From an uncultured Spirochaetaceae bacterium (lineage in GTDB: Bacteria; Spirochaetota; Spirochaetia; Sphaerochaetales; Sphaerochaetaceae), in assembly GCA_964482325.1 (NCBI GenBank), contig CAYZXD010000001.1:3461-67460 (forward strand): 64,000 nt of DNA, read 5' to 3'. Positions 1 through 64,000 of the stretch are shown here, one piece after another. How positions within the stretch are numbered: position 1 is the first letter of the stretch; the number at the start of each line of letters is the position of its first letter. The position numbers were made by a program, and so were the translations under genes. The notes below the pieces were generated by a model that had not been told where the DNA came from, made no database searches, and saw nothing but the letters and a program-made list of their open reading frames with translations.

Positions 1-1747
1 CTGTATTATCGCGGAATACCACAATGACTCCGTTAACGGTGCCAATCGGTCCCAGGATGGGGGACGCCGTCGCTTCCACCGCTATCAACCTCTCATCACG
101 GGTGTGAAGCGTTGCTTGTGCAGAGGCTTCTATCGTTTTCCGTTGAGAGATCGCTTCTGATACAATCGGTTCGCCTATAATATTCAGCACTTGAGAAATC
201 GGTAGGTGCATTGCTTGATCCTCTCGCCATCCGGTCAGCTGTTCTGCTGAGGAATTGAATAGGATGATTTTCCCTGATTCATCGGTTGATATTACTGCAT
301 CCCCGACTGATAACAGCGTGGTTTCCAATCGTCCCTTTTCTACCCAGAGTTGGTTCTGCAGTGCTTTTGCCTGGGTAATATCTTCGACTATGGCTGCTAG
401 TTTTCCCTTTTCAGGTACATAGGCAGAGAGTTTCAGCGATTTGCCATATTGATCCAGTGATAGCTCGAATACCTGCGGGGTTCCCCGGAGTGAGACCTCT
501 TTAAATTTACGTATCCACAAATCTGCACCAAGTGGTACGACTTCACGAATTCTTGCTCCCGTAAGTGCAAGAGTCGTTCTTCTCACGATGTGTGCAAACT
601 GAGCATTGACACTTTCAATGATAAAATCGGCCAAATTCCCCTGTTGATCTACCACTGATGTGAGTACCAACAACCCTTGATTCATCTGTTCTACCAGGGA
701 TCGATAGCTTGCTTCACTACGTCGCAATTCGGTTTCTGCTTTTTTTGTAGCCGTGATATCGGTATGGGTACCGTTCATACGAATGGGTCTTCCCTCAGGA
801 GACCATGCTATCACCTTGCCTCGATCCATAATCCAAACCCAATGGCCGTCACGGTGTTTCATTCTGAATTCCGCTTCATAGAATTCCTGTTTGCCTTGAA
901 GGGTCTCTTCAACTTTCTGATTCATCTGCTCAATGTCATCAGGATGAATAAATGATCTCCACGTGTCGTGTGGGAGGTTTCCTAATTCGTCTCGGGAATA
1001 GCCAATCATCTGTGCCCAGCGGTCATTGCATATTGAAGTTCCCGTAGTAAGGTCCCACTCCCAGGTCCCTGCACGAGTTGCCTCAATGACCCCTTTCATA
1101 CTTTCATTTGCAGCACGGATTGACTGTTCAGCAGTTTTTCGTCTCGCTTCAAAATCGTGAACCCAACGATTTCCACCGTAGGTCATCGCACCGAAGATGG
1201 TTAAAAGTAAACCATTCCCAATTATTAGGATGGTGTGGATCAAACGCGTCTTTTGATGAAAATCCTGTTGTAGCTGCATAAGGATTTCTTGTTCTGTTAC
1301 GATGGTCTGTTTCAACTGCTGTATAAGTTCTCCACTTCCGATTACCTCAGCATCTGAGAGACGGATCAGTTCAAACCAACGGGTAAAACCGTTTTGTATC
1401 TCTCGTAACTGCTCAAATCGTACATCCTGATCGTTAAGAGAGCGCATCAAGTCTGCAATCGTTGTCTGAAAGGCTAGAGCTGCATCATCTGCAGCGATGA
1501 CGTACTGGTCATGCTTAGTCATGGTATAGCGTAACTGGTTCAGTTCTACGGTGATAAGCTGTTTCTGAAGTTTTTCAAGTTGTCCGATTACCTCCTGTGC
1601 ACGACTATTTTCCTGAGCTGCTGCCTGAGTCTGCTTTGAGCTATACAGACCTAACCCCATGATGGAAAATACCATGATGGTTAGGACAACAAACGAGAGC
1701 AACAACTTTTTCGTGTCAGAAGAGCTTCGAGTTTTGATCTTTTTCAC
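1..1747 (-). CDS. Membrane-anchored CHASE3-like + multi-PAS sensor protein, 3'-truncated by the window edge (output domain not visible)
   Basis: Missing from the ORF track because it has no stop in the window. Manual translation from GTG at 1747 gives MKRSKLEALLDTKKLLLSFVVLTIMVFSIMGLGLY (TM), a helical periplasmic region, a second TM, PAS_3 (WEWDLTTG...RWAQMIGY...IHPDD...EFRMKHRDGHWVWIMDRG...GTHTDIT) and further PAS repeats ending ...SPILGPIGTVNGVIVVFRDNT at the edge. Confidence 0.85.
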   Translation of the reverse strand, partial: MKKIKTRSSSDTKKLLLSFVVLTIMVFSIMGLGLYSSKQTQAAAQENSRAQEVIGQLEKLQKQLITVELNQLRYTMTKHDQYVIAADDAALAFQTTIADLMRSLNDQDVRFEQLREIQNGFTRWFELIRLSDAEVIGSGELIQQLKQTIVTEQEILMQLQQDFHQKTRLIHTILIIGNGLLLTIFGAMTYGGNRWVHDFEARRKTAEQSIRAANESMKGVIEATRAGTWEWDLTTGTSICNDRWAQMIGYSRDELGNLPHDTWRSFIHPDDIEQMNQKVEETLQGKQEFYEAEFRMKHRDGHWVWIMDRGKVIAWSPEGRPIRMNGTHTDITATKKAETELRRSEASYRSLVEQMNQGLLVLTSVVDQQGNLADFIIESVNAQFAHIVRRTTLALTGARIREVVPLGADLWIRKFKEVSLRGTPQVFELSLDQYGKSLKLSAYVPEKGKLAAIVEDITQAKALQNQLWVEKGRLETTLLSVGDAVISTDESGKIILFNSSAEQLTGWREDQAMHLPISQVLNIIGEPIVSEAISQRKTIEASAQATLHTRDERLIAVEATASPILGPIGTVNGVIVVFRDNT

Positions 1748-1895
1748 TGGAGCCTCAACAGTTTTGCGTACTATCGTCGTTATAGTATATGAGTTGAGAA
1801 AATGCAAGGAAAAATGTAGGAAGTTGTTGTATAAGTACTCGATAAGAGTTGAAATAAATCAGATAATGACATGTACTTATCTGCAGGAGCACTTG

Positions 1896-2273
1896 ATGAG
1901 AAAACGTCATAAGTTACTGTGGCGGCCTCGGTACATTCTCCTTGCAGTATCTCTGATCTATGCAGGGTTTCTCATACTGTTGGGAATTGATGTCTTCTCG
2001 ACTGAACCCATCACACTGGCTCAGATATCAGCCTTTGTGATACATAGCATCCCTGGCTTATTGGTTGCACTCAGTGCCATGATCGGATTGCATCGACCGC
2101 TGTGGGGAGCTTTCGGATATGCAGGGATCACCATAGCCTTCTGGTTGTTTTTTCATACGGGCAGGGATATCATAGCCATATTGGTGGTTCATGGGTTCCC
2201 CATCACTCTTACATTTCTTTATGGTTTACGATGGGTACGTTCACGGAAAAGCCGGGAGGATACTGATGCTTAA
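1896..2273 (+). CDS. Small multi-pass membrane protein of unknown function
   Basis: Start moved to ATG 1896 (AGGAG RBS upstream); the 1659 extension overlaps the real minus-strand gene. About 4 hydrophobic segments; overlaps the next gene by 8 nt. Confidence 0.75.
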   Translation: MRKRHKLLWRPRYILLAVSLIYAGFLILLGIDVFSTEPITLAQISAFVIHSIPGLLVALSAMIGLHRPLWGAFGYAGITIAFWLFFHTGRDIIAILVVHGFPITLTFLYGLRWVRSRKSREDTDA

Positions 2274-2664
2274 AAAGCGCTATATAGTTTTACTGGTGCT
2301 TGTTCTGCTCATTGTTGCAGGTAGTATCATGATGTGGGTGTTTACCCAACGTGTACAGCAGGGATTAGAGCAGCTTTCTGCAATGACGATCACTGATCCT
2401 GATCTTACCCAATTGTCTGATGGAGTATATCGAGGCGAGTACGCAGCTTTTCCGGTGAAAGTAGTTGTTGACGTGACGGTTCGAGATCATAGTATTACCG
2501 ACATCACCCTGATCGAGCACCGGCAAGGACAAGGTAAAGATGCCGAGGCTTTGGTTCCCCGGATAGTACAGGAACAGCGAGTAACGCTCGATGTGGTCAG
2601 TGGTGCTACCTACAGCAGTCTGGTGATATTAAAAGCTGTAGAAAATGCACTTCATGAGTTATAG
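2266..2664 (+). CDS. Membrane-anchored FMN-binding (flavinylation target) protein
   Basis: GGGAGG RBS, ATG 2266, N-terminal TM anchor, FMN_bind motif DVVSGATYSS. Confidence 0.85.
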   Translation: MLKKRYIVLLVLVLLIVAGSIMMWVFTQRVQQGLEQLSAMTITDPDLTQLSDGVYRGEYAAFPVKVVVDVTVRDHSITDITLIEHRQGQGKDAEALVPRIVQEQRVTLDVVSGATYSSLVILKAVENALHEL

Positions 2665-3069
2665 TAACTTTTTTGCAAACTCGATAGCCGCAGTATAATC
2701 CTGTTGGTTCGGATGTCCCCATCCATAGATGAGAAAACTTCCCCAGCAGACCACTTCCTCCGTTGCTACCTCTATCCCTTTTGCTACTAAAGCTGCACGG
2801 ACCTCTTTCTGAAAGAATTTCCGACTTGCACAGGAGGTGATCAGAGCAGCCTGCTTAACGTGCTGGGCATCAAGTGATTCGGCAAAAGCAATTAGATCAG
2901 GATTACTCTTCCCTCCATAGATGCCGCCGACAATAAACAATAGATCAACAGGAGGAATATTCGGCTCTTCTTTGAGGTCTACTGCCTTGATATCGAGTGT
3001 CTGAGCCATTGCGTTGGCAATTTTCCGGCTGTGACCGGTTTTTGTCCGATAGACTATGATACTATTCAT
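2659..3069 (-). CDS. Flavodoxin-family protein
   Basis: IVYRTKTGHSRKIA phosphate-binding loop; start moved to ATG 3069. Confidence 0.8.
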   Translation of the reverse strand: MNSIIVYRTKTGHSRKIANAMAQTLDIKAVDLKEEPNIPPVDLLFIVGGIYGGKSNPDLIAFAESLDAQHVKQAALITSCASRKFFQKEVRAALVAKGIEVATEEVVCWGSFLIYGWGHPNQQDYTAAIEFAKKLL

Positions 3070-3179
3070 GATCGAAAGTATAGTGGGAGAGTAGGGAATC
3101 TGCAACTATTTCCTGATATCAGCTACTTGTTCAGTACTGCTCCTTGGGTGCATACTGGGTTTAGTGTTCAGGGGGAGTC

Positions 3180-3974
3180 ATGATGCATGATCAAAAATTA
3201 ACCGAGCGACTCGAGGCCGCAAAACTAATTGCACAGAAGGCAGGAGCCTTCCTGTTGGAAAGTCGGAAAGGAAATCTGGAAATTACGGCAAAGGGAGTTA
3301 ATGATTTCGTCACGGTGGTGGATGTACAGTCAGAACGGATGATTAAAGAGTATCTACATGACTGTTTTCCCGAAGATAATTTCCTCGGTGAAGAGATGGG
3401 CTATGAATCATACGGTGACGGGGGCACGTGGATCATTGATCCGATCGACGGTACCACCAACTACATTCACGGGCTTCCCGGTTTTTCAATCAGTATCGCT
3501 TATGAAATGTCTCAGTGGGATCCGATAGTCGGAGTTGTGTATGATCCTATCACTGATGAGCTCTATAGTGCGCAGCGGGGGAAAGGTGCCCACTGCAACG
3601 GTGTTCCCATTGCTGTTTCCCATATCGAAGAGCCTCATGATACGGCAATTATGATCAGTCCACCTTTGCGATTCCGTTATCGGCTTCCGGCATTCATGAC
3701 GGTGTATCAGGCTGTATGTGCCGATTCAGGAGAGACGCGCGATTATGGTTCAGCTGCTCTGCATCTCTGCTACATAGCGCATGGGCGTGGTGAAGCATTC
3801 ATTGAATTTGGTCTTGGATATCATGATATTGCTGCAGGTACGGTAATACTGAAAGAATCGGGAGGTCAGATCTCACAACTGAATCTTCTGGACGTGCAGC
3901 CGTTTACCAGCAGCCTCATAGCAACCAATGCCGTGATGCATGCCTATTTTGTCAGTAAGGTGCAGATTAGCTGA
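3180..3974 (+). CDS. suhB: Inositol monophosphatase family protein
   Basis: DFVTVVD, FLGEE, WIIDPIDGTTNY, GSAALHLCYIA and DIAAG motifs. Confidence 0.9.
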   Translation: MMHDQKLTERLEAAKLIAQKAGAFLLESRKGNLEITAKGVNDFVTVVDVQSERMIKEYLHDCFPEDNFLGEEMGYESYGDGGTWIIDPIDGTTNYIHGLPGFSISIAYEMSQWDPIVGVVYDPITDELYSAQRGKGAHCNGVPIAVSHIEEPHDTAIMISPPLRFRYRLPAFMTVYQAVCADSGETRDYGSAALHLCYIAHGRGEAFIEFGLGYHDIAAGTVILKESGGQISQLNLLDVQPFTSSLIATNAVMHAYFVSKVQIS

Positions 3975-3975
3975 A

Positions 3976-4803
3976 TCAACACTTATACCAGATATGCATA
4001 CTCTCAATGGTTCCTGCAATCTGTGTGTTATTTCTCAGTCTTCCTCCGAAGGTGTATCCACTTTTTGCAAATGTACAGTTCATTCCCGGTGAAACTGCAC
4101 GGGCAATGGTGTACAACGTGTTGATCCCTCTGCTGCGGACTTCCTGTTCGAGGAAGGAAAGAAGCTGCGATGCGTAACCGTTTCCCCGGTAGGGTGGCAA
4201 GGTGGCGAAGTCGGTCATTTCCGCATACTGTGCATGCGGTGCGAAATTGCATTCTGCTGAAGCTAGGGCAACAAGGGTCTCTTCTTCCCAGAGACCTGCA
4301 TACACCGTTCCCTCCTGCATTGAGGTGATAATAAATGAGGGATCATCGATAGGAAACGGGTAGGAATCAAAAACCGTACGATACAACTCTGCCATAGCCT
4401 CAGCATCGCCAGGGGTGCAGAGGCGCATAGGGTGGGATTTAAAAGAACCTGGTGCAATGACTTTTGATTGTGCGAGAGCCGCCACTTCATCATATTGCTG
4501 AGCAAGTTCCTCTACGCGCCTTCTCTTATCGAGAAAGAGGCCGAGAAAATGTCCATCGGTGGTCCCCCGATACAACTGGGGGACTATCGCTTCTATCTCA
4601 AAACCCGCCGCAACAAACTCCGCACTTTCAGTACACGGTACCTTAGCGAATATTTTTGTGTATCCGTTTTGCTCGGCTAGCTGCAGCAGCCCGGGAACCA
4701 GTTCTGCTGCTACAGCATGCTCCATATCCATCAGGTAGATACGATTACTAGCAGGTCCATGTTGGATCAATGCACCGTACATTCTTTCACTTACATCAGG
4801 CAT
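3976..4803 (-). CDS. ablB: Beta-lysine N-epsilon-acetyltransferase (GNAT)
   Basis: [13 protein letters not shown]-terminus, [40 protein letters not shown]; ATG 4803 overlaps the ablA stop. Confidence 0.88.
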
Positions 4804-6121
4804 CGTCCTGACTCTCCATATATGCTTCTGTTGCACTGACATACCCTTCTGGCGTCAGAGAGAAACTGTCATCATAGTCGCACAGGAGTTTTTCGATACC
4901 ATGTGCCTTATATTCATCAGAGTCTGCCATTTTCAGTTCCAGTGAACAGTTGTCACAGTCGCGATCACAGGCAATGGAGCGGTAATTATCAGGTTCGCGA
5001 TACGTCGTGATCACTCCCTCGAAGTTTCTGAGAATCACTTTATTGGTTGACCAGGAGAGCAGATAATTCGGTCCTACCGGAATTTTCCCTCCACCTCCTG
5101 GAGCATCGATCACATACGTGGGAACAGCGAATCCGCTGGTATGACCCCGGAGGCTTTCCATAATCTCGATTCCCTTTCCCACCGAAGTTCTGAAATGGGT
5201 AAGCCCCTCAGATAAATCACATTGATAGAGGTAATACGGACGTACACGACTATAGGTGAGCTTTTGCACCAGCTTTTTCATAATCCGTGGACAGTCGTTG
5301 ACATCATTGAGCAACACTGACTGATTTCCTAATGGAATACCAGCATCAGCGAGCATGTTGATAGCTTTCCGTGATGACTGGGTGAGTTCCCGTGGATGAT
5401 TGAATTGTGTATTCAGCCACAACGGATGATATTTTTTCAACATGGAAACCAGTTTCTCGGTGACCCGATAGGGGAGGACAACCGGAATTCTCGATCCGAT
5501 TCTGATAATCTCGACATGTTCGATTTTCCGTAATTCAGACAGGATCCACTCAAGGTAATCATCGGAGAGCATCAGCGGATCACCACCGCTGAGCAGTACA
5601 TCGCGTACCTGTGGAGTGTTACGAATATACTCAAGCCCCTTTTCTATCTGTTCACGGTTGGGGATACTGTCGACATCTCCCACTTTTCGTTTACGTGTAC
5701 AATGACGGCAGTACATCGCACAGGTATTACTGATCAAAAAGAGGACACGATCAGGATAACGATGAGTGATTCCATCTACGGGGCTATCACCATCTTCATG
5801 TAATGGATCTTCCATATCATGTTCAGCAATATCGAGTTCACGTATATCGGGAAATGATTGCTTGAAAATGGGGTCATCTTCGATACACGTCGTATCGATA
5901 AGGGAAAGATAATAGGGAGTGATCGACATGGGGAACTTATTGATGGTTGCAGTAATATCCTTCCGCTTTTCTTCTGGGAATGTGTAGCCCAGCAGCTTTT
6001 CAAAGGTATCAACATCCTTGACACAATGCTTTAACTGCCATTTCCAATCACGCCAGCGATCCACACTGACATCGTTTTCGAAGCGATCGATTATTTGCTG
6101 TTCTGATTCCGTGAATGACAT
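4796..6121 (-). CDS. ablA: Lysine 2,3-aminomutase (radical SAM, PLP)
   Basis: [25 protein letters not shown] (CxxxCxxC), [18 protein letters not shown]; adjacent to ablB. Confidence 0.95.
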
Positions 6122-6269
6122 ACATTATCCTTAGATATACTCCCTCAAAGGGACAGAAAACTGTACCGTGGTGAACTGATTCTGCACTCGCACAAAAATG
6201 CCCACAGAGGGTCTGTGTTCGAATGATTGCTCACATCATTTAGCAATTATTCTTTCATTGAATAATGTA

Positions 6270-6298
6270 ATTATAACATGTATATGGAATAACTGCAA
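6270..6298 (-). promoter_or_regulatory. Sigma70-type promoter of ablAB
   Basis: Minus strand TTGCAG-N17-TATAAT with an extended -10 TG. Confidence 0.65.
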
Positions 6299-6431
6299 TG
6301 ACCACTAAAAGGCACAGGTATATCGTTGCGATCAGACACAACCGAAATGCCACTATATTGTTGCGCTTTCTTGAGATGAATACCCTTATAAAGACAAGGG
6401 AACAGCTGAGAAGTTGAGCAGACGGTAACCG

Positions 6432-6462
6432 GAAAAATTCGGCAGGAGATAACCTCCTGCCG
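6432..6462 (-). terminator. Intrinsic terminator after catalase
   Basis: 9-bp stem CGGCAGGAG/CTCCTGCCG (6440-6462) followed by AATTTTTCC on the minus strand. Confidence 0.8.
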
Positions 6463-6469
6463 TGAATAA

Positions 6470-7990
6470 TTAAGCTCTTGCTCCGTACGTATTTTCCATA
6501 TCTACAGTAGCGATATCGATACCAAGTACCTCTGCCACGCCTTTCCCATAGGCCGGATCAGCAAGATAGCAGTGTCTGATGTGCCGTTTCTGCACCAACT
6601 CCGTGGTGCCCTGCATATTCCGGGCAGTATTGGCAAACAATCGCTGCTGCTCATCTGATTTCATGATATTAAACAGTGCACCCGCCTGTTCGTAGTAGTG
6701 ATCGTCATCCTCTCTGAAATCATAGGTGTCAATGGGACCCTGGCCATCATAGGCTGGTTCAGCCAGCTCCGGCTGGTCTTTCCACATGCCATAGGAGTTG
6801 GGATTGTAATGGACGGAACCACCGAAATTCCCGTCTACACGCATCATGCCATCTCGATGGAAGTGGTGAGTCTCCACTTTACTCTTATTTACCGGTATCT
6901 GATAATGGTTGACCCCAAGACGATACCGTTGTGCATCGCCATAGGCGAACAGCCGGCCTTGCAGCATTCGATCAGGCGAATAGCCAATTCCCGGAACACT
7001 GTTTGCCGGATTGAAAGCCGCCTGTTCAACATCCATAAAGTAATTATCGGGATTACGGTTCAATTCAACAAATCCCACTTCATGCAAAGGGTAATCATCG
7101 TGGTACCATACTTTAGTCAGATCAAAGGGATTGTCAGGATGGGTAAGTGCCTGTTCTTCAGTCATAATCTGGACATACATCGTCCACTTGGGGAAATTGC
7201 CCTGCTCAATTGCCTGAAAGAGATCCTTCTGGTGTGATTCCCGATCTCTTCCTACAAGCTCTTCAGCCTCGGCATCCGTCAGATAGTCTATTCCCTGCTG
7301 CGTTTTTAAAGTAAATTTTACCCAGAATCGCTGATTATCGGCATTGATCAGTGAATAGGTATGTGACCCATAGCCATTCATATGGCGATAGCTTTTTGGA
7401 ATTCCTCGATCGCCCATGGTTATGGTTATCTGATGCAGTGCCTCCGGAAGTGCAGACCAGAAATCCCAATTGTTCTGAGCTGATCGCATATTGGTTCTCG
7501 GATCGCGTTTTACTGCATGATTGAGATCGGGAAACAGCATGGGGTCTCTAAAGAAGAACACAGGAGTATTATTTCCCACCAGATCCCAGTTTCCCTCATC
7601 AGTATAGAACTTCATGGCAAACCCGCGGATATCGCGTTCCGCATCGGCTGCCCCCCGTTCTCCGGCAACGGTGGAGAAACGGATAAACATATCGGTTTTC
7701 TTTCCTACCTCAGCAAACAGACTGGCTTTTGTCCATCTGGTGATATCATGGGTTACGGTAAAGGTTCCGAAAGCCCCGGATCCTTTTGCATGCATACGCC
7801 GTTCGGGAATGACTTCCCGATCGAAGTGGCTCATTTTTTCCAGATACCATGCATCCTGCATCATCACGCCGCCACGGCGACCAGCAGTCTGAATATTTTC
7901 ATTATGTGCGATAGGGCGTCCGCTAATGGACGTCAACGGTTTCTTTTCAGTGGAATCTCTTCCGTCTCTATCTACCTTGTCATGTGCCAT
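6470..7990 (-). CDS. katA: Monofunctional heme catalase, small-subunit type
   Basis: [15 protein letters not shown] (distal His), [25 protein letters not shown] (proximal Tyr); GGAGG RBS supports ATG 7990. Confidence 0.96.
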
Positions 7991-8084
7991 AATCACCTCC
8001 CGATGGTTTGTGCAGTATGACATATTCTGAACAGATTTCAAGTCTGAAATATATTTAAGAGGAATAGGAGGTTATGACGGTTGT

Positions 8085-9233
8085 TCACGTAGATACGGTT
8101 TCTGTCGTAGAGACCTGGAAGGGGCTCTCCTGTGCCGCGTACAGTTTTTGTGTGGGATAGGCAAACTCGATCCCCTTTTCATTGAAAGTGCGGAATATAT
8201 TCCGGTAGATTTCCTGCTGAACATCCATATACACCACATAATCGGGTGACGGGACATAGTAAACCGTCTCGAAATTCAGTGCATATGCACCGAATGATTG
8301 GAAGTGAGAGCGATCACAGACCACGCCCTCAATGGTTGTTACCGAGTTGATGATTGATCTGATCAGAGAAGGGATTTCCTCCACATGTTCCTGCGTTGTT
8401 TCATAGGTGACTCCAACGGAGAATACTACGCGCCGACGGGTCATCTGTTTATAGTTATGGATACGTGAGGCAATCAGATCAGAGTTCGAAATAATCAGTA
8501 CCTCACCACTGAGGACACGAATTCTACTCGATTTAATGCCGATTTTTTCCACCACTCCGGCTTTATCGCCAAAGACTACAAAATCTCCGAGTTCAAATGG
8601 TTTGTCCATGAATATGACAAAATAACTGAAGAGGTCTCCCAGTATGCCCTGAGCTGCTATAGCTACAGCAATACCACCAACGCCAAGTCCAGCAAGAGCC
8701 GTTGAAACATCCAGTCCAAGATTAGCCAGAAGGAATATTGCCCCAACGATCCACAGTAAAAATTTTATCAGCGACAACAATGGTTTGAGGTTCTTTTCCT
8801 GATCATGATTACTGTCTTCCCGTTCAAAGTGTCGGGAAAAAGCCAGTTCTATTCCCTTATTCACCGATCGCACGATGATGAAAGTCATGATAATGGCAAA
8901 GATTGCCTGTACGGTTTTCTCTATGCGCGTATCAAATGCAACGATTTGCACAGCAATGGATAGTATCCCCAAAAAAGCAAGTGGCACGGCAATGCGCTGA
9001 AAAAACCTGAGTAATCCAAGCGATTTTCCTTTGCTTTCCGGTGCCCCCTCCTCCCGTTTGCTCTCACGAATGCGAATGCGTTTTTTCAGGATATGGTTGA
9101 TAGGTGTCAAAACCAGTAGCCCAATAATTACCAGCAGAATTGCCTGCATGTACAGGTGGGTGTTGGGTCCGAGGAAATGATTGAATGCGAGTATAGATTC
9201 CATATGCTCATGATACTGAGTTTTATCAGACAA
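8085..9233 (-). CDS. mscS: Small-conductance mechanosensitive channel (MscS family)
   Basis: AGLGVGGIAVAIAAQGILGDLFS, KPFELGDFV, GVVEKIGIKSSRIR; start uncertain (TTG 9233 or ATG 9203). Confidence 0.92.
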   Translation of the reverse strand: MSDKTQYHEHMESILAFNHFLGPNTHLYMQAILLVIIGLLVLTPINHILKKRIRIRESKREEGAPESKGKSLGLLRFFQRIAVPLAFLGILSIAVQIVAFDTRIEKTVQAIFAIIMTFIIVRSVNKGIELAFSRHFEREDSNHDQEKNLKPLLSLIKFLLWIVGAIFLLANLGLDVSTALAGLGVGGIAVAIAAQGILGDLFSYFVIFMDKPFELGDFVVFGDKAGVVEKIGIKSSRIRVLSGEVLIISNSDLIASRIHNYKQMTRRRVVFSVGVTYETTQEHVEEIPSLIRSIINSVTTIEGVVCDRSHFQSFGAYALNFETVYYVPSPDYVVYMDVQQEIYRNIFRTFNEKGIEFAYPTQKLYAAQESPFQVSTTETVST

Positions 9234-9279
9234 GGCAAATCAAACCATGTCCTTTCGCCTGGGATTTTCCTATTTAACG

Positions 9280-9309
9280 TTGCCAAAGTGTTACTACTCC
9301 CCCTATAAT
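9280..9309 (+). promoter_or_regulatory. Sigma70 promoter placing +1 at the ATG (probable leaderless mRNA)
   Basis: TTGCCA(9280-85)-N18-TATAAT(9304-09)-N6-ATG(9316); no Shine-Dalgarno. Confidence 0.65.
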
Positions 9310-9315
9310 CCGCTC

Positions 9316-10356
9316 ATGAAGAGTTATCTTGAAGTTATTGAACAGAGGCTGCAGCAGTTGCTCCCACAGCAGGTCGATCCGCAGTGGGTGTCAATGCTTC
9401 TCTCCAGTCAGGAAAATGTGACGGATGTCAGTGTCTTTGATGCAATCTGCGCCCCCGCGCGGGACCTTGTCTATAGCGGGGGGAAACGATGGCGACCGCT
9501 ATTCATGCTTCTTACCGCCAGGATGCTTGGTGGTCAGGAGGCAGGTGAGCGGGCTCTGCATCTTGTGGCTCTCGTAGAACTCCCGCATAACGGCAGTTTG
9601 ATCATCGATGATATCGAAGATGGAGCTGATATGCGCCGAGGCAACCCTTCCGTGCATATCACTCATGGTATCGATAGTGCTATTAATGCGGGGAACTTTC
9701 TCTACTATCTGCCGACCATTGCATTGGACCGGCTGGATGTTTCTCCGGAGGTGCGGCTTCGTCTCTATCAGATTTATGCAAACTATATGCGCAAGATTCA
9801 TCTAGGGCAGGGGATGGATATCACGTGGCACAATCAACAGAATGTGCTGCCTGATGTTGCTTCTTATGAATTGATGTGTCGGTTGAAAACCGGATGTCTT
9901 GCAGCTATGGGATGTGAACTCGGAGCTGCCGTTGCCACCGATGATGAACAGGTCATCGCACAATCCGGAGCAATTGCAGAGACTGCCGGGTTGGGATTTC
10001 AGATCATTGATGATGTGTTGAATTTAGAAAAAGGTAATCCGGGAAAATTGCGTGGAGATGATATTGTTGAGAATAAAAAAAGTCTTCCCATCATCCTTTA
10101 TGCTGAAGCTTGCCCCGATAAGCGCGAAGAGCTGTTCACTACGTTTCATCTGGCGCAACGGGACGGTTATGCTGCCAGTGAAAAAGCTATTCTGCATCTC
10201 ATTGATGATATAGAACGCTCAGGAGTACTTGCACAAGCCCGTAGCTATGCAAGCGGACTCTTCGATCAGGTGACATCCATGACCGAGCAATTGTACCCAC
10301 CCTCAGCTGATCGTGATCAGTTTCTCGCCATGATTGAGGGATTCAGACAAGCATAG
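9316..10356 (+). CDS. Polyprenyl diphosphate synthase (GGPP synthase-like)
   Basis: GGKRWRP, FARM HNGSLIIDDIEDGADMRRG, GQGMDI, KTG, SARM FQIIDDVL. Confidence 0.9.
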   Translation: MKSYLEVIEQRLQQLLPQQVDPQWVSMLLSSQENVTDVSVFDAICAPARDLVYSGGKRWRPLFMLLTARMLGGQEAGERALHLVALVELPHNGSLIIDDIEDGADMRRGNPSVHITHGIDSAINAGNFLYYLPTIALDRLDVSPEVRLRLYQIYANYMRKIHLGQGMDITWHNQQNVLPDVASYELMCRLKTGCLAAMGCELGAAVATDDEQVIAQSGAIAETAGLGFQIIDDVLNLEKGNPGKLRGDDIVENKKSLPIILYAEACPDKREELFTTFHLAQRDGYAASEKAILHLIDDIERSGVLAQARSYASGLFDQVTSMTEQLYPPSADRDQFLAMIEGFRQA

Positions 10357-10367
10357 GGGAGTCTAAG

Positions 10368-11600
10368 ATGCCGATTCGCGTTACGAGTGAAATTGGAAAA
10401 CTTCGATCGGTGCTGCTGCACCGGCCAGGGAAGGAACTTGAGTCTCTGACACCGCAGTATCTTGATTCCATGCTCTTTGAAGATATTCCGTATCTTGAAC
10501 AGATGCAGCGTGAACACGACCAATTTGCTTCTCTGCTGGAATCGCAGGGATGCACGGTCTGGTACATTGAGCAGATGCTGGAGTACGTGCTTACTGATCA
10601 GCAGGTCAGAAAAGATGTGATTTTGCATCTTATTGCATCGGCACAGATTCATGAACCTGCAATACGGGAGAGTATGTATGATTACCTTTCCCAACTTGAA
10701 TGCGAAGCATTAGCCGCTTGTTGTATTAAAGGAGTACTGAAAGCTGAAATCGATAATACGGTTCGCCATAAGACCTTGAGTTACTATATTCGAAATACCT
10801 ATCCCTTTTACATTCCGCCGGTACCTAATCTTTACTTCACCCGGGATCCCGCAACGGTAATTGGTTCCGGCATCGCTGTACATACCATGAAAAATGATGC
10901 GCGGAGGCGGGAGAACTGGCTCCTCTCTTTGATTGCTCTGCATCATCCGCTCTTTTCAGAAACCGGTAACTATATTGATTACAGTGATGGAAGCAGTATC
11001 GAAGGTGGCGATATTCTGCTGCTCAATGAGCATTGTGCCGTAGTGGGCAGCAGTGCGAGAACCGGTACCTGGGCGATCGAGTCATTTGCCCGGCGCATGA
11101 TGCAGCCTGCAGAGTTGGGTGGGCAGAATCTTACTGAGATACTGGTAGTTCAAATTCCCTATACCCGTGCTTATATGCACCTTGATACCGTTTTTACTAT
11201 GGTGGATCGGGATGCTTTCTCCATCTATGGCGGGATCGAGATGTCCCTTCGTGTCTTCAGTCTACGCATGTATCGTGATGGACAGCTGCAAATTCACGAA
11301 GAGAAAAATCTGCATCAGGCTCTAGCCCGAGTGCTTCATGTCCCTGCAGTACGATTGATTCCCAGCGGAGGGCCGGATCATACGGTTGCTGCCCGTGAGC
11401 AATGGAACGACAGTACCAATACCCTTGCCGTTGCTCCGGGGACGGTGATTACGTATCAACGTAATACGGTATCCAATGATACGCTGGATCGGGAAGGAAT
11501 CACCGTTTTACCTATCCGGGGATCGGAGTTGGTCCGTGGCCGCGGGGGACCACGGTGTATGAGTATGCCGTTATACCGGGAAGCAGTAATTTCTGAGTAG
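10368..11600 (+). CDS. arcA: Arginine deiminase
   Basis: SEIGKLRSVLLHRPG, FTRD, EGGD, MHLDT, GRGGPRCMS catalytic set intact. Confidence 0.95.
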   Translation: MPIRVTSEIGKLRSVLLHRPGKELESLTPQYLDSMLFEDIPYLEQMQREHDQFASLLESQGCTVWYIEQMLEYVLTDQQVRKDVILHLIASAQIHEPAIRESMYDYLSQLECEALAACCIKGVLKAEIDNTVRHKTLSYYIRNTYPFYIPPVPNLYFTRDPATVIGSGIAVHTMKNDARRRENWLLSLIALHHPLFSETGNYIDYSDGSSIEGGDILLLNEHCAVVGSSARTGTWAIESFARRMMQPAELGGQNLTEILVVQIPYTRAYMHLDTVFTMVDRDAFSIYGGIEMSLRVFSLRMYRDGQLQIHEEKNLHQALARVLHVPAVRLIPSGGPDHTVAAREQWNDSTNTLAVAPGTVITYQRNTVSNDTLDREGITVLPIRGSELVRGRGGPRCMSMPLYREAVISE

Positions 11601-11822
11601 CTAAATAATCCACGAAAGAGCGAGTTAGACATTGATCCAGTTCGTGACAGCGTGTTGTTTTGTGGAGATATGTAAACGATTTCATTGTGCTATATATAGA
11701 TACAGTAATAATTTTAGTAGTTTTAGTATGTTAAATTTGGTAAATATTGGGCATATGATCATTATGAAACTAATAACTTACGGTATGCATAAAAAAATAT
11801 TTAAAAATTTTATGATATACCC

Positions 11823-11851
11823 TTGATTAAAGTTTTTAATTTTACTATTAT
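11823..11851 (+). promoter_or_regulatory. Sigma70 promoter of the small-peptide gene
   Basis: TTGATT-N17-TATTAT inside an approximately 20% GC stretch. Confidence 0.65.
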
Positions 11852-11891
11852 CCAAGTAGATAAAAAATTTAGTCAAGGAGGAGTAAACATC

Positions 11892-11981
11892 ATGGAAAAA
11901 ATTACGTGGTTTGCAACTTATTTCGGTGTCGTAGCAGGTGTCGTCTCCCTCGCTCTGGTTCTGGTCAGACATATAGCATAG
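11892..11981 (+). CDS. 29-aa single-TM hydrophobic peptide MEKITWFATYFGVVAGVVSLALVLVRHIA (candidate type I toxin or small membrane protein)
   Basis: Below the ORF-track length cutoff. Strong SD AAGGAGG (11875-81), own promoter, one hydrophobic helix, followed by a structured 3' region and terminator. Confidence 0.7.
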   Translation: MEKITWFATYFGVVAGVVSLALVLVRHIA

Positions 11982-11996
11982 ATAGTTGGATTAAAA

Positions 11997-12120
11997 CTGA
12001 GCGGCGAGGACCTTAGGGAGTTCGATTCGTCGTCAGCGGTACTGCTGTACCGCGCAAGCAGGTGCTAAGCCTGCAGTGAAGGGCCTTTCCTCGATACATG
12101 AGGAGAGGCCTTTGTTATCT
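11997..12120 (+). other. Four consecutive hairpins forming a structured 3' UTR and terminator
   Basis: Stems 11997-12036, 12036-12053 (GCGGTAC/GTACCGC), 12058-12074 (GCAGG/CCTGC) and a 14-bp stem 12079-12113 followed by U-rich TTGTT. Confidence 0.65.
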
Positions 12121-12174
12121 TTGCTACCCGATGAGAACTATTCCTGGTATATTCTCATTTCAGGAGTATCGCGT

Positions 12175-12762
12175 ATGAGACAACAGAGTGCCTATAAAAG
12201 GACTTTCACCCCAGGGGAAACGTATCGGATTGTCACTGCCATGCCAGCTGCTGTACGTGAGCTTCGTCTGGCTAAACGGCAGCAGCTGTTAAGCAGTTCG
12301 TTTATCGAACGGATTATGCTTGCGGTGACTGAGGTGAATGGATGTGCACTGTGTTCCTATGCGCATACCAAAATGGCGTTACAGGAGGGCCTTACAAAAG
12401 AAGAGATTGCTGGGCTGTTAACCGGCGATGCTGCATCAATTCCTTCCGAAGAAGCTCCTGCGCTACTCTTTGCTCAACACTTTGCGGAGATGAAAGGAAC
12501 CTACGATCCTGAAATGTATGCCCTGTTGGCACAACAATACACTCCAGAGATAGCCCGCGGTATTCTCGGGTCAGCTCAGGTGATACTTGCCGGTAATGCC
12601 TATGGTATCCCCTACAGTGCTTTATTCTCCCGGATGCGCGGTAAACCGTATCGAAACAGCAGCGTGTGGTATGAGCTCGGCATGATAGTGTTTGGGATAC
12701 TCATCATGCCGGTAGCATTAGTGCACGGGCTGTTTCGTACTACATCTGCACCCCGACGGTGA
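12175..12762 (+). CDS. Carboxymuconolactone decarboxylase / AhpD-like protein with C-terminal TM
   Basis: ERIMLAVTEVNGCALCSYAH (AhpD-core CxxC); AGGAG RBS supports ATG 12175. Confidence 0.85.
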   Translation: MRQQSAYKRTFTPGETYRIVTAMPAAVRELRLAKRQQLLSSSFIERIMLAVTEVNGCALCSYAHTKMALQEGLTKEEIAGLLTGDAASIPSEEAPALLFAQHFAEMKGTYDPEMYALLAQQYTPEIARGILGSAQVILAGNAYGIPYSALFSRMRGKPYRNSSVWYELGMIVFGILIMPVALVHGLFRTTSAPRR

Positions 12763-13972
12763 TGCTGAACGACCAGAAAGCGTCATGAAGATTATATGCA
12801 ACATCAACGCCCATAGCAGGAATGGCGATCTTTCTCAGATACACGCGAGATCCGATACCCGGACCATAGAATGGCCGTAATGCAATCAGTTCATTACCAT
12901 ATCGGCCAATTTCAAAGTAGGGGGAGATGGTAATCACCGACCAGGAAGTTTTCAGCACCGGGATATCACAGGCGGCCGCCGCAGATAGCCATTGATCAGC
13001 ACTGGACGCCTTGAAAGGCAGTGTACGATATCCATCTTGGGCATCAATTGCCGTCTCGGCAAACAGGGGCATATCCCCGATACCTCCCGATGTGAGTAAC
13101 CTGAGACGAACCTGCTCTCCGAGCAGGGTGCTCCAACTGAAGCTACCTGAAATTTCCCATCCGTTTTCCATGATAAGCGTGCGGGCATTCGCATCAGATT
13201 CGATGCCGATAGGCAACACGTCGTGTAAATAGGTGTTCTCATATGAAAGGGTGAGTTCAGGCTCAAGATAACTGCTCAGATCAGGAAAAAGCGCAGGTGA
13301 TACCGAATCGAATTCCCACGTTTGGTACCCGATGGTACCTTCGGCAGTGAAATTTTTGTAGGTATACCCGATACCCACTCCAATATTCCGGTAATCGGCA
13401 GTGTACGATCGGACCGTGTTGGCAGGGTCGGTCTGCATCACATAGGATGCCCGTCCAAACCCTCCGGTTACGGTGTACGACCATGGTCTATTCAGGGTGG
13501 CAGGATCGGAAAACACCAAGAGACCGCGAAGTCCATCGGTACTGCCGTAGAGTGCAGTCAGAAGAAATTTCTGGTAGCCGAGCAGGTTTGATTCAATCAG
13601 GAATAGTCCACCCCGAAATTTTTCCCCGTCTGATGCGAAATACGGTACGGGAATGAGTGTCCATTTCTCCTCAAGGTATACCGAAAGCTCTGCATCCTGT
13701 CCGGAAGGCTGAGGGATCAGATTGACCGCTACCTGAGCGAACAGATCGGTACGCTCAAGCTGTTCTGTTATGATTTCGCTATCCTGTGGGGAAATCATAT
13801 CACCAATCTCAAACGGAATGTTGGATCGTATGACCGATTCTTTTGTTCGTTTGAGGCCTTCAATGGTAATTGCTCGTAACCGGTAGGACTCATTTGCTTC
13901 TGCAAGAGCAATAGCGGGTACCATAATCAAGCATACGATACAGATGAGTAAAATTCGATTTTTCAGATGCAC
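12740..13972 (-). CDS. Compact Omp85/BamA-TamA family outer-membrane protein (single POTRA + barrel)
   Basis: Signal peptide, POTRA (ITIEGLKRTKESVIRS...LERTDLF...V.L.EKWTLIP), ESNLLG junction motif, beta-strand-rich C-terminus. Confidence 0.8.
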   Translation of the reverse strand: MHLKNRILLICIVCLIMVPAIALAEANESYRLRAITIEGLKRTKESVIRSNIPFEIGDMISPQDSEIITEQLERTDLFAQVAVNLIPQPSGQDAELSVYLEEKWTLIPVPYFASDGEKFRGGLFLIESNLLGYQKFLLTALYGSTDGLRGLLVFSDPATLNRPWSYTVTGGFGRASYVMQTDPANTVRSYTADYRNIGVGIGYTYKNFTAEGTIGYQTWEFDSVSPALFPDLSSYLEPELTLSYENTYLHDVLPIGIESDANARTLIMENGWEISGSFSWSTLLGEQVRLRLLTSGGIGDMPLFAETAIDAQDGYRTLPFKASSADQWLSAAAACDIPVLKTSWSVITISPYFEIGRYGNELIALRPFYGPGIGSRVYLRKIAIPAMGVDVAYNLHDAFWSFSITVGVQM

Positions 13973-14088
13973 AACCCCACCTTATATGTGAAATGAGTCC
14001 ACTATACCAGAAGAGCCAATCCGGTGCGACCGCTTTCTTTCCCTTTCTCTAATATATTAGTACTTTGTGAGTCTCAAGGAGGACAGGT

Positions 14089-14721
14089 ATGCGACGATAT
14101 ACCATAACGATCTTAGTAATGTTGCTGCTGACATTGTCTGTCTTTGCAGCTGGAAATAGGGAAGAGAGTATACCGATACGGATGACCGGTGACCCGATCA
14201 CCACGGTCCCGGGATCCATCAGCGATTATGAGGGACATCCCGTAGCAATCTTTGCCGGTGGCTGTTTTTGGGGCGTGGAGAGTATGTTTGAACAGCTCCC
14301 CGGTGTACTTGATGCCGTATCCGGCTATACCGGAGGAACTTTGGAATTTCCCACTTACCGATATGTGAGTATGGGGAGAACCGGTCATGTCGAGGCGGTG
14401 GCAGTCTTTTATGATCCGCAGGTGACTGATTACGAAACACTCGCCCGCTATTTCTTTGAAATACATGATCCCACGCAGGCGGGCGGACAAGGACCGGATA
14501 TCGGGCCGATGTATGAATCGGTGATCTTTCCAGGCACAGAAGAGGAGTGGGCTATTGCTGAGCACCTGATTCAGACTCTGAAGCAAATAGGATATGACGT
14601 GGTTACCAGTATCGAACAACGATCGATATTCTATCGTGCTGAAGGATTCCAGCAGGATTACTATGAGCAAAACGGGTCTGTGCCATACTGTCATGCCTAT
14701 ACAAAACGGTTCCCGGATTAA
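14089..14721 (+). CDS. msrA: Exported peptide-methionine (S)-S-oxide reductase
   Basis: AGGCFWGVE catalytic motif, TGHVEAV, YCH resolving Cys; N-terminal signal peptide. Confidence 0.92.
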   Translation: MRRYTITILVMLLLTLSVFAAGNREESIPIRMTGDPITTVPGSISDYEGHPVAIFAGGCFWGVESMFEQLPGVLDAVSGYTGGTLEFPTYRYVSMGRTGHVEAVAVFYDPQVTDYETLARYFFEIHDPTQAGGQGPDIGPMYESVIFPGTEEEWAIAEHLIQTLKQIGYDVVTSIEQRSIFYRAEGFQQDYYEQNGSVPYCHAYTKRFPD

Positions 14722-15449
14722 TCTGAGATCAGCAGCTGTGTTTCGATCCAGTGGGCTACTCCATCTTCATCATGTGCTCTGGTATGATGCGATGCTGCCT
14801 GAAGCACTTCGGGAAGGGCATTTGCAACGGCCACACCAGTATAATGTGCGAGCATGGGAATATCCATCAGGTCATCGCCGAAAGTAACCACCTGATGGGG
14901 TGGAATCTGATCCAGCAGCGTCTGCAGTGCAGCCAGCTTTGTTGCCTGTTGATGGGCAATGCGATACATTTGCGGTTCCCACAATGCGGTAACGGTACAG
15001 CTGTGAGACCATCGATGAGCCATCGAATCAGCAAGACGTGAAGATGACCAGAAAAAGATGGCATATACATCGAGATCTTGCGGCACTGGTACCCAGTGTT
15101 TCCCCACAATTCTCCCTGCACTGGTATCAAGAACGAGAGCGGTGCACTCAGTATCTCTCTCGAGCTGTGCGATAATCTGATGAAACTGGTCTGTCTGTAA
15201 CGGCATGTGATGTTTCAATTCACCGTGCAGATATCCGAGTGCCCCGCCACTGAGTACCATGGCATCGGGCTGCAGTTGCTCGATATATGAGCGGGCGAAG
15301 ATCTTGCTTCTGGTAGTGGCGATAGCAAAGGAGCATCCTTTACGGCGTAGCGCAGCAATAGCTGCTAGAGAGCGTGCCGATATCTTTCGTTCGGCATTCA
15401 GCAGTGTTTCATCAAGATCGGTTACCATCCACAATGGTACAGGCATCAC
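14718..15449 (-). CDS. Cof-type HAD-IIB hydrolase
   Basis: TDLDETLL, ATTRS, FGDDLMDIPML, GVAVANA. Confidence 0.88.
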   Translation of the reverse strand: MMPVPLWMVTDLDETLLNAERKISARSLAAIAALRRKGCSFAIATTRSKIFARSYIEQLQPDAMVLSGGALGYLHGELKHHMPLQTDQFHQIIAQLERDTECTALVLDTSAGRIVGKHWVPVPQDLDVYAIFFWSSSRLADSMAHRWSHSCTVTALWEPQMYRIAHQQATKLAALQTLLDQIPPHQVVTFGDDLMDIPMLAHYTGVAVANALPEVLQAASHHTRAHDEDGVAHWIETQLLISD

Positions 15450-15567
15450 ACATCTCCTATTCGGTGGGTTTGTATCTCAGAGGGTACAGCAACTGAGCAA
15501 AACTTGATAGACTCCGGTAAGTTGCTTCCGGCAGCCTACATCAGAACAAGGGATGGACTGATTACAT

Positions 15568-16482
15568 ATGCACATGATGGACCTCTGGAATCTACAGGGA
15601 CAGCTACTTCTTTTATTAGCTTCAGGAGTGCTTCTCAGACGATTGGGAATTGTATCTGAACATGCTAAGCGCGTGCTCACAGATTTGGTCATTTATGTGA
15701 CACTTCCCTGCAGTATTGTGCTCTCTTTCCGTATGGATATTGACCAGACAATTATGGTTTCTCTCGGGACGGTACTGTTGATCTCTTTCGCTATCCAGAT
15801 GTTCTGTATTTTACTTGGGAATTTACTCTACCGTAAACAGGATGCAAGAAAGCGTGCCGTCCTGCGCTACGGGATTCTTGTTTCGAATTCAGGATTCATG
15901 GGCTTGCCTATTGCCGGAGAGTTATATGGCATTATGGGGGCGATGTATGCTTCGATCTACCTGATTCCGCAACGGGTGGTTATGTGGACAGCAGGACTCT
16001 CTTGTTTTACCGCAAATGAGCAGTCCCGAAGGGAAAAAATTAAGGAAATTGCACGTCATCCGGGCATTGTGTCTGTGTACATCGGGTTGGTGCTCATGGT
16101 ATTTGACCTTTCGATTCCAGGATTCTTTCTTCAGTCGATGGAATCCGTTGCCGTCTGTACTACGCCGCTGTCGATGCTCCTGATTGGAGCCATTATTGGA
16201 GAAATGAACCGCTCGGAAGTTCGAGTGAGCTGGTTTGCACTCGGATATACCGCCGTACGGCTTATCCTGATTCCTGGAGTTTCATATCTGGTACTCCTTC
16301 TGGTAAACACTGATCCTGTCATTATGGCTGTTTCGGTACTCCTCGCCGGTATGCCGGTGGGAAGTACTACTGCTATCCTGGCGGCTAAGTATGGTGGCGA
16401 TGCCTCATTCGGCTCACAATTAGTCGCAATTTCTACGATACTTTCTCTCATCTCCATACCGCTTTGGGCACTGATTCTTTAG
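15568..16482 (+). CDS. AEC (auxin efflux carrier / malate permease-like) transporter
   Basis: LVIYVTLPC, NSGFMGLP, TPLSMLLIG, MPVG motifs; about 10 TM. Confidence 0.9.
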   Translation: MHMMDLWNLQGQLLLLLASGVLLRRLGIVSEHAKRVLTDLVIYVTLPCSIVLSFRMDIDQTIMVSLGTVLLISFAIQMFCILLGNLLYRKQDARKRAVLRYGILVSNSGFMGLPIAGELYGIMGAMYASIYLIPQRVVMWTAGLSCFTANEQSRREKIKEIARHPGIVSVYIGLVLMVFDLSIPGFFLQSMESVAVCTTPLSMLLIGAIIGEMNRSEVRVSWFALGYTAVRLILIPGVSYLVLLLVNTDPVIMAVSVLLAGMPVGSTTAILAAKYGGDASFGSQLVAISTILSLISIPLWALIL

Positions 16483-16544
16483 GAAAATCAGCTACCGAAT
16501 GACGCCACTATTGTGCTATGATGCTCGATATAGAGAGGTAGTAC

Positions 16545-16922
16545 ATGAAAAAAATCATTGAAACGAAGCATGCTCCTGCTGCAGTAGGTCCGTACGCTCA
16601 GGCGTATCAGGCAGGAGATATCTTATTTGTATCCGGGCAGATTCCGTTTGTCCCTGAAACCATGCAACTGGTCAGCGATGATGTTGCACAGCAGACTAAG
16701 CAGTCACTGAAGAACATTGCTGCGATTGTTGAAAAGGCAGGTTTTTCCCTTACTGATATCGTAAAATGTCAGGTATTTCTTAAAGATATGAATGATTTTG
16801 CAACTGTTAACGCGGTCTATGCTGAATTTTTCGGATCTCATACTCCCGCCCGAGTTGCCGTGGAAGTTTCACGTCTCCCCAAAGATGTTTCTGTGGAAAT
16901 CGATGCCATTTGTGTGAAGTAG
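16545..16922 (+). CDS. ridA: RidA family enamine/imine deaminase
   Basis: APAAVGPYAQA, FVSGQIP, PARVAVEVSRLPKDVSVEIDAI. Confidence 0.93.
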   Translation: MKKIIETKHAPAAVGPYAQAYQAGDILFVSGQIPFVPETMQLVSDDVAQQTKQSLKNIAAIVEKAGFSLTDIVKCQVFLKDMNDFATVNAVYAEFFGSHTPARVAVEVSRLPKDVSVEIDAICVK

Positions 16923-16957
16923 GGACTTTCAGATGTTTGTTATAACGGAATGAACCT

Positions 16958-17515
16958 ATGAGTAGAGAATTTTCATCTACACAGGCAAATCAATTGCTCC
17001 AGATAGTGAAAAAGCGATTCACTGAACATCCCGAACGGCATCCTGATTTACGATGGGAAGTGGTTCGGGAACATTTGGAAGCAGATCGTTTGCGATTCAG
17101 AGCGTTATGGGAGATGGAGCGTACGGGAGGAGAACCCGATGTCATCTCCCAAGAAGCCAACCCTGATAGGATACTTTTCGTTGACTGTGCCCCAGAGACG
17201 CCTTCAGGGCGTCGAGGGGTCTGCTATGATCTGAAGGCCCGAAAACAGAGGAAGTCACACCGACCGGAAACAAGTGCCCGTGAAATGGCAGATCAGATGG
17301 GAGTTGAGATGCTTGATGAAGCGCAATATCTGATGCTGCAGGAGTTTGGAGCGTTTGATATGAAAACCTCAAGCTGGTTATACACTCCTGAGTCTTTGCG
17401 GACACTTGGCGGTGCACTGTTCGGTGACCGACGATACGGCAGGGTGTTTATCTACCACAATGGTGCGCAGTCGTACTATCAGGCACGAGGATTTCGCTGT
17501 CGTCTGGTGATCTGA
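16958..17515 (+). CDS. DUF4256 domain protein
   Basis: MERTGGEPD, DMKTSSW, LGGALFGDRRY...YHNGAQSYY..RGFR family motifs. Confidence 0.8.
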   Translation: MSREFSSTQANQLLQIVKKRFTEHPERHPDLRWEVVREHLEADRLRFRALWEMERTGGEPDVISQEANPDRILFVDCAPETPSGRRGVCYDLKARKQRKSHRPETSAREMADQMGVEMLDEAQYLMLQEFGAFDMKTSSWLYTPESLRTLGGALFGDRRYGRVFIYHNGAQSYYQARGFRCRLVI

Positions 17516-17827
17516 ATAGGTGGGGGAATGGGGACGCGATAGAAACCTTAAGTGGTCTTAAGTTATATTTTTACATGCAGCCCATCATCATGGAATCACG
17601 GTATACGGATATGGCCGTAGTTCATGGGTAGGTCTTGAGAATTGAGAACGGCGTCGTATGGCATCCCTGGTATGGGTAGTACATTTTCTCCACATCTTGA
17701 CGGCTGCCGTTTATCACGATCGGTAGTTTTGCGTATGCCATAACATGCAATTCATAACTTTTACTATATTGGGATGATTTATCAACTTTTATACTGGCTC
17801 TTGAGCTATTGCAGCACAGGAGCCGAT

Positions 17828-18370
17828 ATGGAACCGTTACTGATTACAAGTACATTGTTAATACTGCTAACAGGTTATCCAACTAACCCTGCAGTACAGT
17901 ATCAAGTGTGAGGTGAAGGTTCTTCAGTTGGAACCAGCATCTATGACGATGAAGCAGATGGTATTGATGATATTCCCGGTTACCGCTATCTGGAAGCTGC
18001 CCCAGAAGATCTCTCGACCACCTTCCAATAGAATACTGCCATAATTGTACAAGCTATGGGAAATAATGCGTGTTCTGCAGTAAACTGGGGACCTCCTGCA
18101 ACAGTTACTGGAGATCTTATCGGTTCTTACGCAGCAAGCCTGTGTGCGGATTACGAACTGAATGAGTTTAACGATTGGGTCCTCCCTTCGAGTGAAGAAT
18201 TACATGAGCTGTATGAACAATTAAATCGAATTAGTAGGGGTTCAAAATTGTACTGGAGTTCCTCAGAATATAATCAAGAAAATGCTTATGCAGTAGATTT
18301 TTCTACAGGAGATAACAGTACCACCGTCCGAAGTGCACTCCGACATGTTCGCCCTGTGAGAATGTTCTAG
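17828..18370 (+). pseudogene. DUF1566/Lcl C-type-lectin-fold lipoprotein with two in-frame nonsense codons
   Basis: AGGAG RBS and ATG 17828; single frame with TGA at 17909 (Gly expected in YQVG) and TAG at 18029 (Trp expected). Motifs YDDEADGIDDIPGYRYLEAAP, DWVLPSSEEL, YWSSSE...VRPVRMF. Confidence 0.8.
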
Positions 18371-18451
18371 TATTCATAGGATTACTATTTAAAAATCTAG
18401 CTGTACGTCATTGCGTGATCAGGGTATGCTAAAGATCGCAGGAATACCGAT

Positions 18452-18823
18452 ATGCATATACGAACTATTTCAGAAAACTCTCTGATAATTGCTCGGGTAG
18501 AATCACATGAAGTACTAGTAACTGATGTAGATTCAGCACTGGATCTTATGGCCTCAGCTCGTTATGAGACAGGATGTAATGCATTGATCATTGATGATAC
18601 CGTGCTTACACCTAATTTTTTTAAGTTACGTACTCAGTTAGCTGGAGAAATACTCCAGAAATTTGTTACGTATTCCATGCATTTGGCAATAGTCGGTGAT
18701 TTCTCAATATATTCCAGTCGCAGCCTCCAGGATTTTATTCGAGAGAGTAATAGGGCCGGTACGATCATCTTCGTTCAGAACGAACAGGAAGCAGTAAAAC
18801 AGCTCTCTCATCGATTCCAATAA
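18452..18823 (+). CDS. DUF4180 domain protein
   Basis: FFKLRTQLAGEILQKF, AIVGDFS.YSS.SL.DFIRESN. Confidence 0.85.
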   Translation: MHIRTISENSLIIARVESHEVLVTDVDSALDLMASARYETGCNALIIDDTVLTPNFFKLRTQLAGEILQKFVTYSMHLAIVGDFSIYSSRSLQDFIRESNRAGTIIFVQNEQEAVKQLSHRFQ

Positions 18824-18876
18824 CGAGGGATATGGACAAAATAATAAAATTCCCGTAGTATGGGCTTCAGACATTA

Positions 18877-18948
18877 GGGCGCGTAACTCAGCGGGAGAGT
18901 GCTACCTTCACACGGTAGAAGTCGTTGGTTCAAACCCAATCGCGCCCA
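18877..18948 (+). tRNA. tRNA-Val (anticodon CAC), CCA not encoded
   Basis: Acceptor GGGCGCG/CGCGCCC, anticodon stem CTACC/GGTAG with loop TT-CAC-AC, T-loop GGTTCAAAC. Confidence 0.95.
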
Positions 18949-19358
18949 TAAGGCAACTGATTCTAAAATATAGAGTTGGTTGTCTTTGTTTTTTCCGGCT
19001 CTAGCACAAAAGCTGTGTGATGAGGACTCAGGAGGAATCTGAAAAGATAGAAAATGGGCAAAACCTCTGTTACTGTGTGAATAACGACAAACACACTAAA
19101 ACAGAGAGAGATGCCCATGCCCCAGTATACCAACACCTTCCCTGCATTGCCAGAGTTTGAGAGCACATGAAAGCCAACAATAAGAGAATACCGGGGAATC
19201 CAGGAGACCACTATCCACGGTAAGATGATCGGTAAGTGGCCTGTGTCTTTCTTAACCTTGCTCATTTTTTGGCATCATCTTCGAGATCCATCATCACATG
19301 ATAAGCATAATTGATCAGAGAAATCATATCGATAACTTCTGCTAAAAAGCAGACTCTA

Positions 19359-21506
19359 TCATGCAAAGGAATCGACAAAAAGACGAGCGATTTTCGGATC
19401 GAATTGCGTACCGGCACAGCGTGATATCTCTTCAAGTGCCCTGTTCACTTGCATCGGTTGCTTATAGGATCGTTCACTGGTCATCGCATCGAAAGAGTCG
19501 GCAACCATAATAATTCGCGCATACAGTGAGATGTCCTCGCCCGATTTTCCCTGGGGATACCCGTTGCCATCCCATCGTTCGTGATGCTCTAGGACTGCTG
19601 TAGAAATATCAGAAAAGTCTTTTGATGCTGATAAAATCCGATACCCGGTTTCCGAATGACGCTTCATAAGTTCCCATTCTTGCAGCGTAAGCTTGTCGGG
19701 TTTGTTGAGGATTTCTTCAGGAACGCCTATTTTCCCGATATCGTGCATCAGGGCCGTGACGCGCAGCCGATTGATTTCCCGAGTCGATAATTCCAGATGT
19801 GCCGCAATAGACTCGCTGAGTTCACTGACTCGTTTCGAATGCAGAGATTCACGTCTGCTCTTTGCAAACAGGGAGTTGATGACCAATCCGATAGTATTGT
19901 TTTTTGCACTGGAACTTTCATACACCTTATTGCGGTAGAGCATGTCCTCTGCTTTCTTTACTGCAGATGCAAATGATTCAGAAGATGTATATTGTGTATG
20001 GTATCCAAATGAGAGGGAAAGGTGAAAAGAGACCAACTTTACCTCTTTTGCTTCACGTTCAATGATATCGATTATTTTCTTTGCTGCAGACCCATCCGTG
20101 TTCGGCATAATAATCACAAACTCATCTCCCCCGTATCGGGCAACCAGATCGGTGGAGCGACAACGGCTCGTTAAGAGTTGAGCGGTTTTTATCAAAAGCT
20201 GATCTCCCGCTTCATGACCGAATGAATCATTCACTAGTTTGAGTCCGTTCGTATCAGCCATAACCACAGTTACCGGGAGAAATGCATCATTCATCAGTCG
20301 TTTCAGTTCATTTTCAAGAAACCCTCTATTGTGCAGGCCCGTCAGGTAATCATGGTTCCGCTGGTACCGCAGTCGCTCTGAAACCTGCTTGATGGCAGTG
20401 ATATCCTGCCCCTGAGCAATGGTCGATATTCTGTTAGTTTCCTGATCATCGTAGATCGGTGCGGCGTTCCACAATAGGGTGCGGATATCACCGTCTGCAC
20501 GGGCAATTTTTACTTCAATGGCATCTGAATTATGCATGGATTGCTGCTGTTGGATATGATACATAGTGGATTGTTGCTGATCTTTTGGAAACAAGGTTCG
20601 TATCGACTGATCTATAACCTCTGCAGCATCCAAACCGGTCAATGTTTCAAATGCATGATTGAATTTGGTGATCCGGTCATGCTCATCCCATACCACAATG
20701 GGAGCATTTGCATACCGAATGAGTTTTTCCAGATGCTCGGTGGTACGCCGCAATGCCAGCTCAATCTGTTTCTGTTTCGTGATCAATTCCGTATAGATGA
20801 TGATGCCACCGATTTCATGTTCTGCCGTATACCAGGGTCGGCATTCCCATCGTGTCCAATCAGTAGTCCCATCGGGTTGCACATATGGGTCATCCTCACA
20901 ACGTAATACTTCTCCTGCAAGACATCGCTTATGTACATCGCGCCATTTCTGAGGGAGATCAGGCAGTACTTCATAATGATGCTTACCGATAATATCTGGA
21001 TCAGTGATGCGATACTCATCGCAATATTTCTGACTGACATACATATAGCGCAACTGTCGATCATGGATAGCAACAGCACTTCGGGTATGTTCGATGACGT
21101 ACCGCATAAGATCCGAAAAATGTGTCAGTGAGGTTTCAATCTGTTTTCGATGGCTGATATCCCGAACAAAACAAAGCACCTCCATTCCTTCGTGACAAAA
21201 GCAAGAGAGAGAAACCTCAATAGAGCAGGAATTCCCTTGTTTTGTACAGAGAGCAGATTCAAATATTTTGGATGTTCCAGCCGATAAGCGGGACAGATAG
21301 TCACTAATTTTGTACGGTGAATCCGGGTACTCAAGATCACGGATATCCATACCGATAAGAGTATCCCGGTCATATCCCGAAAAGGTGCAGTAAGCTTGGT
21401 TTACCTCAAGGATTTTTCCGTCTGTGGCAATCTGAAGAAAACCCTCAGGCATCGCCTCAATAAGTTGTTGTGGAAACTTTTTCGCGTGGCTTTGGTTACT
21501 TTGCAT
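19359..21506 (-). CDS. PAS-PAS-PAS-GGDEF-HD-GYP bifunctional c-di-GMP enzyme
   Basis: Three PAS repeats, DYLTGLHNR, RSTD I-site + RYGGDEF, HDIGK, HHERWDGNGYP. Confidence 0.92.
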   Translation of the reverse strand: MQSNQSHAKKFPQQLIEAMPEGFLQIATDGKILEVNQAYCTFSGYDRDTLIGMDIRDLEYPDSPYKISDYLSRLSAGTSKIFESALCTKQGNSCSIEVSLSCFCHEGMEVLCFVRDISHRKQIETSLTHFSDLMRYVIEHTRSAVAIHDRQLRYMYVSQKYCDEYRITDPDIIGKHHYEVLPDLPQKWRDVHKRCLAGEVLRCEDDPYVQPDGTTDWTRWECRPWYTAEHEIGGIIIYTELITKQKQIELALRRTTEHLEKLIRYANAPIVVWDEHDRITKFNHAFETLTGLDAAEVIDQSIRTLFPKDQQQSTMYHIQQQQSMHNSDAIEVKIARADGDIRTLLWNAAPIYDDQETNRISTIAQGQDITAIKQVSERLRYQRNHDYLTGLHNRGFLENELKRLMNDAFLPVTVVMADTNGLKLVNDSFGHEAGDQLLIKTAQLLTSRCRSTDLVARYGGDEFVIIMPNTDGSAAKKIIDIIEREAKEVKLVSFHLSLSFGYHTQYTSSESFASAVKKAEDMLYRNKVYESSSAKNNTIGLVINSLFAKSRRESLHSKRVSELSESIAAHLELSTREINRLRVTALMHDIGKIGVPEEILNKPDKLTLQEWELMKRHSETGYRILSASKDFSDISTAVLEHHERWDGNGYPQGKSGEDISLYARIIMVADSFDAMTSERSYKQPMQVNRALEEISRCAGTQFDPKIARLFVDSFA

Positions 21507-21875
21507 CGCAGTTCAGTTTCTCATCTCCATTAAAAATCTGGTACGATTATACCATGTGCAGGGAGAGTCTGTTTTACCCTCAACCCAATTATGTGAAACT
21601 GCGCCAAAGAGTTCAAAATCTCACGCTCTATGATATACCTTCCTAAAAAGAAAACATACACGGTTTTTGTTGTACATGAATGAGTACTGCTTTCATAAAT
21701 GATACCATAAAAATTGTGGATGTACACCAATAAAGTGGGTGCTTGTACGAGTAAAAATTCCTTGACTTGTAAAACCTATTGATTCACCATGTAATGGAAT
21801 TGTTATTTTCTCTCAATTTTTCACTGAGAAGTGATGTACATATCTCTATATATTATCTCAGAGAGGAGGGGATTT

Positions 21876-22844
21876 ATGAAGGCATTGAAGATTATCGTAC
21901 TTGCGCTACTCACCTGTGTGTTTATCGCATATGGTATAGGATTCATGGTCTATCAGGGAATCGGCAATACCATGATGAATCAGCAATACTACCGATCGGT
22001 GGTACAGGAGAATAACATTTCAGGTCTCGTTCACAACGAACTGGGTGAGATGATACCGGAGATAGTGCGTGATGGGTTAACCGGTGGAAACCCTGTCACC
22101 GCTCCTGCACAGAAAGCAGCTGTCGATGCTCAGGTTTCTCTTATCTCAACTGCGATAACCGATGCGCTGGACGAAGCATGGATTGAACAACAAGTTCTTC
22201 TTGTCACCGAAGATGTAGTAAATCTACTGAAGGGAGAGAAAAGATCATTGAGTGCTGTCATCGATATTTCGAGCAAACTGACAGTGATTGAGCAGAATAT
22301 TGCAGAAGGTCTCGATGCCTTCTCCGATGCCGAACTCATGGCAATGTTCGGGGCTCCCCGTGCCTATATCCCGACGATTTCCGAACAGATTGTTGGACAG
22401 TTGGGACTTCCTAAATCACTCGTGATTAATGATTTAGTTGAAGATAATGCCCCTGGGACGATTGAGATGATCCTGGATTATATGGGGGCGGTGAATACCG
22501 CCTTCGGTATCGTTTTCTGGATTGTGGTCGTAGTATTTCTCCTGCTGTGCATCCTTTTCTGGAAAGTTGGTTCTGGGTTGCAGTGGTTTGGAATCAGCAC
22601 CGCGCTCACCGGTGGTATTTTTCTTATTTCCACCATGTACTTCTCGAAGCTGAGCGCAATTGAAAGTGTTTCAGGTACGGACCTCGATTCTCTACCAGTT
22701 TCTTCTTCGGTTATAGAGAACATTGTGAGTCTCACTATGTCGAAGATGAATCAGATGCCAATCTTCTTCATTATCGGTGGATTTATACTATTCGTCCTAG
22801 GATTGCTGATCTATAGGAAGCAAAGACTCGCCAACTTAGCGTAA
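21876..22844 (+). CDS. Membrane protein of unknown function
   Basis: GGAGGGG RBS supports ATG 21876; one N-terminal TM, a soluble helical domain, three C-terminal TMs. Confidence 0.8.
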   Translation: MKALKIIVLALLTCVFIAYGIGFMVYQGIGNTMMNQQYYRSVVQENNISGLVHNELGEMIPEIVRDGLTGGNPVTAPAQKAAVDAQVSLISTAITDALDEAWIEQQVLLVTEDVVNLLKGEKRSLSAVIDISSKLTVIEQNIAEGLDAFSDAELMAMFGAPRAYIPTISEQIVGQLGLPKSLVINDLVEDNAPGTIEMILDYMGAVNTAFGIVFWIVVVVFLLLCILFWKVGSGLQWFGISTALTGGIFLISTMYFSKLSAIESVSGTDLDSLPVSSSVIENIVSLTMSKMNQMPIFFIIGGFILFVLGLLIYRKQRLANLA

Positions 22845-23179
22845 ACGGTATCAGAAGTCACAGGTACATGATTCCCTTTGCCACCTAAACGTCACTCAAT
22901 TGAAGTATCGACTATGACAGTCGACTGCAAAGTGGTAGAAGGGAATTAACATCTCTGGGGATGGTCATTTTTGATCAGCAAAACATCTACACAAATGCTG
23001 AAAAAAATGCAAGGATAGCTGTCAAGAATGGTAAAGACCATGGTGTATTCAGCGTGTGCACGAGTAACCTGTCGTCCTTACGAGGTTATAGTGCTAGACA
23101 TTGCGCGAGTTTTACGGTTTTATGTACTGAATATGTATGGTCATACATTGATTACACCTAATTTCTAAGAGGGAGTCAT

Positions 23180-25330
23180 ATGGTAGGATTTATTGTCATT
23201 GCAGCTGTTGCTGCTTTAGCCTTTGCCGTGATCAACTATTATGGAGTAAAGAGAAAAGATGCGGGAACGCCGGAAATGCAGCAAATTGCCGCTGCAATTC
23301 AGGAAGGGGCGAAAGCATTTCTTGTTCTTGAGTACTCCGTAATTCTCAAAGTAGTGGTTCTTATTGCAATTCTTCTTGGTGTGGTTGTCTCACCCACCAG
23401 TGCCATAGCATTTGTTTTTGGTGCAGTGATGAGTGCCAGCGCCGGATGGATTGGGATGAATATTGCCACAATCAGTAACGTGAGAGTCTCCAATGAAGCT
23501 CGCAATACCAAAAGTTTAGGAAAAACATTACGTGTTGCCTTCAGAGGCGGATCGGTAATGGGACTCTCAGTCGGTGGGTTTGCTCTCCTGGGTCTGGCTC
23601 TTGTGTATCTTGTTTTTGGCATACTCATGAAACAGGTTTCTCCGGAAAATCTGAAATTCCACACCAACTGGCTTGGTATCAGTGATATTCCCTTCACTAT
23701 GACCATAAGTGCTTATGCGTTAGGTTGTTCTATCATTGCTATGTTTAACCGTGTCGGTGGTGGTATTTATACCAAAGCTGCCGATATGGGTGCTGACCTC
23801 GTAGGAAAAACTGAAGCAGGGATTCCTGAAGATGATCCCAGAAACCCCGCCACCATTGCAGATAACGTTGGAGATAACGTAGGAGATGTTGCCGGTCTCG
23901 GTTCTGACTTACTTGAAAGTTATGTCGGAGCATTAGTATCAGCTATGATTCTGGCCGCTTATATCTATTTCTCTCGGGGAGGAATAGAGGCAAGCCTTGT
24001 CGCTAAACTGATCTATGTTCCGCTCCTTGTTGCTGCTGCCGGTATTCTCTCTTCAATGGTGGGAATTATCTACCTGCTGGTGAAGAAAGTATCCTCAAAT
24101 CCGCATAAGGAATTGAATGCTGCGACCTTTGTGGGAGCGGGATTAACCATTATTTCTTCTGGATTCATCTCCTATTTCATATTTCGGGGTGAAGCACTCC
24201 AGACGATAGGATTTTCCCTTGGTGCATTTTCTCCCTGGGTATGTGCTGTACTGGGTATCATAAGCGGTATTTTTATCGGGCAACTGGCAGAGTACTATAC
24301 CAGTTATGATTTCAAACCGACGCAGAGAATTTCAGCGAGTAGTGTGGAGGGACCTGCTCTTACGATTACCGAAGGGATGAGTGTTGGAATGATTTCTGTT
24401 ATTGGACCTGTGTTGATATTAGGGATTGCAATCATTGCAGCAAATATCACTGCAGGTCTGTATGGTGTAGCTATGGCGGCAATTGGTATGCTGAGTTTTG
24501 TTACAGTTACCGTATCGGTTGATACCTATGGACCGATCGCCGACAACGCCGGTGGTATCAGTGAAATGGCAAAACTGCATCCTGATGTTCGCGGTATTAC
24601 TGATGAACTCGATGCTGTGGGAAATACTACAGCAGCCATCGGAAAGGGATTTGCCATCGGTTCTGCAACGCTTGCAGCTCTTTCCCTCTTCTCCTCGTAT
24701 CTGTATGCACAAGCGGGTGAAAATGCAGTGCATGGTGCAGACATGATTTTGAACATGGTAAATCCGCTTACCCTCGTCGGTGCTTTGGTAGGTGGAGCAC
24801 TTCCGTATCTCTTCAGTGGCATCTTAATAAAAGCTGTTGCCAATGCTGCCCGAAAGATGGTTCAGGAAGTACGAAGACAGTTTAAAGCAGACCCCGGTAT
24901 CATCCTGGGGACCAGCCTTCCTGATTATAAGACATGTATCAGTATCAGTAGTGCAGGAGCATTGGCTGAAATGAAGGTTCCCGCTATTATCGCTGTGTTA
25001 ACCCCGCTTCTCACCGGTTTTCTCTTCGGTGCCGAATTTGTTGGCGGTTTATTAATTGGAACAACCCTTTCTTCTGTAATGCTTGCCCTGTATACTGCAA
25101 ATGCAGGAGGTGCCTGGGATAATGGTAAAAAGTATGTGGAGAATGGACATTTCGGTGGAAAAGGCTCCGATGCCCATAAAGCTGCAGTTGTTGGAGATAC
25201 GGTAGGAGATCCATTAAAAGATACCGTCGGCCCATCTCTCGATATTCTGATTAAGATTATGGCAATTGTTTCTTTGATAGCTGTATCGATTTTTAGTAAG
25301 TATAACTTGTTTTCACTTCTCATGAATTAA
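23180..25330 (+). CDS. hppA: K+-dependent, Na+-translocating membrane pyrophosphatase (Thermotoga-type)
   Basis: GGIYTKAADMGAD, EDDPRNPA.IADNVGDNVGD, DLLES gate Glu, GNTTAAIGKGFAIGS (Ala, so K+-dependent), GDPLKDTVGPSLDILIK. Confidence 0.93.
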   Translation: MVGFIVIAAVAALAFAVINYYGVKRKDAGTPEMQQIAAAIQEGAKAFLVLEYSVILKVVVLIAILLGVVVSPTSAIAFVFGAVMSASAGWIGMNIATISNVRVSNEARNTKSLGKTLRVAFRGGSVMGLSVGGFALLGLALVYLVFGILMKQVSPENLKFHTNWLGISDIPFTMTISAYALGCSIIAMFNRVGGGIYTKAADMGADLVGKTEAGIPEDDPRNPATIADNVGDNVGDVAGLGSDLLESYVGALVSAMILAAYIYFSRGGIEASLVAKLIYVPLLVAAAGILSSMVGIIYLLVKKVSSNPHKELNAATFVGAGLTIISSGFISYFIFRGEALQTIGFSLGAFSPWVCAVLGIISGIFIGQLAEYYTSYDFKPTQRISASSVEGPALTITEGMSVGMISVIGPVLILGIAIIAANITAGLYGVAMAAIGMLSFVTVTVSVDTYGPIADNAGGISEMAKLHPDVRGITDELDAVGNTTAAIGKGFAIGSATLAALSLFSSYLYAQAGENAVHGADMILNMVNPLTLVGALVGGALPYLFSGILIKAVANAARKMVQEVRRQFKADPGIILGTSLPDYKTCISISSAGALAEMKVPAIIAVLTPLLTGFLFGAEFVGGLLIGTTLSSVMLALYTANAGGAWDNGKKYVENGHFGGKGSDAHKAAVVGDTVGDPLKDTVGPSLDILIKIMAIVSLIAVSIFSKYNLFSLLMN

Positions 25331-25347
25331 ACAAAAGGGGTGTATGT

Positions 25348-26118
25348 ATGAATTATTACTATGTAATTTTTTCGCCGATTGAAGCGCTCATTGCGAGTCA
25401 GTTGGAACCAAAAGCATTTGGAGCCTACATGGCTCGAGGATCAAAAAAGGGTTCCGCAGAACGCCTCATGTTCGCCGAGGTAGCGGGTGAATTCGGTGAT
25501 GACTTCGATTGGGAGTATGCGAAAGCAAAATGTGTGACGCATGCAAGTGGTGAGGTGAAACATTCGGTCTACTTATCGATTTATCGCGTGATTGAACATA
25601 TTCCGCTCAAACAGTATCGGAACGTATATCTGGTAAATAAAGATGGTTCTACGCTCTGTCTGGAAGCCGCCCCATATACAACACCCGGTAACTGGAGAGG
25701 ATACGGCCTTTATAAAGAACATTGTCCTGTTCACCCGTTTATTGTGAGTTCTCTAGAACCGAAGGCGTTATCTGATTACATTATCAATGATGCAACAAAG
25801 AAGATTACCGTTCCTGCAATCATATTCAATGATGTACGTGTCATCGATTTTAATGAAAAAGAAGATACGGGCAATATTGGAAGCATGTTTGAACGGGATC
25901 TTGATCACTTGAAAGATTGTATTGCCACGGTACAGAACAAAAAAGATAAGATTACGAAGACGGTCGATCGTTCTTTCGATACACGATTTTCCTACCAGAT
26001 TATTGATAACGGGATCTATATCGCCAGGGGGAAAGAGATTATTTTCTATCCCATGCTCTCTGCCGACCAGATAAAAGAGGTGGATTATGATTGGGGAAGA
26101 AGTGCAAACTTCTTCTAG
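25348..26118 (+). CDS. Soluble protein of unknown function, probably co-transcribed with hppA
   Basis: 256-aa ORF 17 nt after the hppA stop, GGGG RBS, shared terminator. Confidence 0.8.
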   Translation: MNYYYVIFSPIEALIASQLEPKAFGAYMARGSKKGSAERLMFAEVAGEFGDDFDWEYAKAKCVTHASGEVKHSVYLSIYRVIEHIPLKQYRNVYLVNKDGSTLCLEAAPYTTPGNWRGYGLYKEHCPVHPFIVSSLEPKALSDYIINDATKKITVPAIIFNDVRVIDFNEKEDTGNIGSMFERDLDHLKDCIATVQNKKDKITKTVDRSFDTRFSYQIIDNGIYIARGKEIIFYPMLSADQIKEVDYDWGRSANFF

Positions 26119-26162
26119 ATCCGGCCATCTCGTTTGATTTTCTCTGTTTGTGATGCACACGT

Positions 26163-26209
26163 AATAGCACCGGAGCTGGCTCAAGAGCCCCTCGGTGCTA
26201 TTCCTTTTT
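26163..26209 (+). terminator. Terminator of the hppA operon
   Basis: AATAGCACC/GGTGCTATT stem followed by CCTTTTT. Confidence 0.65.
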
Positions 26210-26343
26210 AGCGACTTTGAGACCTTACTGCGCAGTGATGAAATGGCTAAAATTCATGCAATGTGCAGTTGGCAGCATGTCTCAGTGGTGTATAATAGAT
26301 ATGTTCACCTGAGATCATGTGAACATATGGGGTCTGAATCAAT

Positions 26344-27672
26344 ATGGAAGAGCATTATCTGCAGCAGGAATTATACGATCTGGTAAAAAGTGATACCGGC
26401 ATTTTCGAGTTCATTCAATCGGGGGCTCTGGACGGTCTGTGGTATTGGGATCTGGAGCAAATCGAGCATGAATGGCTGAGTCCCAAGTTTTGGACAACAC
26501 TTGGATACGATCCTGAAGACAAAAAGCATCTTGCAAGTGAATGGCAGAATATTATCAACGAGGAAGATCTTGCTCTGTCAAAAGAAAATCTTGAGAAGCA
26601 CTGTGCCGATCCCGATTATCCCTATGATCAGATTGTACGATACAAACATAAGAACGGTTCAACTGTTTGGATACGCTGCAGAGGGATGGCCATCCGCGAC
26701 TCAATGGGAAAGCCGGTACGAATGTTGGGAGCCCATACTGACATTACCGACTTAAAAATTGCTGAAAGGGAACTCTCCCGAATATCGAGCGAATATGAAA
26801 AAGTGTTTAATGGTACACAGGATGCGGTGTTTCTGTTGCGGGTTGTCGGTCCCGGTCAATTTCGTTTTATTCGTAACAATCTTGCCCATCAACACAAAAC
26901 AGGTATTCTTGCTGATCAGATCAGGGACAAATCACCTCAAGACCTTCTTGGGGAAGAATTGGGAAATATTGTTGCAAAGAATTATCAGAAATGTGTGGAA
27001 AGTAAAAGGGTGGTGACCTACGAGGAAGAGTTAGCGCTTCCCGAAGGGACTCGGTTCTGGCAGACCACACTGACGCCCATACTTGAGCAAGGCAACGTGG
27101 CATATATCGTCGGTTCGGCGACTGATCTGACCGAACGCAAAAACCTTGAGTTTAAGCTGGAAAAATATGCCCATTATGACACGTTGACCGGAATTTCCAA
27201 TCGACGGCTGTTTTTTGAATATCTTGAGCGAATCATCTGCGAGAGGGGAGAGGAATCGCAGAAATTTTCACTACTCTATATCGATCTCGATGGATTTAAA
27301 TATGTTAATGATACGCATGGACATGAAGCGGGAGATGCGGTCCTCATTGCCATTGCGAATCGGTTGCTTCAGAGTATTCGAAATACCGACTTTGTGGCTC
27401 GTTTAGGTGGAGATGAATTTGCCGTCATTCTTAATGGTAATCAATCATTTTCTGCTGTACAACAATTCGCTATCACGTTGCATGACAAAATCGAGGAACC
27501 TATTACCATGGGTCCACTTCACCTTACCGTGAGCGCTTCCATCGGTATCGCCATATTCCCTGATTCCGGAGAGGATACGGAAACACTGATGAGAAATGCC
27601 GATGTCGCAATGTATGACATCAAGAAAAATGGAAAAGGTGGCATAAAAATCTACTCAAAGCAGGTACAGTGA
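26344..27672 (+). CDS. PAS-PAS-GGDEF diguanylate cyclase
   Basis: PAS_3 (DGLWYWD...RYKHKNGSTVWIRCRG), second PAS, DTLTGISNRR, RNTD I-site + RLGGDEF. Confidence 0.92.
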   Translation: MEEHYLQQELYDLVKSDTGIFEFIQSGALDGLWYWDLEQIEHEWLSPKFWTTLGYDPEDKKHLASEWQNIINEEDLALSKENLEKHCADPDYPYDQIVRYKHKNGSTVWIRCRGMAIRDSMGKPVRMLGAHTDITDLKIAERELSRISSEYEKVFNGTQDAVFLLRVVGPGQFRFIRNNLAHQHKTGILADQIRDKSPQDLLGEELGNIVAKNYQKCVESKRVVTYEEELALPEGTRFWQTTLTPILEQGNVAYIVGSATDLTERKNLEFKLEKYAHYDTLTGISNRRLFFEYLERIICERGEESQKFSLLYIDLDGFKYVNDTHGHEAGDAVLIAIANRLLQSIRNTDFVARLGGDEFAVILNGNQSFSAVQQFAITLHDKIEEPITMGPLHLTVSASIGIAIFPDSGEDTETLMRNADVAMYDIKKNGKGGIKIYSKQVQ

Positions 27673-27714
27673 CTTACTGCTGTCGGTTCTTCACGTTCCC
27701 GTGGTGCTTATGTC

Positions 27715-27892
27715 CGCCAGTAAATAGCTACAAATCCACGTGGTATACCTGTCGAATATCGATCAGATGTTTCATATCGTGAACTCATCATTTGATCTTG
27801 ATAAAAGGCTTATGACCCATCACGATCTATGCAGACAAGAGCATCAAAAAACTAGTGCTGATCAGGTATTTCCCATCAAACCGCTCTTCTTC
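27715..27892 (-). mobile_element. Degenerate IS1634-family transposase fragment
   Basis: Minus frame 27889-27740 reads EERFDGKYLISTS....LSA*IVMGHK......**VHDMKHLIDIRQVYH, matching the IS1634 pattern EExLDGKY...LSAExIxxGYK...E..F..LK..LDLRPVYH; three in-frame stops. Confidence 0.7.
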
Positions 27893-28077
27893 ATGAGATT
27901 ATTTAAACTCTCACACATGCCGTTGTAATTCTACCAGAGCTACAGGTATGCAGCAGGATTCTCAACCGCTGTGTTTGCGATGGACACATGGTGCACAAAT
28001 AGAGGTAGTCATCAGCCTGTTGCTCAAGTATACTTATAGCAATTGATAGGAGGATCTGTATCGCAACTGGGAATAGA

Positions 28078-28908
28078 ATGGGTAACATCTTCATCTTGCT
28101 CATTCTCATGCTATTTATGACTGTGAATATATTTGCGGGTATGCCACCAGTCAGATATTGGACGCCGGATGGCACTGATGCGATTGTTCAAAGCATACCA
28201 AAACGAGCAGAGCCCAAAATCATTCCCATCCTCTATCATAATATTGTCTATGGCAGAACGGGTAACGTGTATAACCGGGATATCTACAATTTTGAGCAGG
28301 ATCTCAAGTTTTTTAAGAAGAATTTTACTATCATCACCTTTGACGATCTCATCAGTATCACCGAAGGGACCGTAGAGCTCAATACTGATGCAGTTATCAT
28401 CACCTTTGATGATGGGGACCTCTCCATGTACGCAATTGTCTACCCCCTGCTTGTTGAATATGATATTCCTGCCACATTCTTCATTGTTCCGAGCTTTGTC
28501 GGAAAAGTGGGTTATATGAGCTGGGAACAGATCAGAGCGATGGAAGGGTATCGTAATAAAAACGGAAAGAAGCTGTTTACTTTTGAGTCGCATTCTTTAA
28601 CGCATGCACCGCTAGGCGAGCTCTCTTATACGCAGATTCTGTATGAATTAGTTGAATCAAAACGTATAATAGAACAGGAAACGTTGCAGCCTGTTTCCGT
28701 TATTGCGTTGCCTTATGGAAGTGGAGCTCAGTCCGACCAGGTGCGCAAAGCTGTGCAACACAGTGGGTATCGCATGATTCGTACATCATTCCCTTCGGCT
28801 ATCTCTCCTGACTCGATAGATCTATACAACTTATCTGCTTTCAATGTTGAAAGTTACAGTACCGATACACTGATCAAAAATATTCAGCAGATCCTGAAGA
28901 GGAGATAA
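28078..28908 (+). CDS. Exported polysaccharide deacetylase (CE4, IcaB/PgaB-like)
   Basis: Signal peptide, IPILYH, ITFDDG, ATFFIV, FESHSLTH (D-H-H triad), ALPYG. Confidence 0.9.
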   Translation: MGNIFILLILMLFMTVNIFAGMPPVRYWTPDGTDAIVQSIPKRAEPKIIPILYHNIVYGRTGNVYNRDIYNFEQDLKFFKKNFTIITFDDLISITEGTVELNTDAVIITFDDGDLSMYAIVYPLLVEYDIPATFFIVPSFVGKVGYMSWEQIRAMEGYRNKNGKKLFTFESHSLTHAPLGELSYTQILYELVESKRIIEQETLQPVSVIALPYGSGAQSDQVRKAVQHSGYRMIRTSFPSAISPDSIDLYNLSAFNVESYSTDTLIKNIQQILKRR

Positions 28909-28912
28909 TCAT

Positions 28913-29671
28913 TTGAGCCAAGGACTTCGTGCAGCTATTGTATTTTTGTTGTTCTGCATGTGTGCCCCACTGTATAGTTCTCCTGTTATTCAGCGACCGG
29001 AGAATCAAAGTTCCCGCGAAATTGACTTTTGTGGGTTTACCTGGAGAGTAAAGTCGTCCATTGTACCTGTGGCACCAGGTCCAAATATCTATCGCGGAAC
29101 TGAAGATGCAGTTTTTGTAAGTGAAAGAGGTCTCCATCTCACTATCGGAAGAGACCAGGATCACTGGTATGCTACCGAAATATTCACAAGAAAACGAGTT
29201 GGTTATGGTACTTATACTTTCACGGTTGAAACCGATGCGCTCAACTACGATCCTTCCGTGGTAGCCGGGTTTTTCACCTGGGACAGCGAACCGGTAGAGT
29301 TCAATCGGGAGATCGATATCGAGTTTGCTTCATGGGGGAGTCACGACGGAATCAGGTTCCAGTACGTTGTGCAACCGTACAGTATACCGGAAAGAATCAC
29401 CGTTTTTGATCCAAAGCTTCAGGGAAGTGTATCCACCCATCGCATTATATGGCTCGCCGACTCCGTTGAATTTTTAAGTTATCATGGGGTAGTCGATCCC
29501 GATGATCCCGAAGCTGACACCATGCTGATGAATCAATGGAAATTTATCGGGGATGTCCCATCAGAAGGAAGAACCCGATTCAGAATCAACCTATGGTTGT
29601 TCCAAGGGAAAGAACCGGCAAAACAGACTGAAATGATCTTGCGATCTTTCAAGTTCGACCCTTTGCGTTAG
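28913..29671 (+). CDS. Exported glycoside hydrolase family 16
   Basis: Signal peptide, GYGTY, GFFTW, catalytic EIDIEF motif. Confidence 0.85.
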   Translation: MSQGLRAAIVFLLFCMCAPLYSSPVIQRPENQSSREIDFCGFTWRVKSSIVPVAPGPNIYRGTEDAVFVSERGLHLTIGRDQDHWYATEIFTRKRVGYGTYTFTVETDALNYDPSVVAGFFTWDSEPVEFNREIDIEFASWGSHDGIRFQYVVQPYSIPERITVFDPKLQGSVSTHRIIWLADSVEFLSYHGVVDPDDPEADTMLMNQWKFIGDVPSEGRTRFRINLWLFQGKEPAKQTEMILRSFKFDPLR

Positions 29672-32489
29672 AGACGAAACCCTTCCGGACTTGTGCTCCC
29701 CAACCCCGGTTGCTTCTCATGGCATTGAAGTAGGAACCTACACGCCATAGACTGATGTACTGACGGATGCCAAAATTTTCCGCTATAGCCATCCCAAGGA
29801 GTCTGAAGATATCACCGGTTCCATAAAGCTCATGATCTATTTCGTTCACCCAAATGGAAAAAACACTTACAAAGATTCCGAGAAGGACCGTCGAGCTAAA
29901 GAGTAATAATGCGATCGGCAGATTGAGTAAACCGAGCATTGCAGATAGTGCGACAAAGAAAAGGCCTTGAGCCTCAATGATTGGTCCCATGAACTCAAAA
30001 ATAAAATAATATGGCATACCGATCAGACCAAGCAGTCCATAACGGGGATTAGCAATCATTGAACTGTGAAACAGCATAATATCTATCAGACCGCGATGCC
30101 ACCTGTCCCGTTGTCGATGGAGGATCTTCCAAGATTCGGGAACCTCCGTCCAGCAATTTGCGTTATAGGCGTAATTGACGCGGTAGGGAATACGCAGATC
30201 TCTCATATGCCGCGTCAACCTGACTACCAGCTCCATGTCTTCACCCACCGTATCTTTTTGAAATTTCTCACTCTTGGTTAGGTATCCTCCAGTTTGTATA
30301 GTTCTTTTCCTGTTGAAGATTCCGAACGCACCACTGATGATCAGCAGAAGATTCATATGAGCCCATCCGACCCGTCCTGACATGAATGCTCGAATATATT
30401 CCAGCGATTGAAGCCGAGGAAGGAATTTTTTTGGAATAGAAATCGTGTCTAACGATCCCATCTCAACTTCACAACCATTCACCGGACAGATATTTCCTCC
30501 AGCGGCAATTACCTCACGCTCTGAATCAATCATGGTCGACACAGCTCTGAGTAACGCGTCCGATTCTAGGAGGGAGTCAGCGTCGATGCCGCAGAAATAA
30601 CTTTTTGAGGCTACATTCAATCCCAGATTGAGTGAATCAGCTTTTCCCCCATTCACTTTATCGACAACGATCAGATTCGGTATGTGTTTCGTGGTATACA
30701 CACCACGCATCGGACGGGTCTTCAGTGTGGAGTATACGATACTATCTCGTTTTTCCAGGTGGTAATAATCAATCAAATGCTTCAGTGTGTCATCTTTTGA
30801 TCCATCATTAACGACTATCAATTCAAAATTGGGATAACGCTGATTCAATAGGGAGTTGACGCTCTCTATGATGGTAGCAGCCTCATTGTACGCTGGGGCG
30901 ATGATAGAAATCGATGGAAGGAGATGCGGAGTGAACAACATGTGATCATCCTTGCTCTGCCACAATAGTGATTGTATGTGAGCTCCTCTAATCGAAATTC
31001 CTAGGATAATCAGATACACGACATTGATGAACACTGAGTAGAACGCGAACAAATAATTAAAACGGACCACAAACAGTCTTCCGATTTCAGGCCATGGCAA
31101 GTGAACAATCTCGGTGATTTCCCAGACAATCGTGATTATAGGTGGAATAAGAAGTATCAGAAGTAGGATGATAATCAGTCGTACCCGTTGAGGCTTTTCC
31201 GCATGAGGAGGAGGCAAGTCAGTCGTCCGGTCTCCATCGGTCACAAGCAGGATTTTTTGCAATCGTGTATCAAGATACTGCCTCATCTGTGATCTGAGTT
31301 GGGAATCTGTCTTGGCAAGAGGAGTAAACGTCATGATGATTGTGTTTTCGAGAGCAGAATTTTTGTTGCGATTGAGAAAAAAGAGTATTCCACTGGTTTG
31401 CTTAACATCGACAAGCCGTTTGATAAGATCAACAATTTCATCATGTAACGGCCCATTGATCTGCAGAAGAAAATAATCGATACGTTGGTTCAGTACGCGG
31501 GCGAGCAGCAGTTGTTCTTGTTTCACTTTGGTACGACGAAAATAGTCGAGTATATCAATCATGAGGGATGGTTTATGCATGGTCATCCTGATAAGAACTC
31601 TGACAATTTCTTCATGCAGTGCTTCATGCGAGGTATATGAGAGGATCGTGGCGATATTTGTGCGTGTTTGGCTCTTTCCATAGGCACGGAGAACAGCCCC
31701 CATCACATCACGATCCCGGCTTGTCGTAAAACGTCGATGCAACAGTTGTTCAGGAAAGTGTTTGAGAAGAGCTGTCAACGCAAGCTTTTGTACAGATTTA
31801 TTCTGGGAAAGTGCTTTTTCACGGATATAGTGAAGAAATTCTTTATGTGGATAGTCAGATACATAACTGCAGATAATTCGATGCATATACGTATGGGGAT
31901 TCTTTAATTGCTTCAGCAGGTAGGGCGCCAGCATGCTACCATACGTATTTAGAACAGCCTGTAACCGAATTGCCATGTGAGGTTTTGATCGTCTGATCTG
32001 TCTTACCAATAAAGGAATTGCTGGCCTTACGTGTTGGATAGACAAGGCTTGGCCAAGATACAAGGCCACTGTTGAATTGTGTTCATTCTTGAGTGCCTCC
32101 AGCAATGAAGCTTGGATATCATCTCGTTTGAGGTATCTCAGGCCAGCAGCAGATTCGATTCTTCGAAACCGTGAACGGGAGTGAAGTCCTCTCATCAAAT
32201 GCTCCGGGATGGAGCTGGACAAAATCCGATCCTGTAGTGGCTGTAACAGGTCTTTTGGAAGCGTGATAGTATTCTGGAGATGCTTATAAGAAGCAAATAG
32301 CGATTCAGGAGGTACATCTACTCCAATTGGACTGTTGGATAGCAGATGTTTTTCAATCAACGTATCAATTTCCTTCTGGCGCACATCGCGCATTCTTCTC
32401 AGGTATTTGGTTGCTATTGTAAGGCTTATCATCACGAGATCAAATATAAATATCGATAGGGTCAGTATAATCGCAAACTGCACTTGCAT
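29649..32489 (-). CDS. HEAT-repeat domain fused to a processive GT2 polysaccharide synthase
   Basis: N-terminal TM + HEAT-like helical repeats; APAYNE, VNDGS, GGKADSLN, IDADS (DxD), GEDMEL, QRDRW (QxxRW); C-terminal TMs. Confidence 0.92.
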   Translation of the reverse strand: MQVQFAIILTLSIFIFDLVMISLTIATKYLRRMRDVRQKEIDTLIEKHLLSNSPIGVDVPPESLFASYKHLQNTITLPKDLLQPLQDRILSSSIPEHLMRGLHSRSRFRRIESAAGLRYLKRDDIQASLLEALKNEHNSTVALYLGQALSIQHVRPAIPLLVRQIRRSKPHMAIRLQAVLNTYGSMLAPYLLKQLKNPHTYMHRIICSYVSDYPHKEFLHYIREKALSQNKSVQKLALTALLKHFPEQLLHRRFTTSRDRDVMGAVLRAYGKSQTRTNIATILSYTSHEALHEEIVRVLIRMTMHKPSLMIDILDYFRRTKVKQEQLLLARVLNQRIDYFLLQINGPLHDEIVDLIKRLVDVKQTSGILFFLNRNKNSALENTIIMTFTPLAKTDSQLRSQMRQYLDTRLQKILLVTDGDRTTDLPPPHAEKPQRVRLIIILLLILLIPPIITIVWEITEIVHLPWPEIGRLFVVRFNYLFAFYSVFINVVYLIILGISIRGAHIQSLLWQSKDDHMLFTPHLLPSISIIAPAYNEAATIIESVNSLLNQRYPNFELIVVNDGSKDDTLKHLIDYYHLEKRDSIVYSTLKTRPMRGVYTTKHIPNLIVVDKVNGGKADSLNLGLNVASKSYFCGIDADSLLESDALLRAVSTMIDSEREVIAAGGNICPVNGCEVEMGSLDTISIPKKFLPRLQSLEYIRAFMSGRVGWAHMNLLLIISGAFGIFNRKRTIQTGGYLTKSEKFQKDTVGEDMELVVRLTRHMRDLRIPYRVNYAYNANCWTEVPESWKILHRQRDRWHRGLIDIMLFHSSMIANPRYGLLGLIGMPYYFIFEFMGPIIEAQGLFFVALSAMLGLLNLPIALLLFSSTVLLGIFVSVFSIWVNEIDHELYGTGDIFRLLGMAIAENFGIRQYISLWRVGSYFNAMRSNRGWGAQVRKGFVSNAKGRT

Positions 32490-32490
32490 T

Positions 32491-34524
32491 TCAGTTCTCC
32501 TCTATCTGTATGCGTTTGGCAATCATCTTTACCACTCCGATCAGCTCAACAAGGAGTACAGGGCGAAGGAAGAAATGACTGATATTCATTTCAAGTGCTC
32601 TATTTACTGTATTTTCATTCTTCACTGCGCTCATGAGGAGAAATGGGATATTCCTTGTCTCAGGATTATTCAGCAACTCCTTACGAAGCGTGATAGCGTT
32701 GATCTTTTCCACCATAAGCTCACTTATGATGATGTCCGGGAGCTCCGTCTGAATCTGAAGTTTAGCTAACAGACCGTTATCCGCAATGAAGACCTGAAAC
32801 CCTTCACGTATCAATTCTTTCTTGATCAGTTCACGTCCCAGACCTGGCGGATCAATCAGCAGCACGGTATGGAGAGATTTTTCACCCAGGGGGACTATTG
32901 AGGAGGAAACTAGGATTCTTCCACCTCGTTTCTGAGCAAGTCGTAGTCTGAATTGAGTTGTCTGAACCATCACGGCTTTCAGTTGTTCTTCATCATTTTG
33001 CAGGGAATCAGGAAACTCATGGGAACAGAAAATACCTCCGGAAATGGTTATCGGGACTATGAATGCCTCAGAATCGGAAACTGTATGTATCAATTTCTCA
33101 ACTTCCTCAATCACGTCTGATCCTGCAAGATTCACCGTATAGAGACCAAAAACACTTCCAGCTAAACGAAATACTTTGCAGTCAAACGAAAGATGCCGTT
33201 CGATTATGAAGGTGAGATTCCTTAAGGTTGCATCCCCCTCAGAACTTCCGAAATCGATATTGATCTGAGCAAGATTGTCTACACTCAACATAACACAGCA
33301 GATACTTTGTTTTTCTGAAATCATCTGATGTATGATCTCAGTAATGAAGAGATTATGGACATTCTGATTGTAAAGGCCGGTAACTGCATCTCGAGAGAGG
33401 CTTTCCTGCAGTTCGTTCAACCGTAACTCCAAGCTTGATCGCTCCTTTTCCAAGTTATCAATTTGTATCGACTGCGAAGATATAATACTGCTTGCCTCAA
33501 ACGCCTGAGTTCTGAATACTTTCGGAAGAGGAATTGCATATGATTTACTGAGCATTTCAGCTGTCGGGGCAATGATCGTTATCCATTCGAGACCCTTTTT
33601 CTCTAATACCAAGTTGAAAAAGGTCTCCCAAATATCCTCATCTTGTGTCTTACATGAGGTCACTTCCCGTGTTGCATCATCGAACTGAAATGCAGAATCG
33701 TTGAACAATTGCTGGACATCGGTCAACGTGTAAGTTGCCAGATATCGTTTTACAATCTGGTTGCAAAGGGCAAGATACCCTCCCGCTTCCATGAGGTCTT
33801 TTTTTACGAGATCGAGGAATAGTCCACAAGAGAGATCCCTGAGAATCTCAATATGACGACGAGGATTCTTAGTGATAATTGAGCCATGTTGTGGACAAAT
33901 CATTGAAATATCATATTGAAGCAATGTATCCATAGTTGATTTAAGGATGGCATGAGAAGGCATGTAGGTCTCATGAAATGTCTTCATGGCTTCCTCATAA
34001 TCAGGACCGGCATAGAGATTCCACTGTTTGGTGACTGCACCGAAAACATCACCGGAGAGAAGGACCTTCTGTTGAGGAAGATAGGTCATGATTGCTCCGG
34101 GGAAATGGAGATAAGGAGTAAAAATAAACTCGATGGAGGACCCGTCGACCAACGGAAATCGATAATTTTGCAAATTCACGTGGTAGAATGATCTGTGTAC
34201 GCCATAATAGGAAATAATCAAGGATGCCCGAGTGTGACAGCAATACACCCCTTTGAACCCATGCTTTTCAAATAGCGGGAGAGAGGAACAGAGATCGGGA
34301 TCTTGATGGCTACAGACAATCGCATCAAGTTTTTGTATGGGAACAAGTTGTTGTACTTTGTGAGAAACAATTTCAAAATCAAGCACTGATCCGGCATCGA
34401 ACAGGATTGCACTCTTTCCCTGTAATAGAAGAAAGGGGTTGCATTGGAGATTCCTCTTTGTATCATTCACCCCAACCCACCAGAGCCCATCAGTTATCGG
34501 AATTGGATTGGTACTTTCTGTCAT
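32491..34524 (-). CDS. ODP-type di-iron (MBL-fold) sensor + degenerate GGDEF + atypical receiver
   Basis: SHQDPD, HFPG, SGDVFG, PQHG; coiled coil; DAVTGLYN...SVDNLAQINIDFGSSEGD with RLAGSVF in place of RxGGDEF; REC with ISELM (phospho-Asp replaced by Glu). Confidence 0.85.
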   Translation of the reverse strand: MTESTNPIPITDGLWWVGVNDTKRNLQCNPFLLLQGKSAILFDAGSVLDFEIVSHKVQQLVPIQKLDAIVCSHQDPDLCSSLPLFEKHGFKGVYCCHTRASLIISYYGVHRSFYHVNLQNYRFPLVDGSSIEFIFTPYLHFPGAIMTYLPQQKVLLSGDVFGAVTKQWNLYAGPDYEEAMKTFHETYMPSHAILKSTMDTLLQYDISMICPQHGSIITKNPRRHIEILRDLSCGLFLDLVKKDLMEAGGYLALCNQIVKRYLATYTLTDVQQLFNDSAFQFDDATREVTSCKTQDEDIWETFFNLVLEKKGLEWITIIAPTAEMLSKSYAIPLPKVFRTQAFEASSIISSQSIQIDNLEKERSSLELRLNELQESLSRDAVTGLYNQNVHNLFITEIIHQMISEKQSICCVMLSVDNLAQINIDFGSSEGDATLRNLTFIIERHLSFDCKVFRLAGSVFGLYTVNLAGSDVIEEVEKLIHTVSDSEAFIVPITISGGIFCSHEFPDSLQNDEEQLKAVMVQTTQFRLRLAQKRGGRILVSSSIVPLGEKSLHTVLLIDPPGLGRELIKKELIREGFQVFIADNGLLAKLQIQTELPDIIISELMVEKINAITLRKELLNNPETRNIPFLLMSAVKNENTVNRALEMNISHFFLRPVLLVELIGVVKMIAKRIQIEEN

Positions 34525-37500
34525 CTTTTCTCCTTGAAATATCTTTGTAATATGGAATAACTTTCCTTGATTCGTTCACGGTATCGTGGGTAGTTCCATG
34601 GTTGCCACGGTAGAAATCCAACTGATTCATCAGCCGCAGTACCAAAGTTCCCGACAACCTGCCGACTCTCTTTTTCTACCACGACTGCTGATACTCTGAT
34701 CCCTTCTGAGAGCTTCGTGTGCAACACATCACGAGGGGGATCGGTATTAAAAGTCCTGTCATCATCCAGAACTCGACCTGATGATGGATCTGAAACATTG
34801 ATCCTTCCCCAAGGTATCCTGAGAGTGATTGCAGATCCCGTATGCAACCAATGATTGGTTGCTCCCTCCTGATGCCCATAACGCAGTGAAGACGATTCTT
34901 CATACCGTGCAGGGATTGGAGTAAGATCCGGTAAAGCTCTGGCCCGATTGATGAGTTTATGCATGGAAACGAACAGGCCTCTTGATTCAAGTCCTTCATA
35001 GGAGGAAAAGCGATATTGAGTACTGTTAGCGGGGGGAATAGCGAGCAGTCTTGCCGTCGTTGTTCCATCAAGAACCACCATAAATTCCATACCAGAGAGA
35101 GATTGGAGGGCAATATCAGGCCCATAGCTTAACTCACCTCTGTCTCGAGCGTAGGTATCGATACCGATCATAACTGCATGCTTATCAAAATCGATAGAAT
35201 CAGCAAAATCCATATCAATGTGGAGGTATGATGCATCCAGAGAGAGTCCAACCGCACTGATCATGTTATTATTGAGTGTAATCAATGTACTTCGTCGTTC
35301 TGGTTTAACTGCTTCTAAAGCAAGGATGCCGTAGTTCTGTTCAGGGTCGATGGTATTGTGCCAGAGAATCTGTCGGTCATAGGGAATCATATACGGTTCT
35401 GTTGTCCAAGTCTTCTTTGCCCATTCATCCATCCATTCGAAGATGATGCCTCCGGCATATCCTTCCCTCCGCATTGCTTCAAACATTCTGATGATCCCAT
35501 ATCCCTGTTCCTGTTCGGTCATGGAGCCATGATGATATCCATCAGGATTTTCATGAGCATTGCCCATACCAGTTGCCAACCCGAATTCAGCTACAACTGC
35601 AGGATAAGCCTTATGGTCTTCCATGAATTCTCTCAGGTAACCCCCATACCGAAACCGTCCCCGGTCATCCTGATACTCATCGTACAAAGGATCATTGTTC
35701 ATAAAATCGGGGTAGTTCGGATAAATATGGTAGGCTCCGAAGATGCCGGTTTTCAATTTTTCACCTGGCAATATATTGTTGATGTTCACCGTGGTGTAAT
35801 CATTCATTTCGAATACTTTTTTCCCCTCTTCATTGCGTTCAGATGGATGATCGATGGGATCAAGTGTCGGCCAGTTTACTATCGCGACTGGATGTTGCCA
35901 TCCATAACGATTTTCTTCATAGGCAAGCGTGTAATCCATACTGGAGGCAAGCCATACCTCCGTAGGAGAGGCTTCAGGACGGGTAGTGATATAAGCTCCG
36001 CTGAAACGGACATTTGGGTTTTTTCGATCCGTCTCAAAAACTTCATGTGGTTCCAGTTCTCTTCCAACGAGATATCCCAAGACATAAGCGGATACGTCAC
36101 TCGTATAATTCCCCCAGGCTCTCCCTCGACGTTCCGGAATAACTGCATTACCATGAACAGCATCAATGACATGACGAATTTCCTGTTCAAATGCAACTTG
36201 ATAGCTCTCTTTTAAGTAATTCTCTTCTTCAGGATATTCCTCCGGCCAGATTTCCTGCATAAGATATAACTGGGTCGCTGGATTGAGCTGATTGTACAGC
36301 AGTAGAGCATCGTAGAACATGGGGTCGAGCAACGTATAGATTCGAATGGTATTCACGCCCAACTCCCCAATCTGTTCGAGCCACCGATAGTACAAGGACT
36401 TGTCTTGCGGGAAATCAGTGAACCACTTGCCCGGCATTGCTATACCGATATTTATTCCATGGATAAATAGATCTTCCCATTGATTATTACGCCAGGTCTG
36501 CAACCTCTTCCCTTCTGTTCGTGAAACCATCATAGTACCGTCAACTTGCGTAGAGGTACGAGTACTCTTTCTGATCGGGGTCTCTTTTCGTTCCCTTGTT
36601 TCTTTGGCAATCGACTGCATCAACGGAAGATACAGATGCCAAAAAAAGCTCTTTTCATTTTCGATGGAATTGGGTATCGCTGTACGCATCACCGATGAAA
36701 GCCCGGCGAGGTAGGGGAAGTTTATTGGGCGTGAGCTGAAGGCCCAGTTGCCGGCAAGATAATAGGTGCTGTGGTAGGCTGTTTCCCCTCGAATAATTGC
36801 AGGAAATGTAGGACTCAGTCCGACCTCTTTAAGCATCTGTTCGCCTTTTTCATGTACGTCCAAGGTGTATGTGGCTAGTACTTCAGCCCCTGAAAGCGGT
36901 TCTACAATATCGAACTGTATGGGTACTTGATATATACCGGAAAGACCGAGAGCAGTCTCTCCTTCTGGAGTAAAAGCGAACTGATTTGCCAGAGGACCAA
37001 TTTCCTTGCCCATGGTTAAAACTAAAAAATCATCATCCGTATTGAAGAGGACAAATCCGCTTCCTGTATAGTTCCAGATTGCTCCCGATTTTTTTTCATA
37101 CTCATCAGGTATCCAGGAGGGCACATCACCCGATCTTGAAAGATCAATAACATAGGTTCCTGTCCAGCCAGTCCACCGGGAACGGAACATCTCATAGAGC
37201 TGGGTCTGAATATAGGGTGGCGTAGGAGTGGCGAATGTATTGTATTCAGCGATGATGGTATTCGGCATGTCCCGGTTCAAAAAAGCTCTCAGGGTATCAA
37301 CATCTTCCTGCTTCATCCCTCCATATAGCAGATTGCTGCCAACCTGGTCGGATTGCCCACGAATGAACCCCTCTCCTTCACGATAGACCCCGTATGTATC
37401 GGAGATATAGACGATATCCAGATCATCAGGAAGTGGTCCCAGTGGTACTATATCGCTGTCCCCGGAAGGTAGGAGATGCCGCCCCCTGTAGGAAATCGGC

Positions 37501-37790
37501 ATCTGGTGTCGTACTCCCGATTCGTTAAACATCTTCGAGTGATGTAAAAACCATGCAAGACCTGCATGATGTTGAACCGGCAATGCAGGGACTGTCTTGG
37601 TGTAAACCAATAGGGAAACAGGAACAGTGGGTGTAATCACCCAGATCACAAATGGTGATATCAATAGCAGGAACACTAGTACTGCTATAATAATGAGAGG
37701 ATTCTTTTGATATTCACCGGGAGTGGTTAATTTATCCCCTTTTTTCTTTCGCATATACAAACAGTATAAATTAGTCTTATCTCCTTTCAT
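34521..37790 (-). CDS. 1089-aa membrane-anchored protein: N-terminal extracytoplasmic domain + clan GH-A-like TIM-barrel glycoside hydrolase
   Basis: Single N-terminal TM; GINIG, GVNTIRIYT, GRELEP, VVAEFG, GGIIFEWMDEWAK; ATGA overlap with the next gene; start uncertain (37790 or 37754). Confidence 0.75.
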   Translation of the reverse strand: MKGDKTNLYCLYMRKKKGDKLTTPGEYQKNPLIIIAVLVFLLLISPFVIWVITPTVPVSLLVYTKTVPALPVQHHAGLAWFLHHSKMFNESGVRHQMPISYRGRHLLPSGDSDIVPLGPLPDDLDIVYISDTYGVYREGEGFIRGQSDQVGSNLLYGGMKQEDVDTLRAFLNRDMPNTIIAEYNTFATPTPPYIQTQLYEMFRSRWTGWTGTYVIDLSRSGDVPSWIPDEYEKKSGAIWNYTGSGFVLFNTDDDFLVLTMGKEIGPLANQFAFTPEGETALGLSGIYQVPIQFDIVEPLSGAEVLATYTLDVHEKGEQMLKEVGLSPTFPAIIRGETAYHSTYYLAGNWAFSSRPINFPYLAGLSSVMRTAIPNSIENEKSFFWHLYLPLMQSIAKETRERKETPIRKSTRTSTQVDGTMMVSRTEGKRLQTWRNNQWEDLFIHGINIGIAMPGKWFTDFPQDKSLYYRWLEQIGELGVNTIRIYTLLDPMFYDALLLYNQLNPATQLYLMQEIWPEEYPEEENYLKESYQVAFEQEIRHVIDAVHGNAVIPERRGRAWGNYTSDVSAYVLGYLVGRELEPHEVFETDRKNPNVRFSGAYITTRPEASPTEVWLASSMDYTLAYEENRYGWQHPVAIVNWPTLDPIDHPSERNEEGKKVFEMNDYTTVNINNILPGEKLKTGIFGAYHIYPNYPDFMNNDPLYDEYQDDRGRFRYGGYLREFMEDHKAYPAVVAEFGLATGMGNAHENPDGYHHGSMTEQEQGYGIIRMFEAMRREGYAGGIIFEWMDEWAKKTWTTEPYMIPYDRQILWHNTIDPEQNYGILALEAVKPERRSTLITLNNNMISAVGLSLDASYLHIDMDFADSIDFDKHAVMIGIDTYARDRGELSYGPDIALQSLSGMEFMVVLDGTTTARLLAIPPANSTQYRFSSYEGLESRGLFVSMHKLINRARALPDLTPIPARYEESSSLRYGHQEGATNHWLHTGSAITLRIPWGRINVSDPSSGRVLDDDRTFNTDPPRDVLHTKLSEGIRVSAVVVEKESRQVVGNFGTAADESVGFLPWQPWNYPRYRERIKESYSILQRYFKEKR

Positions 37791-38114
37791 ACCGAAAAAA
37801 ACAATTTGTGGGATAAGTCCTGTAATAATGAAAGATTACCAGAAAATGACCAATCCAGAAGAACCTTTTTACACTACTCTGAATTACTTCTGGAGCAACT
37901 CACTGTATCAAAAGATAAATATTTGCTAATTAGTAAAATATTAGTGATTATATATAGTAATAAATATGCTATAATATGCACTATCATATGGGAACATATA
38001 GAGAGTCCCATTACTTCGGAACCGACACAAACACCTGAGCCAATACTAAGCAGAATTGATGGGACACATACAGAGAAGAGTAAATAAGCTCCGAAGAGAC
38101 GGAGAAAGAATGAG

Positions 38115-39143
38115 CTACAACAAATAAATTTCTTTATCGATGAACAGATCGACAAGTTGTGGATCAAATTGTTTTCCGGAACAGAGTTTGAGTTCCTCTA
38201 TGGCCAGTTCTGTGGGCAATGCTGAACGATAAGCCCGATTACTCGTCATCGCATCATAAGCATCAGCAAGTGCCACAATTCTTACATCAAGAGGAATCTC
38301 AGAGCCTTTCAGTCCGTCGGGGTATCCTTTTCCATCCATTCGCTCATGGTGGCTTCGTATGATCGGACGATATTCCTGGAACAGATCAATATGTCCGATG
38401 ATTCTCTCTCCGGAAATCGGATGCATATGGATAATTTCCATCTCTTCATCGGTGAGTTTTCCCTTCTTGTTCAGAATTTCCTCTGAAATACCGACCTTCC
38501 CGATGTCGTGAAGCAATGCACCCCCTTCAAGGATAGACAGGTGCTCTTCCGAGAAGTTCAGAGCCTTTCCTAAAGCGATAGCGATGTTGCGTACCCGATG
38601 ACAATGTCCTTTTGTGTAAGAATCTTTTTGCTCGATGGTTTCAGAAAAAGCTTCCAATGTGGCACGAGTGGTATTCTTCAGAGCGGATAAGGCCTGTCTG
38701 AGATTACTCTCCAATGTTTTTTGGTAATCGCGGTTTTGTGCCAGTGAAGCCAACTGTTCCCGATGAACCACCGATTTGGAGAGTGTCCGATCGACGCAAT
38801 CGAGTAGCGTCTCACGTTTTACCGGTTTCGTCAGATAATCTGAAGCTCCCGCTCTGATTGCTTTCATCCCGGTATCCAGGTCATTAAATGCGGTCAGCAT
38901 TACTACCGGAAGAGCGGGGTGATGTTGCTGTATCATCTCAAGCACATCAAATCCTGAGGGACCAGGCATCTTAATATCAAGGAGTACCAGATCTACATGA
39001 TTTCCCTCTGTAGCAAGGACTTCTTTCAACTCATATCCATTTTGACAGGGAGTGACATCATAGCCCTGCTTAGTCAGAAAGAGCTGCAGGACCTTTCGTA
39101 TTGCCGGGTCGTCATCTGTCGTCACGATATGTCTGTTCATCAT
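38115..39143 (-). CDS. REC-HD-GYP response regulator (RpfG-like c-di-GMP phosphodiesterase)
   Basis: Intact receiver (DDD, LLDIKMPG, MLTA, LTKP); GHCHRV, HDVGK, HHERMDGKGYP, ADAYDAMTS. Confidence 0.93.
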   Translation of the reverse strand: MMNRHIVTTDDDPAIRKVLQLFLTKQGYDVTPCQNGYELKEVLATEGNHVDLVLLDIKMPGPSGFDVLEMIQQHHPALPVVMLTAFNDLDTGMKAIRAGASDYLTKPVKRETLLDCVDRTLSKSVVHREQLASLAQNRDYQKTLESNLRQALSALKNTTRATLEAFSETIEQKDSYTKGHCHRVRNIAIALGKALNFSEEHLSILEGGALLHDIGKVGISEEILNKKGKLTDEEMEIIHMHPISGERIIGHIDLFQEYRPIIRSHHERMDGKGYPDGLKGSEIPLDVRIVALADAYDAMTSNRAYRSALPTELAIEELKLCSGKQFDPQLVDLFIDKEIYLL

Positions 39144-39676
39144 TCATTTCTCCATAGACGCCTACTGAACGACAGCACTAATGGTGTGTGTTGTTTATAT
39201 TTGTCGTATCCGGCAAAAATTTTTGGAAAGATAATGATGTCTTCAAGCATGACCAGTACAAAATTACACAGAATCAGACCCAAACACAGCAAAGTAATTC
39301 CCACATCCCAAAAGAATACTGCTACCAGCAGGTTAACGATAGTATACCAGAGAAAGCCCGGATGTCGAGAAAAACTATAGGTCCCTTGTGTATACAATTG
39401 ACCGGAACGCGATGAAAAAAGGGCTGTCTCGATAAAAACTGAATAGATAAGGAGGATGACGAAACATCCGATTATCACCAATAATCCCAAAGAAAAGAGA
39501 GTTTTATGGGGAGAACGATAGGAATAAAAGAGGAAGATATAAGGAACTGCAGTAAGGAAAAAGCCTAGAGAAAAAAGCTTTTTCATGAATGATTTGTCGT
39601 ACAATATCGCAATATCATACATCCCTACTAATAAATATCCTGCTAATCCAAGCATAAATAGTTTGAAATTTTCCAT
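39140..39676 (-). CDS. ICMT/PEMT-family membrane methyltransferase
   Basis: About 5 TM; LYTQGTYSFSRHPG and ED...F...Y..Y...TP family motifs; overlaps the HD-GYP start. Confidence 0.78.
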   Translation of the reverse strand: MENFKLFMLGLAGYLLVGMYDIAILYDKSFMKKLFSLGFFLTAVPYIFLFYSYRSPHKTLFSLGLLVIIGCFVILLIYSVFIETALFSSRSGQLYTQGTYSFSRHPGFLWYTIVNLLVAVFFWDVGITLLCLGLILCNFVLVMLEDIIIFPKIFAGYDKYKQHTPLVLSFSRRLWRNE

Positions 39677-39733
39677 TGCCTGCATAATAATAATACAAGT
39701 TATATACATTTGAAAAGTGTAAAAGGATAGCTC

Positions 39734-42700
39734 ATGATCATCGACATTTCGACCATTATTCCTGCTGTGGCCTTCATACTTTATGTATCGTTTGCAGTAT
39801 TCGGTTTTTCGCAGTACAAGAAGGACCGGTTCTATTGGTCATTCCAGCTTTATATGGTGCTTTTCTCCATTTGGAGTTTTGGTTCCATGATGATGCACCT
39901 CAACAGTGGAATCCTTACTCCCTTGTTCTGGAACAAAGTGATGCTGGTAGGGTTGTTATCTGCCTCGTTTGCATTGAGCAACTTTATCCTCGACATTCTG
40001 AATCTTCACACTAAACCGATAAGACGATTTATCTATGCGAGTTATCTCCTGATTATTCCCCTGACTTATCTTAATGTGACCGGCTACATCGTCCATGACG
40101 CAGGGTTTCGTCCCGATGGATCATTCTTCTATGAGTTGGGTCCCGGAGCAATCTTTGCCTATTCAATAACGTACGTCTATTTGATTTTTACTCTGATCAT
40201 GCTGCTGTTTCGTACGAAATATCGTCCCCTGAAAGAGGAGCATAAGAATCTGATTCTTCCGCTGGTTGGTGTGTTGATTATGCTGATCGGAATATTCATC
40301 AATGTATATCCTCCTCTGGGTAAATATCCGGTTGATATCTTTACTGCTACGATCAATGCGGTCCTGTTGTTCTACACCATCTACAAATTCAAGCTGATAA
40401 ACTATTCACTATTGGCCTTGAAAATCATTTATTCTACCTTTCTCGCGATCGCTGCGTCCATTTCATATTATGTGATCATTGTTTTCTTACGCATATTCAA
40501 TCCGGCCTTTGTTCCCGGTGATGCATTCCAATTCTCTTTTGTGCTCGGAATTGCCACCGTCATCGTGATACAACCCCTGAGGAACCTGTTTTCCTATCTT
40601 GTAGACAACGTAATCATTCCAAGAAGGCACCCCTACCAGACAACCATCAAGAAACTGAGCAAACGATTGACGACTATCGTAAATCTCAGAGAACTCGGCG
40701 AAGAGGTTGTGAGTAATCTGAGTACCGGTCTGAAAACAGAATGGGTGCTTTTTGTTGCCAAGAGAAGCAATACAGCCGATGCTTTTACCTTGATTGCCAA
40801 TAGTAACTGTCCTACAGAATTACGTATTGGGCAAGAGGTTGTATTTGCCTTTTCCAATCAGGTCAACGATAGGTTGCAGCGTTTGCAACGGGAAAATATT
40901 TCTTCAATTCTGAGTGTAAAACCTGATGAACCCCGATTTGAAGTGAGTGACCAGTTGCCTGAAGTCGATGTATTGATTCCCCTTGTTTTTCGGGAACAGA
41001 TAGCAGGGTATATCGTCATTGGATTTGATCGTACCAAGAGCCTCATAACATCAGTCGAAATGGAAGCGCTGGAAATATTAGCTTCCCAGAGTTCTCTCTC
41101 ATTGGAGAACGCGCTCTCCTTCGAAAAGTTGCGGATACAGGGTGACGAATTGACTATGAGTAAGAACAAATTAGAAGCAATCTTCAATGGTATCGCTTCT
41201 CCCGTGTGTCTGATCGATATCGATTATTCTATCCAGGAAGCCAATACCGCTGCAGTAAATCTTTTTGGAAACAATAGAAAAGAGCTTATTGGAAAAAAAT
41301 GTTATCGTGAATTTTTTCATCGTGCCAAGCCATGTCGCTACTGTCAGGCAATGGAATGTCTCCATTCCGGTATTGTGCAGGAGACAGAAGTGGAAGTTTC
41401 TGACAGCATCTACTCGTTCCAGTTCCATAATGTACGGGTCCCGGAAAATTCCAAAAGTGTGTTTATTGAGATTATTCACGATATCACCGAACAAAAGAAT
41501 TTCCAGGAAGAATTGGTAAGAACCGAGAAAATGGCAAGTGTCGGTACCCTTGTAGCGGGAATTGCACATGAATTGAACAATCCTCTTGCTGGGATTTATG
41601 GTACCGCTGAAGTCATGCTCACCGAAGTTGAGGAAGCACATCCGCACCATGAATATCTCACAGATATTCTCAGTTATGCAAAAACTGCCGCAGATGTAAT
41701 ACAGGAATTGACCACATACTCCCGCAAGAAAGAGTTGACTGAAGTGCAACAGGTCGACCTGATTAAGGTGCTGGAGTTCTCCCTGAGGCTTGCAATGCGT
41801 GGCGTTGACTCCTCCGGCATTGAAGTAAAACGGAATTATCATGCACTTCCGGTGTTGGAGGCGAATGAAGGAAGTCTGCAACAGTTATTTCTCAATTTGA
41901 TTGTGAATGCCATACAGGCGATGGAAGGGGAGGGAACCTTGACCCTTACCTGCTTTGAAAAGGATGAGTTCGTCCATATTAAAATCGGAGATACCGGCTG
42001 TGGTATTTCAGAGAAAAATCTCAACCAGATATTTACTCCATTTTTTACCACAAAAGCTCCTGGAAAAGGCACCGGATTAGGCTTATCCAATTGCTATGGC
42101 ATCGTAGAAAAAATGGGCGGCCGTATCAGAGTGCGCAGTGAAGTTGATGTCGGTTCTGAGTTCTCCACGATATTCCCTCTGAGCGATGAAGGACGGGATG
42201 TGATCCGGTTCGTTCTGGTAAATGATCAGGTTGGTATGAACGATGTCTTTTTTCTCCAGCGTAAAGTACTCGTAGGAGAGAAGGGGTATATGGAGGAGAC
42301 CATTCATCGGGCCGAAGATGAAAAGGCTACGCATATTCTGGCATTTAAAGGGCTGCACCCAGTGGGGACCGTTTCTCTGATGACCTCTGATACCTGTTGG
42401 CCGCTTCCCATTTCACGTTACTTTAACATTGATTCGGTTCTGCATTCGAAAAAGTGTTCCGAATTTATTCGTTTGGCCGTCCTGCCCGAGATGCGCAATA
42501 CCTCGGTATCTCTTGGTCTGATCGTACTCGTATTCCTTCTTGCACGAAGCAGAGGAGTGGAGGACATGATCATCGATGTGTTTGCCGATGACAAAAAGAC
42601 CATCAAACTATATAAAAAATTCGGTTTCAGAGAAGTCGGCACCTATTATTCTCCTTCGGCGGTTACCGTATTGGCTTTGCAGGAAAAAACTACCATGGAA

Positions 42701-42880
42701 GGTGATAAGAGTCAGTTGCGTCACTTTGTGCGTCCATTATTCAAACGGCTCAAGCCCCTGTTCGATTTTGGCAAGGATACCCAGGGAGTCTTAGATGAAA
42801 TGGATAAGATTTTAAGTATCGATACCGATTATGTTGCAAAAGATCAAACTGATTCCGATGAAGAATTTGAAGTTAGTTGA
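39734..42880 (+). CDS. 7TM-GAF-PAS histidine kinase fused to a C-terminal GNAT (N-acyl amino acid synthase/LuxI-fold) domain
   Basis: HisKA_7TM-like N-terminus, GAF, PAS, AHELNNPL H-box, NLIVNA, DTGCG, FFTTK.PGKGTGLG; then FFLQRKV..GEKGY...VGTVSL...SEFIRLAV...LYKKFGF. Confidence 0.88.
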   Translation: MIIDISTIIPAVAFILYVSFAVFGFSQYKKDRFYWSFQLYMVLFSIWSFGSMMMHLNSGILTPLFWNKVMLVGLLSASFALSNFILDILNLHTKPIRRFIYASYLLIIPLTYLNVTGYIVHDAGFRPDGSFFYELGPGAIFAYSITYVYLIFTLIMLLFRTKYRPLKEEHKNLILPLVGVLIMLIGIFINVYPPLGKYPVDIFTATINAVLLFYTIYKFKLINYSLLALKIIYSTFLAIAASISYYVIIVFLRIFNPAFVPGDAFQFSFVLGIATVIVIQPLRNLFSYLVDNVIIPRRHPYQTTIKKLSKRLTTIVNLRELGEEVVSNLSTGLKTEWVLFVAKRSNTADAFTLIANSNCPTELRIGQEVVFAFSNQVNDRLQRLQRENISSILSVKPDEPRFEVSDQLPEVDVLIPLVFREQIAGYIVIGFDRTKSLITSVEMEALEILASQSSLSLENALSFEKLRIQGDELTMSKNKLEAIFNGIASPVCLIDIDYSIQEANTAAVNLFGNNRKELIGKKCYREFFHRAKPCRYCQAMECLHSGIVQETEVEVSDSIYSFQFHNVRVPENSKSVFIEIIHDITEQKNFQEELVRTEKMASVGTLVAGIAHELNNPLAGIYGTAEVMLTEVEEAHPHHEYLTDILSYAKTAADVIQELTTYSRKKELTEVQQVDLIKVLEFSLRLAMRGVDSSGIEVKRNYHALPVLEANEGSLQQLFLNLIVNAIQAMEGEGTLTLTCFEKDEFVHIKIGDTGCGISEKNLNQIFTPFFTTKAPGKGTGLGLSNCYGIVEKMGGRIRVRSEVDVGSEFSTIFPLSDEGRDVIRFVLVNDQVGMNDVFFLQRKVLVGEKGYMEETIHRAEDEKATHILAFKGLHPVGTVSLMTSDTCWPLPISRYFNIDSVLHSKKCSEFIRLAVLPEMRNTSVSLGLIVLVFLLARSRGVEDMIIDVFADDKKTIKLYKKFGFREVGTYYSPSAVTVLALQEKTTMEGDKSQLRHFVRPLFKRLKPLFDFGKDTQGVLDEMDKILSIDTDYVAKDQTDSDEEFEVS

Positions 42881-42907
42881 GTTTCTCGTGCGGTAAACAA
42901 GGATAGC

Positions 42908-43693
42908 CTATTGCGTTTCCGCAGCAGAATCGTTGCTGCGCATAAGAAATTGTTGAACGATCTCCTCGAGGAAAATGAAAAAGAGGGTTCTCGACTTCTC
43001 GTATGCCTTCAGATATCCTGGCTGAGGCAGTGTCGATAACCAGAATATACGATCACATTGATCCATGAGTTCCGCATGATACTCTTCGACGATCATAGCC
43101 ACTTCGCATCCACGTGACTTAGCACTTGTGTAGACCTGTGCAAACGAGTGAAATTTTCCTGTCTCCGTGATAATAATCAGTAGTGTGGTGTTATCGACCA
43201 TTTTAGCGATGGCAACCTCATCCGATACTGCCATGGTGACTTTATCGGAGCAGTTACGAAATCGATATGCAAAATATTGAGCACACAAGAGTGATGGACC
43301 ATACCCGAATAAAATGATCTTGCTGTGGTTTTCAATAAGGGAATACAATTGAGCAACAAGCGATGCATCGAATGTTGATACAAAGTGTCCTATTCTCTGC
43401 AATTCACTGGTTGCTTCTCTTTCATCCATCATGTTTCCATTGAGAAAGTTGCGGTACTGTTTAAAATTCTGAAATCCTAATTTTTTCACAAACTTGGAAA
43501 TTTTGGAGACCGAACAATCACAAAGTTCAGCTGCCTTCTCAATACGCAAAACCTCTTGAGATGACTGCTGTGTAAGGAGCGTCTCATAAATTTCCTTTTC
43601 TCGTGTGTTCAATGCTTTTAGATCAACAGAAATCACGCGTACAACCTCCGGAATGCTGTCGTATATGGTAAGTATATATGGAAAATTTTCCAA
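42908..43693 (-). CDS. MurR/RpiR family transcriptional regulator
   Basis: HTH AAELCDCSVSKISKFVKKLGFQNF; SIS domain FGYGPS, ITETG. Confidence 0.9.
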   Translation of the reverse strand: MENFPYILTIYDSIPEVVRVISVDLKALNTREKEIYETLLTQQSSQEVLRIEKAAELCDCSVSKISKFVKKLGFQNFKQYRNFLNGNMMDEREATSELQRIGHFVSTFDASLVAQLYSLIENHSKIILFGYGPSLLCAQYFAYRFRNCSDKVTMAVSDEVAIAKMVDNTTLLIIITETGKFHSFAQVYTSAKSRGCEVAMIVEEYHAELMDQCDRIFWLSTLPQPGYLKAYEKSRTLFFIFLEEIVQQFLMRSNDSAAETQ

Positions 43694-43732
43694 TTAATAG
43701 TATTTAGAGTAATAAATTTAGAAAATTTTCCA
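43679..43732. promoter_or_regulatory. Pair of palindromic operators, probable RpiR sites
   Basis: Perfect TGGAAAATTTTCCA at 43679-92 and 1-mismatch TAGAAAATTTTCCA at 43719-32, between divergent genes. Confidence 0.7.
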
Positions 43733-43739
43733 TAAAATG

Positions 43740-43768
43740 TTGACATGATCTCCTTCAGTATCTACCAT
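43740..43768 (+). promoter_or_regulatory. Sigma70 promoter of the ygc-like operon
   Basis: TTGACA-N17-TACCAT. Confidence 0.7.
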
Positions 43769-43819
43769 GATATTGAGTTTACCAAAACCGTGTCTGCGGT
43801 GGAAAACTGGGAGGAATGT

Positions 43820-45292
43820 GTGAAAAACCAAGAAATTATCGCTTTATTGCAGGAAGTCTTAACCCCCGATCAGATAAACACCAAAGAAGAAGATCTGTAT
43901 GACGCTTCTGCCGATAGATATAAAAAATATGCCAAAGCCCGGCATGTACTCGATGTCCCGATGCCGACAGCGATTGTGTATCCAAAGAATACTGAAGAGA
44001 TCAGCAGACTGTTACGCTTGTGCAATACCCATCAGATCAATGTAATCCCACGGGCCGGAAAAACTGCCACAGAAGGTGGTCTGGAAAACTGGAAAGACGA
44101 AACCATCATCCTTGATGCCCTACACCTGAGCCATATTATCAACATCGATACCTACAATATGCAGGCTACCGTACAGGCAGGAGTTCCCCTGCAGATGCTT
44201 GAAGATGAACTGCGCCCATTAGGTTTTACTACCGGGCATTCCCCGCAGTCCAAACCGGTAGCGAAATACGGTGGATTAGTGGCTACCCGGAGTATCGGAC
44301 AATTCTCAACCTATTATGGGGCTATTGAGGATATGGTAGTCGGTCTTGAATGTGTATTTCCCGATGGGCAGATCTGTCGCATCAAGAACGTCCCACGTCG
44401 TTCCGGAGGCCCCGATATCCGCCATATCGCCATTGGTAATGAAGGAACCCTCTGCTACATCACGGAAGTTACCGTGAAGATATTCACGTTCTATCCTGAA
44501 AACAATAGATTCTACGGTTATCTGATCAAAGATGTCGATACGGGAATTAAGGTATTACGTGAGGTTGTCGTAAACGGATTCTTCCCTTCTGTTGCCCGTA
44601 CCTATTCAGAAGAGGATGCCGCTCAGCATTTTTATCATTTTCACCGGGGTAAGTGTGTTCTGTTGTTCATGGCTGAAGGCCCCAAAGGAATTGTGGATGC
44701 CACCTGTGAGGCTATTGAACGTGCGGTCGAACTGCATAAAGATGGCATTATAGAGCAGGTTGACAGTGCTCTGATCGAAAATTGGTTCAATAATCTTAAC
44801 TGGTCCCAGCAGGATATCGATGATGAATTCGAGGGGATGAAAGAACACGATGCACACTCAGGGTTCACCACAGAAATTTCTGCCGATTGGGAAACCATAC
44901 CGAAAATTTACCACAATGTGATGAAACGGATCAAAGAAGAATACCCTCGTGCTCATGATCTGACCATGCTTGGAGGACACTCCTCGCACAGCTACATCAA
45001 CGGAACAAATATGTATTTTGTCTATAACTATGATATTCACTGTGCCCCCCAGGATGAAATGCGCGTGTATCATCATCCACTGCAGAAAATCATTGTCGAG
45101 GAGACTCTCAAGCTCGGTGGATCTATGTGCCATCACCACGGGATCGGTAAGTACCGAAATGAATGGACTCGATCTGAACACGGCTCTGCATACTACATGC
45201 TTGAAAAACTGAAGCAGGCTTTTGATCCCAATGGAATCATGAACTTTGGAACGATTTATTATCAGGAAGAGGGGCATAAGTTCCAGCAGTAA
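43820..45292 (+). CDS. ygcU: FAD-linked oxidoreductase, YgcU-like (alkyl-DHAP synthase family)
   Basis: TTGHSPQSKP, GGLVATRSIGQFS, GPDIRH..IGNEG, MLGGHSSHSY.NGTNMYFVY, HHHGIGK recalled as matching E. coli YgcU; GGAGG RBS supports GTG 43820. Confidence 0.88.
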   Translation: MKNQEIIALLQEVLTPDQINTKEEDLYDASADRYKKYAKARHVLDVPMPTAIVYPKNTEEISRLLRLCNTHQINVIPRAGKTATEGGLENWKDETIILDALHLSHIINIDTYNMQATVQAGVPLQMLEDELRPLGFTTGHSPQSKPVAKYGGLVATRSIGQFSTYYGAIEDMVVGLECVFPDGQICRIKNVPRRSGGPDIRHIAIGNEGTLCYITEVTVKIFTFYPENNRFYGYLIKDVDTGIKVLREVVVNGFFPSVARTYSEEDAAQHFYHFHRGKCVLLFMAEGPKGIVDATCEAIERAVELHKDGIIEQVDSALIENWFNNLNWSQQDIDDEFEGMKEHDAHSGFTTEISADWETIPKIYHNVMKRIKEEYPRAHDLTMLGGHSSHSYINGTNMYFVYNYDIHCAPQDEMRVYHHPLQKIIVEETLKLGGSMCHHHGIGKYRNEWTRSEHGSAYYMLEKLKQAFDPNGIMNFGTIYYQEEGHKFQQ

Positions 45293-45315
45293 TGCAACGT
45301 ATCAGGAGAAACTCG

Positions 45316-46122
45316 ATGAAAGAGGAGCTACGTCTAGTCTGTTTGGTGAAATTTGTCCCTGATGTGGATGCATTTTCCTATGACTTTGCCCACAACCAGC
45401 TCAATCGTAATTACGTTCGTATGATACTGAATCCCGATGATGCCTGTGCGCTCGCTTTTGCCTTGCAGGTGAAAAAGACCTACCCATCTACCCGGCTTGA
45501 AGTAGTGACAATGGCCCCTCGTTCTGTTGAGCATCATATGCTGGACTTGTTACGGCTTCACGTTGATGGTGGGTATATGCTCACTGATCCACTGTTTGCC
45601 GGCAGTGATACCTACGCGACCACTACGATCCTTTCCTCATTTCTTTCCCAGCTATCGTATGACTGCATCCTCACGGGAACCCGTTCACTTGATGGTGCTA
45701 CATCACATGTCCCATCCCAATTAGCAGAGGCTCTCGGTTTGGATCATATGCAGGATATCAGCAGGATTGACCTTGAGAGCATCAAGAGACAACGACCGGA
45801 GTGTACCGTAGAGTATGAGGAAGAGACGGTTACCTATGCAATGGACATGCCTGCTATACTCAGTCTTACTCGCACAAGCGGTTATAAACTCCCTTATATT
45901 GCCTATGAAGACTTCGAGAAGGATGTCTCGGATAGACTCACATTCATCACTCATGAGCAACTCGAGTGCTCGCCTGCAGCTATCGGCTTTTCTGGATCCC
46001 TTACTCATGTTGTTGATACGTTTGCTCAGGAGCATGAGAGACGAAACCGAACTATTGTGCAATCTGATGAAGCCGGTATCGAATATGTGTATGCATTTTT
46101 GAAAAAACGGGGATATATGTGA
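45316..46122 (+). CDS. etfB: Electron transfer flavoprotein beta subunit (FixA/YgcR-like)
   Basis: VCLVKFVPD, LNPDD, FAGSDTYAT, GTRSLDG; AGGAG RBS supports ATG 45316. Confidence 0.88.
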   Translation: MKEELRLVCLVKFVPDVDAFSYDFAHNQLNRNYVRMILNPDDACALAFALQVKKTYPSTRLEVVTMAPRSVEHHMLDLLRLHVDGGYMLTDPLFAGSDTYATTTILSSFLSQLSYDCILTGTRSLDGATSHVPSQLAEALGLDHMQDISRIDLESIKRQRPECTVEYEEETVTYAMDMPAILSLTRTSGYKLPYIAYEDFEKDVSDRLTFITHEQLECSPAAIGFSGSLTHVVDTFAQEHERRNRTIVQSDEAGIEYVYAFLKKRGYM

Positions 46123-46123
46123 T

Positions 46124-47086
46124 ATGAAGCACGTACTCGTTGTTCAGGATACTGATTGTTTTGCTAACAGTAAGAACCTTCTCGCTCTTACCCAGCTGAT
46201 GTATGATGCAGGGACCTATCACGTATCGTTGCTCGCCCTCCAAAAGGATGTAGAGGACGCAGAGGGGTACTTTCATCAGATCATTACGGCACCTGAATCG
46301 TTGTATGAGATGATGCATCTTGCAGGAATCTGCGATGTAATCGAACACCTGCAGAAAGCACATCAATTCACTAGTATTCTGATTCCTGCCACTCACACAG
46401 GAAGAATGCTGGCACCTCGTTTGGCAAGAAGACTCCACACCGGATTGGTAGCCGATGTGCATGAAGTGCAACAGCGTGAGAGTACCCTTATGATGATTCG
46501 AACCGCCTATGCCGGTAACCTTATGGCAGGAATCACTGCAGTGGGAGATGGACCGATGATGATGAGTGTTCACCCCGATAGTTTCTCCTATAATCAGAGT
46601 CCAGATGTGTATACAAGCATACAAGACTATGACGGTCCCATTCCCTCTACAAGTACCCTGCGTATCGTACGCAGAGAGAAAAAACGGGTCTCGTATGATA
46701 TCCGTAAAAGTGACATCCTCATCTCCGGAGGAGGTGGGGTAACCCGGTATTTTCCCATCTTGCATCAATTGGCAGATGCGCTTGGCGGTGTTGTCTCAGC
46801 AAGTCGAAAGCTCGTTGATCAGGGACTTGCTCCCAGAAGCATCCAAGTGGGCCAATCGGGCAAATTTGTCAGTCCACGATTATATATCGCTTTGGGAATC
46901 AATGGGGCGATTCAGCACGTGGAAGGACTGCAGGATATTGAGACCATTATCGCCGTGAACACGAACGTACAGGCACCTATCTGTAGCCTCTCCGATATAG
47001 TGGTTGAAGGAGATGCGAAAGATTTTATTGAAAAACTGCTTGCCAGGATTCACAATACCCCCCACACACATGAAGGAGATACCTGA
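46124..47086 (+). CDS. etfA: Electron transfer flavoprotein alpha subunit (FixB/YgcQ-like)
   Basis: ILISGGGG, SRKLVD, QVGQSGK.VSP.LYIALGINGAIQH. Confidence 0.9.
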   Translation: MKHVLVVQDTDCFANSKNLLALTQLMYDAGTYHVSLLALQKDVEDAEGYFHQIITAPESLYEMMHLAGICDVIEHLQKAHQFTSILIPATHTGRMLAPRLARRLHTGLVADVHEVQQRESTLMMIRTAYAGNLMAGITAVGDGPMMMSVHPDSFSYNQSPDVYTSIQDYDGPIPSTSTLRIVRREKKRVSYDIRKSDILISGGGGVTRYFPILHQLADALGGVVSASRKLVDQGLAPRSIQVGQSGKFVSPRLYIALGINGAIQHVEGLQDIETIIAVNTNVQAPICSLSDIVVEGDAKDFIEKLLARIHNTPHTHEGDT

Positions 47087-47865
47087 TGCATATCACCGAA
47101 TTCACGATGGACCTATTTTCCCTTGCAGGAAAGAATGCGATAGTCACCGGCGGAAATAGCGGTCTTGGACAGGCGTTTTCCGTTGCCCTTGCAAAGGGCG
47201 GTGCAAATGTCATGACTGTGAGTATCAATGACGACGGAGGAGAAACGCAGCATTGGGTGGAATCCTGCGGGGTGCAATACCGAAATATTCATGGTGATAT
47301 TACGTGTGATGGAGTGTGTGCCTCTGTAGTCAAGCAATGTGTCGACACGTGGGGAAGTATCGATATTCTCATCAATTCTGCCGGGATCTGTATCAATGTG
47401 GAGGATGTGAATCAGTTTGAGCGGAAAGATTGGGACAAAATGGCAGCAGTGAATCTGACTGCGGTATTTGAGATGACCCACGAAGCATGCAAATACATGA
47501 CCAGTCAGCGTCAGGGTAAGATCATCAATATTGCGTCTATCTACTCATTTTTAGGTGGCAAGTGGTCTCCTGCCTATGCTGCAACCAAGCATGGGATTGT
47601 CGGACTGACCAAAACCATGTGTGATGAACTTGCCGAGTTCAATATTCAAGTCAATGCCATCGCACCGGGATACTTTGCCACAAAACTCACCGAAAAGACA
47701 CGAAATGACCAGAAACGCAATGCGGAAATCTTATCCCATATCCCGGCTAACCGCTGGGGGATCACCAGTGATCTCATGGGAGCATGCATTTATCTGTCGA
47801 GTGCAGCATCCGATTATGTCAATGGAACGGTACTCACGGTAGATGGCGGCTATCTGATGCGCTAA
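47086..47865 (+). CDS. ygcW: SDR oxidoreductase, YgcW/KduD-like
   Basis: VTGGNSGLG, YAATK, NAIAPGY, IPANRWG, DGGYL. Confidence 0.85.
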   Translation: MHITEFTMDLFSLAGKNAIVTGGNSGLGQAFSVALAKGGANVMTVSINDDGGETQHWVESCGVQYRNIHGDITCDGVCASVVKQCVDTWGSIDILINSAGICINVEDVNQFERKDWDKMAAVNLTAVFEMTHEACKYMTSQRQGKIINIASIYSFLGGKWSPAYAATKHGIVGLTKTMCDELAEFNIQVNAIAPGYFATKLTEKTRNDQKRNAEILSHIPANRWGITSDLMGACIYLSSAASDYVNGTVLTVDGGYLMR

Positions 47866-47885
47866 GAAACAGGAGAAGTAACACC

Positions 47886-49322
47886 ATGAATCATCAGCTG
47901 CTCGTAGCAATAGATGGAGGAACACAGAGTACCAAGGTGGCGATCTTTGACGTGCTTGGGAATGAAATCTGCTCGGAAACTGTCCCATTACAGCCGCTAC
48001 ACCTCTATGGGAATAGTCGCGCAGAACATCCGGATGATGATCTCTGGGAAAGCCTGCAGAGAGCCTGCAGGGGGATGTTTGCCAAATTCACGGGAAATAT
48101 TGAAAATATCATCGGTGTAGGCCTCGGTTCGATCCGATGTTGTCGGGCACTGATCACAGAAGAGGGAAATCTGGTATCACCGGTACAGAACTGGATGGAC
48201 CTACGTCTTTCGGTCCCTTATGTACATAGCGACGATGCAGTACGCTATGTCACCACGGCAACCGGGTATCTTACGTTTCGTTTAACCGGAGAGACAAGAG
48301 ATACACGGGCAAACTATGTCGGTCCCTGGCCGATAGACCCCGAAACCTTGGATTGGTATGAGGATGAGGAACGTTTTGCATCCTATACTACCCCGCGCGA
48401 TATGTTATTTGAACTGGTGGATCCGGCAACAGTTCTCGGTACGATTACCGAAGCTGCAAGCAGCGCTACCGGTCTCCCGGAAGGCATTCCGGTAATTGCA
48501 ACAGCTAATGATAAAGCTGTTGAAGGCCTGGGAGCGGGTCTCGCTGAGGAAGGGACTGTTCTCGTTTCTCTCGGTACATTCATTACCGCTATGATGGTGG
48601 GATCATCACGTGATGCTGGTGCAGAACATTATTGGAGCAATCCAGGTGCCATTCCCGGAGAATATTTGTACGAAAGCAGAGGCATCCGGCGAGGTATGTC
48701 CACGGTCACCTGGATCAAAGAGCTCATGGGATCAGATGTGATCAACGAAGCCGAATCGAGAAATATGAGTCCGGAAGCCTATCTCAATGTATTAGGATCG
48801 GCAGTTCCTGCCGGCTCGGAGGGGTTGTACACCGTACTTCACTGGCTGGCTCGTCCGACTCATCTGCATGAACGCGGGATGATGGTAGGATTCCATGGAA
48901 ATCATCGCGGTGAGCACATGTTCCGGTCGGTGCTGGAAGGGATTGCCTTCACCATGAAAAACCATGCACAGGCTATGTGCGATGAACGGGGCATTGATAT
49001 CACGCAACTGATTATCAGCGGAGGTGGATCAAACGGTGACCTCTTTATGCAGATTTTTGCTGATGTGTTCGGCGTTCCCGCTACGCGAAATGTCGTGAAT
49101 GGATCTGCAAGCATCGGAGCAGCTATCTGTACAGCCTTAGCACTTGGTATTTATAAAAACAAACAAGAAGCGATAGAGCATATGGTCAGACACCGGGATA
49201 CTTTCATTCCCATCGATGCACACGTTGGTCTCTATGATCGAATGAATCGGGAAGTGTACTGCAAATTGGCTGCAGCGCTCGATCCGCTGCTATCGATTTC
49301 CCACAATATTTTTCATCCATGA
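47886..49322 (+). CDS. ygcE: FGGY carbohydrate kinase, YgcE-like
   Basis: IDGGTQSTK, EHPDDDLW, GLGSIRCCRAL, GGGSNGDLFMQIFADVF; AGGAG RBS supports ATG 47886. Confidence 0.87.
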   Translation: MNHQLLVAIDGGTQSTKVAIFDVLGNEICSETVPLQPLHLYGNSRAEHPDDDLWESLQRACRGMFAKFTGNIENIIGVGLGSIRCCRALITEEGNLVSPVQNWMDLRLSVPYVHSDDAVRYVTTATGYLTFRLTGETRDTRANYVGPWPIDPETLDWYEDEERFASYTTPRDMLFELVDPATVLGTITEAASSATGLPEGIPVIATANDKAVEGLGAGLAEEGTVLVSLGTFITAMMVGSSRDAGAEHYWSNPGAIPGEYLYESRGIRRGMSTVTWIKELMGSDVINEAESRNMSPEAYLNVLGSAVPAGSEGLYTVLHWLARPTHLHERGMMVGFHGNHRGEHMFRSVLEGIAFTMKNHAQAMCDERGIDITQLIISGGGSNGDLFMQIFADVFGVPATRNVVNGSASIGAAICTALALGIYKNKQEAIEHMVRHRDTFIPIDAHVGLYDRMNREVYCKLAAALDPLLSISHNIFHP

Positions 49323-49369
49323 AAGCGAAAAGGTCATACCCTTCGCATGAACTGATTATGGGGTGAGGA

Positions 49370-49855
49370 TCATGTTTTTGTGATCGCCGATGGATTGCGT
49401 TGAAATTTTGGTGATGTTGCCACAAGATGTTGAAGATAGGGTGGCAATGATTCCAGTTCTTTCAATTGCCACTGGTATTCCTGTTCGAGCGAACCAGCCA
49501 CTAATCTGATGAGTTTTCTTCCATACCAAGCTGGGCCAAGACAGTGATCGGCCATGTGTGCCGTTGCTACTGCATGACCGATGCACCGAATCACCAGTTG
49601 TTTCTCAATATTTTGTTCCATTTTCGCTTCAGCATGCACGGCACGGGAGGCTTGCATTGCTTCGTACACCGATGCTTGTTCCTCGATCCAGGCATATGCG
49701 ATACGTAATGCTTCAGTCTGTACAGCAGAACATACATGAGATACAAGCGAGATACTGTGCTCTGTGCAGGCAAGTGCCCATCTCATCAGGGCTTTGTGAT
49801 CAGATGGCGATAACAGGCCACCTCGCTGTATGATGATAAATCGTCGATCACGCAC
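49370..49855 (-). CDS. Imm5-like (putative immunity family) helical protein
   Basis: HKALMRWAL.C.EH, AVHAEA, GHAVATAHMADH, EYQWQ pattern; AAGGAGG RBS before GTG. Confidence 0.7.
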   Translation of the reverse strand: MRDRRFIIIQRGGLLSPSDHKALMRWALACTEHSISLVSHVCSAVQTEALRIAYAWIEEQASVYEAMQASRAVHAEAKMEQNIEKQLVIRCIGHAVATAHMADHCLGPAWYGRKLIRLVAGSLEQEYQWQLKELESLPPYLQHLVATSPKFQRNPSAITKT

Positions 49856-49983
49856 ATGAACCTCCTTATATGCATGGTATACTACCGGAGATTATGTTTT
49901 GTACATCACTGTTCGTATATTGATGTTCGTTGCACAGGTGTATTAGAATGCACACCATCTTATATATTACCGGGGAGGTAGGT

Positions 49984-51747
49984 ATGAACGATATCGGAAC
50001 ACAACAGGAAACGTTGCTTACCGGAGCAGAGATACTGGTGAAGAGTCTTGAGGATCTTCATGTCGATACCGTTTTTGGTTATACCGGAGCAGCCATCCTT
50101 CCCGTGATGGACGAACTGGGAAAAAGTGGTATTGAAATCGTGGTAAGTGCGAATGAGCAATGTGCTGCATTCAGTGCTGCAGGGTATTCCCGTTCCAGTG
50201 ATCGGGTAGGGGTAGCTATCGTGACCAGTGGTCCGGCAATCACTAACTCACTGACTGCGGTTGCTGACTCTTTTTCTGACAGTGTCCCCCTCATCGTCAT
50301 TGCCGGACAGGTTCCGGAACATAAACTGGGAACCGATTCATTTCAGCATATTGATGTCGCTTCAGTGTTCGGTCCTACTGCCAAAAAGGTGTATTCCATC
50401 AATGCGATTTCAAATATCGAGTCAGTGATCAAAACAGCCTACTATATTGCCAAATCGGGAAAACCCGGACCGGTCGTCATAGATCTTCCTATCAATCTCC
50501 AGCAGAAAGCTGCACGTTACGAACAGATCAGTGCTGATGCATTCAGTACCGTTTACGAACAGGAAAACCATCTCAGTGGTACACAGTGCCGCCAATTTTT
50601 CGATCTCCTTCAGCATTCACATCATCCGCTGCTGTATCTTGGCGGAGGCTTGAATAATGATCGGGGAAGCAAAGCCCTGAGACGCTTTAATGCGCTCTTT
50701 CGTATTCCATCAGTAAACACCCTCATGGCGAAAGGGGTCGTCGATGAGCGTGGAGATACTGATCTTGGTATGCTGGGGATGTTTGGAACTCCCTATGCCA
50801 ATAAAATTATTCAGAAGAATGACTTTTTCTTTGCTATCGGGGTCAGATGGGATGACCGTGTTGCAGAGAAGGTAGGATTTGCCATCAATGCATCCATTGC
50901 CTTTGTAGATATCCATACCGATAAAGTGCATCAGATCCGACACGAACGTCGGCCGAAATTTTCATTCATCGGAGATGCTGCAACGGTTCTTGATGATCTG
51001 AGTGATTATGCAGAGACCGAAGGAATAGCACTCTCTATCGATCAATGGAGAAGTTATGCGCAACGATTGAAACATTCCTGGCCATTGAACTTCAATCGAA
51101 ATGCATCGGTCATACAGCAGGCGGAAGTACTGGAATTGCTCGATACCATGCTTCCAGAAGATGTGATTATCACGACCGGGGTGGGAAATCACCAACTCCT
51201 TGCTGCACAATATATCCGATCAAGAAAACCTCGATCATTTCTTACTCCGGGGAGTTTCGGTACGATGGGATTTGGGATGCCTGCCGCGGTGGGAGCACAC
51301 AAAGCGCATCCGAAAACTCCTGTATATGTGATTGATGGAGATGGAAGCTTTCGTATGAATATGGGGGAGCTCCACACCATTGGAACTCATGGCTTACCGA
51401 TCAAAATTCTGTTGTTGAACAATCATTGTGATGGAATGGTACATAATCTTGAAGATGTCGCGTACGCTGGTCGCCACTCAGCTACTGAGCGTTTTCGGGA
51501 TGTTGATTTTGCGAAGATGGCACAGGTCGCGCTTTTTGCGTTTGCCCAACGAGTCTCTGCACGTTCAGACCTCAATAACGCTTTGCAGGCTTTTGTACAT
51601 GCAGAAGGTCCTGCGCTGTTGGAGATCATTACGGATTCTGCTGAAGCCCTCTATCCTGTAGTTCGCCCGGGAACATCCTATGCGGATATGGATCTTGGCC
51701 CCTTCATCGGTGAAGTGGTCGACAAGGGTTCTGATAGTACGATTTAA
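49984..51747 (+). CDS. ThDP-dependent enzyme, acetolactate-synthase-like but divergent
   Basis: TGAEIL, TSGP..TN, GPVVIDLP, TGVGNHQ, GTMGFG, GDGSF...NN; GGGGAGG RBS supports ATG 49984. Confidence 0.85.
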   Translation: MNDIGTQQETLLTGAEILVKSLEDLHVDTVFGYTGAAILPVMDELGKSGIEIVVSANEQCAAFSAAGYSRSSDRVGVAIVTSGPAITNSLTAVADSFSDSVPLIVIAGQVPEHKLGTDSFQHIDVASVFGPTAKKVYSINAISNIESVIKTAYYIAKSGKPGPVVIDLPINLQQKAARYEQISADAFSTVYEQENHLSGTQCRQFFDLLQHSHHPLLYLGGGLNNDRGSKALRRFNALFRIPSVNTLMAKGVVDERGDTDLGMLGMFGTPYANKIIQKNDFFFAIGVRWDDRVAEKVGFAINASIAFVDIHTDKVHQIRHERRPKFSFIGDAATVLDDLSDYAETEGIALSIDQWRSYAQRLKHSWPLNFNRNASVIQQAEVLELLDTMLPEDVIITTGVGNHQLLAAQYIRSRKPRSFLTPGSFGTMGFGMPAAVGAHKAHPKTPVYVIDGDGSFRMNMGELHTIGTHGLPIKILLLNNHCDGMVHNLEDVAYAGRHSATERFRDVDFAKMAQVALFAFAQRVSARSDLNNALQAFVHAEGPALLEIITDSAEALYPVVRPGTSYADMDLGPFIGEVVDKGSDSTI

Positions 51748-51752
51748 GCGGG

Positions 51753-52241
51753 TCACGGCTCCCGCACAAAAAGTTCCATGGCAGAACGCAGGGTATCAAG
51801 CCGTTTGTTCAGCTGAGCGATATTGGCATTGACCTTGATGATATCGCTACCGATACGCAACAGATCATCAGGGTCATTGTAACCGGCAACAGTAACGAAA
51901 TCATCGATTGCTTTTCGCAGTACATGATAATCGCTTGACAGCGCTTGCAGCTCCTGTTTCAAGTGCTCAGTTTCGCTGACAGTTGCCACCCGATTCTGCA
52001 GCTGATTCAGCTGGTTCTGCAATTGATCAACTTGACTCTGCATTGCCTGAACAGTTTCCTGTTCTGCTCGCAAGGTCACATCAGTCTGTATTGCTGAGAC
52101 TGTGGTCTGAAGTTGTACCAATTCCTGCTGAGTGGCCGTCCGGTACGTCTCAAACTCTTCAACGGAAACACTTGAAGCACAGGAAGTCAAGAAGAGTAGG
52201 TACGCTGCAGCAGCCGTTAAAAGTATCACGTTGGCTCGCAT
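51753..52241 (-). CDS. Coiled-coil lipoprotein of unknown function
   Basis: Lipobox LTSC, heptad-rich Gln/Leu helix; GGAGG RBS supports ATG 52241. Confidence 0.8.
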   Translation of the reverse strand: MRANVILLTAAAAYLLFLTSCASSVSVEEFETYRTATQQELVQLQTTVSAIQTDVTLRAEQETVQAMQSQVDQLQNQLNQLQNRVATVSETEHLKQELQALSSDYHVLRKAIDDFVTVAGYNDPDDLLRIGSDIIKVNANIAQLNKRLDTLRSAMELFVREP

Positions 52242-52297
52242 ACACTCACCTCCCTTGGGGATACTATCGGTGTACAACAGATTTGCAGTGGATGCAA

Positions 52298-52323
52298 TAA
52301 AAAAGAGGCTGCCGAAGCAGCCT
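52298..52323 (-). terminator. Intrinsic terminator of the TRAP operon
   Basis: AGGCTGC-TTCG-GCAGCCT followed by CTTTTTT on the minus strand. Confidence 0.85.
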
Positions 52324-52342
52324 ACTGATGGAGAAAAACCGT

Positions 52343-53638
52343 TTACCCACGCATGAAATTAGGTAAGAACGTTACGATATCAGGGAAGAACATAAAAAGG
52401 ACAGTTGATGCAATCAGTGCAAACCAGAACGGAATCGTTCCACGGAAAACCGTCTCTAGTTTTATTTTGGTAATTCCTGATGTTACCACACTTACCACAC
52501 CAACGGGTGGCGTAAGGAAACCGATGAGAATCATCAGAATCGTAATAATCCCGTACCAAATTCCGTTATACCCGGCATTGATGATCAACGGATAGAATAA
52601 ACTGGTGAAGATGACCAACGTTGCCATAGCATCCATAAAGAATCCTGATACGAAATAGGCAGCAAAAATTGTTGCTAAAAGTAGGGCAGGAGGCATGGTA
52701 GACATATGCACCGCAAGGTAGGCAGGAATACGGGAAACGGAAATAAAGTTCCCAAAAATAACGCCACCGATAACGATGATCATTAACATACCGCCAACTT
52801 TCACCGTATCGTACAAAGCACTGAGAAATGCCTTCATATTCATCTTCTGGCTTAGCAAGGCAAAGACTAGTGATAAGAAGGCTCCCATAGCACCACCTTC
52901 GGTAGGTGTAAATACTCCAAGATAAATACCTCCCATGGTAAATAGGAAAATAACCGGTACAGGCCAAATGGGGATGAGCGACCGCCAACGTTCCCGCATT
53001 GGAGTTCTTTCAGATCCCGGAGCTAATTCAGGTTTCGCCCGAACGACTAAATAGGCGGTGAGGGCGAGAAAGCCTGCAGTGATCAACCCAGGAACAATAC
53101 CTGCGATTAACAGTTGTCCGATCGACTCTTCGGTTAGCACGCCATAAATAATCAATACAGAACTTGGGGGGATGAGAATTCCTAATGTACTTCCCGAAGC
53201 TACACTTCCCGCTGCAAGACTATCTGCATATTTCATACGTTTCATCTCTGGAACTGCGATCACTGCAATGGTTGCTGTAGTAGCAATAACCGAACCACTT
53301 ACTGCTGCAAATGCTGCGCAAGTAATGATTGATGCAATAGCGAGACCTCCGCGAATATGACCGAACCACGCATGAAAGGAGGTGAACATATCCTTCCCTA
53401 TTCCTGCCGACCCGATAAACATTCCCATCAACGTGAACATGGGTATGACACTCATACTATAGTTATGAGCATTGTTAAAAATATCTGTACCCATTTTAGC
53501 CAAAGCGGCATGAGGGCCGATGATGACACCGTATCCGATGGTTCCTACCAGTAACATAGAAAAACCGATGGGAATTTTAAACAGTATCAGAACGAGTAGT
53601 ATAATGACTCCAAGTAGACCAATAAATTCAGGACTCAT
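52343..53638 (-). CDS. dctM: TRAP transporter large permease
   Basis: IPMFTLMG, GGLAIA, AVSGS..AT, LGILIPPS, FTPTEG, TPPVG. Confidence 0.93.
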   Translation of the reverse strand: MSPEFIGLLGVIILLVLILFKIPIGFSMLLVGTIGYGVIIGPHAALAKMGTDIFNNAHNYSMSVIPMFTLMGMFIGSAGIGKDMFTSFHAWFGHIRGGLAIASIITCAAFAAVSGSVIATTATIAVIAVPEMKRMKYADSLAAGSVASGSTLGILIPPSSVLIIYGVLTEESIGQLLIAGIVPGLITAGFLALTAYLVVRAKPELAPGSERTPMRERWRSLIPIWPVPVIFLFTMGGIYLGVFTPTEGGAMGAFLSLVFALLSQKMNMKAFLSALYDTVKVGGMLMIIVIGGVIFGNFISVSRIPAYLAVHMSTMPPALLLATIFAAYFVSGFFMDAMATLVIFTSLFYPLIINAGYNGIWYGIITILMILIGFLTPPVGVVSVVTSGITKIKLETVFRGTIPFWFALIASTVLFMFFPDIVTFLPNFMRG

Positions 53639-54131
53639 CTGATTTCTCTCCTTTCAATAAATTTACTGCTTTGGCAAGATCCCACACTAATACTAAGATC
53701 AGCAGAATCAGTCCAGCAGATGCCAGATAGATCCACGGATACATCGGCCAGCGTAACACACTCGTGGTGGTGTTTGATGAGCGCATGCGAGCTGCGTATT
53801 TAAGAGTCTGGCTAAAAGCTACCGAGAAGGTAGCAATGCTGATTACTGAACTAATCAGATCCAGTACACCCTGAAATCGTGTAGGCACTCGATCATAAAT
53901 GATGGTAATACCAAGATTTTCACCATTGTACTGAGAAACCGACAGCGAAAAAAACACCGATAGAGCAAACAGGATCTTCGTCAGTTCAAATGTACCCGGA
54001 ATGGGATGATTGAACACAAACCGGCCGATCACATCACCAACGGTCATGAACAGGAGAACTGCAATTGCTAGCATTCCCACACGGGCAGCAAAATTGCTGA
54101 TACTCTCTGCTATCTTTTTGATTATCACCAT
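53628..54131 (-). CDS. dctQ: TRAP transporter small permease
   Basis: 4 TM, DVIGRFVFNHPIPGTFEL. Confidence 0.92.
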   Translation of the reverse strand: MVIIKKIAESISNFAARVGMLAIAVLLFMTVGDVIGRFVFNHPIPGTFELTKILFALSVFFSLSVSQYNGENLGITIIYDRVPTRFQGVLDLISSVISIATFSVAFSQTLKYAARMRSSNTTTSVLRWPMYPWIYLASAGLILLILVLVWDLAKAVNLLKGEKSDES

Positions 54132-54152
54132 AAGATACCACCTTTACCACAT

Positions 54153-54189
54153 AGATGGTTCTGACACCTTCTACGGATCAGAACCATCT
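54153..54189 (-). terminator. Intercistronic hairpin between dctP and dctQ
   Basis: 12-bp perfect stem AGATGGTTCTGA/TCAGAACCATCT. Confidence 0.6.
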
Positions 54190-54210
54190 GAATTATAATC
54201 TCCGTTTATA

Positions 54211-55287
54211 TTACTGCTTGTGTCGTTTTGCAGCTTCCACAGCAAGATCGTACAGTTCTTGACCAGGTTTACCGGCAGCTTCTATTTCAGCAATCCACCC
54301 CTTAACCAAAGGATCTACGGTTTGGTGGAACTGCTTAAGCTCGGCATCTGAAAGCTCGGTGATTACCTTGTTCTCTGCGTGAGCTGCTTCCATTGCCTCA
54401 ATAGCTTCTCGATCATACTGACGTCCGATCTTCTCTGCAAGACCTTCGGCAATTGCATTGATCGTTGCCTGATCTTCTGCAGAAATCTTGTTCCACAGGT
54501 CCTGGTTTGCAAACCAGATCAGAGGGGTCATATAGAGATTCAGATCAACTATCTGATTTGTTACTTCCATGAGTCTAAAGGAAATAAGAGCGCTTGGGGT
54601 CATGAATGATCCATCAACAATACCGCGGTCCATAGCATCATAGAGGTCACTTACCGGAAGACTTACTTCTACACCACCGAGTTCCTTTATCACATCATTA
54701 TAGATGGGACCAGGGGAACGAAGCTTGAGACCTGTCAAATCATCAAGAGAATCGATTTCTGGTTTTAACAGAATATGTCCAAGATCAGTACCACCTGCCC
54801 AGATCAGATGGGTATCGGTATACTCGTGTTCTCTCAACATTGGAATCATCTCTTTTGCGGTGAGATTTCCCTGTAGTGAAGATGTGAACATAAAGGGGTA
54901 CTCTAATATCTGGGTCATGGGGAATCGTCCTGGAGTATAGGCAGGGAGGACAAATCCCATACCAGCAACACCACTGACAACAGCATCATAGGTATCACCA
55001 GGAGCTGCAAGTGCATTTCCTGCATGAATTACGATTTCTACCCGACCATCAGTTTTTTCAAATACTTCTTTGGCAAATGGTTCAAAGATGTTAACCTGTA
55101 ATGGGTGTACAGCAGGCATGTAGTGGTTCATATGGAACACTACTTTCTCTGCCTTCTTAGCTGCAGGAGCTGCAGCTGTAGTTGCAGTACTTTCCTCAGA
55201 CTTGGCACAACCGATGGTTAATCCTACGAGCGCAAGTATTGCAACTAGCGCAATGATCATCCGAAATCCCTTCCTAACTCCAGACAT
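54211..55287 (-). CDS. dctP: TRAP substrate-binding lipoprotein
   Basis: Lipobox LTIGC, DGRVEI, YTPGRFP, GLKLR.PG, DRGIVDG; AAGGAG RBS supports ATG 55287. Confidence 0.92.
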   Translation of the reverse strand: MSGVRKGFRMIIALVAILALVGLTIGCAKSEESTATTAAAPAAKKAEKVVFHMNHYMPAVHPLQVNIFEPFAKEVFEKTDGRVEIVIHAGNALAAPGDTYDAVVSGVAGMGFVLPAYTPGRFPMTQILEYPFMFTSSLQGNLTAKEMIPMLREHEYTDTHLIWAGGTDLGHILLKPEIDSLDDLTGLKLRSPGPIYNDVIKELGGVEVSLPVSDLYDAMDRGIVDGSFMTPSALISFRLMEVTNQIVDLNLYMTPLIWFANQDLWNKISAEDQATINAIAEGLAEKIGRQYDREAIEAMEAAHAENKVITELSDAELKQFHQTVDPLVKGWIAEIEAAGKPGQELYDLAVEAAKRHKQ

Positions 55288-55324
55288 AGCATACTCTCCT
55301 TTTGTACTTTCACCGAATATGTTT

Positions 55325-55381
55325 ACCGAATCTATTCGATGAGTATGTGGCAATCGTACCATCGCTAAAATGGGTTGTCAA
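55325..55381 (-). promoter_or_regulatory. dctP promoter with downstream operator
   Basis: Minus strand TTGACA(55381-76)-N17-TACGAT(55358-53); operator ACCGAATCTATTCGAT at 55325-40. Confidence 0.7.
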
Positions 55382-55491
55382 TCTTTTTCTGAGGTTCTCA
55401 AAGAGCAATATATCAGTTGTCTGGTGAGTTTACATTGGGGGAAAAGCGTAGTAGAATAGTTTCGATGAAATTGTACTAAGCAGGAGTTCCC

Positions 55492-56088
55492 ATGGCAGAG
55501 AAACGAAAAACAAAGCGTGCACTTCAAGCCGAAGAAACAAAAAATCGGATCGTCCAGGCAACCATGCATCTCATGGAAAAGAAGGGATTCAATAATATAA
55601 CCATTGGCGAAATCAACGAACTTTCCGGTATTTCTGTGGGAACTTTTTACCATTATTTCACTAACAAAGAGGATGTATTTTTTGAGTTGTATCGAAAAGC
55701 AGATGAATTTTTTGAGCAAATTGTTGAAAAACACCTCTATTCAGAGATCATACCTGCCCAGGAAATGGTTGTAAGATTTTTTAGCTGGTATGCTCGATTT
55801 AACAACCAGAATGGACTTGATTATGTACGGCAGCTGTATAACCCAAATAACAAGTTTTTTATCTCGAAAGGGCGATATATGGTTAAGTTGTTAACCCGAA
55901 TCATTGAAGAAGGAGTGCAAGCTGGAGAGTTTGCTGATGATCCTTCACCCTTTGAGATCTCTCGCCATTTGATAATTCTTGCTCGAGGCATTGTCTTTGA
56001 CTGGTGCCTGCATGAAGGGGAGTTCGATCTAGAGGAGTTTATGACATCATACCTCAGAAAAGTAGTTCCCATCTTTCTTGCAAAGTAG
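55492..56088 (+). CDS. TetR/AcrR family regulator
   Basis: KGFNNITIGEI...GISVGTFYHYF.NKED. Confidence 0.93.
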   Translation: MAEKRKTKRALQAEETKNRIVQATMHLMEKKGFNNITIGEINELSGISVGTFYHYFTNKEDVFFELYRKADEFFEQIVEKHLYSEIIPAQEMVVRFFSWYARFNNQNGLDYVRQLYNPNNKFFISKGRYMVKLLTRIIEEGVQAGEFADDPSPFEISRHLIILARGIVFDWCLHEGEFDLEEFMTSYLRKVVPIFLAK

Positions 56089-56097
56089 AAACAATTC

Positions 56098-56147
56098 ACC
56101 GAAATCATTCGATAAAACTTGACAACTGCAAAACCCCATTTTATCAT
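56098..56147 (+). promoter_or_regulatory. Oxidoreductase-operon promoter with upstream operator
   Basis: ACCGAAATCATTCGAT (56098-113) next to TTGACA(56119)-N17-TATCAT. Confidence 0.72.
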
Positions 56148-56196
56148 GACTCCTGTCAAACTGCCGGTAGAGGCAGATGGTATCAAGGAGAGAATC

Positions 56197-57639
56197 ATGA
56201 GTAACATCCGAGAACGATTGAAACACATGGTGGGTGCAGAGCATGTAGTCGAAAATCCCGACTATACGAGTTCTGCAGTCGGTTGCAGAAAACATGAGGA
56301 CCGTCTGGATTCCCAGTACCTCGTTCGACCGGCAGACGTGGATCAGGTACAGCAGTTGGTCAAACTGGCAAATGAAATGGGATTCCCACTTGTCCCGGTG
56401 AGTTCACAGGCACCACATCAGAAAGGAGGAACCCTTCCAAGTGTTCCTGGTGCAGTCATACTTGATCTGAGCCGAATGAATCGTATCCTGAAGATTGATC
56501 GGCGGCATCGGCTTGCACTGATTGAGCCCGGGGTGACTTGGGAACAGTTGCATGCAGCACTCGAGCCGGAAGGATTGAGAATTATCTCGCCATTGCTTCC
56601 AAAACAGGGCAAATCAGTCATTGCTACACTACTCGATCGTGAGCCATTACTTACTCCTAAATATCAATGGAATATGAATGAGCCACTACGATCGATGGAA
56701 ATTGTTTTCGGTACAGGTGATAAAATTTACAGCGGTATGGGAGGCCATCGGGGTACCGATCAAACAAAGTGGGATGGGGGTGAAGTTCCTCTTACCAATG
56801 CGGGTCCTCACCAATTTGACTTTATGAAAATGCTCACTGCATCTCAAGGAACTTTTGGTATTGTTACGTGGGCATCAGTGAAGCTTGAAATAGCGCAAGA
56901 AGAAGCGAAACCTCTGTTTGTTCAGGGTAATGACCCATCAGAACTCTCAGATTTCTTATATCAAATACTCAAATTCCGCTTCGGCGATGAGGTGCTGTTA
57001 TGTAATCGCAGTGCACTTCTCGCCATTCTTGGCAATGAAGCTCAACCAGCTTCACTCCAACGATGGACAGCAGTGGTCAATGTTGCATGGGGTGGACTGC
57101 GATCTAAAGAACGGGTGGAGAGCCAGTACCTTGATGTTTGCGATATTGCTCAAGAACATGCACTGGTTCCGGCATCTACGATCGCATCAATTCCTGCACG
57201 TCAGGTTATGAGAAAATTGCTCGCTGCTACTGATGATGAAAATTGGAAATCACGCGCTCGTGGTGATTATCGGGAAGTGTTTTTTCTCACTACGCTTGAT
57301 CGACTGCCTGCGCAACTTGAACGTGCAGCACAGGTAATGGACTCCTATGGATATGCACTTCCTTCTTGTCCTATCTATGTACAGCCATTGCATCAGGGAG
57401 CTGCAGCACATTGCCAGATTGTTATTCCTACCGACAAGGATAACCCAGAAAATCTTGAAGTCATGTATGATCAATTAAGCAAAGTACTTGCGAACTCTGG
57501 CGCATTCTACTCACGTCCGTATGGCCTTTGGGCAGATATCGTCTACGGTGGCAATGCAGAACATACCGAAATGACAAAGAAAATGAAAGCTATTTTTGAC
57601 CCGGCGAATATTCTGAACCCAGGGAAACTCTGTTTCTAG
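56197..57639 (+). CDS. FAD-binding oxidoreductase (VAO/PCMH-type flavoprotein family)
   Basis: VRPAD..QV, VILDLSRMNRILKID, IEPGV, GTFGIVT, FDPANILNPGK; AAGGAG RBS supports ATG 56197. Confidence 0.85.
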   Translation: MSNIRERLKHMVGAEHVVENPDYTSSAVGCRKHEDRLDSQYLVRPADVDQVQQLVKLANEMGFPLVPVSSQAPHQKGGTLPSVPGAVILDLSRMNRILKIDRRHRLALIEPGVTWEQLHAALEPEGLRIISPLLPKQGKSVIATLLDREPLLTPKYQWNMNEPLRSMEIVFGTGDKIYSGMGGHRGTDQTKWDGGEVPLTNAGPHQFDFMKMLTASQGTFGIVTWASVKLEIAQEEAKPLFVQGNDPSELSDFLYQILKFRFGDEVLLCNRSALLAILGNEAQPASLQRWTAVVNVAWGGLRSKERVESQYLDVCDIAQEHALVPASTIASIPARQVMRKLLAATDDENWKSRARGDYREVFFLTTLDRLPAQLERAAQVMDSYGYALPSCPIYVQPLHQGAAAHCQIVIPTDKDNPENLEVMYDQLSKVLANSGAFYSRPYGLWADIVYGGNAEHTEMTKKMKAIFDPANILNPGKLCF

Positions 57640-57660
57640 AGCACCGAAAAGGAGATTATC

Positions 57661-58929
57661 ATGGATCTAAAAGATTTTAGTAAAGAGATAGAACGGTGCA
57701 GTGCCTGCTCGTACTGCAAGTGGATTCCCTTTGATCAGGTACAAAGTATCCGGTATGCGAAGAACTGTCCGAGCATCGATTATTTTAACTTCAATAATTA
57801 TTCTGCCCGGGGTAGGTATCTTACCAGCCGTTCGGTTTTGCGGGACCAAGTAGAACTTACCGAAGAGGTGATGGATATTGCTCATACCTGTCTTACCTGT
57901 GGAGCATGCGATGTTGCGTGTAAAATTAGTCGCTATAACCTTGAACCACTTGAGATGACTAAAGCGCTGAAAGCGGAACTCGTACAGAAAGGAGTTTTTC
58001 CCGAACCTCAAAAAGCCCTGTTGGAGAATCTGAAAAAAGAGCTCAACATCTTTGGAGAAGATCGGAAAACCCGAGGAGCCTGGGCAGAAGGTCTTGGCTT
58101 AAAGGATCTTTCTACAGAAAAAGCTGATGTAGTGTTCCATGCTGGATGCAGTTATAGTTATCAAAATGAACTTTCCGGTACCGTACGTACTGCAGTACAG
58201 ATTTTGAAACAATCAGGTGTCGATTTTGGCATCATGGGGAATGCAGAGATGTGTTGTGGAGCCCGAATTAACTCCATGGGACATACGGAAGCCTATGAAA
58301 AGCTAGCGAAAGCAAATATTAAAGCCTGGAAAAAGGCTGGAGTGACCACGATCGTAACCGCGTGTTCTGATGGATACCATGCCTTTAAACGACTCTATCC
58401 CGAGTTAGGTGGCGATTTTATCGTGTATCATATTGTCGAATACATTGATCAATTAATTGCAGATGGGAAACTGAAATTCACCAAAGAAGTTCCGCTTACC
58501 GTCACCTATCATGATCCATGTCATCTCGGGCGACAGGGAGAGGAATATGAAAAGTGGGATGGCAAGGAAGTAAAATTCCTCAATCAGATCGTCATGCATG
58601 AACCGAAAAAGCCTCGTTATAATGGTAGTAACGGTATATATGATGAACCAAGGCGAATTCTTGCAAGTATTCCCGGAGTAAAGTTGCAGGAAATGGAGCG
58701 AATTCGAGAGTACAGTTACTGTTGTGGCGCAGGAGGAGGAGCCCGAGAAAGTTATCCCGAATACTCTGGCTGGGTAGCTAACGAGAGACTTCATGAAGCT
58801 GCCGATACGGGAGCTGAAGCTTTGGTAACGGCGTGCCCATGGTGTAAATCTAACTTCTCAGATGCACAGAAGGGACAAGGTTCCATGGAAATTGTGGATA
58901 TTCTCGATCTCGTGCAACGAGCACTTTAA
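57661..58929 (+). CDS. 4Fe-4S + CCG-domain protein (GlcF/GlpC/HdrD-like)
   Basis: CSACSYC, CLTCGACDVAC, CCGA twice, YHDPCHLGR, TACPWC. Confidence 0.9.
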   Translation: MDLKDFSKEIERCSACSYCKWIPFDQVQSIRYAKNCPSIDYFNFNNYSARGRYLTSRSVLRDQVELTEEVMDIAHTCLTCGACDVACKISRYNLEPLEMTKALKAELVQKGVFPEPQKALLENLKKELNIFGEDRKTRGAWAEGLGLKDLSTEKADVVFHAGCSYSYQNELSGTVRTAVQILKQSGVDFGIMGNAEMCCGARINSMGHTEAYEKLAKANIKAWKKAGVTTIVTACSDGYHAFKRLYPELGGDFIVYHIVEYIDQLIADGKLKFTKEVPLTVTYHDPCHLGRQGEEYEKWDGKEVKFLNQIVMHEPKKPRYNGSNGIYDEPRRILASIPGVKLQEMERIREYSYCCGAGGGARESYPEYSGWVANERLHEAADTGAEALVTACPWCKSNFSDAQKGQGSMEIVDILDLVQRAL

Positions 58930-58942
58930 GAGGGAGATGATT

Positions 58943-60607
58943 ATGAGTTTGACAGATACACATTATCAAGAACTAGAAGCAATTGTAGGAAAAAGGAACA
59001 TTTCACGAGACCCTGCGGTGCTCGATGGGTACCGATACAATCTCTCTCATACCGCCATACACCTAGGTCCTCATTTCGATGTGCTTACCCCAAGAGGTGC
59101 AGCGGTATTACTTCCCGGTAACACGGAAGAAGTGCAGGCGATTGTGAAATTCTGTAATCGGCATAAGATCAAATTTAAACCGTCATCAACCTTCTGGTCT
59201 GCACAAGGGTATCCGAATGATAATGAAACCATTGTGCTCGATATGCGGCGAATGGATCGGATTCTAGAAATAGATGAAAAAAACATGGTAGCGGTAGTGG
59301 AACCTGGGGTAATCGGAGCTACATTGCAGGCTGAGACCATGAAACGGGGTTTGAACTGCCATATCCAAGGTTCAGGTTGTTCGTGTTCCATCCTCGCAGG
59401 GGCTACCGCTTGGCTCGGTTCCGGTCCTGGTAATTTGTACGGTGGATGGCAGTATGAGAACCTGCTGGGTACTGAGTGGGTTCTCCCTACTGGAGAAATT
59501 CTCAGAACGGGATCTCTGGTGAACGATGCATCTGCGTGGTATTGCGGAGAAGGTCCTGGGCCAAGTATGCGCGGAGTTCTTCGTGGAATGTTTGGCACAA
59601 AAGGATCCCTCGGCGTATTTACCAAGTGTGCCGTAAAGTTGCATGCATGGCCGGGTCCTCAGAAACTTCCGGTCTATGGAAAAGCTCCTGCATATACTAC
59701 CAAGCTTCCCGCTAACTTTAGAGCCTACACATTGGGATTCCCTGATTGGAAATCTTGGGCTGATACTGCTCACATGCTCTGGGACAATGGGATTGGGTAC
59801 ACTGGTCACCGACAGTTTAACTTCCTCGGAAGGGATCTTAAATGGGCAATGATTCAAATTCTTACCGATCCTAGTAAAACTATTTCTGATTTGGAAGAAT
59901 TGATGAAAGAACCAGGTTATGCTGAAGCAAATCAGTCGATGAAGATTGATTTCCAACTCATCGTAACAGGCATGACACAGCGTGATTTTGACTGGCAGGA
60001 AGAGACGCTGAATGAAATTCTTTCTATTACCGGTGGGTATATAGTAGAGTGTATGGAGACAGAACACCTGCGCAATTACACCTTGTTGTACCTGCTTCGT
60101 CTCGGTCATAAGGCACTGAATCTAGTATACGGTGGAGGATATGACGGAAACTTTGGTATGATCAACTCCATTGATTTCGGTGCACAACGAGCCGAGGAGG
60201 CGGGAGCCTTCAAACGTGAGTGGGAAGAAAAAGGCCAGATTGTCCAAGCTGGTGGCGATTGCATGATGGGCCCCATTGGTGGCCAAGGTGGTGGAGGTAC
60301 CGGATTGTGGGAAAACTTTACCTGTTTCGATAGTTCAGATAAAGAATCCACTGATGGAGCTCTCGCATTCTTTGACGCATCTTTTGCCTATACCAAAGAA
60401 AAGGGCTGGAGTGGCTGCGGATTTGAAAAGCTTAATTCACTCGCACGTGGATATGATGGGTATGAAACTCCAAAAGAGATTCGTGATGCCGGACACGCAC
60501 ATGCACCTCAACCCGCAATATTCCGTTATCAGAATAAAGTCTATCAGGCTGTGAATCCACTAGATCTGGGAGATACCTACTACGAACGGCTTGACGACCA
60601 ACAGTAA
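58943..60607 (+). CDS. Second FAD-binding oxidoreductase (VAO/PCMH-type family)
   Basis: LLPGNTEEVQ, LDMRRMDRILEID, VEPGV, GSLGVFTK; AGGGAG RBS supports ATG 58943. Confidence 0.85.
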   Translation: MSLTDTHYQELEAIVGKRNISRDPAVLDGYRYNLSHTAIHLGPHFDVLTPRGAAVLLPGNTEEVQAIVKFCNRHKIKFKPSSTFWSAQGYPNDNETIVLDMRRMDRILEIDEKNMVAVVEPGVIGATLQAETMKRGLNCHIQGSGCSCSILAGATAWLGSGPGNLYGGWQYENLLGTEWVLPTGEILRTGSLVNDASAWYCGEGPGPSMRGVLRGMFGTKGSLGVFTKCAVKLHAWPGPQKLPVYGKAPAYTTKLPANFRAYTLGFPDWKSWADTAHMLWDNGIGYTGHRQFNFLGRDLKWAMIQILTDPSKTISDLEELMKEPGYAEANQSMKIDFQLIVTGMTQRDFDWQEETLNEILSITGGYIVECMETEHLRNYTLLYLLRLGHKALNLVYGGGYDGNFGMINSIDFGAQRAEEAGAFKREWEEKGQIVQAGGDCMMGPIGGQGGGGTGLWENFTCFDSSDKESTDGALAFFDASFAYTKEKGWSGCGFEKLNSLARGYDGYETPKEIRDAGHAHAPQPAIFRYQNKVYQAVNPLDLGDTYYERLDDQQ

Positions 60608-60617
60608 TAACAATGGG

Positions 60618-60643
60618 ACGCTCCCTGCATGTGCAGGGGGTGT
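60618..60643. terminator. Hairpin between convergent operons
   Basis: 11-bp stem ACGCTCCCTGC-ATGT-GCAGGGGGTGT. Confidence 0.6.
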
Positions 60644-61569
60644 TACCAACTTCCCCAGGCAATATCACTTCCGATGGTTACCGTAACATCCCAAAGGGCA
60701 TCTGCTGATACAGCAATGGATGATGATAGATATCCGAAGAGCCATGGGGTCATCTCGATATCCGTTCTGAGGGCTATTTCACCAGATATATTCCACTGAC
60801 TTAATTGAGTGAGATACTCCCAGTATCCCGCTGGTGAAACGTGAACTTGTAATCGCCGTGTCGGGGCATAGGTAAATTCAGAGCGCAACACGCCCGAAAT
60901 TCCTTCGCGGGTATTATCTTGCGAAGTGCGATAGGTGAACGAGCCATAGGTTATCCAATTCCCCTTCAGGCCGATGAGTTGACTCAGCTGTAGATCTAAA
61001 GAGGCAAGAACGTCAGTTTCTCCAGATGCGAAATAGGTATCGACATCACCGCTGATTCCCACCGTGTATGACAATTCAACTTTCGGCGCATGGATAAACC
61101 CGACTTTAATTCCGTTAACAATACTTTCCTGTGTCGATGATCCGCGATAAGACACGAAGGGATTTATCGCACGGTAGCCGAAAAATTTTCGGTAGGTGAT
61201 ATCCCAATCGGGAAAGAGGTATGATGAACTGTCCTCATTTCCACCGATTGAACCTTCGGCAGTAACAGCGGCATATAATTCATCGTCAGCAAGAAACCAA
61301 GTACTATCTACCTGCATCAGTAACCGGTCAGAGGTATTGGTGAAGTTGAGATCAATTTCACCCTCCCCTGAAAACGCCGCATGAAGATACATATCGGGAT
61401 CTATAAGTGTCCGATAATCCAGGTTTCCCCGCATACCGATGCTTCCAGTATCATCGGTGATATCATAGATACCCTGTATGCCGACGAATCCGGTAGTCTG
61501 AGCGGGAAGGGCAGAGACCATGCCGCTGAGGATGAAACAGATGATTACGATGATTGTTGATAAACGCAT
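60643..61569 (-). CDS. Secreted, probably outer-membrane beta-barrel protein of unknown function
   Basis: Signal peptide, alternating amphipathic beta-strand pattern, aromatic C-terminus. Confidence 0.65.
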   Translation of the reverse strand: MRLSTIIVIICFILSGMVSALPAQTTGFVGIQGIYDITDDTGSIGMRGNLDYRTLIDPDMYLHAAFSGEGEIDLNFTNTSDRLLMQVDSTWFLADDELYAAVTAEGSIGGNEDSSSYLFPDWDITYRKFFGYRAINPFVSYRGSSTQESIVNGIKVGFIHAPKVELSYTVGISGDVDTYFASGETDVLASLDLQLSQLIGLKGNWITYGSFTYRTSQDNTREGISGVLRSEFTYAPTRRLQVHVSPAGYWEYLTQLSQWNISGEIALRTDIEMTPWLFGYLSSSIAVSADALWDVTVTIGSDIAWGSW

Positions 61570-61581
61570 AGGGGAATTCCT

Positions 61582-62277
61582 TTATCGAGTAAGTCGTTGT
61601 AATTGAGCGAAAGAATGACTTTCAGCTGCAAATCTGATGATTCGCTCTGCCATTTCTGATACGGGTATATGCCGAGATAGTGCTTCTTGAAACAATGTGA
61701 TCACATTACGATATTCATCACTTGAGATCTCTGACTGCGTTAATGATTTAATAATATGCATACTTGTCCGGTCATCAATCTCCCATTGATGCAATGCGAG
61801 CAGAAGGCCCCCCGCATGACGTAACTGATCATACGATCCGTCTGCGAGTTGTAACAGCTCAAGCATATGCTGTTGACCGATCCCTTCCTTGATCAGCGTA
61901 GCGATACGATTCCAGTGCGCGGTATCTTTCAGGAACCCTTCACCTCGAACTGGTCCCAAAGCGGTGTATACCAAGGTGCGGGCAGATTCCAAAACCGCCA
62001 TATCCTGCTGCAAAGCTGCCTCTATTTTTTGTAGGGGTATCTTCTTGGCTACTCCCTCCTGAATCCTGAGAATAAGATAGTCGGTAGGAAGTTCCTGCTC
62101 TTCTGCCTGCTCTATCAGGGGTATTATTCGTTCCTGTTCGGTCTTCTGCAATTGCAGGCGATTCAGTGCCTCATATGCCTGCACATTTCTGATACCTCCC
62201 GAAAGCATAGCTGCGGGAAGTATCAGGAGGATGATACCGAGTGAAAGCTTTGCACAAACAAGAGTCCGTTTCGCCAT
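61582..62277 (-). CDS. Exported alpha-helical protein of unknown function
   Basis: N-terminal signal/TM, helical body; tightly packed in the ECF operon. Confidence 0.75.
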   Translation of the reverse strand: MAKRTLVCAKLSLGIILLILPAAMLSGGIRNVQAYEALNRLQLQKTEQERIIPLIEQAEEQELPTDYLILRIQEGVAKKIPLQKIEAALQQDMAVLESARTLVYTALGPVRGEGFLKDTAHWNRIATLIKEGIGQQHMLELLQLADGSYDQLRHAGGLLLALHQWEIDDRTSMHIIKSLTQSEISSDEYRNVITLFQEALSRHIPVSEMAERIIRFAAESHSFAQLQRLTR

Positions 62278-62286
62278 ATCGATCAG

Positions 62287-62856
62287 TTACCTTTGCTGTC
62301 CTCCAGCATGGAAGGGGCGGTTGCTTAATGACCTGCCACCAGGGGTTCCCAGCGATCCGAAAGCCCGTTGCAATGCGAAATTATTGCGTCCGGTCTGCTG
62401 CTGTCTTGAATTAATAGCCTGTTGCACGTTTTCTCTGATCTGCTTGCCGATATCGAGCGTTTGCCCCAGCTGTTGTTTCAGTGCTACTTCATGTACCCCT
62501 TGTGCAATTGTTTGTGCGATAAATTGATTCTGAAATCCAAGCTGGTGCATGTTCTGTACCTGATGAGCAGCCTCGTATGCCATTCTTACCCGAAATTCTG
62601 CCATTTCTGTTGATTCTTCAGGTGCATTGTGTGTTCCCTGATGTAACGCATAGGCCACCATCGCCGGATCAACACGGTCGAGATTTTCCCAGTTGATCAG
62701 CCGTGCCTGATTGCGAAACTGTGTCAGTTCCTCTTCAGTCCATGCCCGTTGTCGCAACTGATATGCAACTTGTTCCCAAAATGGTTCCTCTGTTGCCGCA
62801 AAGGCAGTGCTCAGCACTATGAGAAACAGCACTCCTACAATTACTAATTTTTTCAT
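62287..62856 (-). CDS. Secreted Gln-rich helical protein of unknown function
   Basis: Signal peptide MKKLVIVGVLFLIVLSTAFA, AGGAG RBS, low-complexity tail. Confidence 0.78.
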   Translation of the reverse strand: MKKLVIVGVLFLIVLSTAFAATEEPFWEQVAYQLRQRAWTEEELTQFRNQARLINWENLDRVDPAMVAYALHQGTHNAPEESTEMAEFRVRMAYEAAHQVQNMHQLGFQNQFIAQTIAQGVHEVALKQQLGQTLDIGKQIRENVQQAINSRQQQTGRNNFALQRAFGSLGTPGGRSLSNRPFHAGGQQR

Positions 62857-62871
62857 ACTATCTTCTCCTTG

Positions 62872-63483
62872 CTATAATTCCAATACTGAATTGACCCCGC
62901 CAAATCCATCGTCCACTGTGAGGTAGGCATTCGGATCGGCGATCCAATCTTTTCCATCTATAATAAACTGATACCGGTAGTCAGTTCCTTTTTCCAATTG
63001 TAATTCTATTTCCCAGACCCCCTGCTGAGTATGCTTTGCCAGATGATGGGTTTCGGTATCCCATCCATTCCAATCCCCCGCAACCACTACAGTTTCTGCT
63101 TCGGGTGCTTCAAGCGAAAGCGTGATTTGCTGAACATTTGCATCTGGTTCACTGAACGGGGTCCTCTCACGCGTAAAGGGGATGAGCATGAGCACTGCCA
63201 CAGCTGCAATAAGTGCAATCTTACCACCGGGAAATTGCCGGGATTTGCGAGTTTTATGCATTACTGCTCGTGTGATACGCTGCACAGCATCTGCAGGTGC
63301 AGTTGCAGCATATCCGGTAATTCCGAGTGTTTGATTTGCTGCAGCAAAATGCACCGAACAGGCGTGGCAATGAGCAATGTGAATCAATACTGCATCATCA
63401 AGAGTTTCTTCGGTATGCGGTTCTTGAAGCAGCTGTCCGGCAACCCACGTATTGATTGCTGTATGACATGTCTCACAATCCAT
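62872..63483 (-). CDS. Zinc-binding anti-sigma factor with TM and C-terminal CBM48/AMPK-type glycogen-binding domain
   Basis: HIAHCHAC (HxxxCxxC), TM IALIAAVAVLMLIPF, APEAETVVVAGDWNGW...GVW...YRYQFIIDG..W..DP......DGFGG.NS. Confidence 0.88.
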   Translation of the reverse strand: MDCETCHTAINTWVAGQLLQEPHTEETLDDAVLIHIAHCHACSVHFAAANQTLGITGYAATAPADAVQRITRAVMHKTRKSRQFPGGKIALIAAVAVLMLIPFTRERTPFSEPDANVQQITLSLEAPEAETVVVAGDWNGWDTETHHLAKHTQQGVWEIELQLEKGTDYRYQFIIDGKDWIADPNAYLTVDDGFGGVNSVLEL

Positions 63484-63539
63484 GATTCGTTCTCCTCTCA
63501 TCTCCTACTTCCCATATACGCTACAGTGCTTCTGAGGTT

Positions 63540-64000
63540 TCATCGTGGCGGATCAATTTGCCAATCATGGTTCTCCATCCATCGGGCAAGTTGTTCTCTG
63601 CACCGATGAAGTCGGTTTTTCACTGTACCTTCCGGAATATGGAGTACCTGAGATGTCTCCTGAACAGAAAGACCCTGCATGATGCGTAATACAAATACCT
63701 GCCGGTGTGATTCAGGAACTTCCTGTAAGGCTCGTATCAGGAGGGTCTCAGCTTCATTCGCTACAGCCATCTCTTCTGGATCTTCACTGTTTGTATCTGC
63801 AAGAGTAAGTAAAATCGTATCATCAAGTTCAAGCGGTTTTATCTGTTTCCCCCTCCGCTTTTTCCGTCGCCGGCTACGGATATAGTTGATGGCAATGGTA
63901 TAGGACCAGGAAAAGAAAGAGCGTCCTGTTGAGAATGTGGGGAGGGCACGGAAAATCCGGAGAAAAATTTCCTGCACATCATCTTCCCGATTCTCTGGGG
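63540..64000 (-). CDS. ECF RNA polymerase sigma factor, 5'-truncated by the window edge
   Basis: Frame open to the edge (...PENREDDVQEIFLRIFR), FFSWSYTIAIN, region 4 RQVFVLR...GLSVQETS..L.IPEGTVKNRLHR. Confidence 0.93.
   Translation of the reverse strand, partial: PENREDDVQEIFLRIFRALPTFSTGRSFFSWSYTIAINYIRSRRRKKRRGKQIKPLELDDTILLTLADTNSEDPEEMAVANEAETLLIRALQEVPESHRQVFVLRIMQGLSVQETSQVLHIPEGTVKNRLHRCREQLARWMENHDWQIDPPR

What the first reader, a model, noticed from the sequence alone, without database searches (positions are those of the whole stretch)
11823..12120. Unannotated 29-aa hydrophobic peptide gene with type I toxin-antitoxin-like mRNA architecture
Seen: own promoter, strong SD, peptide MEKITWFATYFGVVAGVVSLALVLVRHIA, and a roughly 140-nt 3' UTR with four hairpins. 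The predicted 5' end (AGATAAAAAA, 11858-67) is complementary at 9 of 10 nt to the 3' end (TTTGTTATCT, 12111-20). TTCCTC (12087-92) could pair with the SD. Known: hok, ldr, fst and aapA type I toxins are about 30-50-aa single-helix peptides whose mRNAs are silenced by 5'-3' fold-back and by antisense RNAs. Inference: a new type I toxin family, or a small regulatory membrane protein. I could not identify an antisense promoter with confidence.
Basis: partly seen in the sequence, partly recalled or inferred. Interest (0 to 1): 0.66.

Follow-up and report, generated by a model that had tools for sequence, protein, structure and literature searches.

The report
Conserved 28-residue spirochaete membrane peptide gene
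This is a real, strongly conserved gene for a 28-29-residue single-helix membrane peptide found only in Sphaerochaetaceae spirochaetes, with its own regulated promoter and a partly masked ribosome-binding site; nothing shows a toxin-antitoxin pair, so it is best read as a new family of small, tightly controlled membrane proteins.

Summary
The ORF (window 11892-11981, MEKITWFATYFGVVAGVVSLALVLVRHIA), its promoter, its strong SD and its terminator are real. The peptide is under strong purifying selection: pN/pS is about 0.03 within the genus Pleomorphochaeta. It forms a tiny family of 28-aa peptides restricted to Sphaerochaetaceae, single-copy here but in tandem arrays of 3-5 in two other genomes.

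- The 5'-3' complementarity is no better than shuffled sequence.
- TTCCTC is simply one arm of the terminator.
- The 140-nt 3' UTR is not conserved even within the genus.
- I found no conserved antisense promoter or terminator.

Two new features emerged.
- Every promoter-bearing copy carries a LacI-type operator-like palindrome 100-145 bp upstream of the -35. Most also carry TGATGAT-type repeats.
- Synonymous sites of codons 16-19 are frozen (Ser19 is TCC in 15/15 copies) because they pair with the SD and pre-ATG bases, a weak hairpin predicted mainly in nascent transcripts.

Best reading: a new, transcriptionally and translationally restrained small membrane protein (YohP/AcrZ-like class). 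A type I toxin remains possible at about 17%.

The parts
11670..11685 (.). LacI-family operator-like palindrome ATGTAAACGATTTCAT (core AAACGATT)
   Evidence: Invariant in 5 Pleomorphochaeta species. One such core (WA-N-CG-N-TW, e.g. TGTAAACGGTTACA, TGTAATCGTTTACA) lies -165 to -214 from the ATG in nearly every promoter-bearing unit of every genus. It is also duplicated with each tandem copy in G042. The only intergenic match of its kind near this locus.
11753..11767 (.). Second palindrome (CATATGATCATTATG), positional equivalent of TGATGATATCATCA in other genera
   Evidence: Conserved block in the genus. It is a perfect TGATGATATCATCA in G023a and near-perfect in G063, G079 and G065. The regulator is unknown; a regulon search in this genome was uninformative.
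11810..11819 (.). TGATGAT-type half-site (TTATGATATA) abutting the -35
   Evidence: Conserved as T(T/G)ATGATAT + CCNC + TTGATT in Pleomorphochaeta, G023a and G063/G079.
11823..11851 (+). Sigma-70-type promoter TTGATT-17-TATTAT
   Evidence: The -35 (TTGATT/TTGACA) and -10 (TATTAT/TATATT/TAGATT) are conserved at the same distance from the ATG in all units.
11858..11891 (+). Predicted 5' UTR with SD AAGGAGGAG (11875-11883); the TSS is inferred, not measured
   Evidence: AAGGAG lies 7-9 nt before the ATG in all 16 copies.
11892..11981 (+). 29-aa ORF MEKITWFATYFGVVAGVVSLALVLVRHIA: one transmembrane helix with a small-residue face T5-G12-(A15)G16-S19
   Evidence: Within the genus, 13 of 16 variable ORF columns fall at codon position 3 and pN/pS is about 0.03; across genera the ratio is 0.27. 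Invariant residues are M1 K3 T5 W6 Y10 V17 A21. No Pfam, NCBIfam, PADLOC or PDB match.
11880..11891 (+). 5' arm of the SD-occluding helix: GGAG (11880-83) and ACAUC (11887-91)
11937..11948 (+). 3' arm, an intragenic anti-SD: GGUGU (11937-41) and CUCC (11945-48), codons 16-19
   Evidence: Ser19 is TCC in 15/15 copies and Val18 is GTC in 11/12, although TCC and GTC make up only 16-20% of their codon sets genome-wide and in highly expressed genes. The duplex with the SD region is -11 to -15 kcal/mol. It beats 1000 synonymous recodings in every copy (fraction as good 0.001-0.17). The second helix is lineage-specific. This helix closes the MFE fold in 6 of 7 lineage representatives.
11982..12078 (+). 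Species-specific 3' UTR insert with hairpins; not conserved
   Evidence: Unique in the genome and not alignable to congeners. In the predicted full-length fold, 11999-12030 pairs with the anti-SD region 11936-11955 (P about 0.9). Comparable pairing beats shuffles only in G042 and G063.
12079..12121 (+). Intrinsic terminator (15-pair stem, U-rich tail)
   Evidence: Nearly every homologue has a terminator 57-170 nt after its stop.

Best explanation
The locus encodes a genuine small membrane protein, the founding member of an undescribed, Sphaerochaetaceae-restricted family of 28-29-residue single-pass peptides.

Shown:
- The reading frame is under strong purifying selection.
- The whole peptide is essentially one hydrophobic helix. 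It has a conserved small-residue face (T5, G12, A15/G16, S19, including a G12xxxG16 motif) and a conserved aromatic face (W6, Y10).
- Each gene unit has its own sigma-70-type promoter, strong SD and terminator.
- A LacI-family-type operator palindrome travels with nearly every promoter-bearing unit. Most lineages add TGATGAT-type repeats, one of them touching the -35.
- Codons 16-19 are frozen at synonymous sites and are complementary to the SD and pre-ATG bases.

Inferred:
- Transcription is gated by a LacI-type regulator and probably a second regulator.
- Translation is damped because the ribosome-binding site is transiently occluded by the intragenic anti-SD as soon as codon 19 is transcribed, so peptide output per transcript is kept low.
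- Once made, the peptide inserts into the cytoplasmic membrane. The more basic C-terminus (R/K26, H27) suggests C-in topology.
- It then acts through helix-helix packing with a larger membrane protein or with itself. That would modulate a membrane function under particular nutrient or stress conditions, in the manner of the E. coli small membrane proteins AcrZ, MgtS, KdpF or YohP.
- The partner is unknown. The neighbouring MscS-type channel is the only recurrent candidate and is not obligate.
For: Coding:
- Within the genus, 13 of 16 variable ORF columns are at codon position 3, with pN/pS about 0.03; across genera pN/pS is 0.27.
- There are 18 copies in 11 genomes of 4 genera, all 28-29 aa with an AAGGAG SD.

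Distribution:
- The family is absent from about 400 other Spirochaetota genomes and from viral contigs.
- An exhaustive HMM search of 1.84 billion representative proteins gave only 5 hits, all the same family.
- It sits in a syntenic core-chromosome setting among housekeeping and stress genes (MscS, catalase, arcA, CMD/AhpD, MsrA, GGT), not on a mobile element.

Regulation:
- The promoter and operator-like palindromes are conserved across genera and duplicated with each tandem unit.

Translation control:
- Synonymous-site freezing and SD complementarity.

Operon-like pairs:
- In G043 two peptide ORFs sit 50 nt apart with no terminator between them. This suits co-expressed small proteins more than independent toxin modules.

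Precedent:
- Stress-induced small single-TM proteins without an RNA antitoxin are an established class (PMC12648545; YohP, PMC12719787).
Against: - No partner protein is identified.
- The MscS-type gene is adjacent in only 4 of 7 lineages. Its orthologue exists in 34 sampled genomes that lack the peptide.
- The SD-occluding hairpin is weak: the local MFE is no better than shuffles, z about 0. In this genome it is predicted only for nascent transcripts, with P = 0.40 falling to 0.01 at full length.
- Tandem multicopy arrays and cis SD sequestration are also typical of type I toxins.
- The regulators that would bind the palindromes are not identified.
Confidence: 0.6

Rival explanations
1. It is a type I toxin. 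The peptide would depolarise or permeabilise the membrane. Its synthesis would be held in check by cis mRNA structure plus an RNA antitoxin, cis-antisense or trans-encoded, that I failed to detect.
For: - The peptide matches the size and hydrophobicity of TisB, Fst, Ldr, AapA and ZorO-type toxins (from established knowledge).
- A conserved intragenic anti-SD occludes the SD, as in the ORF-embedded hairpin of aapA3 (PMC6733600).
- G042 carries 3 tandem units, each with its own promoter, and G043 carries 5 copies, as seen for ldr, ibs/sib, zor/orz and aapA/isoA.
- The taxonomic range is narrow.
- A weak recurring minus-strand promoter-like site, TTGCAA-16-CATGAT, would start an RNA at -9 and cover the SD.
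Against: - The recurring minus-strand site scores only 8/12, lies entirely within constrained coding and ATG sequence, and is lost in G042.
- There is no minus-strand terminator and no conserved antisense element between the tandem units.
- A hypothetical divergent upstream transcript has no excess complementarity to the mRNA.
- The 5'-3' fold-back and 3' anti-SD are not supported.
- The elaborate conserved transcription-factor-type operators, the co-transcribed ORF pairs and the core-genome synteny are atypical.
- There is no match to any known toxin family.
Confidence: 0.17
2. It is a dedicated accessory subunit or modulator of the neighbouring MscS-family mechanosensitive channel. This is a specific version of the small-membrane-protein reading.
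For: - The MscS-like gene is divergently adjacent in G023a, G042, G043 and G065, and lies 2.7-3.9 kb away in all Pleomorphochaeta.
- All 11 peptide-bearing genomes have this MscS orthologue, against 45 of 201 sampled family genomes overall.
Against: - 34 genomes have the orthologue without the peptide, and no peptide-like ORF sits next to it in 6 of those examined.
- In G063 and G079 the two genes lie on different contigs.
- The operator sites duplicate with the peptide unit, not with mscS.
- Co-occurrence is confounded by phylogeny, since only 4 genera are involved.
Confidence: 0.1
3. It is a secreted hydrophobic peptide: a leaderless bacteriocin, a PSM-like surfactant or a signalling peptide.
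For: Tandem ORFs with individual SDs in G043 recall psm-alpha-type operons (the resemblance is from memory).
Against: - The sequence is uniformly hydrophobic rather than amphipathic or cationic.
- No exporter, immunity or modification genes occur in any neighbourhood.
- There is no leader or cleavage motif.
Confidence: 0.03
4. It is a regulatory leader ORF whose translation, not its product, controls the downstream CMD/AhpD-like gene.
For: The peptide-then-CMD gene order is conserved in the five Pleomorphochaeta species.
Against: - Amino-acid-level purifying selection acts across the whole peptide.
- A strong terminator separates the two genes.
- Other genera have entirely different downstream genes, often convergent.
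Confidence: 0.03

Closest known systems
E. coli stress-induced small single-TM proteins (YohP, 27 aa; also YnhF and the Hemm/Storz set)
   Same: A peptide of 27-29 aa that is almost entirely one hydrophobic helix. It has its own promoter and SD, condition-dependent expression, and no RNA antitoxin described. YohP lowers the membrane potential and triggers a protective low-metabolism state (PMC12719787).
   Different: No sequence similarity. The family is confined to Sphaerochaetaceae. It carries LacI-type and TGATGAT-type operators and an intragenic anti-SD. Function and expression conditions are untested.
Small TM modulators of larger membrane proteins (AcrZ-AcrB, KdpF-KdpABC, MgtS-MgtA, CydX)
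   Same: Size, single helix, and conserved helix faces that suggest specific helix-helix packing (PMC12648545, PMC7267776).
   Different: Those genes usually sit in or are co-regulated with the partner's operon. Here there is no constant partner gene.
AapA/IsoA type I toxin-antitoxin of Helicobacter pylori
   Same: A roughly 30-aa hydrophobic peptide whose SD is masked by CU-rich anti-SD segments, one of them embedded in the ORF and acting co-transcriptionally (PMC6733600, PMC5416894). The loci are multicopy.
   Different: AapA has an overlapping antisense RNA (IsoA) with its own promoter, and a 5'-3' long-distance interaction that is relieved by 3' processing. Neither was found here.
TisB/IstR-1 (E. 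coli)
   Same: A 29-aa hydrophobic peptide whose promoter is controlled by a DNA-binding repressor (LexA), showing that regulated transcription does not exclude a type I toxin (from established knowledge).
   Different: TisB has a divergently encoded complementary sRNA and a standby-site mechanism. No complementary divergent transcript is detectable here.

Membership tests
Type I toxin-antitoxin system | Small hydrophobic membrane-active peptide (about 19-60 aa, one TM helix) | tested here: met
   29 aa with one hydrophobic helix. Membrane activity itself was not tested.
Type I toxin-antitoxin system | An RNA antitoxin (cis-antisense or nearby complementary sRNA) with its own promoter | tested here: inconclusive
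   No conserved antisense promoter or terminator and no complementary divergent transcript.
   The duplex energy of -5.5 kcal/mol equals the shuffle mean of -6.0. The fold-back is not conserved and the 3' UTRs are unrelated.
Type I toxin-antitoxin system | SD sequestered in cis by an anti-SD | tested here: met
   An intragenic CUCC/GGUGU (11937-48) is complementary to the SD and pre-ATG bases. Its synonymous sites are frozen and it beats synonymous recodings in all copies. The hairpin is weak. This feature is not exclusive to toxins.
Type I toxin-antitoxin system | Growth arrest or killing on expression, neutralised by the RNA | not testable with these tools
   Needs experiments.
Known type I toxin sequence families (Hok, Ldr, Fst, TisB, Ibs, ShoB, TxpA, etc.) | Sequence match to the family profile | tested here: not met
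   No Pfam, NCBIfam or PADLOC hit at E up to 1-10.
Bacterial small membrane proteins (<50 aa, single TM) | Genuine protein-coding sORF under purifying selection, with its own translation signals | tested here: met
   pN/pS about 0.03 within the genus; AAGGAG SD in all copies.
Bacterial small membrane proteins (<50 aa, single TM) | One predicted TM helix and membrane localisation | tested here: inconclusive
   The hydrophobic helix spans residues 4-25 by inspection. Localisation was not tested.
Bacterial small membrane proteins (<50 aa, single TM) | Defined protein partner or membrane effect | not testable with these tools
   The only recurrent neighbour, MscS, is not obligate.
LacI-family-regulated gene | Palindromic operator with a central CG (AANCGNTT core) | tested here: met
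   ATGTAAACGATTTCAT at 11670-85; an equivalent site occurs in nearly every promoter-bearing unit. Binding by a LacI-type protein was not tested, and the site lies unusually far upstream (about 145 bp from the -35).

The most novel reading that the evidence does not exclude
The most novel reading my evidence does not exclude is that this is the first type I toxin-like family described in Spirochaetota. A 28-aa membrane peptide would be gated three ways: by a LacI-type sugar-responsive repressor, by a co-transcriptional intragenic anti-SD hairpin, and by an as yet unseen RNA antitoxin or a 3' UTR 'anti-anti-SD' switch. The predicted capture of the anti-SD by 3' UTR segments in this genome, G042 and G063 hints at the latter.
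Probability: 0.15. Interest if true: 0.6.

Novelty: new member of a known kind. Interest (0 to 1): 0.35.

Why it matters
Small membrane proteins are systematically missed by annotation, because 28 aa falls below the usual gene-caller cutoff. Very few have been characterised outside Enterobacteria and Firmicutes.

This locus gives a clean comparative case from spirochaetes, with:
- unambiguous purifying selection on the peptide;
- a conserved multi-operator promoter;
- synonymous-site conservation explained by an SD-masking helix.

It offers directly testable predictions: a LacI-type regulator, the TCC/GTC recoding test, and membrane localisation. It would matter more if the peptide proved to be a toxin or a channel modulator. 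As it stands, it is a solid but modest addition to the small-protein catalogue.

Tried and rejected
- **Rfam:** an E-value scan of 11000-13000 found nothing relevant.
- **5'-3' fold-back and terminator anti-SD:** both are at chance level and not conserved.
- **Repeat or mobile element in the 3' UTR:** the sequence is unique in the genome.
- **Antisense promoters:** only the coding-constrained TTGCAA-16-CATGAT recurs. The stronger TTGACT-18-GATAAT (11876-11847, minus strand) is specific to this genome, and its transcript would run away from the mRNA.
- **Divergent sRNA in the conserved upstream region:** complementarity to the mRNA does not exceed shuffles (one search timed out).
- **Antisense 64-aa ORF (11778-11972, minus strand):** it is codon-antiparallel to the peptide ORF, so the peptide's synonymous changes are non-synonymous in it, and its ATG is lost wherever residue 27 is not His. 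Rejected.
- **Regulon search for the two palindromes in this genome:** the few intergenic hits lie upstream of unrelated genes (a LivG-like ABC ATPase, a rhodanese lipoprotein, aldo-keto reductases). Uninformative.
- **RNAalifold on an ungapped alignment:** this failed because SD-to-ATG spacing differs between lineages. I used per-copy duplex tests and synonymous recoding instead.
- **Anti-SD to 3' UTR 'switch':** it beats shuffles only in G042 and G063. Left as a hint.
- **MscS partnership:** not obligate.
- Structure prediction was not attempted because 29 aa is below the 30-aa minimum.

Full report
**Observation.** The window holds a 30-codon ORF at 11892-11981 (+) encoding MEKITWFATYFGVVAGVVSLALVLVRHIA. 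Upstream lie a sigma-70-type promoter, TTGATT-17-TATTAT at 11823-11851, and a strong SD, AAGGAGGAG at 11875-11883. Downstream is a 15-pair intrinsic terminator at 12079-12113. The predicted mRNA folds into several hairpins with a whole-transcript z-score of -2.9. Rfam finds nothing in 11000-13000.

**Organism and distribution.** Record titles of related loci place the genome in Pleomorphochaeta (Sphaerochaetaceae, Spirochaetota).
- The peptide gene is single-copy here.
- Four other species of the genus carry it at 96-100% amino-acid identity.
- Three further Sphaerochaetaceae genera carry it at 50-79% identity.
- One MAG (G042) has three tandem units about 370 nt apart, each with its own promoter.
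- Another MAG (G043) has five copies, including pairs of ORFs 50 nt apart with no terminator between them.
- A profile search of 400 other Spirochaetota genomes found no further members, and none occur on viral contigs.
- Metagenome contigs add only the same lineages.
- An exhaustive HMM scan of 1.84 billion representative proteins returned five hits, all this family, in two subfamilies.
- There is no hit in Pfam, NCBIfam, PADLOC or PDB sequences.
- The exact 29-aa sequence is already present in public protein sets, and a relative is named 'hypothetical protein'. 'Unannotated' is therefore not confirmed.

**It is a protein.** Within the genus, 13 of 16 variable ORF columns lie at codon position 3. 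Pairwise pS is 0.15-0.57 against pN of 0-0.016. Across genera pN/pS is 0.27. M1, K3, T5, W6, Y10, V17 and A21 are invariant; F11, A15, G16 and S19 are nearly so.

By simple helical-wheel arithmetic (my inference), T5, G12, A15/G16 and S19 form one small-residue face that includes a G12xxxG16 motif. W6, Y10, V17 and A21 form the opposite face. This pattern suggests specific helix packing rather than mere hydrophobicity.

**The proposed type I architecture fails.**
- *5'-3' complementarity.* The 9/10 match between 11858-67 and 12111-20 gives a duplex of -5.5 kcal/mol, indistinguishable from shuffled 3' ends (mean -6.0). It is not recovered consistently in homologues. It also relies on the terminator's U-tail pairing with an A-run.
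- *Anti-SD.* TTCCTC (12087-92) is the terminator's own 5' arm. The G002 and G003 terminators lack such a motif. The predicted SD-3' UTR pairing here is 0.04.
- *3' UTR.* The 130-nt 3' UTR is unique in the genome. It is unalignable even to congeners, whose terminators lie 57-167 nt after the stop.
- *Antisense RNA.* No minus-strand terminator exists in 11300-12700. The strongest minus-strand promoter-like site, TTGACT-18-GATAAT at 11876-11847, is specific to this genome, and its transcript would start upstream of the mRNA and run away from it. The only recurring site, TTGCAA-16-CATGAT, scores 8/12, is made of codons 1-9 and the ATG, and is lost in G042. The three tandem units of G042 share no conserved element beyond operator, promoter, 5' UTR, ORF and terminator. 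A hypothetical divergent transcript of the conserved upstream region shows no excess complementarity to the mRNA.

**What else is there: transcriptional control.** The 230 nt upstream of the ATG is conserved in blocks within the genus, and some blocks recur across genera.
- *LacI-type palindrome.* Nearly every promoter-bearing unit has one LacI-family-type palindrome with a central CG. Examples are ATGTAAACGATTTCAT at 11670-11685 here, and TGTAAACGGTTACA, TGTAATCGTTTACA and GTGAAACGTTTAAC elsewhere. It is centred 165-214 nt before the ATG. It is also duplicated with each tandem unit in G042.
- *Second core.* Some lineages carry a second such core at the promoter itself.
- *TGATGAT repeats.* Most lineages also carry a TGATGATATCATCA-type palindrome (here CATATGATCATTATG, 11753-11767) and a half-site abutting the -35 (11810-11819).
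- *Regulators.* I could not identify them. A regulon search in this genome was uninformative.

**What else is there: translational control.** Synonymous sites of codons 16-19 are frozen. Ser19 is TCC in 15/15 copies, Val18 is GTC in 11/12 and Val17 is GTC in 10/16. Yet TCC and GTC account for only 16-20% of their codon sets, both genome-wide and in highly expressed genes.

The explanation is pairing. GGAG (11880-83) plus ACAUC (11887-91) pair with GGUGU (11937-41) plus CUCC (11945-48).
- In every copy the SD/pre-ATG segment pairs with codons 15-20 at -8 to -15 kcal/mol.
- This is stronger than 1000 synonymous recodings. The fraction of recodings as good is 0.001-0.007 in G043, G042 and G063/G079, 0.018 in G065, about 0.05 in Pleomorphochaeta, and 0.17 at worst.
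- The second helix uses lineage-specific complementary sequences: GCAUC:GGUGU, UGCACU:GGUGUA, GAUUC:GAGUC, CAGC:GCUG and CUAC:GUAG.
- This helix closes the MFE fold in 6 of 7 lineage representatives.
- It is predicted with P = 0.4-1.0 in 11 of 15 nascent-length transcripts.

There are caveats. The hairpin is weak, with a local MFE z-score of about 0. In this genome it is transient: P is 0.40 when transcription reaches 11950 and 0.01 in the full-length RNA. There the anti-SD is predicted to pair with the species-specific 3' UTR (11999-12030, P about 0.9) and the SD with codons 5-9. Similar anti-SD-3' UTR pairing appears in several homologues but beats shuffles only in G042 and G063, so I leave it as a hint.

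An ORF-embedded, co-transcriptionally acting SD-sequestering hairpin is documented for the type I toxin mRNA aapA3 (PMC6733600). Cis SD masking is not specific to toxins, however.

**Context.** Neighbours are chromosomal housekeeping and stress genes.
- In this genome the order is: catalase and an MscS-family channel (minus strand), polyprenyl synthase, arginine deiminase, the peptide gene, a CMD/AhpD-like protein, a POTRA outer-membrane protein, and MsrA.
- In other genera the neighbours are the MscS channel (divergent, adjacent in 4 lineages), gamma-glutamyltranspeptidase, catalase, MsrA, arginine deiminase with an ArgZ-like gene, or an Orn/Lys/Arg decarboxylase.
- The MscS orthologue is present in all 11 peptide-bearing genomes. 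It is also present in 34 sampled genomes without the peptide, and no peptide-like ORF lies beside it in six of those. It is therefore not an obligate partner.

**Interpretation.** The best-supported reading (about 0.6) is a new family of small single-pass membrane proteins. Its synthesis is restrained at two levels: operator-controlled transcription, and a partly masked ribosome-binding site. It would act in the membrane through helix packing, with a partner or with itself. This is comparable in kind to YohP, AcrZ, MgtS or KdpF (PMC12648545, PMC12719787, PMC7267776).

A type I toxin (about 0.17) is not excluded. Peptide size, tandem arrays and cis SD masking all fit. The secreted-peptide and leader-ORF readings are unlikely.

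**Novelty and interest.** This is a new member (a new sequence family) of a known kind. It is a tidy, testable small-protein case from an under-studied phylum, but not a surprise to specialists unless toxicity or a specific partner is demonstrated.

Noticed in passing
window 6473-9233 (-), 10368-11600 (+), 12175-12762 (+), 14089-14721 (+): A cluster of stress-related genes surrounds the peptide gene: a catalase immediately downstream of an MscS-family channel gene (44-nt gap, probably one operon), arginine deiminase, a CMD/AhpD-like CxxC protein and MsrA. In other genera the same peptide sits near catalase, MsrA and gamma-glutamyltranspeptidase. This may be an ancestral oxidative/osmotic stress neighbourhood in these anaerobes.
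   Followed up: partly
window 12175-12762 (+): The CMD/AhpD-like protein (CALC motif) ends in a hydrophobic stretch (WYELGMIVFGILIMPVALVHGLF) that looks like a C-terminal membrane anchor, which is unusual for AhpD-type proteins. Its 3' end overlaps the convergent POTRA-protein ORF (12740-13972, minus strand) by about 20 nt.
   Followed up: no
L046 (G003) 1435-2679 (-) and equivalents in G001, G002, G004 and G023a: A 414-aa protein with LOR/SDH N-terminal and ArgZ-like C-terminal domains (arginine dihydrolase/ornithine-ammonia cyclase type) lies next to arginine deiminase in related species but is missing at this position in the window's genome. This indicates a local rearrangement of an arginine-catabolism cassette.
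   Followed up: no
L037 (G042) 2540-3740; L036/L048 (G043): The peptide gene forms tandem arrays: three complete units (operator, promoter, ORF, terminator) in G042, and two co-transcribed ORF pairs plus a fifth copy in G043. The 3' UTR motif TTGGCA(A/G)CGGAGTT, conserved between G042 units 1 and 2, is the reverse complement of codons 18/19-22 (CTCCGTTGC).
   Followed up: partly
window 11936-11955 with 11999-12030: In the predicted full-length mRNA of this genome, the intragenic anti-SD is captured (P about 0.9) by a GAGCG...GGGAG segment of the species-specific 3' UTR. This would free the anti-SD's hold on the SD. It may be an RNA switch, but it is not statistically supported across species.
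   Followed up: partly
window 11778-11972 (-): A 64-aa ORF runs exactly antisense and codon-antiparallel to the peptide ORF. It is not conserved, because its ATG depends on His27 and the peptide's synonymous changes are non-synonymous in it. It is a by-product of the sequence, not a gene.
   Followed up: yes
G023 C18:194085-194168 (L039); P0010, P0011: A second, divergent subfamily (MDKVTWFLTYFGVVSCVVA...) has the A15G16-to-S15C16 change and no CUCC. Its replacement codons (TCATGCG) are complementary to its own pre-ATG sequence (CGCAT). The SD-region pairing is thus kept by different bases.
   Followed up: partly

Follow-up and report, generated by a model that had tools for sequence, protein, structure and literature searches.

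We hold with moderate confidence that five genes in the window (the whole stretch of 64,000 nt that was analysed) form a synthase-dependent polysaccharide system, belonging to a family for which we found no published description, with a proposed gating of the synthase by a sensor protein. The core of this system, a membrane synthase paired with an O2/iron-sensor protein, is found in hundreds of species, mostly anaerobic. The polymer, the signal and the contact between sensor and synthase are all inferred, with no experimental datum, and expression is unverified.

On the plus strand, the locus contains a CE4 polysaccharide deacetylase (28078-28908, 276 aa) and, 4 nt further on, a GH16-like secreted hydrolase (28913-29671, 252 aa). 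The minus strand encodes BIG, a membrane-anchored periplasmic protein (34521-37790, 1089 aa), OGR, a cytoplasmic sensor/regulator with ODP, degenerate GGDEF and degenerate receiver (REC) domains (32491-34524, 677 aa), and a HEAT-GT2 synthase (29649-32489, 946 aa). Judging by the coordinates, BIG and OGR overlap by 4 nt (ATGA), OGR and the synthase gene are 1 nt apart, and the latter converges on the GH16-like gene with a 23-nt overlap. These five genes with their domains, and the coupled minus-strand trio facing CE4 and GH16, are as the initial annotation had described them. It had also seen no PilZ domain, TPR scaffold or porin in the locus, and our Pfam search of the locus and its neighbours recovered none of these; no outer-membrane export component was found at this Sphaerochaetaceae locus. 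In the A+T-rich 324 nt that form the leader/promoter region of BIG-OGR-GT2 (37791-38114, minus strand), the upstream HD-GYP unit has a terminator-like hairpin (38089-38104). The region matches no Rfam family at E<=1, c-di-GMP riboswitches included, and promoter calls there were no better than in shuffled background.

The in silico evidence identifies the 946-aa protein as a processive, membrane-embedded GT2 synthase-translocase of the PgaC/NodC/hyaluronan/chitin-synthase type. A cytoplasmic HEAT-repeat arm of about 350 aa (aa ~60-415; 31245-32312, minus strand) sits between the first TM helix (aa 5-27) and helices 2 and 3, and the GT2 catalytic domain covers aa 525-810 (30060-30917, minus strand), with D562, D636-A-D638, G749-E-D751 and Q793-R-D-R-W797. 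The D, DxD, GED and QRxRW motifs are invariant in the family (12 and 46 homologues), as is the tail G-W930-G...R-K-G937-F in the C-terminus, which also holds TM helices; its WG...RK motif may resemble the gating-loop motif of hyaluronan/chitin synthases. The predicted HEAT-GT2 fusion is supported on both sides, the arm by a family profile matching alphaRep/HEAT proteins (E=2e-19) and the GT2 domain by Pfam (Glycos_transf_2 with a Chitin_synth_2 patch). The best NCBIfam match is PgaC_IcaA (E=1e-31, 110 bits against a cutoff of 422), followed by NodC (44 bits); the cellulose synthase CelA scores 24 bits. In the AF2 model (pLDDT 87.6) there are seven-odd TM helices, the C-terminal ones included, and Foldseek returned CvHAS/XlHAS1 at the top (E=1e-10, TM 0.62), then Chs1 and BcsA. 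No in silico criterion makes it a lipid or protein glycosyltransferase, which would have refuted the initial annotation: it has the invariant processive-synthase motifs, C-terminal TM helices and a model closest to hyaluronan, chitin and cellulose synthases.

In OGR, a coiled-coil linker joins the ODP di-iron domain (aa 24-237; 33814-34455, minus strand; Pfam ODP, 184 bits) to a degenerate GGDEF domain (aa 370-516; 32977-33417, minus strand; Pfam GGDEF), and a pseudo-receiver follows (aa 553-670; 32515-32868, minus strand; Pfam Response_reg). The ODP domain aligns over its full length with PDB 6qrq/6qwo (E=2.9e-24) and shares HQDPD, LH, SGD and PQHG motif for motif with these and with 6qnm/6r9n, structures that we take to come from Treponema denticola and Thermotoga maritima. 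By this alignment, it carries all ligand motifs of the solved O2/Fe(II)-sensing ODPs. O2/Fe sensing is not a universal input, because the ligands are lost in Acholeplasmataceae-type and L032-type loci and the whole domain is missing in Romboutsia and in L070 and L077. The GGDEF domain has AGSVF in place of the motif and no RxxD, and Glu602 occupies the phospho-acceptor position of the receiver (IISELM). Neither GG[DE]EF nor RxxD occurs in any of the 71 family members (0/71), which have no conserved A-site either; the acceptor Glu, together with Ser and Lys, is conserved among them. As far as sequence can tell, cyclase motif, I-site and phospho-Asp are all lost. The domain make-up of the O2-sensor pseudo-cyclase initially proposed is borne out, while its analogy with degenerate GGDEF domains that act as c-di-GMP receptors (PelD, YdaK, PssE) is unsupported, because the I-site is absent from all 71 members; a direct receptor role of this domain finds no support.

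BIG had been described as GH-A-like, and its AF2 model (pLDDT 84.7) agrees, the best Foldseek match being a GH157 endo-beta-1,3-glucanase (E=3e-12), then GH2 and GH5. It comprises a TM helix (aa 29-52; 37635-37706), an N-terminal alpha/beta module (aa 59-400; 36591-37616), a clan GH-A TIM barrel (aa ~443-830; 35301-36464) and a C-terminal beta-sandwich (aa 831-1075; 34566-35300), all on the minus strand. The predicted acid/base E578 and nucleophile E735 are invariant in 35 homologues, as are R483, H688, Y690 and W790. By these in silico data, BIG is a clan GH-A enzyme that keeps its Glu/Glu pair and faces the periplasm from an inner-membrane anchor. Its sequence has no Pfam, NCBIfam or PDB match, although two of the 35 homologues weakly match GH72 beta-1,3-glucanosyltransferase. 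Among the 120 matches listed, every homologue with a source name is a "hypothetical protein" and most are unnamed.

The GH16-like protein has a signal peptide and the catalytic motif E133-I-D135-I-E137-F, whose ExDxE is invariant in 16 homologues. Its profile matches Bacillus 1,3-1,4-beta-glucanases (lichenases 1gbg/1mac, E=2e-7) with the motif aligned, and some of its close relatives are annotated with PF00722 and named "family 16 glycosylhydrolase" by NCBI; the GH16 identity is confirmed by these three lines together. With the GH-A fold of BIG, this accounts for both hydrolase folds of the initial annotation. CE4 starts with a hydrophobic signal/anchor and has an N-terminal LYHN, which, judging by the PgaB structure and the invariants of 12 orthologues, would resemble the permuted His motif of PgaB/IcaB. 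The TFDDGD and SHxxTH metal/catalytic motifs are invariant in the same 12 orthologues, whose genes without exception come after the GH16-like gene. Pfam assigns Polysacc_deac_1 (E=5e-21), and the best NCBIfam matches, PgaB (61.7 bits, cutoff 322) and IcaB (52.3 bits, cutoff 248), agree with an IcaB-like deacetylase, though below the cutoffs. In silico, these two proteins with intact catalytic motifs are the secreted partners in the Sphaerochaetaceae version of the system.

Relatives of the synthase are present in at least 598 species genomes. By automatic count, an OGR-type gene lies directly upstream on the same strand in 69 of the 70 testable loci (those with enough upstream DNA); in the seventieth, L053, the sensor gene is present too but escaped the count, as the ORF call placed the GT2 start too far upstream. 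The sensor gene usually runs stop-on-start into the synthase gene, with a 4-nt overlap in 35 of the 69. This pairing is seen in Spirochaetota, Bacillota, Thermotogaceae, Fibrobacteria and Neomarinimicrobiota. BIG is adjacent in 36 of 53 fully flanked loci, on either side of the pair, and is considered outside the minimal machine because 13 of 15 genomes with the pair and no adjacent BIG have none at all. The GH16-like gene adjoins the synthase gene in 18 loci; this divergent form belongs to Sphaerochaetaceae and Veillonellaceae loci, and in Acetobacterium-type loci the gene immediately upstream of the sensor gene is a canonical PF00722 member, so GH16 was recruited to the core twice, independently. 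CE4 is confined to a Sphaerochaetaceae subset (12 of 85 loci), and in L026, L034 and L066 the pair comes with a CE4-containing gene of a different kind. The complete five-gene set was recovered from 11 other loci, each of them labelled Sphaerochaetaceae, Pleomorphochaeta or unclassified spirochaete MAG; having CE4 and the GH16-like gene marks the Sphaerochaetaceae version of the system. Certain other lineages combine the core with TPR or TPR+YaiO-barrel genes. The cluster is more than chance, since many genomes keep the same gene order, and a lack of co-occurrence, which would have spoken against the initial annotation, is not what these counts show.

The cluster shows none of the tested defining features of Pga, Ica, Bcs, Pel, Yda or Pss, and literature searches returned no published description of the HEAT-GT2/ODP-protein core. 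The initial view that this part list matches no known EPS system thus stands, and no already characterised locus that would overturn it was found. That view had presented the system as undescribed in spirochaetes; we found no publication on it, but it is not special to spirochaetes, being present also in Bacillota, Thermotogaceae, Fibrobacteria, Veillonellaceae and Neomarinimicrobiota.

We suggest that the di-iron domain of OGR senses O2 or iron and that the signal would pass along the coiled-coil linker to the fossil GGDEF-REC module, which may dock on the HEAT arm. Docked OGR would turn synthase activity on or off at the post-translational level, needing neither c-di-GMP at an I-site nor phosphorylation. 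From a UDP-sugar, in all likelihood UDP-GlcNAc (by itself or together with another sugar), the synthase would build a beta-linked chain and extrude it through its own channel. In the periplasm, CE4 may partly de-acetylate this chain, while BIG and the GH16-like enzyme may trim or transglycosylate it (compare BcsZ, PslG and the C-terminal part of PgaB). The product is most likely a GlcNAc-containing beta-glycan, its identity not being established: the lichenase-like GH16 and the GH157/GH72-like folds suggest a beta-1,3 or beta-1,4 glucan, and the best matches of GT2 and CE4 suggest poly-GlcNAc.

A beta-1,3 or mixed beta-1,3/1,4 glucan instead of a HexNAc polymer, with the GH16 and GH157-like enzymes as cognate glucanases or transglycosylases and CE4 either O-deacetylating it or unrelated, is somewhat unlikely. 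The best alignment of the GH16-like protein with 1,3-1,4-beta-glucanases, with the same EIDIEF motif, the top fold match of BIG, the two GH72-like homologues and the two GH16 recruitments would fit it, but fold-level GH similarity does not fix the substrate, the GT2 scores far better with PgaC/IcaA and NodC than with CelA, and it is structurally closest to GlcNAc-using hyaluronan and chitin synthases. Moreover, known bacterial mixed-linkage synthases are BcsA-like, unlike HEAT-GT2: RiGT2 has a C-terminal PilZ and BgsA its own C-terminal c-di-GMP-binding domain (PMC10374906, PMC5567048). We consider it unlikely that the system is a divergent Pga/Ica making poly-beta-1,6-GlcNAc, with CE4 as PgaB/IcaB equivalent and the extra genes as lineage-specific decoration. 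The best NCBIfam matches and the LYHN of CE4, with its likeness to the PgaB/IcaB motif, would suggest it, but the scores are far under the equivalog cutoffs (110 vs 422, 62 vs 322, 52 vs 248); PgaD/IcaD, the PgaA porin, IcaC and a GH153 domain were not found by Pfam in the locus and neighbours, CE4 is restricted as stated, and the hydrolases are GH16 and GH-A instead of the beta-1,6-GlcNAc-cutting GH20/GH153. A periplasmic or wall-associated glycan, rather than an exopolysaccharide, would explain the missing outer-membrane exporter in Sphaerochaeta; the absence of porin and TPR genes from this locus and the predicted periplasmic or membrane-anchored location of all three processing enzymes speak for it. 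It seems improbable to us: in other diderm lineages the core is joined by TPR+YaiO-barrel or TPR genes of the kind seen in EPS export, and monoderm Bacillota have the same core.

Gating by c-di-GMP concerns control rather than product. As in Bcs, Pel, Pga, Yda and Pss, the degenerate GGDEF, the HEAT arm or the C-terminal tail would bind c-di-GMP, made by the neighbouring PAS-PAS-GGDEF protein (26344-27672, plus strand; 'RNTDFVARLGGDEF') and removed by the neighbouring REC-HD-GYP protein (38115-39143, minus strand), a scheme that, taken as a whole, we doubt. Both flanking enzymes look active, the cyclase with GGDEF and RxxD intact (Pfam GGDEF, E=1e-48) and the phosphodiesterase with D56, HD and HHExxDGxGYP intact (Pfam), so a c-di-GMP link remains possible; Pel, Yda and Pss as a rule use a degenerate GGDEF as receptor (PMC8461298, PMC7112168). 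These neighbours are not conserved across the family, however. The cyclase is in no ORF cluster common to related loci, and linkage of the HD-GYP gene is weak because a homologue adjoins the module only in L006 and L028, a recurrence that still counts in its favour. An RxxD I-site or a conserved A-site is present in 0/71 members, Pfam found no PilZ or MshEN domain, and the leader has no c-di-GMP riboswitch (Rfam, E<=1).

Returning to the proposed sensor gating of this synthase family, the catalytic and TM part of HEAT-GT2 is structurally closest to class I hyaluronan synthases and chitin synthases/NodC (TM 0.62), with D, DxD, GED and QRxRW in common but only about 16% identity to hyaluronan/chitin synthases; it adds the HEAT arm, a dedicated sensor partner and a bacterial operon with periplasmic processing enzymes. 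With PgaABCD of E. coli and IcaADBC of staphylococci the system shares the synthase sub-group (the best HMM match), a PgaB/IcaB-type CE4 de-N-acetylase, a hydrolase in the system and the synthase-dependent logic. It lacks PgaD/IcaD, the PgaA porin, IcaC and GH153, has the 350-aa HEAT arm, the OGR partner and GH16 and GH-A hydrolases, and misses all equivalog cutoffs four- to fivefold. BIG is comparable to PslG (GH39) and BcsZ (GH8) as a periplasmic protein on an inner-membrane anchor, with a TIM barrel (of clan GH-A, as in PslG) and a beta-sandwich, encoded with the synthase and dispensable in many lineages. It differs in its extra 340-aa N-terminal alpha/beta module and in having no sequence-family match, its nearest folds being GH157, GH2 and GH5.

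The ODP domain of OGR has the ligand motifs of the solved ODPs over its full length; known ODPs are single-domain proteins signalling to chemoreceptors, whereas this one is fused to degenerate GGDEF and receiver domains and coupled to a polysaccharide synthase. The ydaJKLMN operon of B. subtilis, the pssA-E operon of Listeria and Pel likewise combine a degenerate GGDEF protein (YdaK, PssE, PelD) and a glycoside hydrolase with the synthase. Those proteins are membrane-bound and keep the I-site, while OGR is soluble, lacks it and has the ODP domain and the dead receiver; PelF is a GT4, and YdaM and PssC have no HEAT arm. Like OGR, BcsE of E. coli-type cellulose secretion is a cytoplasmic regulator that belongs to a single polysaccharide synthase and whose receiver and GGDEF domains are catalytically dead. 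BcsE binds c-di-GMP via an RxxD I-site and acts on BcsA-PilZ/BcsQ; OGR has no I-site, the two domains in reverse order (GGDEF before receiver), a fused di-iron sensor and, as proposed here, the HEAT arm as its target.

The ORF list contains exactly the five genes claimed by the initial annotation. On the forward strand lie the genes of the putative polysaccharide deacetylase, CE4 (28078-28908, 276 aa), and of the GH16-like hydrolase (28913-29671, 252 aa). The reverse strand carries those of the HEAT-GT2 synthase (29649-32489, 946 aa), its ODP-GGDEF-REC sensor or partner protein (32491-34524, 677 aa) and a 1089-aa protein called BIG (34521-37790). According to these coordinates, the BIG and sensor genes overlap by 4 nt, 1 nt separates the sensor gene from the synthase gene, and the latter is convergent with the 252-aa gene, with an overlap of 23 nt. 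By Pfam and sequence, the cluster is flanked by an intact PAS-PAS-GGDEF cyclase (26344-27672, forward strand), with 'RNTD....GGDEF', and by an intact REC-HD-GYP protein (38115-39143, reverse strand). As the initial annotation stated for the locus, no PilZ, TPR or porin genes were found there by Pfam, nor among the flanking genes. The upstream HD-GYP unit ends in a terminator-like hairpin, followed by an A+T-rich leader of 324 nt and then the operon; judging only from the hairpin and the leader, BIG, sensor and synthase appear to form their own transcription unit. Promoter predictions were not above the shuffled background.

Other genes were observed in the neighborhood. A gene at 39734-42880 (+) encodes a 1048-aa 7TM-PAS-histidine kinase whose C-terminal domain is a FeeM/GNAT-like acyltransferase (Pfam FeeM, E=4e-10) and is divergent from an ICMT-like methyltransferase gene (39140-39709), which overlaps the REC-HD-GYP gene. 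These two may be a signal-synthase/kinase circuit beside the polysaccharide operon. On the other side, 3 kb from the cluster, an ordinary membrane H+-pyrophosphatase gene is present (23180-25330, +; Pfam H_PPase, E=4e-246), for which no link was found.

In the 946-aa protein, Pfam recognizes Glycos_transf_2, Glyco_tranf_2_3 and a patch of Chitin_synth_2 (residues 528-863). Alignments of 12 and 46 members revealed as invariant D562 (NDGS), D636-x-D638, G749-E-D751 and Q793-R-x-R-W797, as well as a C-terminal G-W-G...R-K-G-F; processive GT2 synthases are characterised by such motifs, and the GT-A fold motifs D, DxD, (T/G)ED and Q(R/Q)xRW required for the BcsA/PgaC/HAS/Chs/NodC type are all there. 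Of the curated family models, PgaC_IcaA (110.1 bits, E=1e-31), XrtG-associated GT and NodC score best, all far below cutoff; CelA gives 23.6 bits where 699 would be required. The HEAT part of the claimed fusion was confirmed, since the family profile matches designed HEAT (alphaRep) proteins at residues 94-200 (E=2e-19). The AF2 model (pLDDT 87.6) predicts a single N-terminal TM helix ahead of the repeat arm, which is all-helical and spans about 60-415; a disordered linker then leads to two TM helices, and the GT-A domain is followed by four or so C-terminal helices. In this model, TM helices at 435-512 and 815-924 precede and follow the catalytic domain, which is predicted to pack on the transmembrane channel they form, as expected for this type. 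Foldseek retrieved hyaluronan synthases first (E=1e-10, TM 0.62 on target) and then Chs1 and BcsA, over 480-590 columns. With such structural matches, a lipid or protein glycosyltransferase, which would have refuted the proposed system, is left without support.

The window's own genome has a single copy of the synthase. Homologues some 950 aa long abound elsewhere, with 1933 of them among 8000 scored candidates. Scanning one genome per species, we found a synthase relative in at least 598 species, including spirochaetes (Sphaerochaetaceae, Treponema, Rectinemataceae and a Leptospira biflexa MAG), Acetobacterium, Clostridium, Desulfitobacterium, Trichococcus and Carnobacteriaceae, as well as Acholeplasmataceae, Thermotogaceae, Fibrobacteria and Veillonellaceae. 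Homologues in Neomarinimicrobiota, Romboutsia and a Bacteroidales MAG came from the search of 8000 candidates. The carriers are mainly anaerobes (Sphaerochaeta, Treponema, Acetobacterium, Clostridium, Thermotogaceae, Fibrobacteria), living mostly in sediments, digesters and guts.

Co-occurrence was investigated by tblastn with domain pieces, followed by clustering of all ORFs from 85 related loci. By automatic count, the partner gene is directly upstream of the synthase gene and on the same strand in 69 of the 70 loci whose upstream DNA extends to 2.1 kb or more. The remaining locus, L053, also has the partner gene and went uncounted because its GT2 ORF start was called too far upstream. Of the 69 loci that were counted, 35 show a 4-nt overlap between the two genes.

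In Pfam, the partner protein matches ODP (PF19583; 184 bits, cutoff 27), GGDEF (48 bits) and Response_reg. Its ODP domain aligns over the full length with solved ODPs (6qrq/6qwo, E=2.9e-24; 6qnm/6r9n, E=1e-16), fulfilling membership in this family of metallo-beta-lactamase-like fold with ODP ligand motifs. Since the HQDPD, LH(F/S), SGD and PQHG motifs of solved ODPs (6qrq, 6qnm) are reproduced in the alignment, the metal site, with H73, D75 and H213 among its predicted ligands, looks intact, and metal and O2 binding are inferred. The other two domains are degenerate. Among 71 members taken from related loci, GG[DE]EF and RxxD at the I-site position are found in none and the guanine-binding Asn is not conserved; conservation of either the I-site or the A-site was rejected, as both are absent family-wide. 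The receiver phospho-acceptor is Glu in the great majority of the 71 ('IISELM' in the window), with the conserved Ser/Thr and Lys kept. ODP ligands are lost in a few lineages, the Acholeplasmataceae-type and L032-type loci, and the whole domain is lost in Romboutsia and in loci L070 and L077. HQDPD, LH, SGD and PQHG are missing, with the pairing preserved, from L064, L072, L076 and L079 (Acholeplasmataceae/Mariniplasma) and from L032, L036, L062 and L082 (Spirochaetaceae MAGs), where all three partner-protein domains are degenerate by their motifs.

For BIG, no Pfam, NCBIfam or PDB sequence match was found. Of 794 homologues, 120 were listed; wherever a source names one of these, it does so as 'hypothetical protein', and a Pfam domain is absent from all 120. 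A Pfam scan of 35 homologues returned only two weak GH72 matches, and no existing GH family HMM fits. As predicted by the AF2 model (pLDDT 84.7), the basic N-terminus leads into a TM helix at 29-52; an alpha/beta module follows at 59-400, then a (beta/alpha)8 barrel from about 443 to 830 and a beta-sandwich (831-1075). The top Foldseek match was a GH157 endo-beta-1,3-glucanase (E=3e-12), ahead of GH2 glucuronidases and GH5 glucanases/mannanases, all with probability 1.0, and a viral fold library only re-confirmed the TIM-barrel hydrolase fold. E578, which in the model follows strand 4 (570-575), and E735, within strand 7 (731-736), are invariant in the homologue alignment together with R483, H688, Y690 and W790. 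The requirements for clan GH-A, a (beta/alpha)8 barrel with the acid/base Glu after strand 4 and the nucleophile Glu after strand 7, are met, and the signature predicted from model and alignment is GH5-like, except for Arg577 in place of the usual Asn before the acid/base. The central 410 residues keep 50-78% identity across phyla, and a short form of about 700 aa is devoid of the N-terminal module. Two homologues, G019:C29:97076-100294 and G059:C188:4218-6227, contain one in-frame TGA each and may be pseudogenes or sequencing errors. Another locus, of a Spirochaetes MAG, has two BIG paralogues (L054:6887-10102 and a second 880-aa ORF downstream).

A BIG homologue is present in 36 of the 53 loci with full flanks; its gene comes before the sensor and synthase genes in Sphaerochaetaceae and after them in Treponema-type and Bacillota loci. 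Of 15 genomes having the pair without an adjacent BIG, 13 have no BIG anywhere; BIG is therefore a frequent accessory outside the minimal machine, and for the same reason we rejected the idea that it is a co-polymerase needed in every case, as BcsB is. In the family to which the window belongs, the distribution of BIG is patchy, as for an accessory (10 of 61 sampled genomes, 5 of 30 genera).

The 252-aa protein stays below the Pfam threshold and, like BIG, has no match there. It shows a signal peptide and an invariant E133-I-D135-I-E137-F, and its family profile matches Bacillus/Paenibacillus 1,3-1,4-beta-glucanases (E=2e-7), the catalytic motif being aligned to EIDIEF of 1gbg. Among its close homologues, several are assigned PF00722 or are called 'family 16 glycosylhydrolase' by NCBI. 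The ExDx(x)E motif expected of GH16, a beta-jelly-roll family, is met by the protein, with the fold only inferred. Some homologues go under 'membrane-bound serine protease (ClpP class)' or 'serine protease' in public databases, e.g. L003:12819-13550 from Sphaerochaeta pleomorpha str. Grapes, a mis-annotation in view of the motif and the GH16 profile match. Acetobacterium-type loci have a canonical GH16 (PF00722, E=1e-24) directly upstream of the sensor gene, and its presence in this second lineage indicates that GH16 was recruited twice. CE4 matches Polysacc_deac_1 in Pfam (E=5e-21), with the family's TFDDGD and SHxxTH invariant in 12 orthologues, and its best models are PgaB (61.7 bits) and IcaB (52.3 bits).

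In the 85 loci, the 252-aa gene was found in 18 (Sphaerochaetaceae, two Veillonellaceae and one other spirochaete) and CE4 in 12, always behind the 252-aa gene; these 12 bear the names of Sphaerochaetaceae, Pleomorphochaeta or unclassified spirochaete MAGs. The initial annotation held that a lack of co-occurrence would refute the system, and by the counts obtained for the pair, BIG, the 252-aa gene and CE4, the genes do co-occur. One Sphaerochaeta MAG contains two complete paralogous five-gene clusters, L011 and L013 (JBFWKK010000047.1 and JBFWKK010000021.1), with BIG-sensor-synthase and convergent GH16-like and CE4 genes, whose synthases are 55% and 51% identical to that of the window.

Other lineages add accessory genes beside the pair: a TPR+YaiO beta-barrel protein (L004:6459-7736, -), a PgaA/BcsC-like exporter candidate; a TPR protein (L035:6382-7887, +); and a GH42M-like+CE4 fusion (L026:14180-15964, +). 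The L026-type accessory genes (455 aa, and the 595-aa fusion) were rejected as BIG homologues by an hhalign probability below 1%.

Anatomy and linkage are all that is shown directly, and sensing, polymerization, export and processing are inferred. The ODP domain would sense O2 or Fe(II), as characterised ODPs do, and via the coiled-coil linker and the GGDEF-REC pair, now a fossil, the signal would reach the HEAT arm by contact, with an invariant FLNKNxNxExE patch (aa 371-381) as a candidate part of the interface. The synthase would then polymerize and export a beta-linked polymer, to be processed in the periplasm by CE4, BIG and the GH16-like hydrolase. The affinities of GT2 and CE4 speak for a GlcNAc polymer, the folds of the hydrolases for beta-1,3 or beta-1,4 glycans. 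A GlcNAc-containing beta-glycan other than beta-1,6 PNAG would reconcile both cues, but a glucan is possible too, and the identity of the polymer is an inference and remains open.

A direct input of c-di-GMP cannot be excluded because the intact cyclase and HD-GYP genes flank the operon, but the sequence does not support it: no c-di-GMP riboswitch or other RNA element 5' of the operon was matched by Rfam at E<=1 within 27000-40000, and the 71 partner proteins have no I-site. We tentatively suggest, aware that this may well prove wrong, an undescribed large class of EPS machines in at least 598 species of about 5 phyla of mostly anaerobes. Its di-iron O2/Fe(II) sensor would be wired through the fossil GGDEF/receiver directly to the synthase HEAT arm, and oxygen or iron would switch matrix production with neither c-di-GMP nor phosphorylation involved. 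The five-gene version of Sphaerochaetaceae would add a new GH-A family, a GH16 and a PgaB-type deacetylase, and its product would be a beta-glycan of new structure that contains GlcNAc and has lost part of its acetyl groups.

Synthase-dependent exopolysaccharide systems, among them those for cellulose, PNAG, Pel and alginate, have a central place in biofilm biology; to our knowledge, almost all are gated by c-di-GMP. The module would add a widespread family with a different control logic, an O2/iron sensor coupled to the synthase by pseudo-enzyme domains, together with a previously undescribed synthase architecture, the HEAT arm, and a glycoside hydrolase family (BIG) without Pfam or CAZy-type assignment. 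It also makes the adaptor action of degenerate GGDEF and REC domains testable. A protective matrix triggered by oxygen would make ecological sense in anaerobes of sediments, digesters and guts.

No published description of a HEAT-GT2/ODP-GGDEF-REC module was found in the literature covered, which leaves out most subscription journals. None of the tested defining features of Pga, Ica, Bcs, Pel, Yda and Pss is met, in line with the initial annotation, which saw the cluster as unlike these systems. The synthase does not reach the PgaC equivalog (TIGR03937; 110.1 bits, cutoff 422.3), nor does CE4 reach those of PgaB (TIGR03938; 61.7 bits, cutoff 321.9, N-terminal 100 model positions only) and IcaB (TIGR03933; 52.3 bits, cutoff 248). 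PgaB is a CE4 fused to GH153, while the 276-aa CE4 has no second domain. PgaD and the PgaA TPR-porin are not met, the tightly packed operon leaving no room and the flanks having no TPR/porin domains, and no IcaD-like or acyltransferase (IcaC) genes were found in the ORF list or by Pfam at the locus and flanks. Bcs would require BcsB and a C-terminal PilZ or BgsA-type c-di-GMP domain; this is not met, with CelA at 23.6 bits and no PilZ in Pfam. For Pel, YdaJKLMN and Pss, the degenerate GGDEF with an intact RxxD is, judged from sequence, found in none of the 71 members; the ydaJKLMN paper gives no domain data for YdaL/YdaN (PMC13274460). Identity with RiGT2, the mixed-linkage glucan synthase of Romboutsia, was rejected since this is a different, BcsA-like and PilZ-bearing protein (PMC10374906); in Romboutsia, our family is represented by another protein, a HEAT-GT2 with GGDEF-REC ahead of it.

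We rate the sensor-synthase system as real, widespread, unstudied and of the synthase-dependent kind; what the window contributes is the Sphaerochaetaceae version with all five genes, the finding that GH16 was recruited twice, the assignment of BIG to GH-A with its catalytic signature, and the accessory status of BIG. The nearest analogies are PgaC/IcaA and PgaB/IcaB for the chemistry, hyaluronan and chitin synthases for the synthase fold, PslG and BcsZ for the role of the hydrolases, the characterised ODP for the sensor and BcsE for the dead REC/GGDEF regulator.

What the first reader, a model, noticed from the sequence alone, without database searches (positions are those of the whole stretch)
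32491..34524. Di-iron oxygen sensor fused to a dead cyclase and a phosphomimetic receiver inside an EPS operon
Seen: ODP motifs (SHQDPD, HFPG, SGD, PQHG). GGDEF is replaced by AGSVF with no RxxD I-site. The receiver has Glu at the phospho-Asp position and lacks the acidic pocket. Known: ODP is an O2/iron-sensing di-iron protein characterised with chemoreceptors in Treponema denticola and Thermotoga maritima. Inference: both output domains are non-catalytic, so the protein may be a pure protein-protein adaptor passing O2 or iron status directly to the adjacent synthase, independent of c-di-GMP synthesis or phosphorylation.
Basis: partly seen in the sequence, partly recalled or inferred. Interest (0 to 1): 0.76.

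Follow-up and report, generated by a model that had tools for sequence, protein, structure and literature searches.

The report
Di-iron sensor partner of polysaccharide synthase
This gene encodes a cytoplasmic protein with an intact oxygen/iron-binding di-iron sensor domain followed by a dead cyclase domain and a dead receiver domain; because it always sits directly in front of one particular membrane sugar-polymer synthase, it is most likely that synthase's own oxygen- or iron-responsive regulatory subunit, a pairing I did not find described in the literature I searched.

Summary
ORF 32491-34524 (-) encodes a 677-aa protein with four parts: an ODP di-iron domain, a small middle domain plus coiled coil, a GGDEF-fold domain with AGSVF and no RxxD, and a receiver fold with Glu at the phospho-Asp site.

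These are family traits. In 181 homologues all metal ligands are kept, none has GG(D/E)EF or RxxD, and 178 have the Glu.

The gene is translationally coupled between a periplasmic 1089-aa GH-A-like protein and a 946-aa HEAT-GT2 processive synthase. In 55 of 55 evaluable genomes, spanning Spirochaetota, Bacillota and Fibrobacterota, the synthase orthologue follows immediately. The reverse check also held.

Divergent offshoots keep the synthase and the Glu pseudo-receiver but have a degenerate ODP or none. The constant element is therefore a pseudo-receiver co-subunit, and ODP is its sensory input.

Elsewhere ODP is fused to histidine kinases, to GGDEF-EAL with an intact motif, and to PP2C phosphatases. 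This supports a sensor role.

However, O2 or iron binding, direct contact with the synthase and independence from nucleotides remain unmeasured.

I found no description of this pairing in the literature I searched. I rate it a new variant of known kinds (ODP sensors; PelD/BcsE-type synthase co-regulators).

The parts
32491..34524 (-). Sensor gene (P0001, 677 aa): ODP, middle domain, coiled coil, GGDEF*, REC*. It is soluble, with no TM segment or signal peptide.
33838..34503 (-). ODP di-iron domain (residues 8-229). Putative ligands are H73, D75, D77, H140, D159 and H213, plus the ODP-specific H184.
   Evidence: Pfam ODP E 2.8e-54. phmmer to T. maritima ODP 6qrq gives E 2.9e-24. Foldseek to 6qwo gives E 1.8e-17 and TM 0.80; the peroxo-ODP 6r9n is also hit. 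The ligands are kept in 179-181 of 181 homologues. Ligand assignment is by alignment to flavodiiron protein 1ycf plus my knowledge of FDP ligands.
33520..33792 (-). Small alpha/beta middle domain (residues 245-335) of unknown type. It is absent from stand-alone ODPs.
   Evidence: AF2 secondary structure. W299, G311 and P334 are conserved. The solved ODPs align only to residues 16-237.
33394..33507 (-). Long helix (residues 340-377). It is a probable dimeric coiled-coil signalling helix leading into the GGDEF fold.
   Evidence: AF2 helix 340-377. Foldseek hits to coiled-coil-GGDEF structures 6ttr and 3i5c.
32920..33393 (-). Degenerate GGDEF-fold domain (residues 378-535). AGSVF (nt 33148-33162) replaces GG(D/E)EF, and there is no RxxD I-site.
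32497..32868 (-). Pseudo-receiver (residues 553-676). Key positions are D558-P559, E602 (nt 32719-32721) at the phospho-acceptor site, S632 and R654.
29649..32489 (-). HEAT-GT2 processive synthase (P0002, 946 aa). Order of parts: TM1, about 400 aa of cytoplasmic HEAT-like repeats, two TMs, a GT2 domain with DAD636, ED750 and QRDRW793, then C-terminal TMs.
   Evidence: HEAT_2 is sub-threshold here (19.3 bits) but clear in orthologues, e.g. P0202 at 73 bits.
34521..37790 (-). 1089-aa N-terminally anchored, probably periplasmic protein (P0003). It has an alpha/beta domain, a clan GH-A-like (beta/alpha)8 barrel and beta-sandwich domains. It is a frequent but not obligatory member of the module.
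   Evidence: No Pfam or PDB sequence hit. AF2 pLDDT 82, pTM 0.82. Foldseek top hit is the GH157 endo-beta-1,3-glucanase 9g5g at E 1.9e-11, followed by GH5_26, GH2 and GH72. Present in 29/41 evaluable loci.
28913..29671 (+). Convergent 252-aa secreted GH16-like protein (P0244) with an EIDIE catalytic-type motif.
   Evidence: A 48%-identical homologue in L006 passes the Pfam GH16 cut-off. Conserved downstream of the synthase in the spirochaete loci.
28078..28908 (+). CE4 polysaccharide deacetylase with an N-terminal anchor. It is conserved next to the GH16-like gene in the closest relatives.
   Evidence: Pfam Polysacc_deac_1 E 5e-21. Synteny. TM segment.

Best explanation
The protein is the dedicated cytoplasmic regulatory co-subunit of the adjacent HEAT-GT2 polysaccharide synthase.

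Proposed mechanism:
1. The N-terminal ODP domain carries a di-iron centre that reports O2, and/or Fe(II) availability or redox state.
2. A change at the metal site alters the ODP dimer and is passed down the coiled-coil helix.
3. This repositions the two fossil signalling domains, the GGDEF fold and the Glu-locked pseudo-receiver.
4. These domains act only as protein-contact surfaces, most plausibly on the cytoplasmic HEAT arm of the synthase, and switch polymerisation on or off.
5. No c-di-GMP synthesis, I-site binding or phosphorylation is involved.

The synthase works with periplasmic partners (the GH-A-like 1089-aa protein, a GH16-like hydrolase and a CE4 deacetylase) to make and trim an unidentified, possibly beta-glucan-like or partly deacetylated exopolysaccharide. 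Most hosts appear to be anaerobes (my own knowledge of these taxa), so the likely logic is an O2-triggered change in surface polymer.

Shown here: domain identities, ligand conservation, loss of catalytic and acceptor motifs, obligate gene pairing and membrane topology.
Inferred: metal and O2 binding, physical contact with the synthase, and the direction of control.
For: - Domains and motifs.
- Family-wide pattern in 181 sequences: H73, D77, H184 and H213 in 181/181; D75, H140 and D159 in 179/181; no GG[DE]EF; no RxxD; E602 in 178/181.
- ODP is the most constrained domain: 52/222 columns are at least 95% conserved, against 8/158 for GGDEF*.
- Pairing: the synthase is immediately downstream on the same strand in 55/55 evaluable loci. 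The loci come from Spirochaetota, Bacillota and Fibrobacterota genomes. At least 586 matching stretches were found among species-representative genomes.
- Reverse check: GT2 orthologues P0202 (annotated as Candidatus Neomarinimicrobiota) and P0192 have the sensor upstream with a 4-nt overlap.
- The pair is duplicated as a unit in C. grantii.
- Topology: the positive-inside rule and the even TM count put both the HEAT arm and the GT2 domain in the cytoplasm with the soluble sensor.
- ODP is a modular input domain elsewhere: fused to GAF-HisKA-HATPase-REC, to PAS-GGDEF(intact)-EAL, to HisKA-HATPase and to SpoIIE.
- Precedents: degenerate REC*/GGDEF* domains used as protein-contact modules in a synthase complex (BcsE, PMC7439463); a GGDEF domain that recruits a partner protein (PMC11962490).
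Against: - There are no biochemical data for any member.
- AF2 gives confident domains but an uncertain arrangement between them (pTM 0.50), and no complex could be modelled.
- GGDEF* keeps several fold and substrate-site residues in this copy (D416, N422, D431, R453), so nucleotide binding is not excluded.
- Some relatives keep the pairing with a degenerate ODP or none. Sensing is therefore dispensable for the core role.
- A REC-HD-GYP gene and an intact PAS-GGDEF gene lie nearby, so c-di-GMP could still act on the system by another route.
Confidence: 0.6

Rival explanations
1. The protein is a constitutive structural or assembly subunit. It is needed to fold, dimerise or localise the synthase, and the di-iron site is structural or only reports iron sufficiency. 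There is no O2 switching.
For: Offshoots with a degenerate ODP (G092), a truncated ODP (G150) or no ODP (G024/G062) keep the pairing with the synthase. The Glu pseudo-receiver is the element kept in the ODP-less and truncated-ODP partners.
Against: In the main family every metal ligand is kept in 179-181 of 181 sequences, and ODP is the most conserved domain. ODP is used as an input domain on kinases, GGDEF-EAL proteins and phosphatases. The solved ODPs include a peroxo state (6r9n).
Confidence: 0.17
2. The protein is a nucleotide-dependent regulator. The degenerate GGDEF fold still binds GTP, c-di-GMP or another nucleotide at the former active site or at a non-canonical site, so the protein integrates a nucleotide signal with the ODP signal.
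For: This copy keeps D416, N422, D431 and R453, the PleD D327, N335, D344 and R366 equivalents. An intact DGC and an HD-GYP protein are encoded within 7 kb. Precedent: degenerate GGDEF receptors PelD and BcsE.
Against: No RxxD in 0/181 sequences. The base-binding positions are not conserved across the family (N422 in 93/181, D431 in 115/181). The nearby c-di-GMP genes are not conserved outside the closest relatives.
Confidence: 0.13
3. The ODP domain is an enzyme rather than a sensor, for example an O2/NO-scavenging or hydrolytic metallo-beta-lactamase-fold activity that protects or modifies the synthase or its substrate.
For: It has the MBL fold, and its nearest non-ODP relatives are flavodiiron O2/NO reductases.
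Against: There is no flavodoxin or other electron-donor domain. The FDP His after the HxExD motif is replaced by Leu/Phe, as in sensor ODPs. The best sequence and fold matches are to the sensor ODPs.
Confidence: 0.05
4. The adjacency is incidental. The sensor acts on another target, such as chemotaxis or the neighbouring HD-GYP regulator.
For: Characterised ODPs act on chemoreceptor/CheA arrays (PMC7666581).
Against: Pairing is 55/55 across phyla, with overlapping stop and start codons, and the pair duplicates together. No MCP or che genes are conserved nearby.
Confidence: 0.03

Closest known systems
ODP, the oxygen-binding di-iron protein of Treponema denticola (TDE2498) and Thermotoga maritima (PDB 6qnm, 6r9n, 6qrq, 6qwo)
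   Same: Same Pfam family (PF19583). Same HQDPD / H / D / FH..YM / PQHG pattern. Same fold (TM 0.80).
   Different: Those are stand-alone proteins of about 250 aa, genetically coupled to a cytoplasmic chemoreceptor and acting on CheA (PMC7666581). Here ODP is the N-terminus of a 677-aa chain and is coupled to a polysaccharide synthase.
BcsE of the E. coli-type cellulose secretion system (REC*-GGDEF* tandem)
   Same: It is a cytoplasmic co-regulator of a processive GT2 synthase complex, built from a degenerate receiver and a degenerate GGDEF that serve as protein-contact modules (PMC7439463).
   Different: BcsE senses c-di-GMP through an RxxD I-site, has the order REC*-GGDEF*, and has no metal sensor. 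Here there is no RxxD, the order is GGDEF*-REC*, and a di-iron input domain is present. I found no sequence evidence of common descent beyond the shared domain folds.
PelD (Pel system); from my own knowledge also Listeria PssE and Bacillus YdaK, the degenerate-GGDEF c-di-GMP receptors of synthase-dependent EPS systems
   Same: A degenerate GGDEF protein encoded in the operon and required to activate the glycosyltransferase (PelD is described in PMC7439463).
   Different: All of them rely on an intact I-site for c-di-GMP. The family here lacks it in 181/181 sequences.
Hemerythrin-DGC (Vibrio cholerae Bhr-DGC) and globin-coupled DGCs
   Same: A di-iron or haem O2 sensor is linked to a GGDEF domain and controls biofilm-type outputs (PMC8846402).
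   Different: Those outputs are active cyclases working through diffusible c-di-GMP. Here the cyclase is dead and the output is presumed to be direct contact with the synthase.
PgaC/IcaA, NodC, BcsA-type processive GT2 synthases
   Same: The D, DxD, ED and QxxRW motifs and multi-TM architecture of the partner enzyme. The best NCBIfam match is PgaC_IcaA (110 bits).
   Different: The score is far below the PgaC equivalog cut-off (422 bits). The partner has a unique N-terminal HEAT arm of about 400 aa and no PilZ or PgaD-type c-di-GMP module.

Membership tests
ODP family (Pfam PF19583) | Match to the family model above the gathering score, over the whole model | tested here: met
   184.4 bits against a cut-off of 27.2, model positions 1-194/194.
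ODP family (Pfam PF19583) | Di-iron ligand set on the MBL fold (H-x-D-x-D, H, D, H) plus the ODP-specific FH..YM histidine | tested here: met
   H73, D75, D77, H140, D159, H184 and H213 align with the solved ODPs and with FDP ligands. They are kept in 179-181 of 181 homologues. The fold matches 6qwo and 6r9n.
ODP family (Pfam PF19583) | Reversible O2 binding as a mu-peroxo di-ferric species; Fe(II) dependence | not testable with these tools
   This needs the purified protein (UV-vis, Mossbauer, ICP-MS).
Active diguanylate cyclase (GGDEF) | GG(D/E)EF active-site motif with the catalytic acidic residues | tested here: not met
   AGSVF lies under PleD GGEEF. 0/181 homologues have the motif.
Degenerate-GGDEF c-di-GMP receptors (PelD, BcsE, PssE, YdaK type) | RxxD I-site five residues upstream of the (degenerate) GGDEF motif | tested here: not met
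   S446 and C449 occupy the Arg and Asp positions. No RxxD lies within 14 residues upstream of the motif in 0/181 sequences.
Phosphorylatable response-regulator receiver | Asp phospho-acceptor at the end of beta3 with the DD, T/S and K quintet | tested here: not met
   E602 replaces Asp (178/181 Glu). The DD pair is D558-P559, S632 is kept, and Lys is Arg654. The fold itself is present.
Flavodiiron protein (O2/NO reductase) | MBL di-iron domain followed by a flavodoxin (FMN) domain, with an H-x-E-x-D-H motif | tested here: not met
   There is no flavodoxin domain. The motif is H-Q-D-P-D-L. NCBIfam FDP models score 62 bits against a cut-off of 635.
Synthase-dependent exopolysaccharide system | Processive multi-TM GT2 with D, DxD, ED and QxxRW, plus operon-encoded periplasmic hydrolase or modifying enzymes and a cytoplasmic co-regulator | tested here: met
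   GT2 motifs and TMs. GH-A-like P0003. GH16-like P0244. CE4 deacetylase. Polymer production itself was not tested.

The most novel reading that the evidence does not exclude
This would be a signalling route that needs neither a second messenger nor a kinase. A di-iron O2/Fe(II) sensor would be hard-wired, through a fossil cyclase and a Glu-locked pseudo-receiver, to the cytoplasmic HEAT arm of a processive polysaccharide synthase, so that gas or iron status gates polymer extrusion directly. The pseudo-receiver with 'SE' at the acceptor site is kept even in the ODP-less and truncated-ODP partners examined, so it would be the conserved docking element of a whole undescribed class of synthase-dependent EPS systems. 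At least 586 matching stretches were found among species-representative genomes, from Spirochaetota, Bacillota and Fibrobacterota, plus one homologue annotated as Candidatus Neomarinimicrobiota; most hosts appear to be anaerobes.
Probability: 0.4. Interest if true: 0.8.

Novelty: new variant of a known kind. Interest (0 to 1): 0.66.

Why it matters
Known synthase-dependent exopolysaccharide systems (cellulose, Pel, PNAG, alginate, Listeria Pss) are switched post-translationally by c-di-GMP. If this module works as proposed, some bacteria, mostly anaerobes, bypass the messenger and couple a metal-based O2/iron sensor directly to the synthase. That would be a new regulatory logic for biofilm or capsule formation on oxygen exposure.

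It would also give ODP, so far characterised only in chemotaxis, a second physiological output. It would provide a clean natural example of GGDEF and receiver folds re-used purely as protein-contact modules. Finally, it would flag an uncharacterised polymer system (HEAT-GT2 plus a GH-A-like 1000-1100-aa protein) that is common in gut, sediment and digester anaerobes.

The hypothesis is directly testable in cultured hosts such as Sphaerochaeta pleomorpha, Acetobacterium species and Desulfosporosinus acidiphilus.

Tried and rejected
- The ODP paper (Muok et al. 2019, PNAS) is not held. Ligand identities therefore rest on alignment to the solved ODPs and FDPs plus my knowledge of FDPs.
- Literature searches for this architecture or pairing found nothing relevant. 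A 2022 census of c-di-GMP sensory domains does not mention ODP.
- The promoter and terminator scan showed no enrichment over shuffles. It gave only a weak terminator-like hairpin after the HD-GYP gene.
- P0003 had no Pfam, NCBIfam or PDB sequence hit. Only the fold search placed it.
- No natural sensor-synthase fusion appeared among the top 150 representatives (longest 965 aa, and those are ODP-kinase or ODP-GGDEF-EAL proteins).
- A complex model of sensor plus synthase could not be made, because only single chains are allowed.
- I rejected the idea that the nearby REC-HD-GYP is an obligate part of the module. It is conserved only in the closest relatives (L008, L009, L060).
- I rejected 'PNAG system' as a membership call. 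The PgaC model scores far below its cut-off, and the associated hydrolases are GH16-like and GH157-like.
Full report
**The gene and its domains**

ORF 32491-34524 on the minus strand encodes 677 aa (P0001). Pfam finds ODP at residues 26-214 (E 2.8e-54, whole model), GGDEF at 378-503 (E 1.4e-12) and Response_reg at 554-664 (E 5.2e-9).

phmmer against PDB puts the sensor ODPs first: T. maritima 6qrq at 2.9e-24 and T. denticola 6qnm at 1.1e-16. Flavodiiron proteins and PleD follow.

An AlphaFold2 model built on 42 homologues has pLDDT 87.4 and pTM 0.50. It shows five parts:
- an MBL-fold domain (residues 8-229);
- a small alpha/beta middle domain (249-328);
- a 38-residue helix (340-377);
- a GGDEF fold (387-532);
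- a receiver fold (553-676).

Foldseek matches Zn-ODP 6qwo (E 1.8e-17, TM 0.80), the peroxo-ODP 6r9n, and coiled-coil-GGDEF structures.

All are present: SHQDPD 72-77, HFPG 140-143, SGD 157-159, PQHG 211-214 and AGSVF 455-459.

Alignment to flavodiiron protein 1ycf places H73, D75, D77, H140, D159 and H213 on six of the seven FDP ligand positions. The seventh, the His after HxExD, is Leu here and Val in the solved ODPs. A His in the 'FH..YM' motif (H184) is shared with both solved ODPs but not with FDPs. The ligand identities come from my knowledge of FDPs, because the ODP paper itself is not held.

Against PleD, AGSVF lies under GGEEF, and S446 and C449 lie under the RxxD Arg and Asp. In the receiver, E602 lies under the phospho-Asp, D558-P559 under the DD pair, S632 under Thr, and R654 under Lys. 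The acidic pocket is therefore half lost rather than absent.

The window supplies its own controls. The PAS-GGDEF protein at 26344-27672 has RNTD-x5-GGDEF. The REC-HD-GYP protein at 38115-39143 has a canonical receiver.

**These are family traits, not decay of one copy**

The word-indexed search found 623 proteins with the same four Pfam domains and a length of about 670 aa. The exhaustive search of 50% clusters found 265 representatives at E <= 1e-30.

In a 181-sequence alignment:
- H73, D77, H184 and H213 are invariant, and D75, H140 and D159 occur in 179/181;
- no sequence has GG[DE]EF;
- no sequence has RxxD within 14 residues upstream of the motif;
- the acceptor position is Glu in 178/181, with one Asp (Desulfosporosinus acidiphilus);
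- S632 occurs in 176/181, and position 654 is Lys in 102 and Arg in 70;
- the guanine-contacting positions are not conserved (N422 in 93/181, D431 in 115/181).

ODP is the most constrained domain: 52 of 222 columns are at least 95% conserved, against 8/158 for GGDEF* and 7/118 for REC*.

**Genomic context**

The sensor start overlaps the stop of a 1089-aa gene (P0003, 34521-37790) by 4 nt. Its stop is 1 nt from the start of a 946-aa GT2 gene (P0002, 29649-32489).

P0002 has an N-terminal TM segment, about 400 aa of HEAT-like repeats, two TMs, a GT2 domain with DAD636, ED750 and QRDRW793, and C-terminal TMs. HEAT_2 is sub-threshold here but scores 73 bits in orthologue P0202. The positive-inside rule and the even TM count place both the HEAT arm and the GT2 domain in the cytoplasm, alongside the soluble sensor.

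P0003 has no sequence-level family. It folds confidently (pLDDT 82, pTM 0.82) into an N-anchored extracytoplasmic protein whose central barrel resembles clan GH-A enzymes. The best hit is the GH157 endo-beta-1,3-glucanase at E 1.9e-11, followed by GH5_26, GH2 and GH72.

Two genes converge on the synthase from the opposite strand. One is a secreted GH16-like protein with an EIDIE motif (28913-29671). The other is a CE4 deacetylase (28078-28908). Together these make a complete synthase-dependent EPS layout. The polymer is unknown: the hydrolases hint at a beta-glucan, whereas CE4 and the weak PgaC similarity hint at an acetylated sugar.

**The pairing is obligate**

The 79 fetched loci come from Spirochaetota, many Bacillota (Clostridia, Acetobacterium, Syntrophomonas, Negativicutes) and Fibrobacterota. 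A GT2 homologue annotated as Candidatus Neomarinimicrobiota also has the sensor upstream.

- Of 55 loci with a full-length sensor and at least 3.2 kb downstream, all 55 have the HEAT-GT2 orthologue immediately downstream on the same strand.
- The P0003 orthologue is present in 29 of 41 evaluable loci. It lies upstream in Sphaerochaeta-type operons and downstream of the synthase in Firmicutes.
- Starting from the synthase side, two 40%-identical GT2s again have the sensor upstream with a 4-nt overlap.
- C. grantii carries two tandem sensor-synthase pairs.
- Within the window's own phylum the module is patchy: the sensor is in 4 of 300 other sampled genomes. This suggests horizontal spread.
- The window's genome has one copy.

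**Variants that sharpen the reading**

The same phylum sample holds eight other genomes with full-length HEAT-GT2 orthologues, but only three of them have a full-length sensor match. In the others I examined, the upstream partner is different.

- G092 has the same 674-aa architecture, but its metal ligands are degenerate (H73D, D77A, H140K, D159E) and Ser replaces E602.
- G150 has a 539-aa protein with a truncated ODP, GGDEF*, and REC* with 'VISELM'.
- G024 and G062 have a 315-aa protein with no ODP, a non-matching N-terminal region, and REC* with 'IISELA'.

A receiver-fold partner therefore persists in all of these variants, and its Glu is kept in the ODP-less and truncated-ODP forms. ODP is a sensory add-on, fully intact in the main family and in this window.

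Conversely, ODP occurs at the N-terminus of hybrid histidine kinases, of a PAS-PAS-GGDEF(intact GGDEF)-EAL protein and of a SpoIIE phosphatase, and follows a receiver in a REC-ODP protein. This is the signature of a modular input domain.

**Mechanism**

I think it most likely that the protein is a dimeric co-subunit of the synthase. Changes at the di-iron site (O2 adduct, Fe loading or redox state) would be transmitted through the coiled coil. They would reposition GGDEF* and REC*, which contact the cytoplasmic HEAT arm and gate polymerisation.

Shown: domain identity, selection on the ligands, loss of catalytic, I-site and acceptor residues, obligate pairing and compatible topology.
Inferred: metal and O2 binding, physical contact, direction of control and nucleotide independence.

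My confidence in the whole chain is about 0.6. For 'dedicated synthase partner' alone it is about 0.9.

The rivals are a constitutive structural subunit (0.17), a nucleotide-binding regulator (0.13), an enzymatic ODP (0.05) and incidental adjacency (0.03).

**Comparison with known systems**

The input is a member of the ODP family, so far characterised in chemotaxis (PDB entries; PMC7666581). That ODPs fused to signal-transduction domains exist had been noted (PMC7319448).

The output logic resembles BcsE and PelD, where degenerate REC/GGDEF folds act as co-regulators of a synthase (PMC7439463). It fails their defining I-site test. It also fails the tests for an active DGC, a phosphorylatable receiver and a flavodiiron reductase.

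My literature searches found no description of this architecture-synthase pair.

Other agents of this scan reported the same family in other genomes with the same reading. I treated those notes as leads and re-derived the evidence here.

**Verdict**

I rate it a new variant of known kinds, with interest 0.66.

Noticed in passing
window 28913-29671 (+): A 252-aa secreted protein with no Pfam hit of its own. It carries an EIDIE motif and is 48% identical to a homologue that passes the GH16 cut-off. It is conserved convergent to the synthase in spirochaete loci and is probably the system's dedicated glycanase.
   Followed up: partly
window 34521-37790 (-): A 1089-aa protein without any sequence-level family folds into a GH157/GH5-like (beta/alpha)8 barrel flanked by an alpha/beta domain and beta-sandwiches. 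E735 (VAEFG) and E578 (GRELEP) are invariant in 27 orthologues and are candidate catalytic residues.
   Followed up: partly
L097 8718-9665 (-) and L099 (G024/G062); L098 7958-9577 (-) (G150); L094 7037-9061 (+) (G092): Partner-gene variants upstream of HEAT-GT2 orthologues: a 315-aa protein with only the Glu pseudo-receiver (plus a 241-aa putative beta-barrel gene upstream); a 539-aa form with a truncated ODP; and a full-length form with degenerate metal ligands and Ser at the acceptor site.
   Followed up: partly
L004 / L027 (Clostridium grantii) 8001-17935: Two tandem sensor-synthase pairs, followed by a 1116-aa gene. The middle 987-aa gene has no Pfam hit on record but is 39% identical to the GT2.
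   Followed up: partly
P0093 (Desulfosporosinus acidiphilus SJ4), L001 10001-12025: This is the only one of 181 family members with Asp at the receiver acceptor position ('LIISDVM'), together with D-x-D, S and K. It might be phosphorylatable. Its locus lacks the P0003-type gene.
   Followed up: no
window 38115-39709 (-) and 39734-42880 (+): An ICMT-like membrane protein overlaps a REC-HD-GYP gene (NosR-family-like, 208 bits, below cut-off). This pair is divergent from a 7TM-PAS histidine kinase that carries a C-terminal FeeM/GNAT-like domain. The ICMT/HD-GYP pair is syntenic with the EPS module only in the closest relatives (L008, L009, L060).
   Followed up: partly
window 26344-27672 (+): A PAS-PAS-GGDEF protein with an intact GGDEF motif and an RNTD I-site. 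It lies next to a 256-aa ORF with no Pfam hit and a membrane H+-pyrophosphatase gene (23180-25330).
   Followed up: no
P0340, P0362, P0381, P0349, P0374: ODP occurs as the input domain of hybrid histidine kinases, of a PAS-GGDEF-EAL protein with an intact GGDEF motif, and of a SpoIIE phosphatase, and also follows a receiver in a REC-ODP protein. This is a wider repertoire of ODP-based signalling proteins than the chemotaxis role studied so far.
   Followed up: partly
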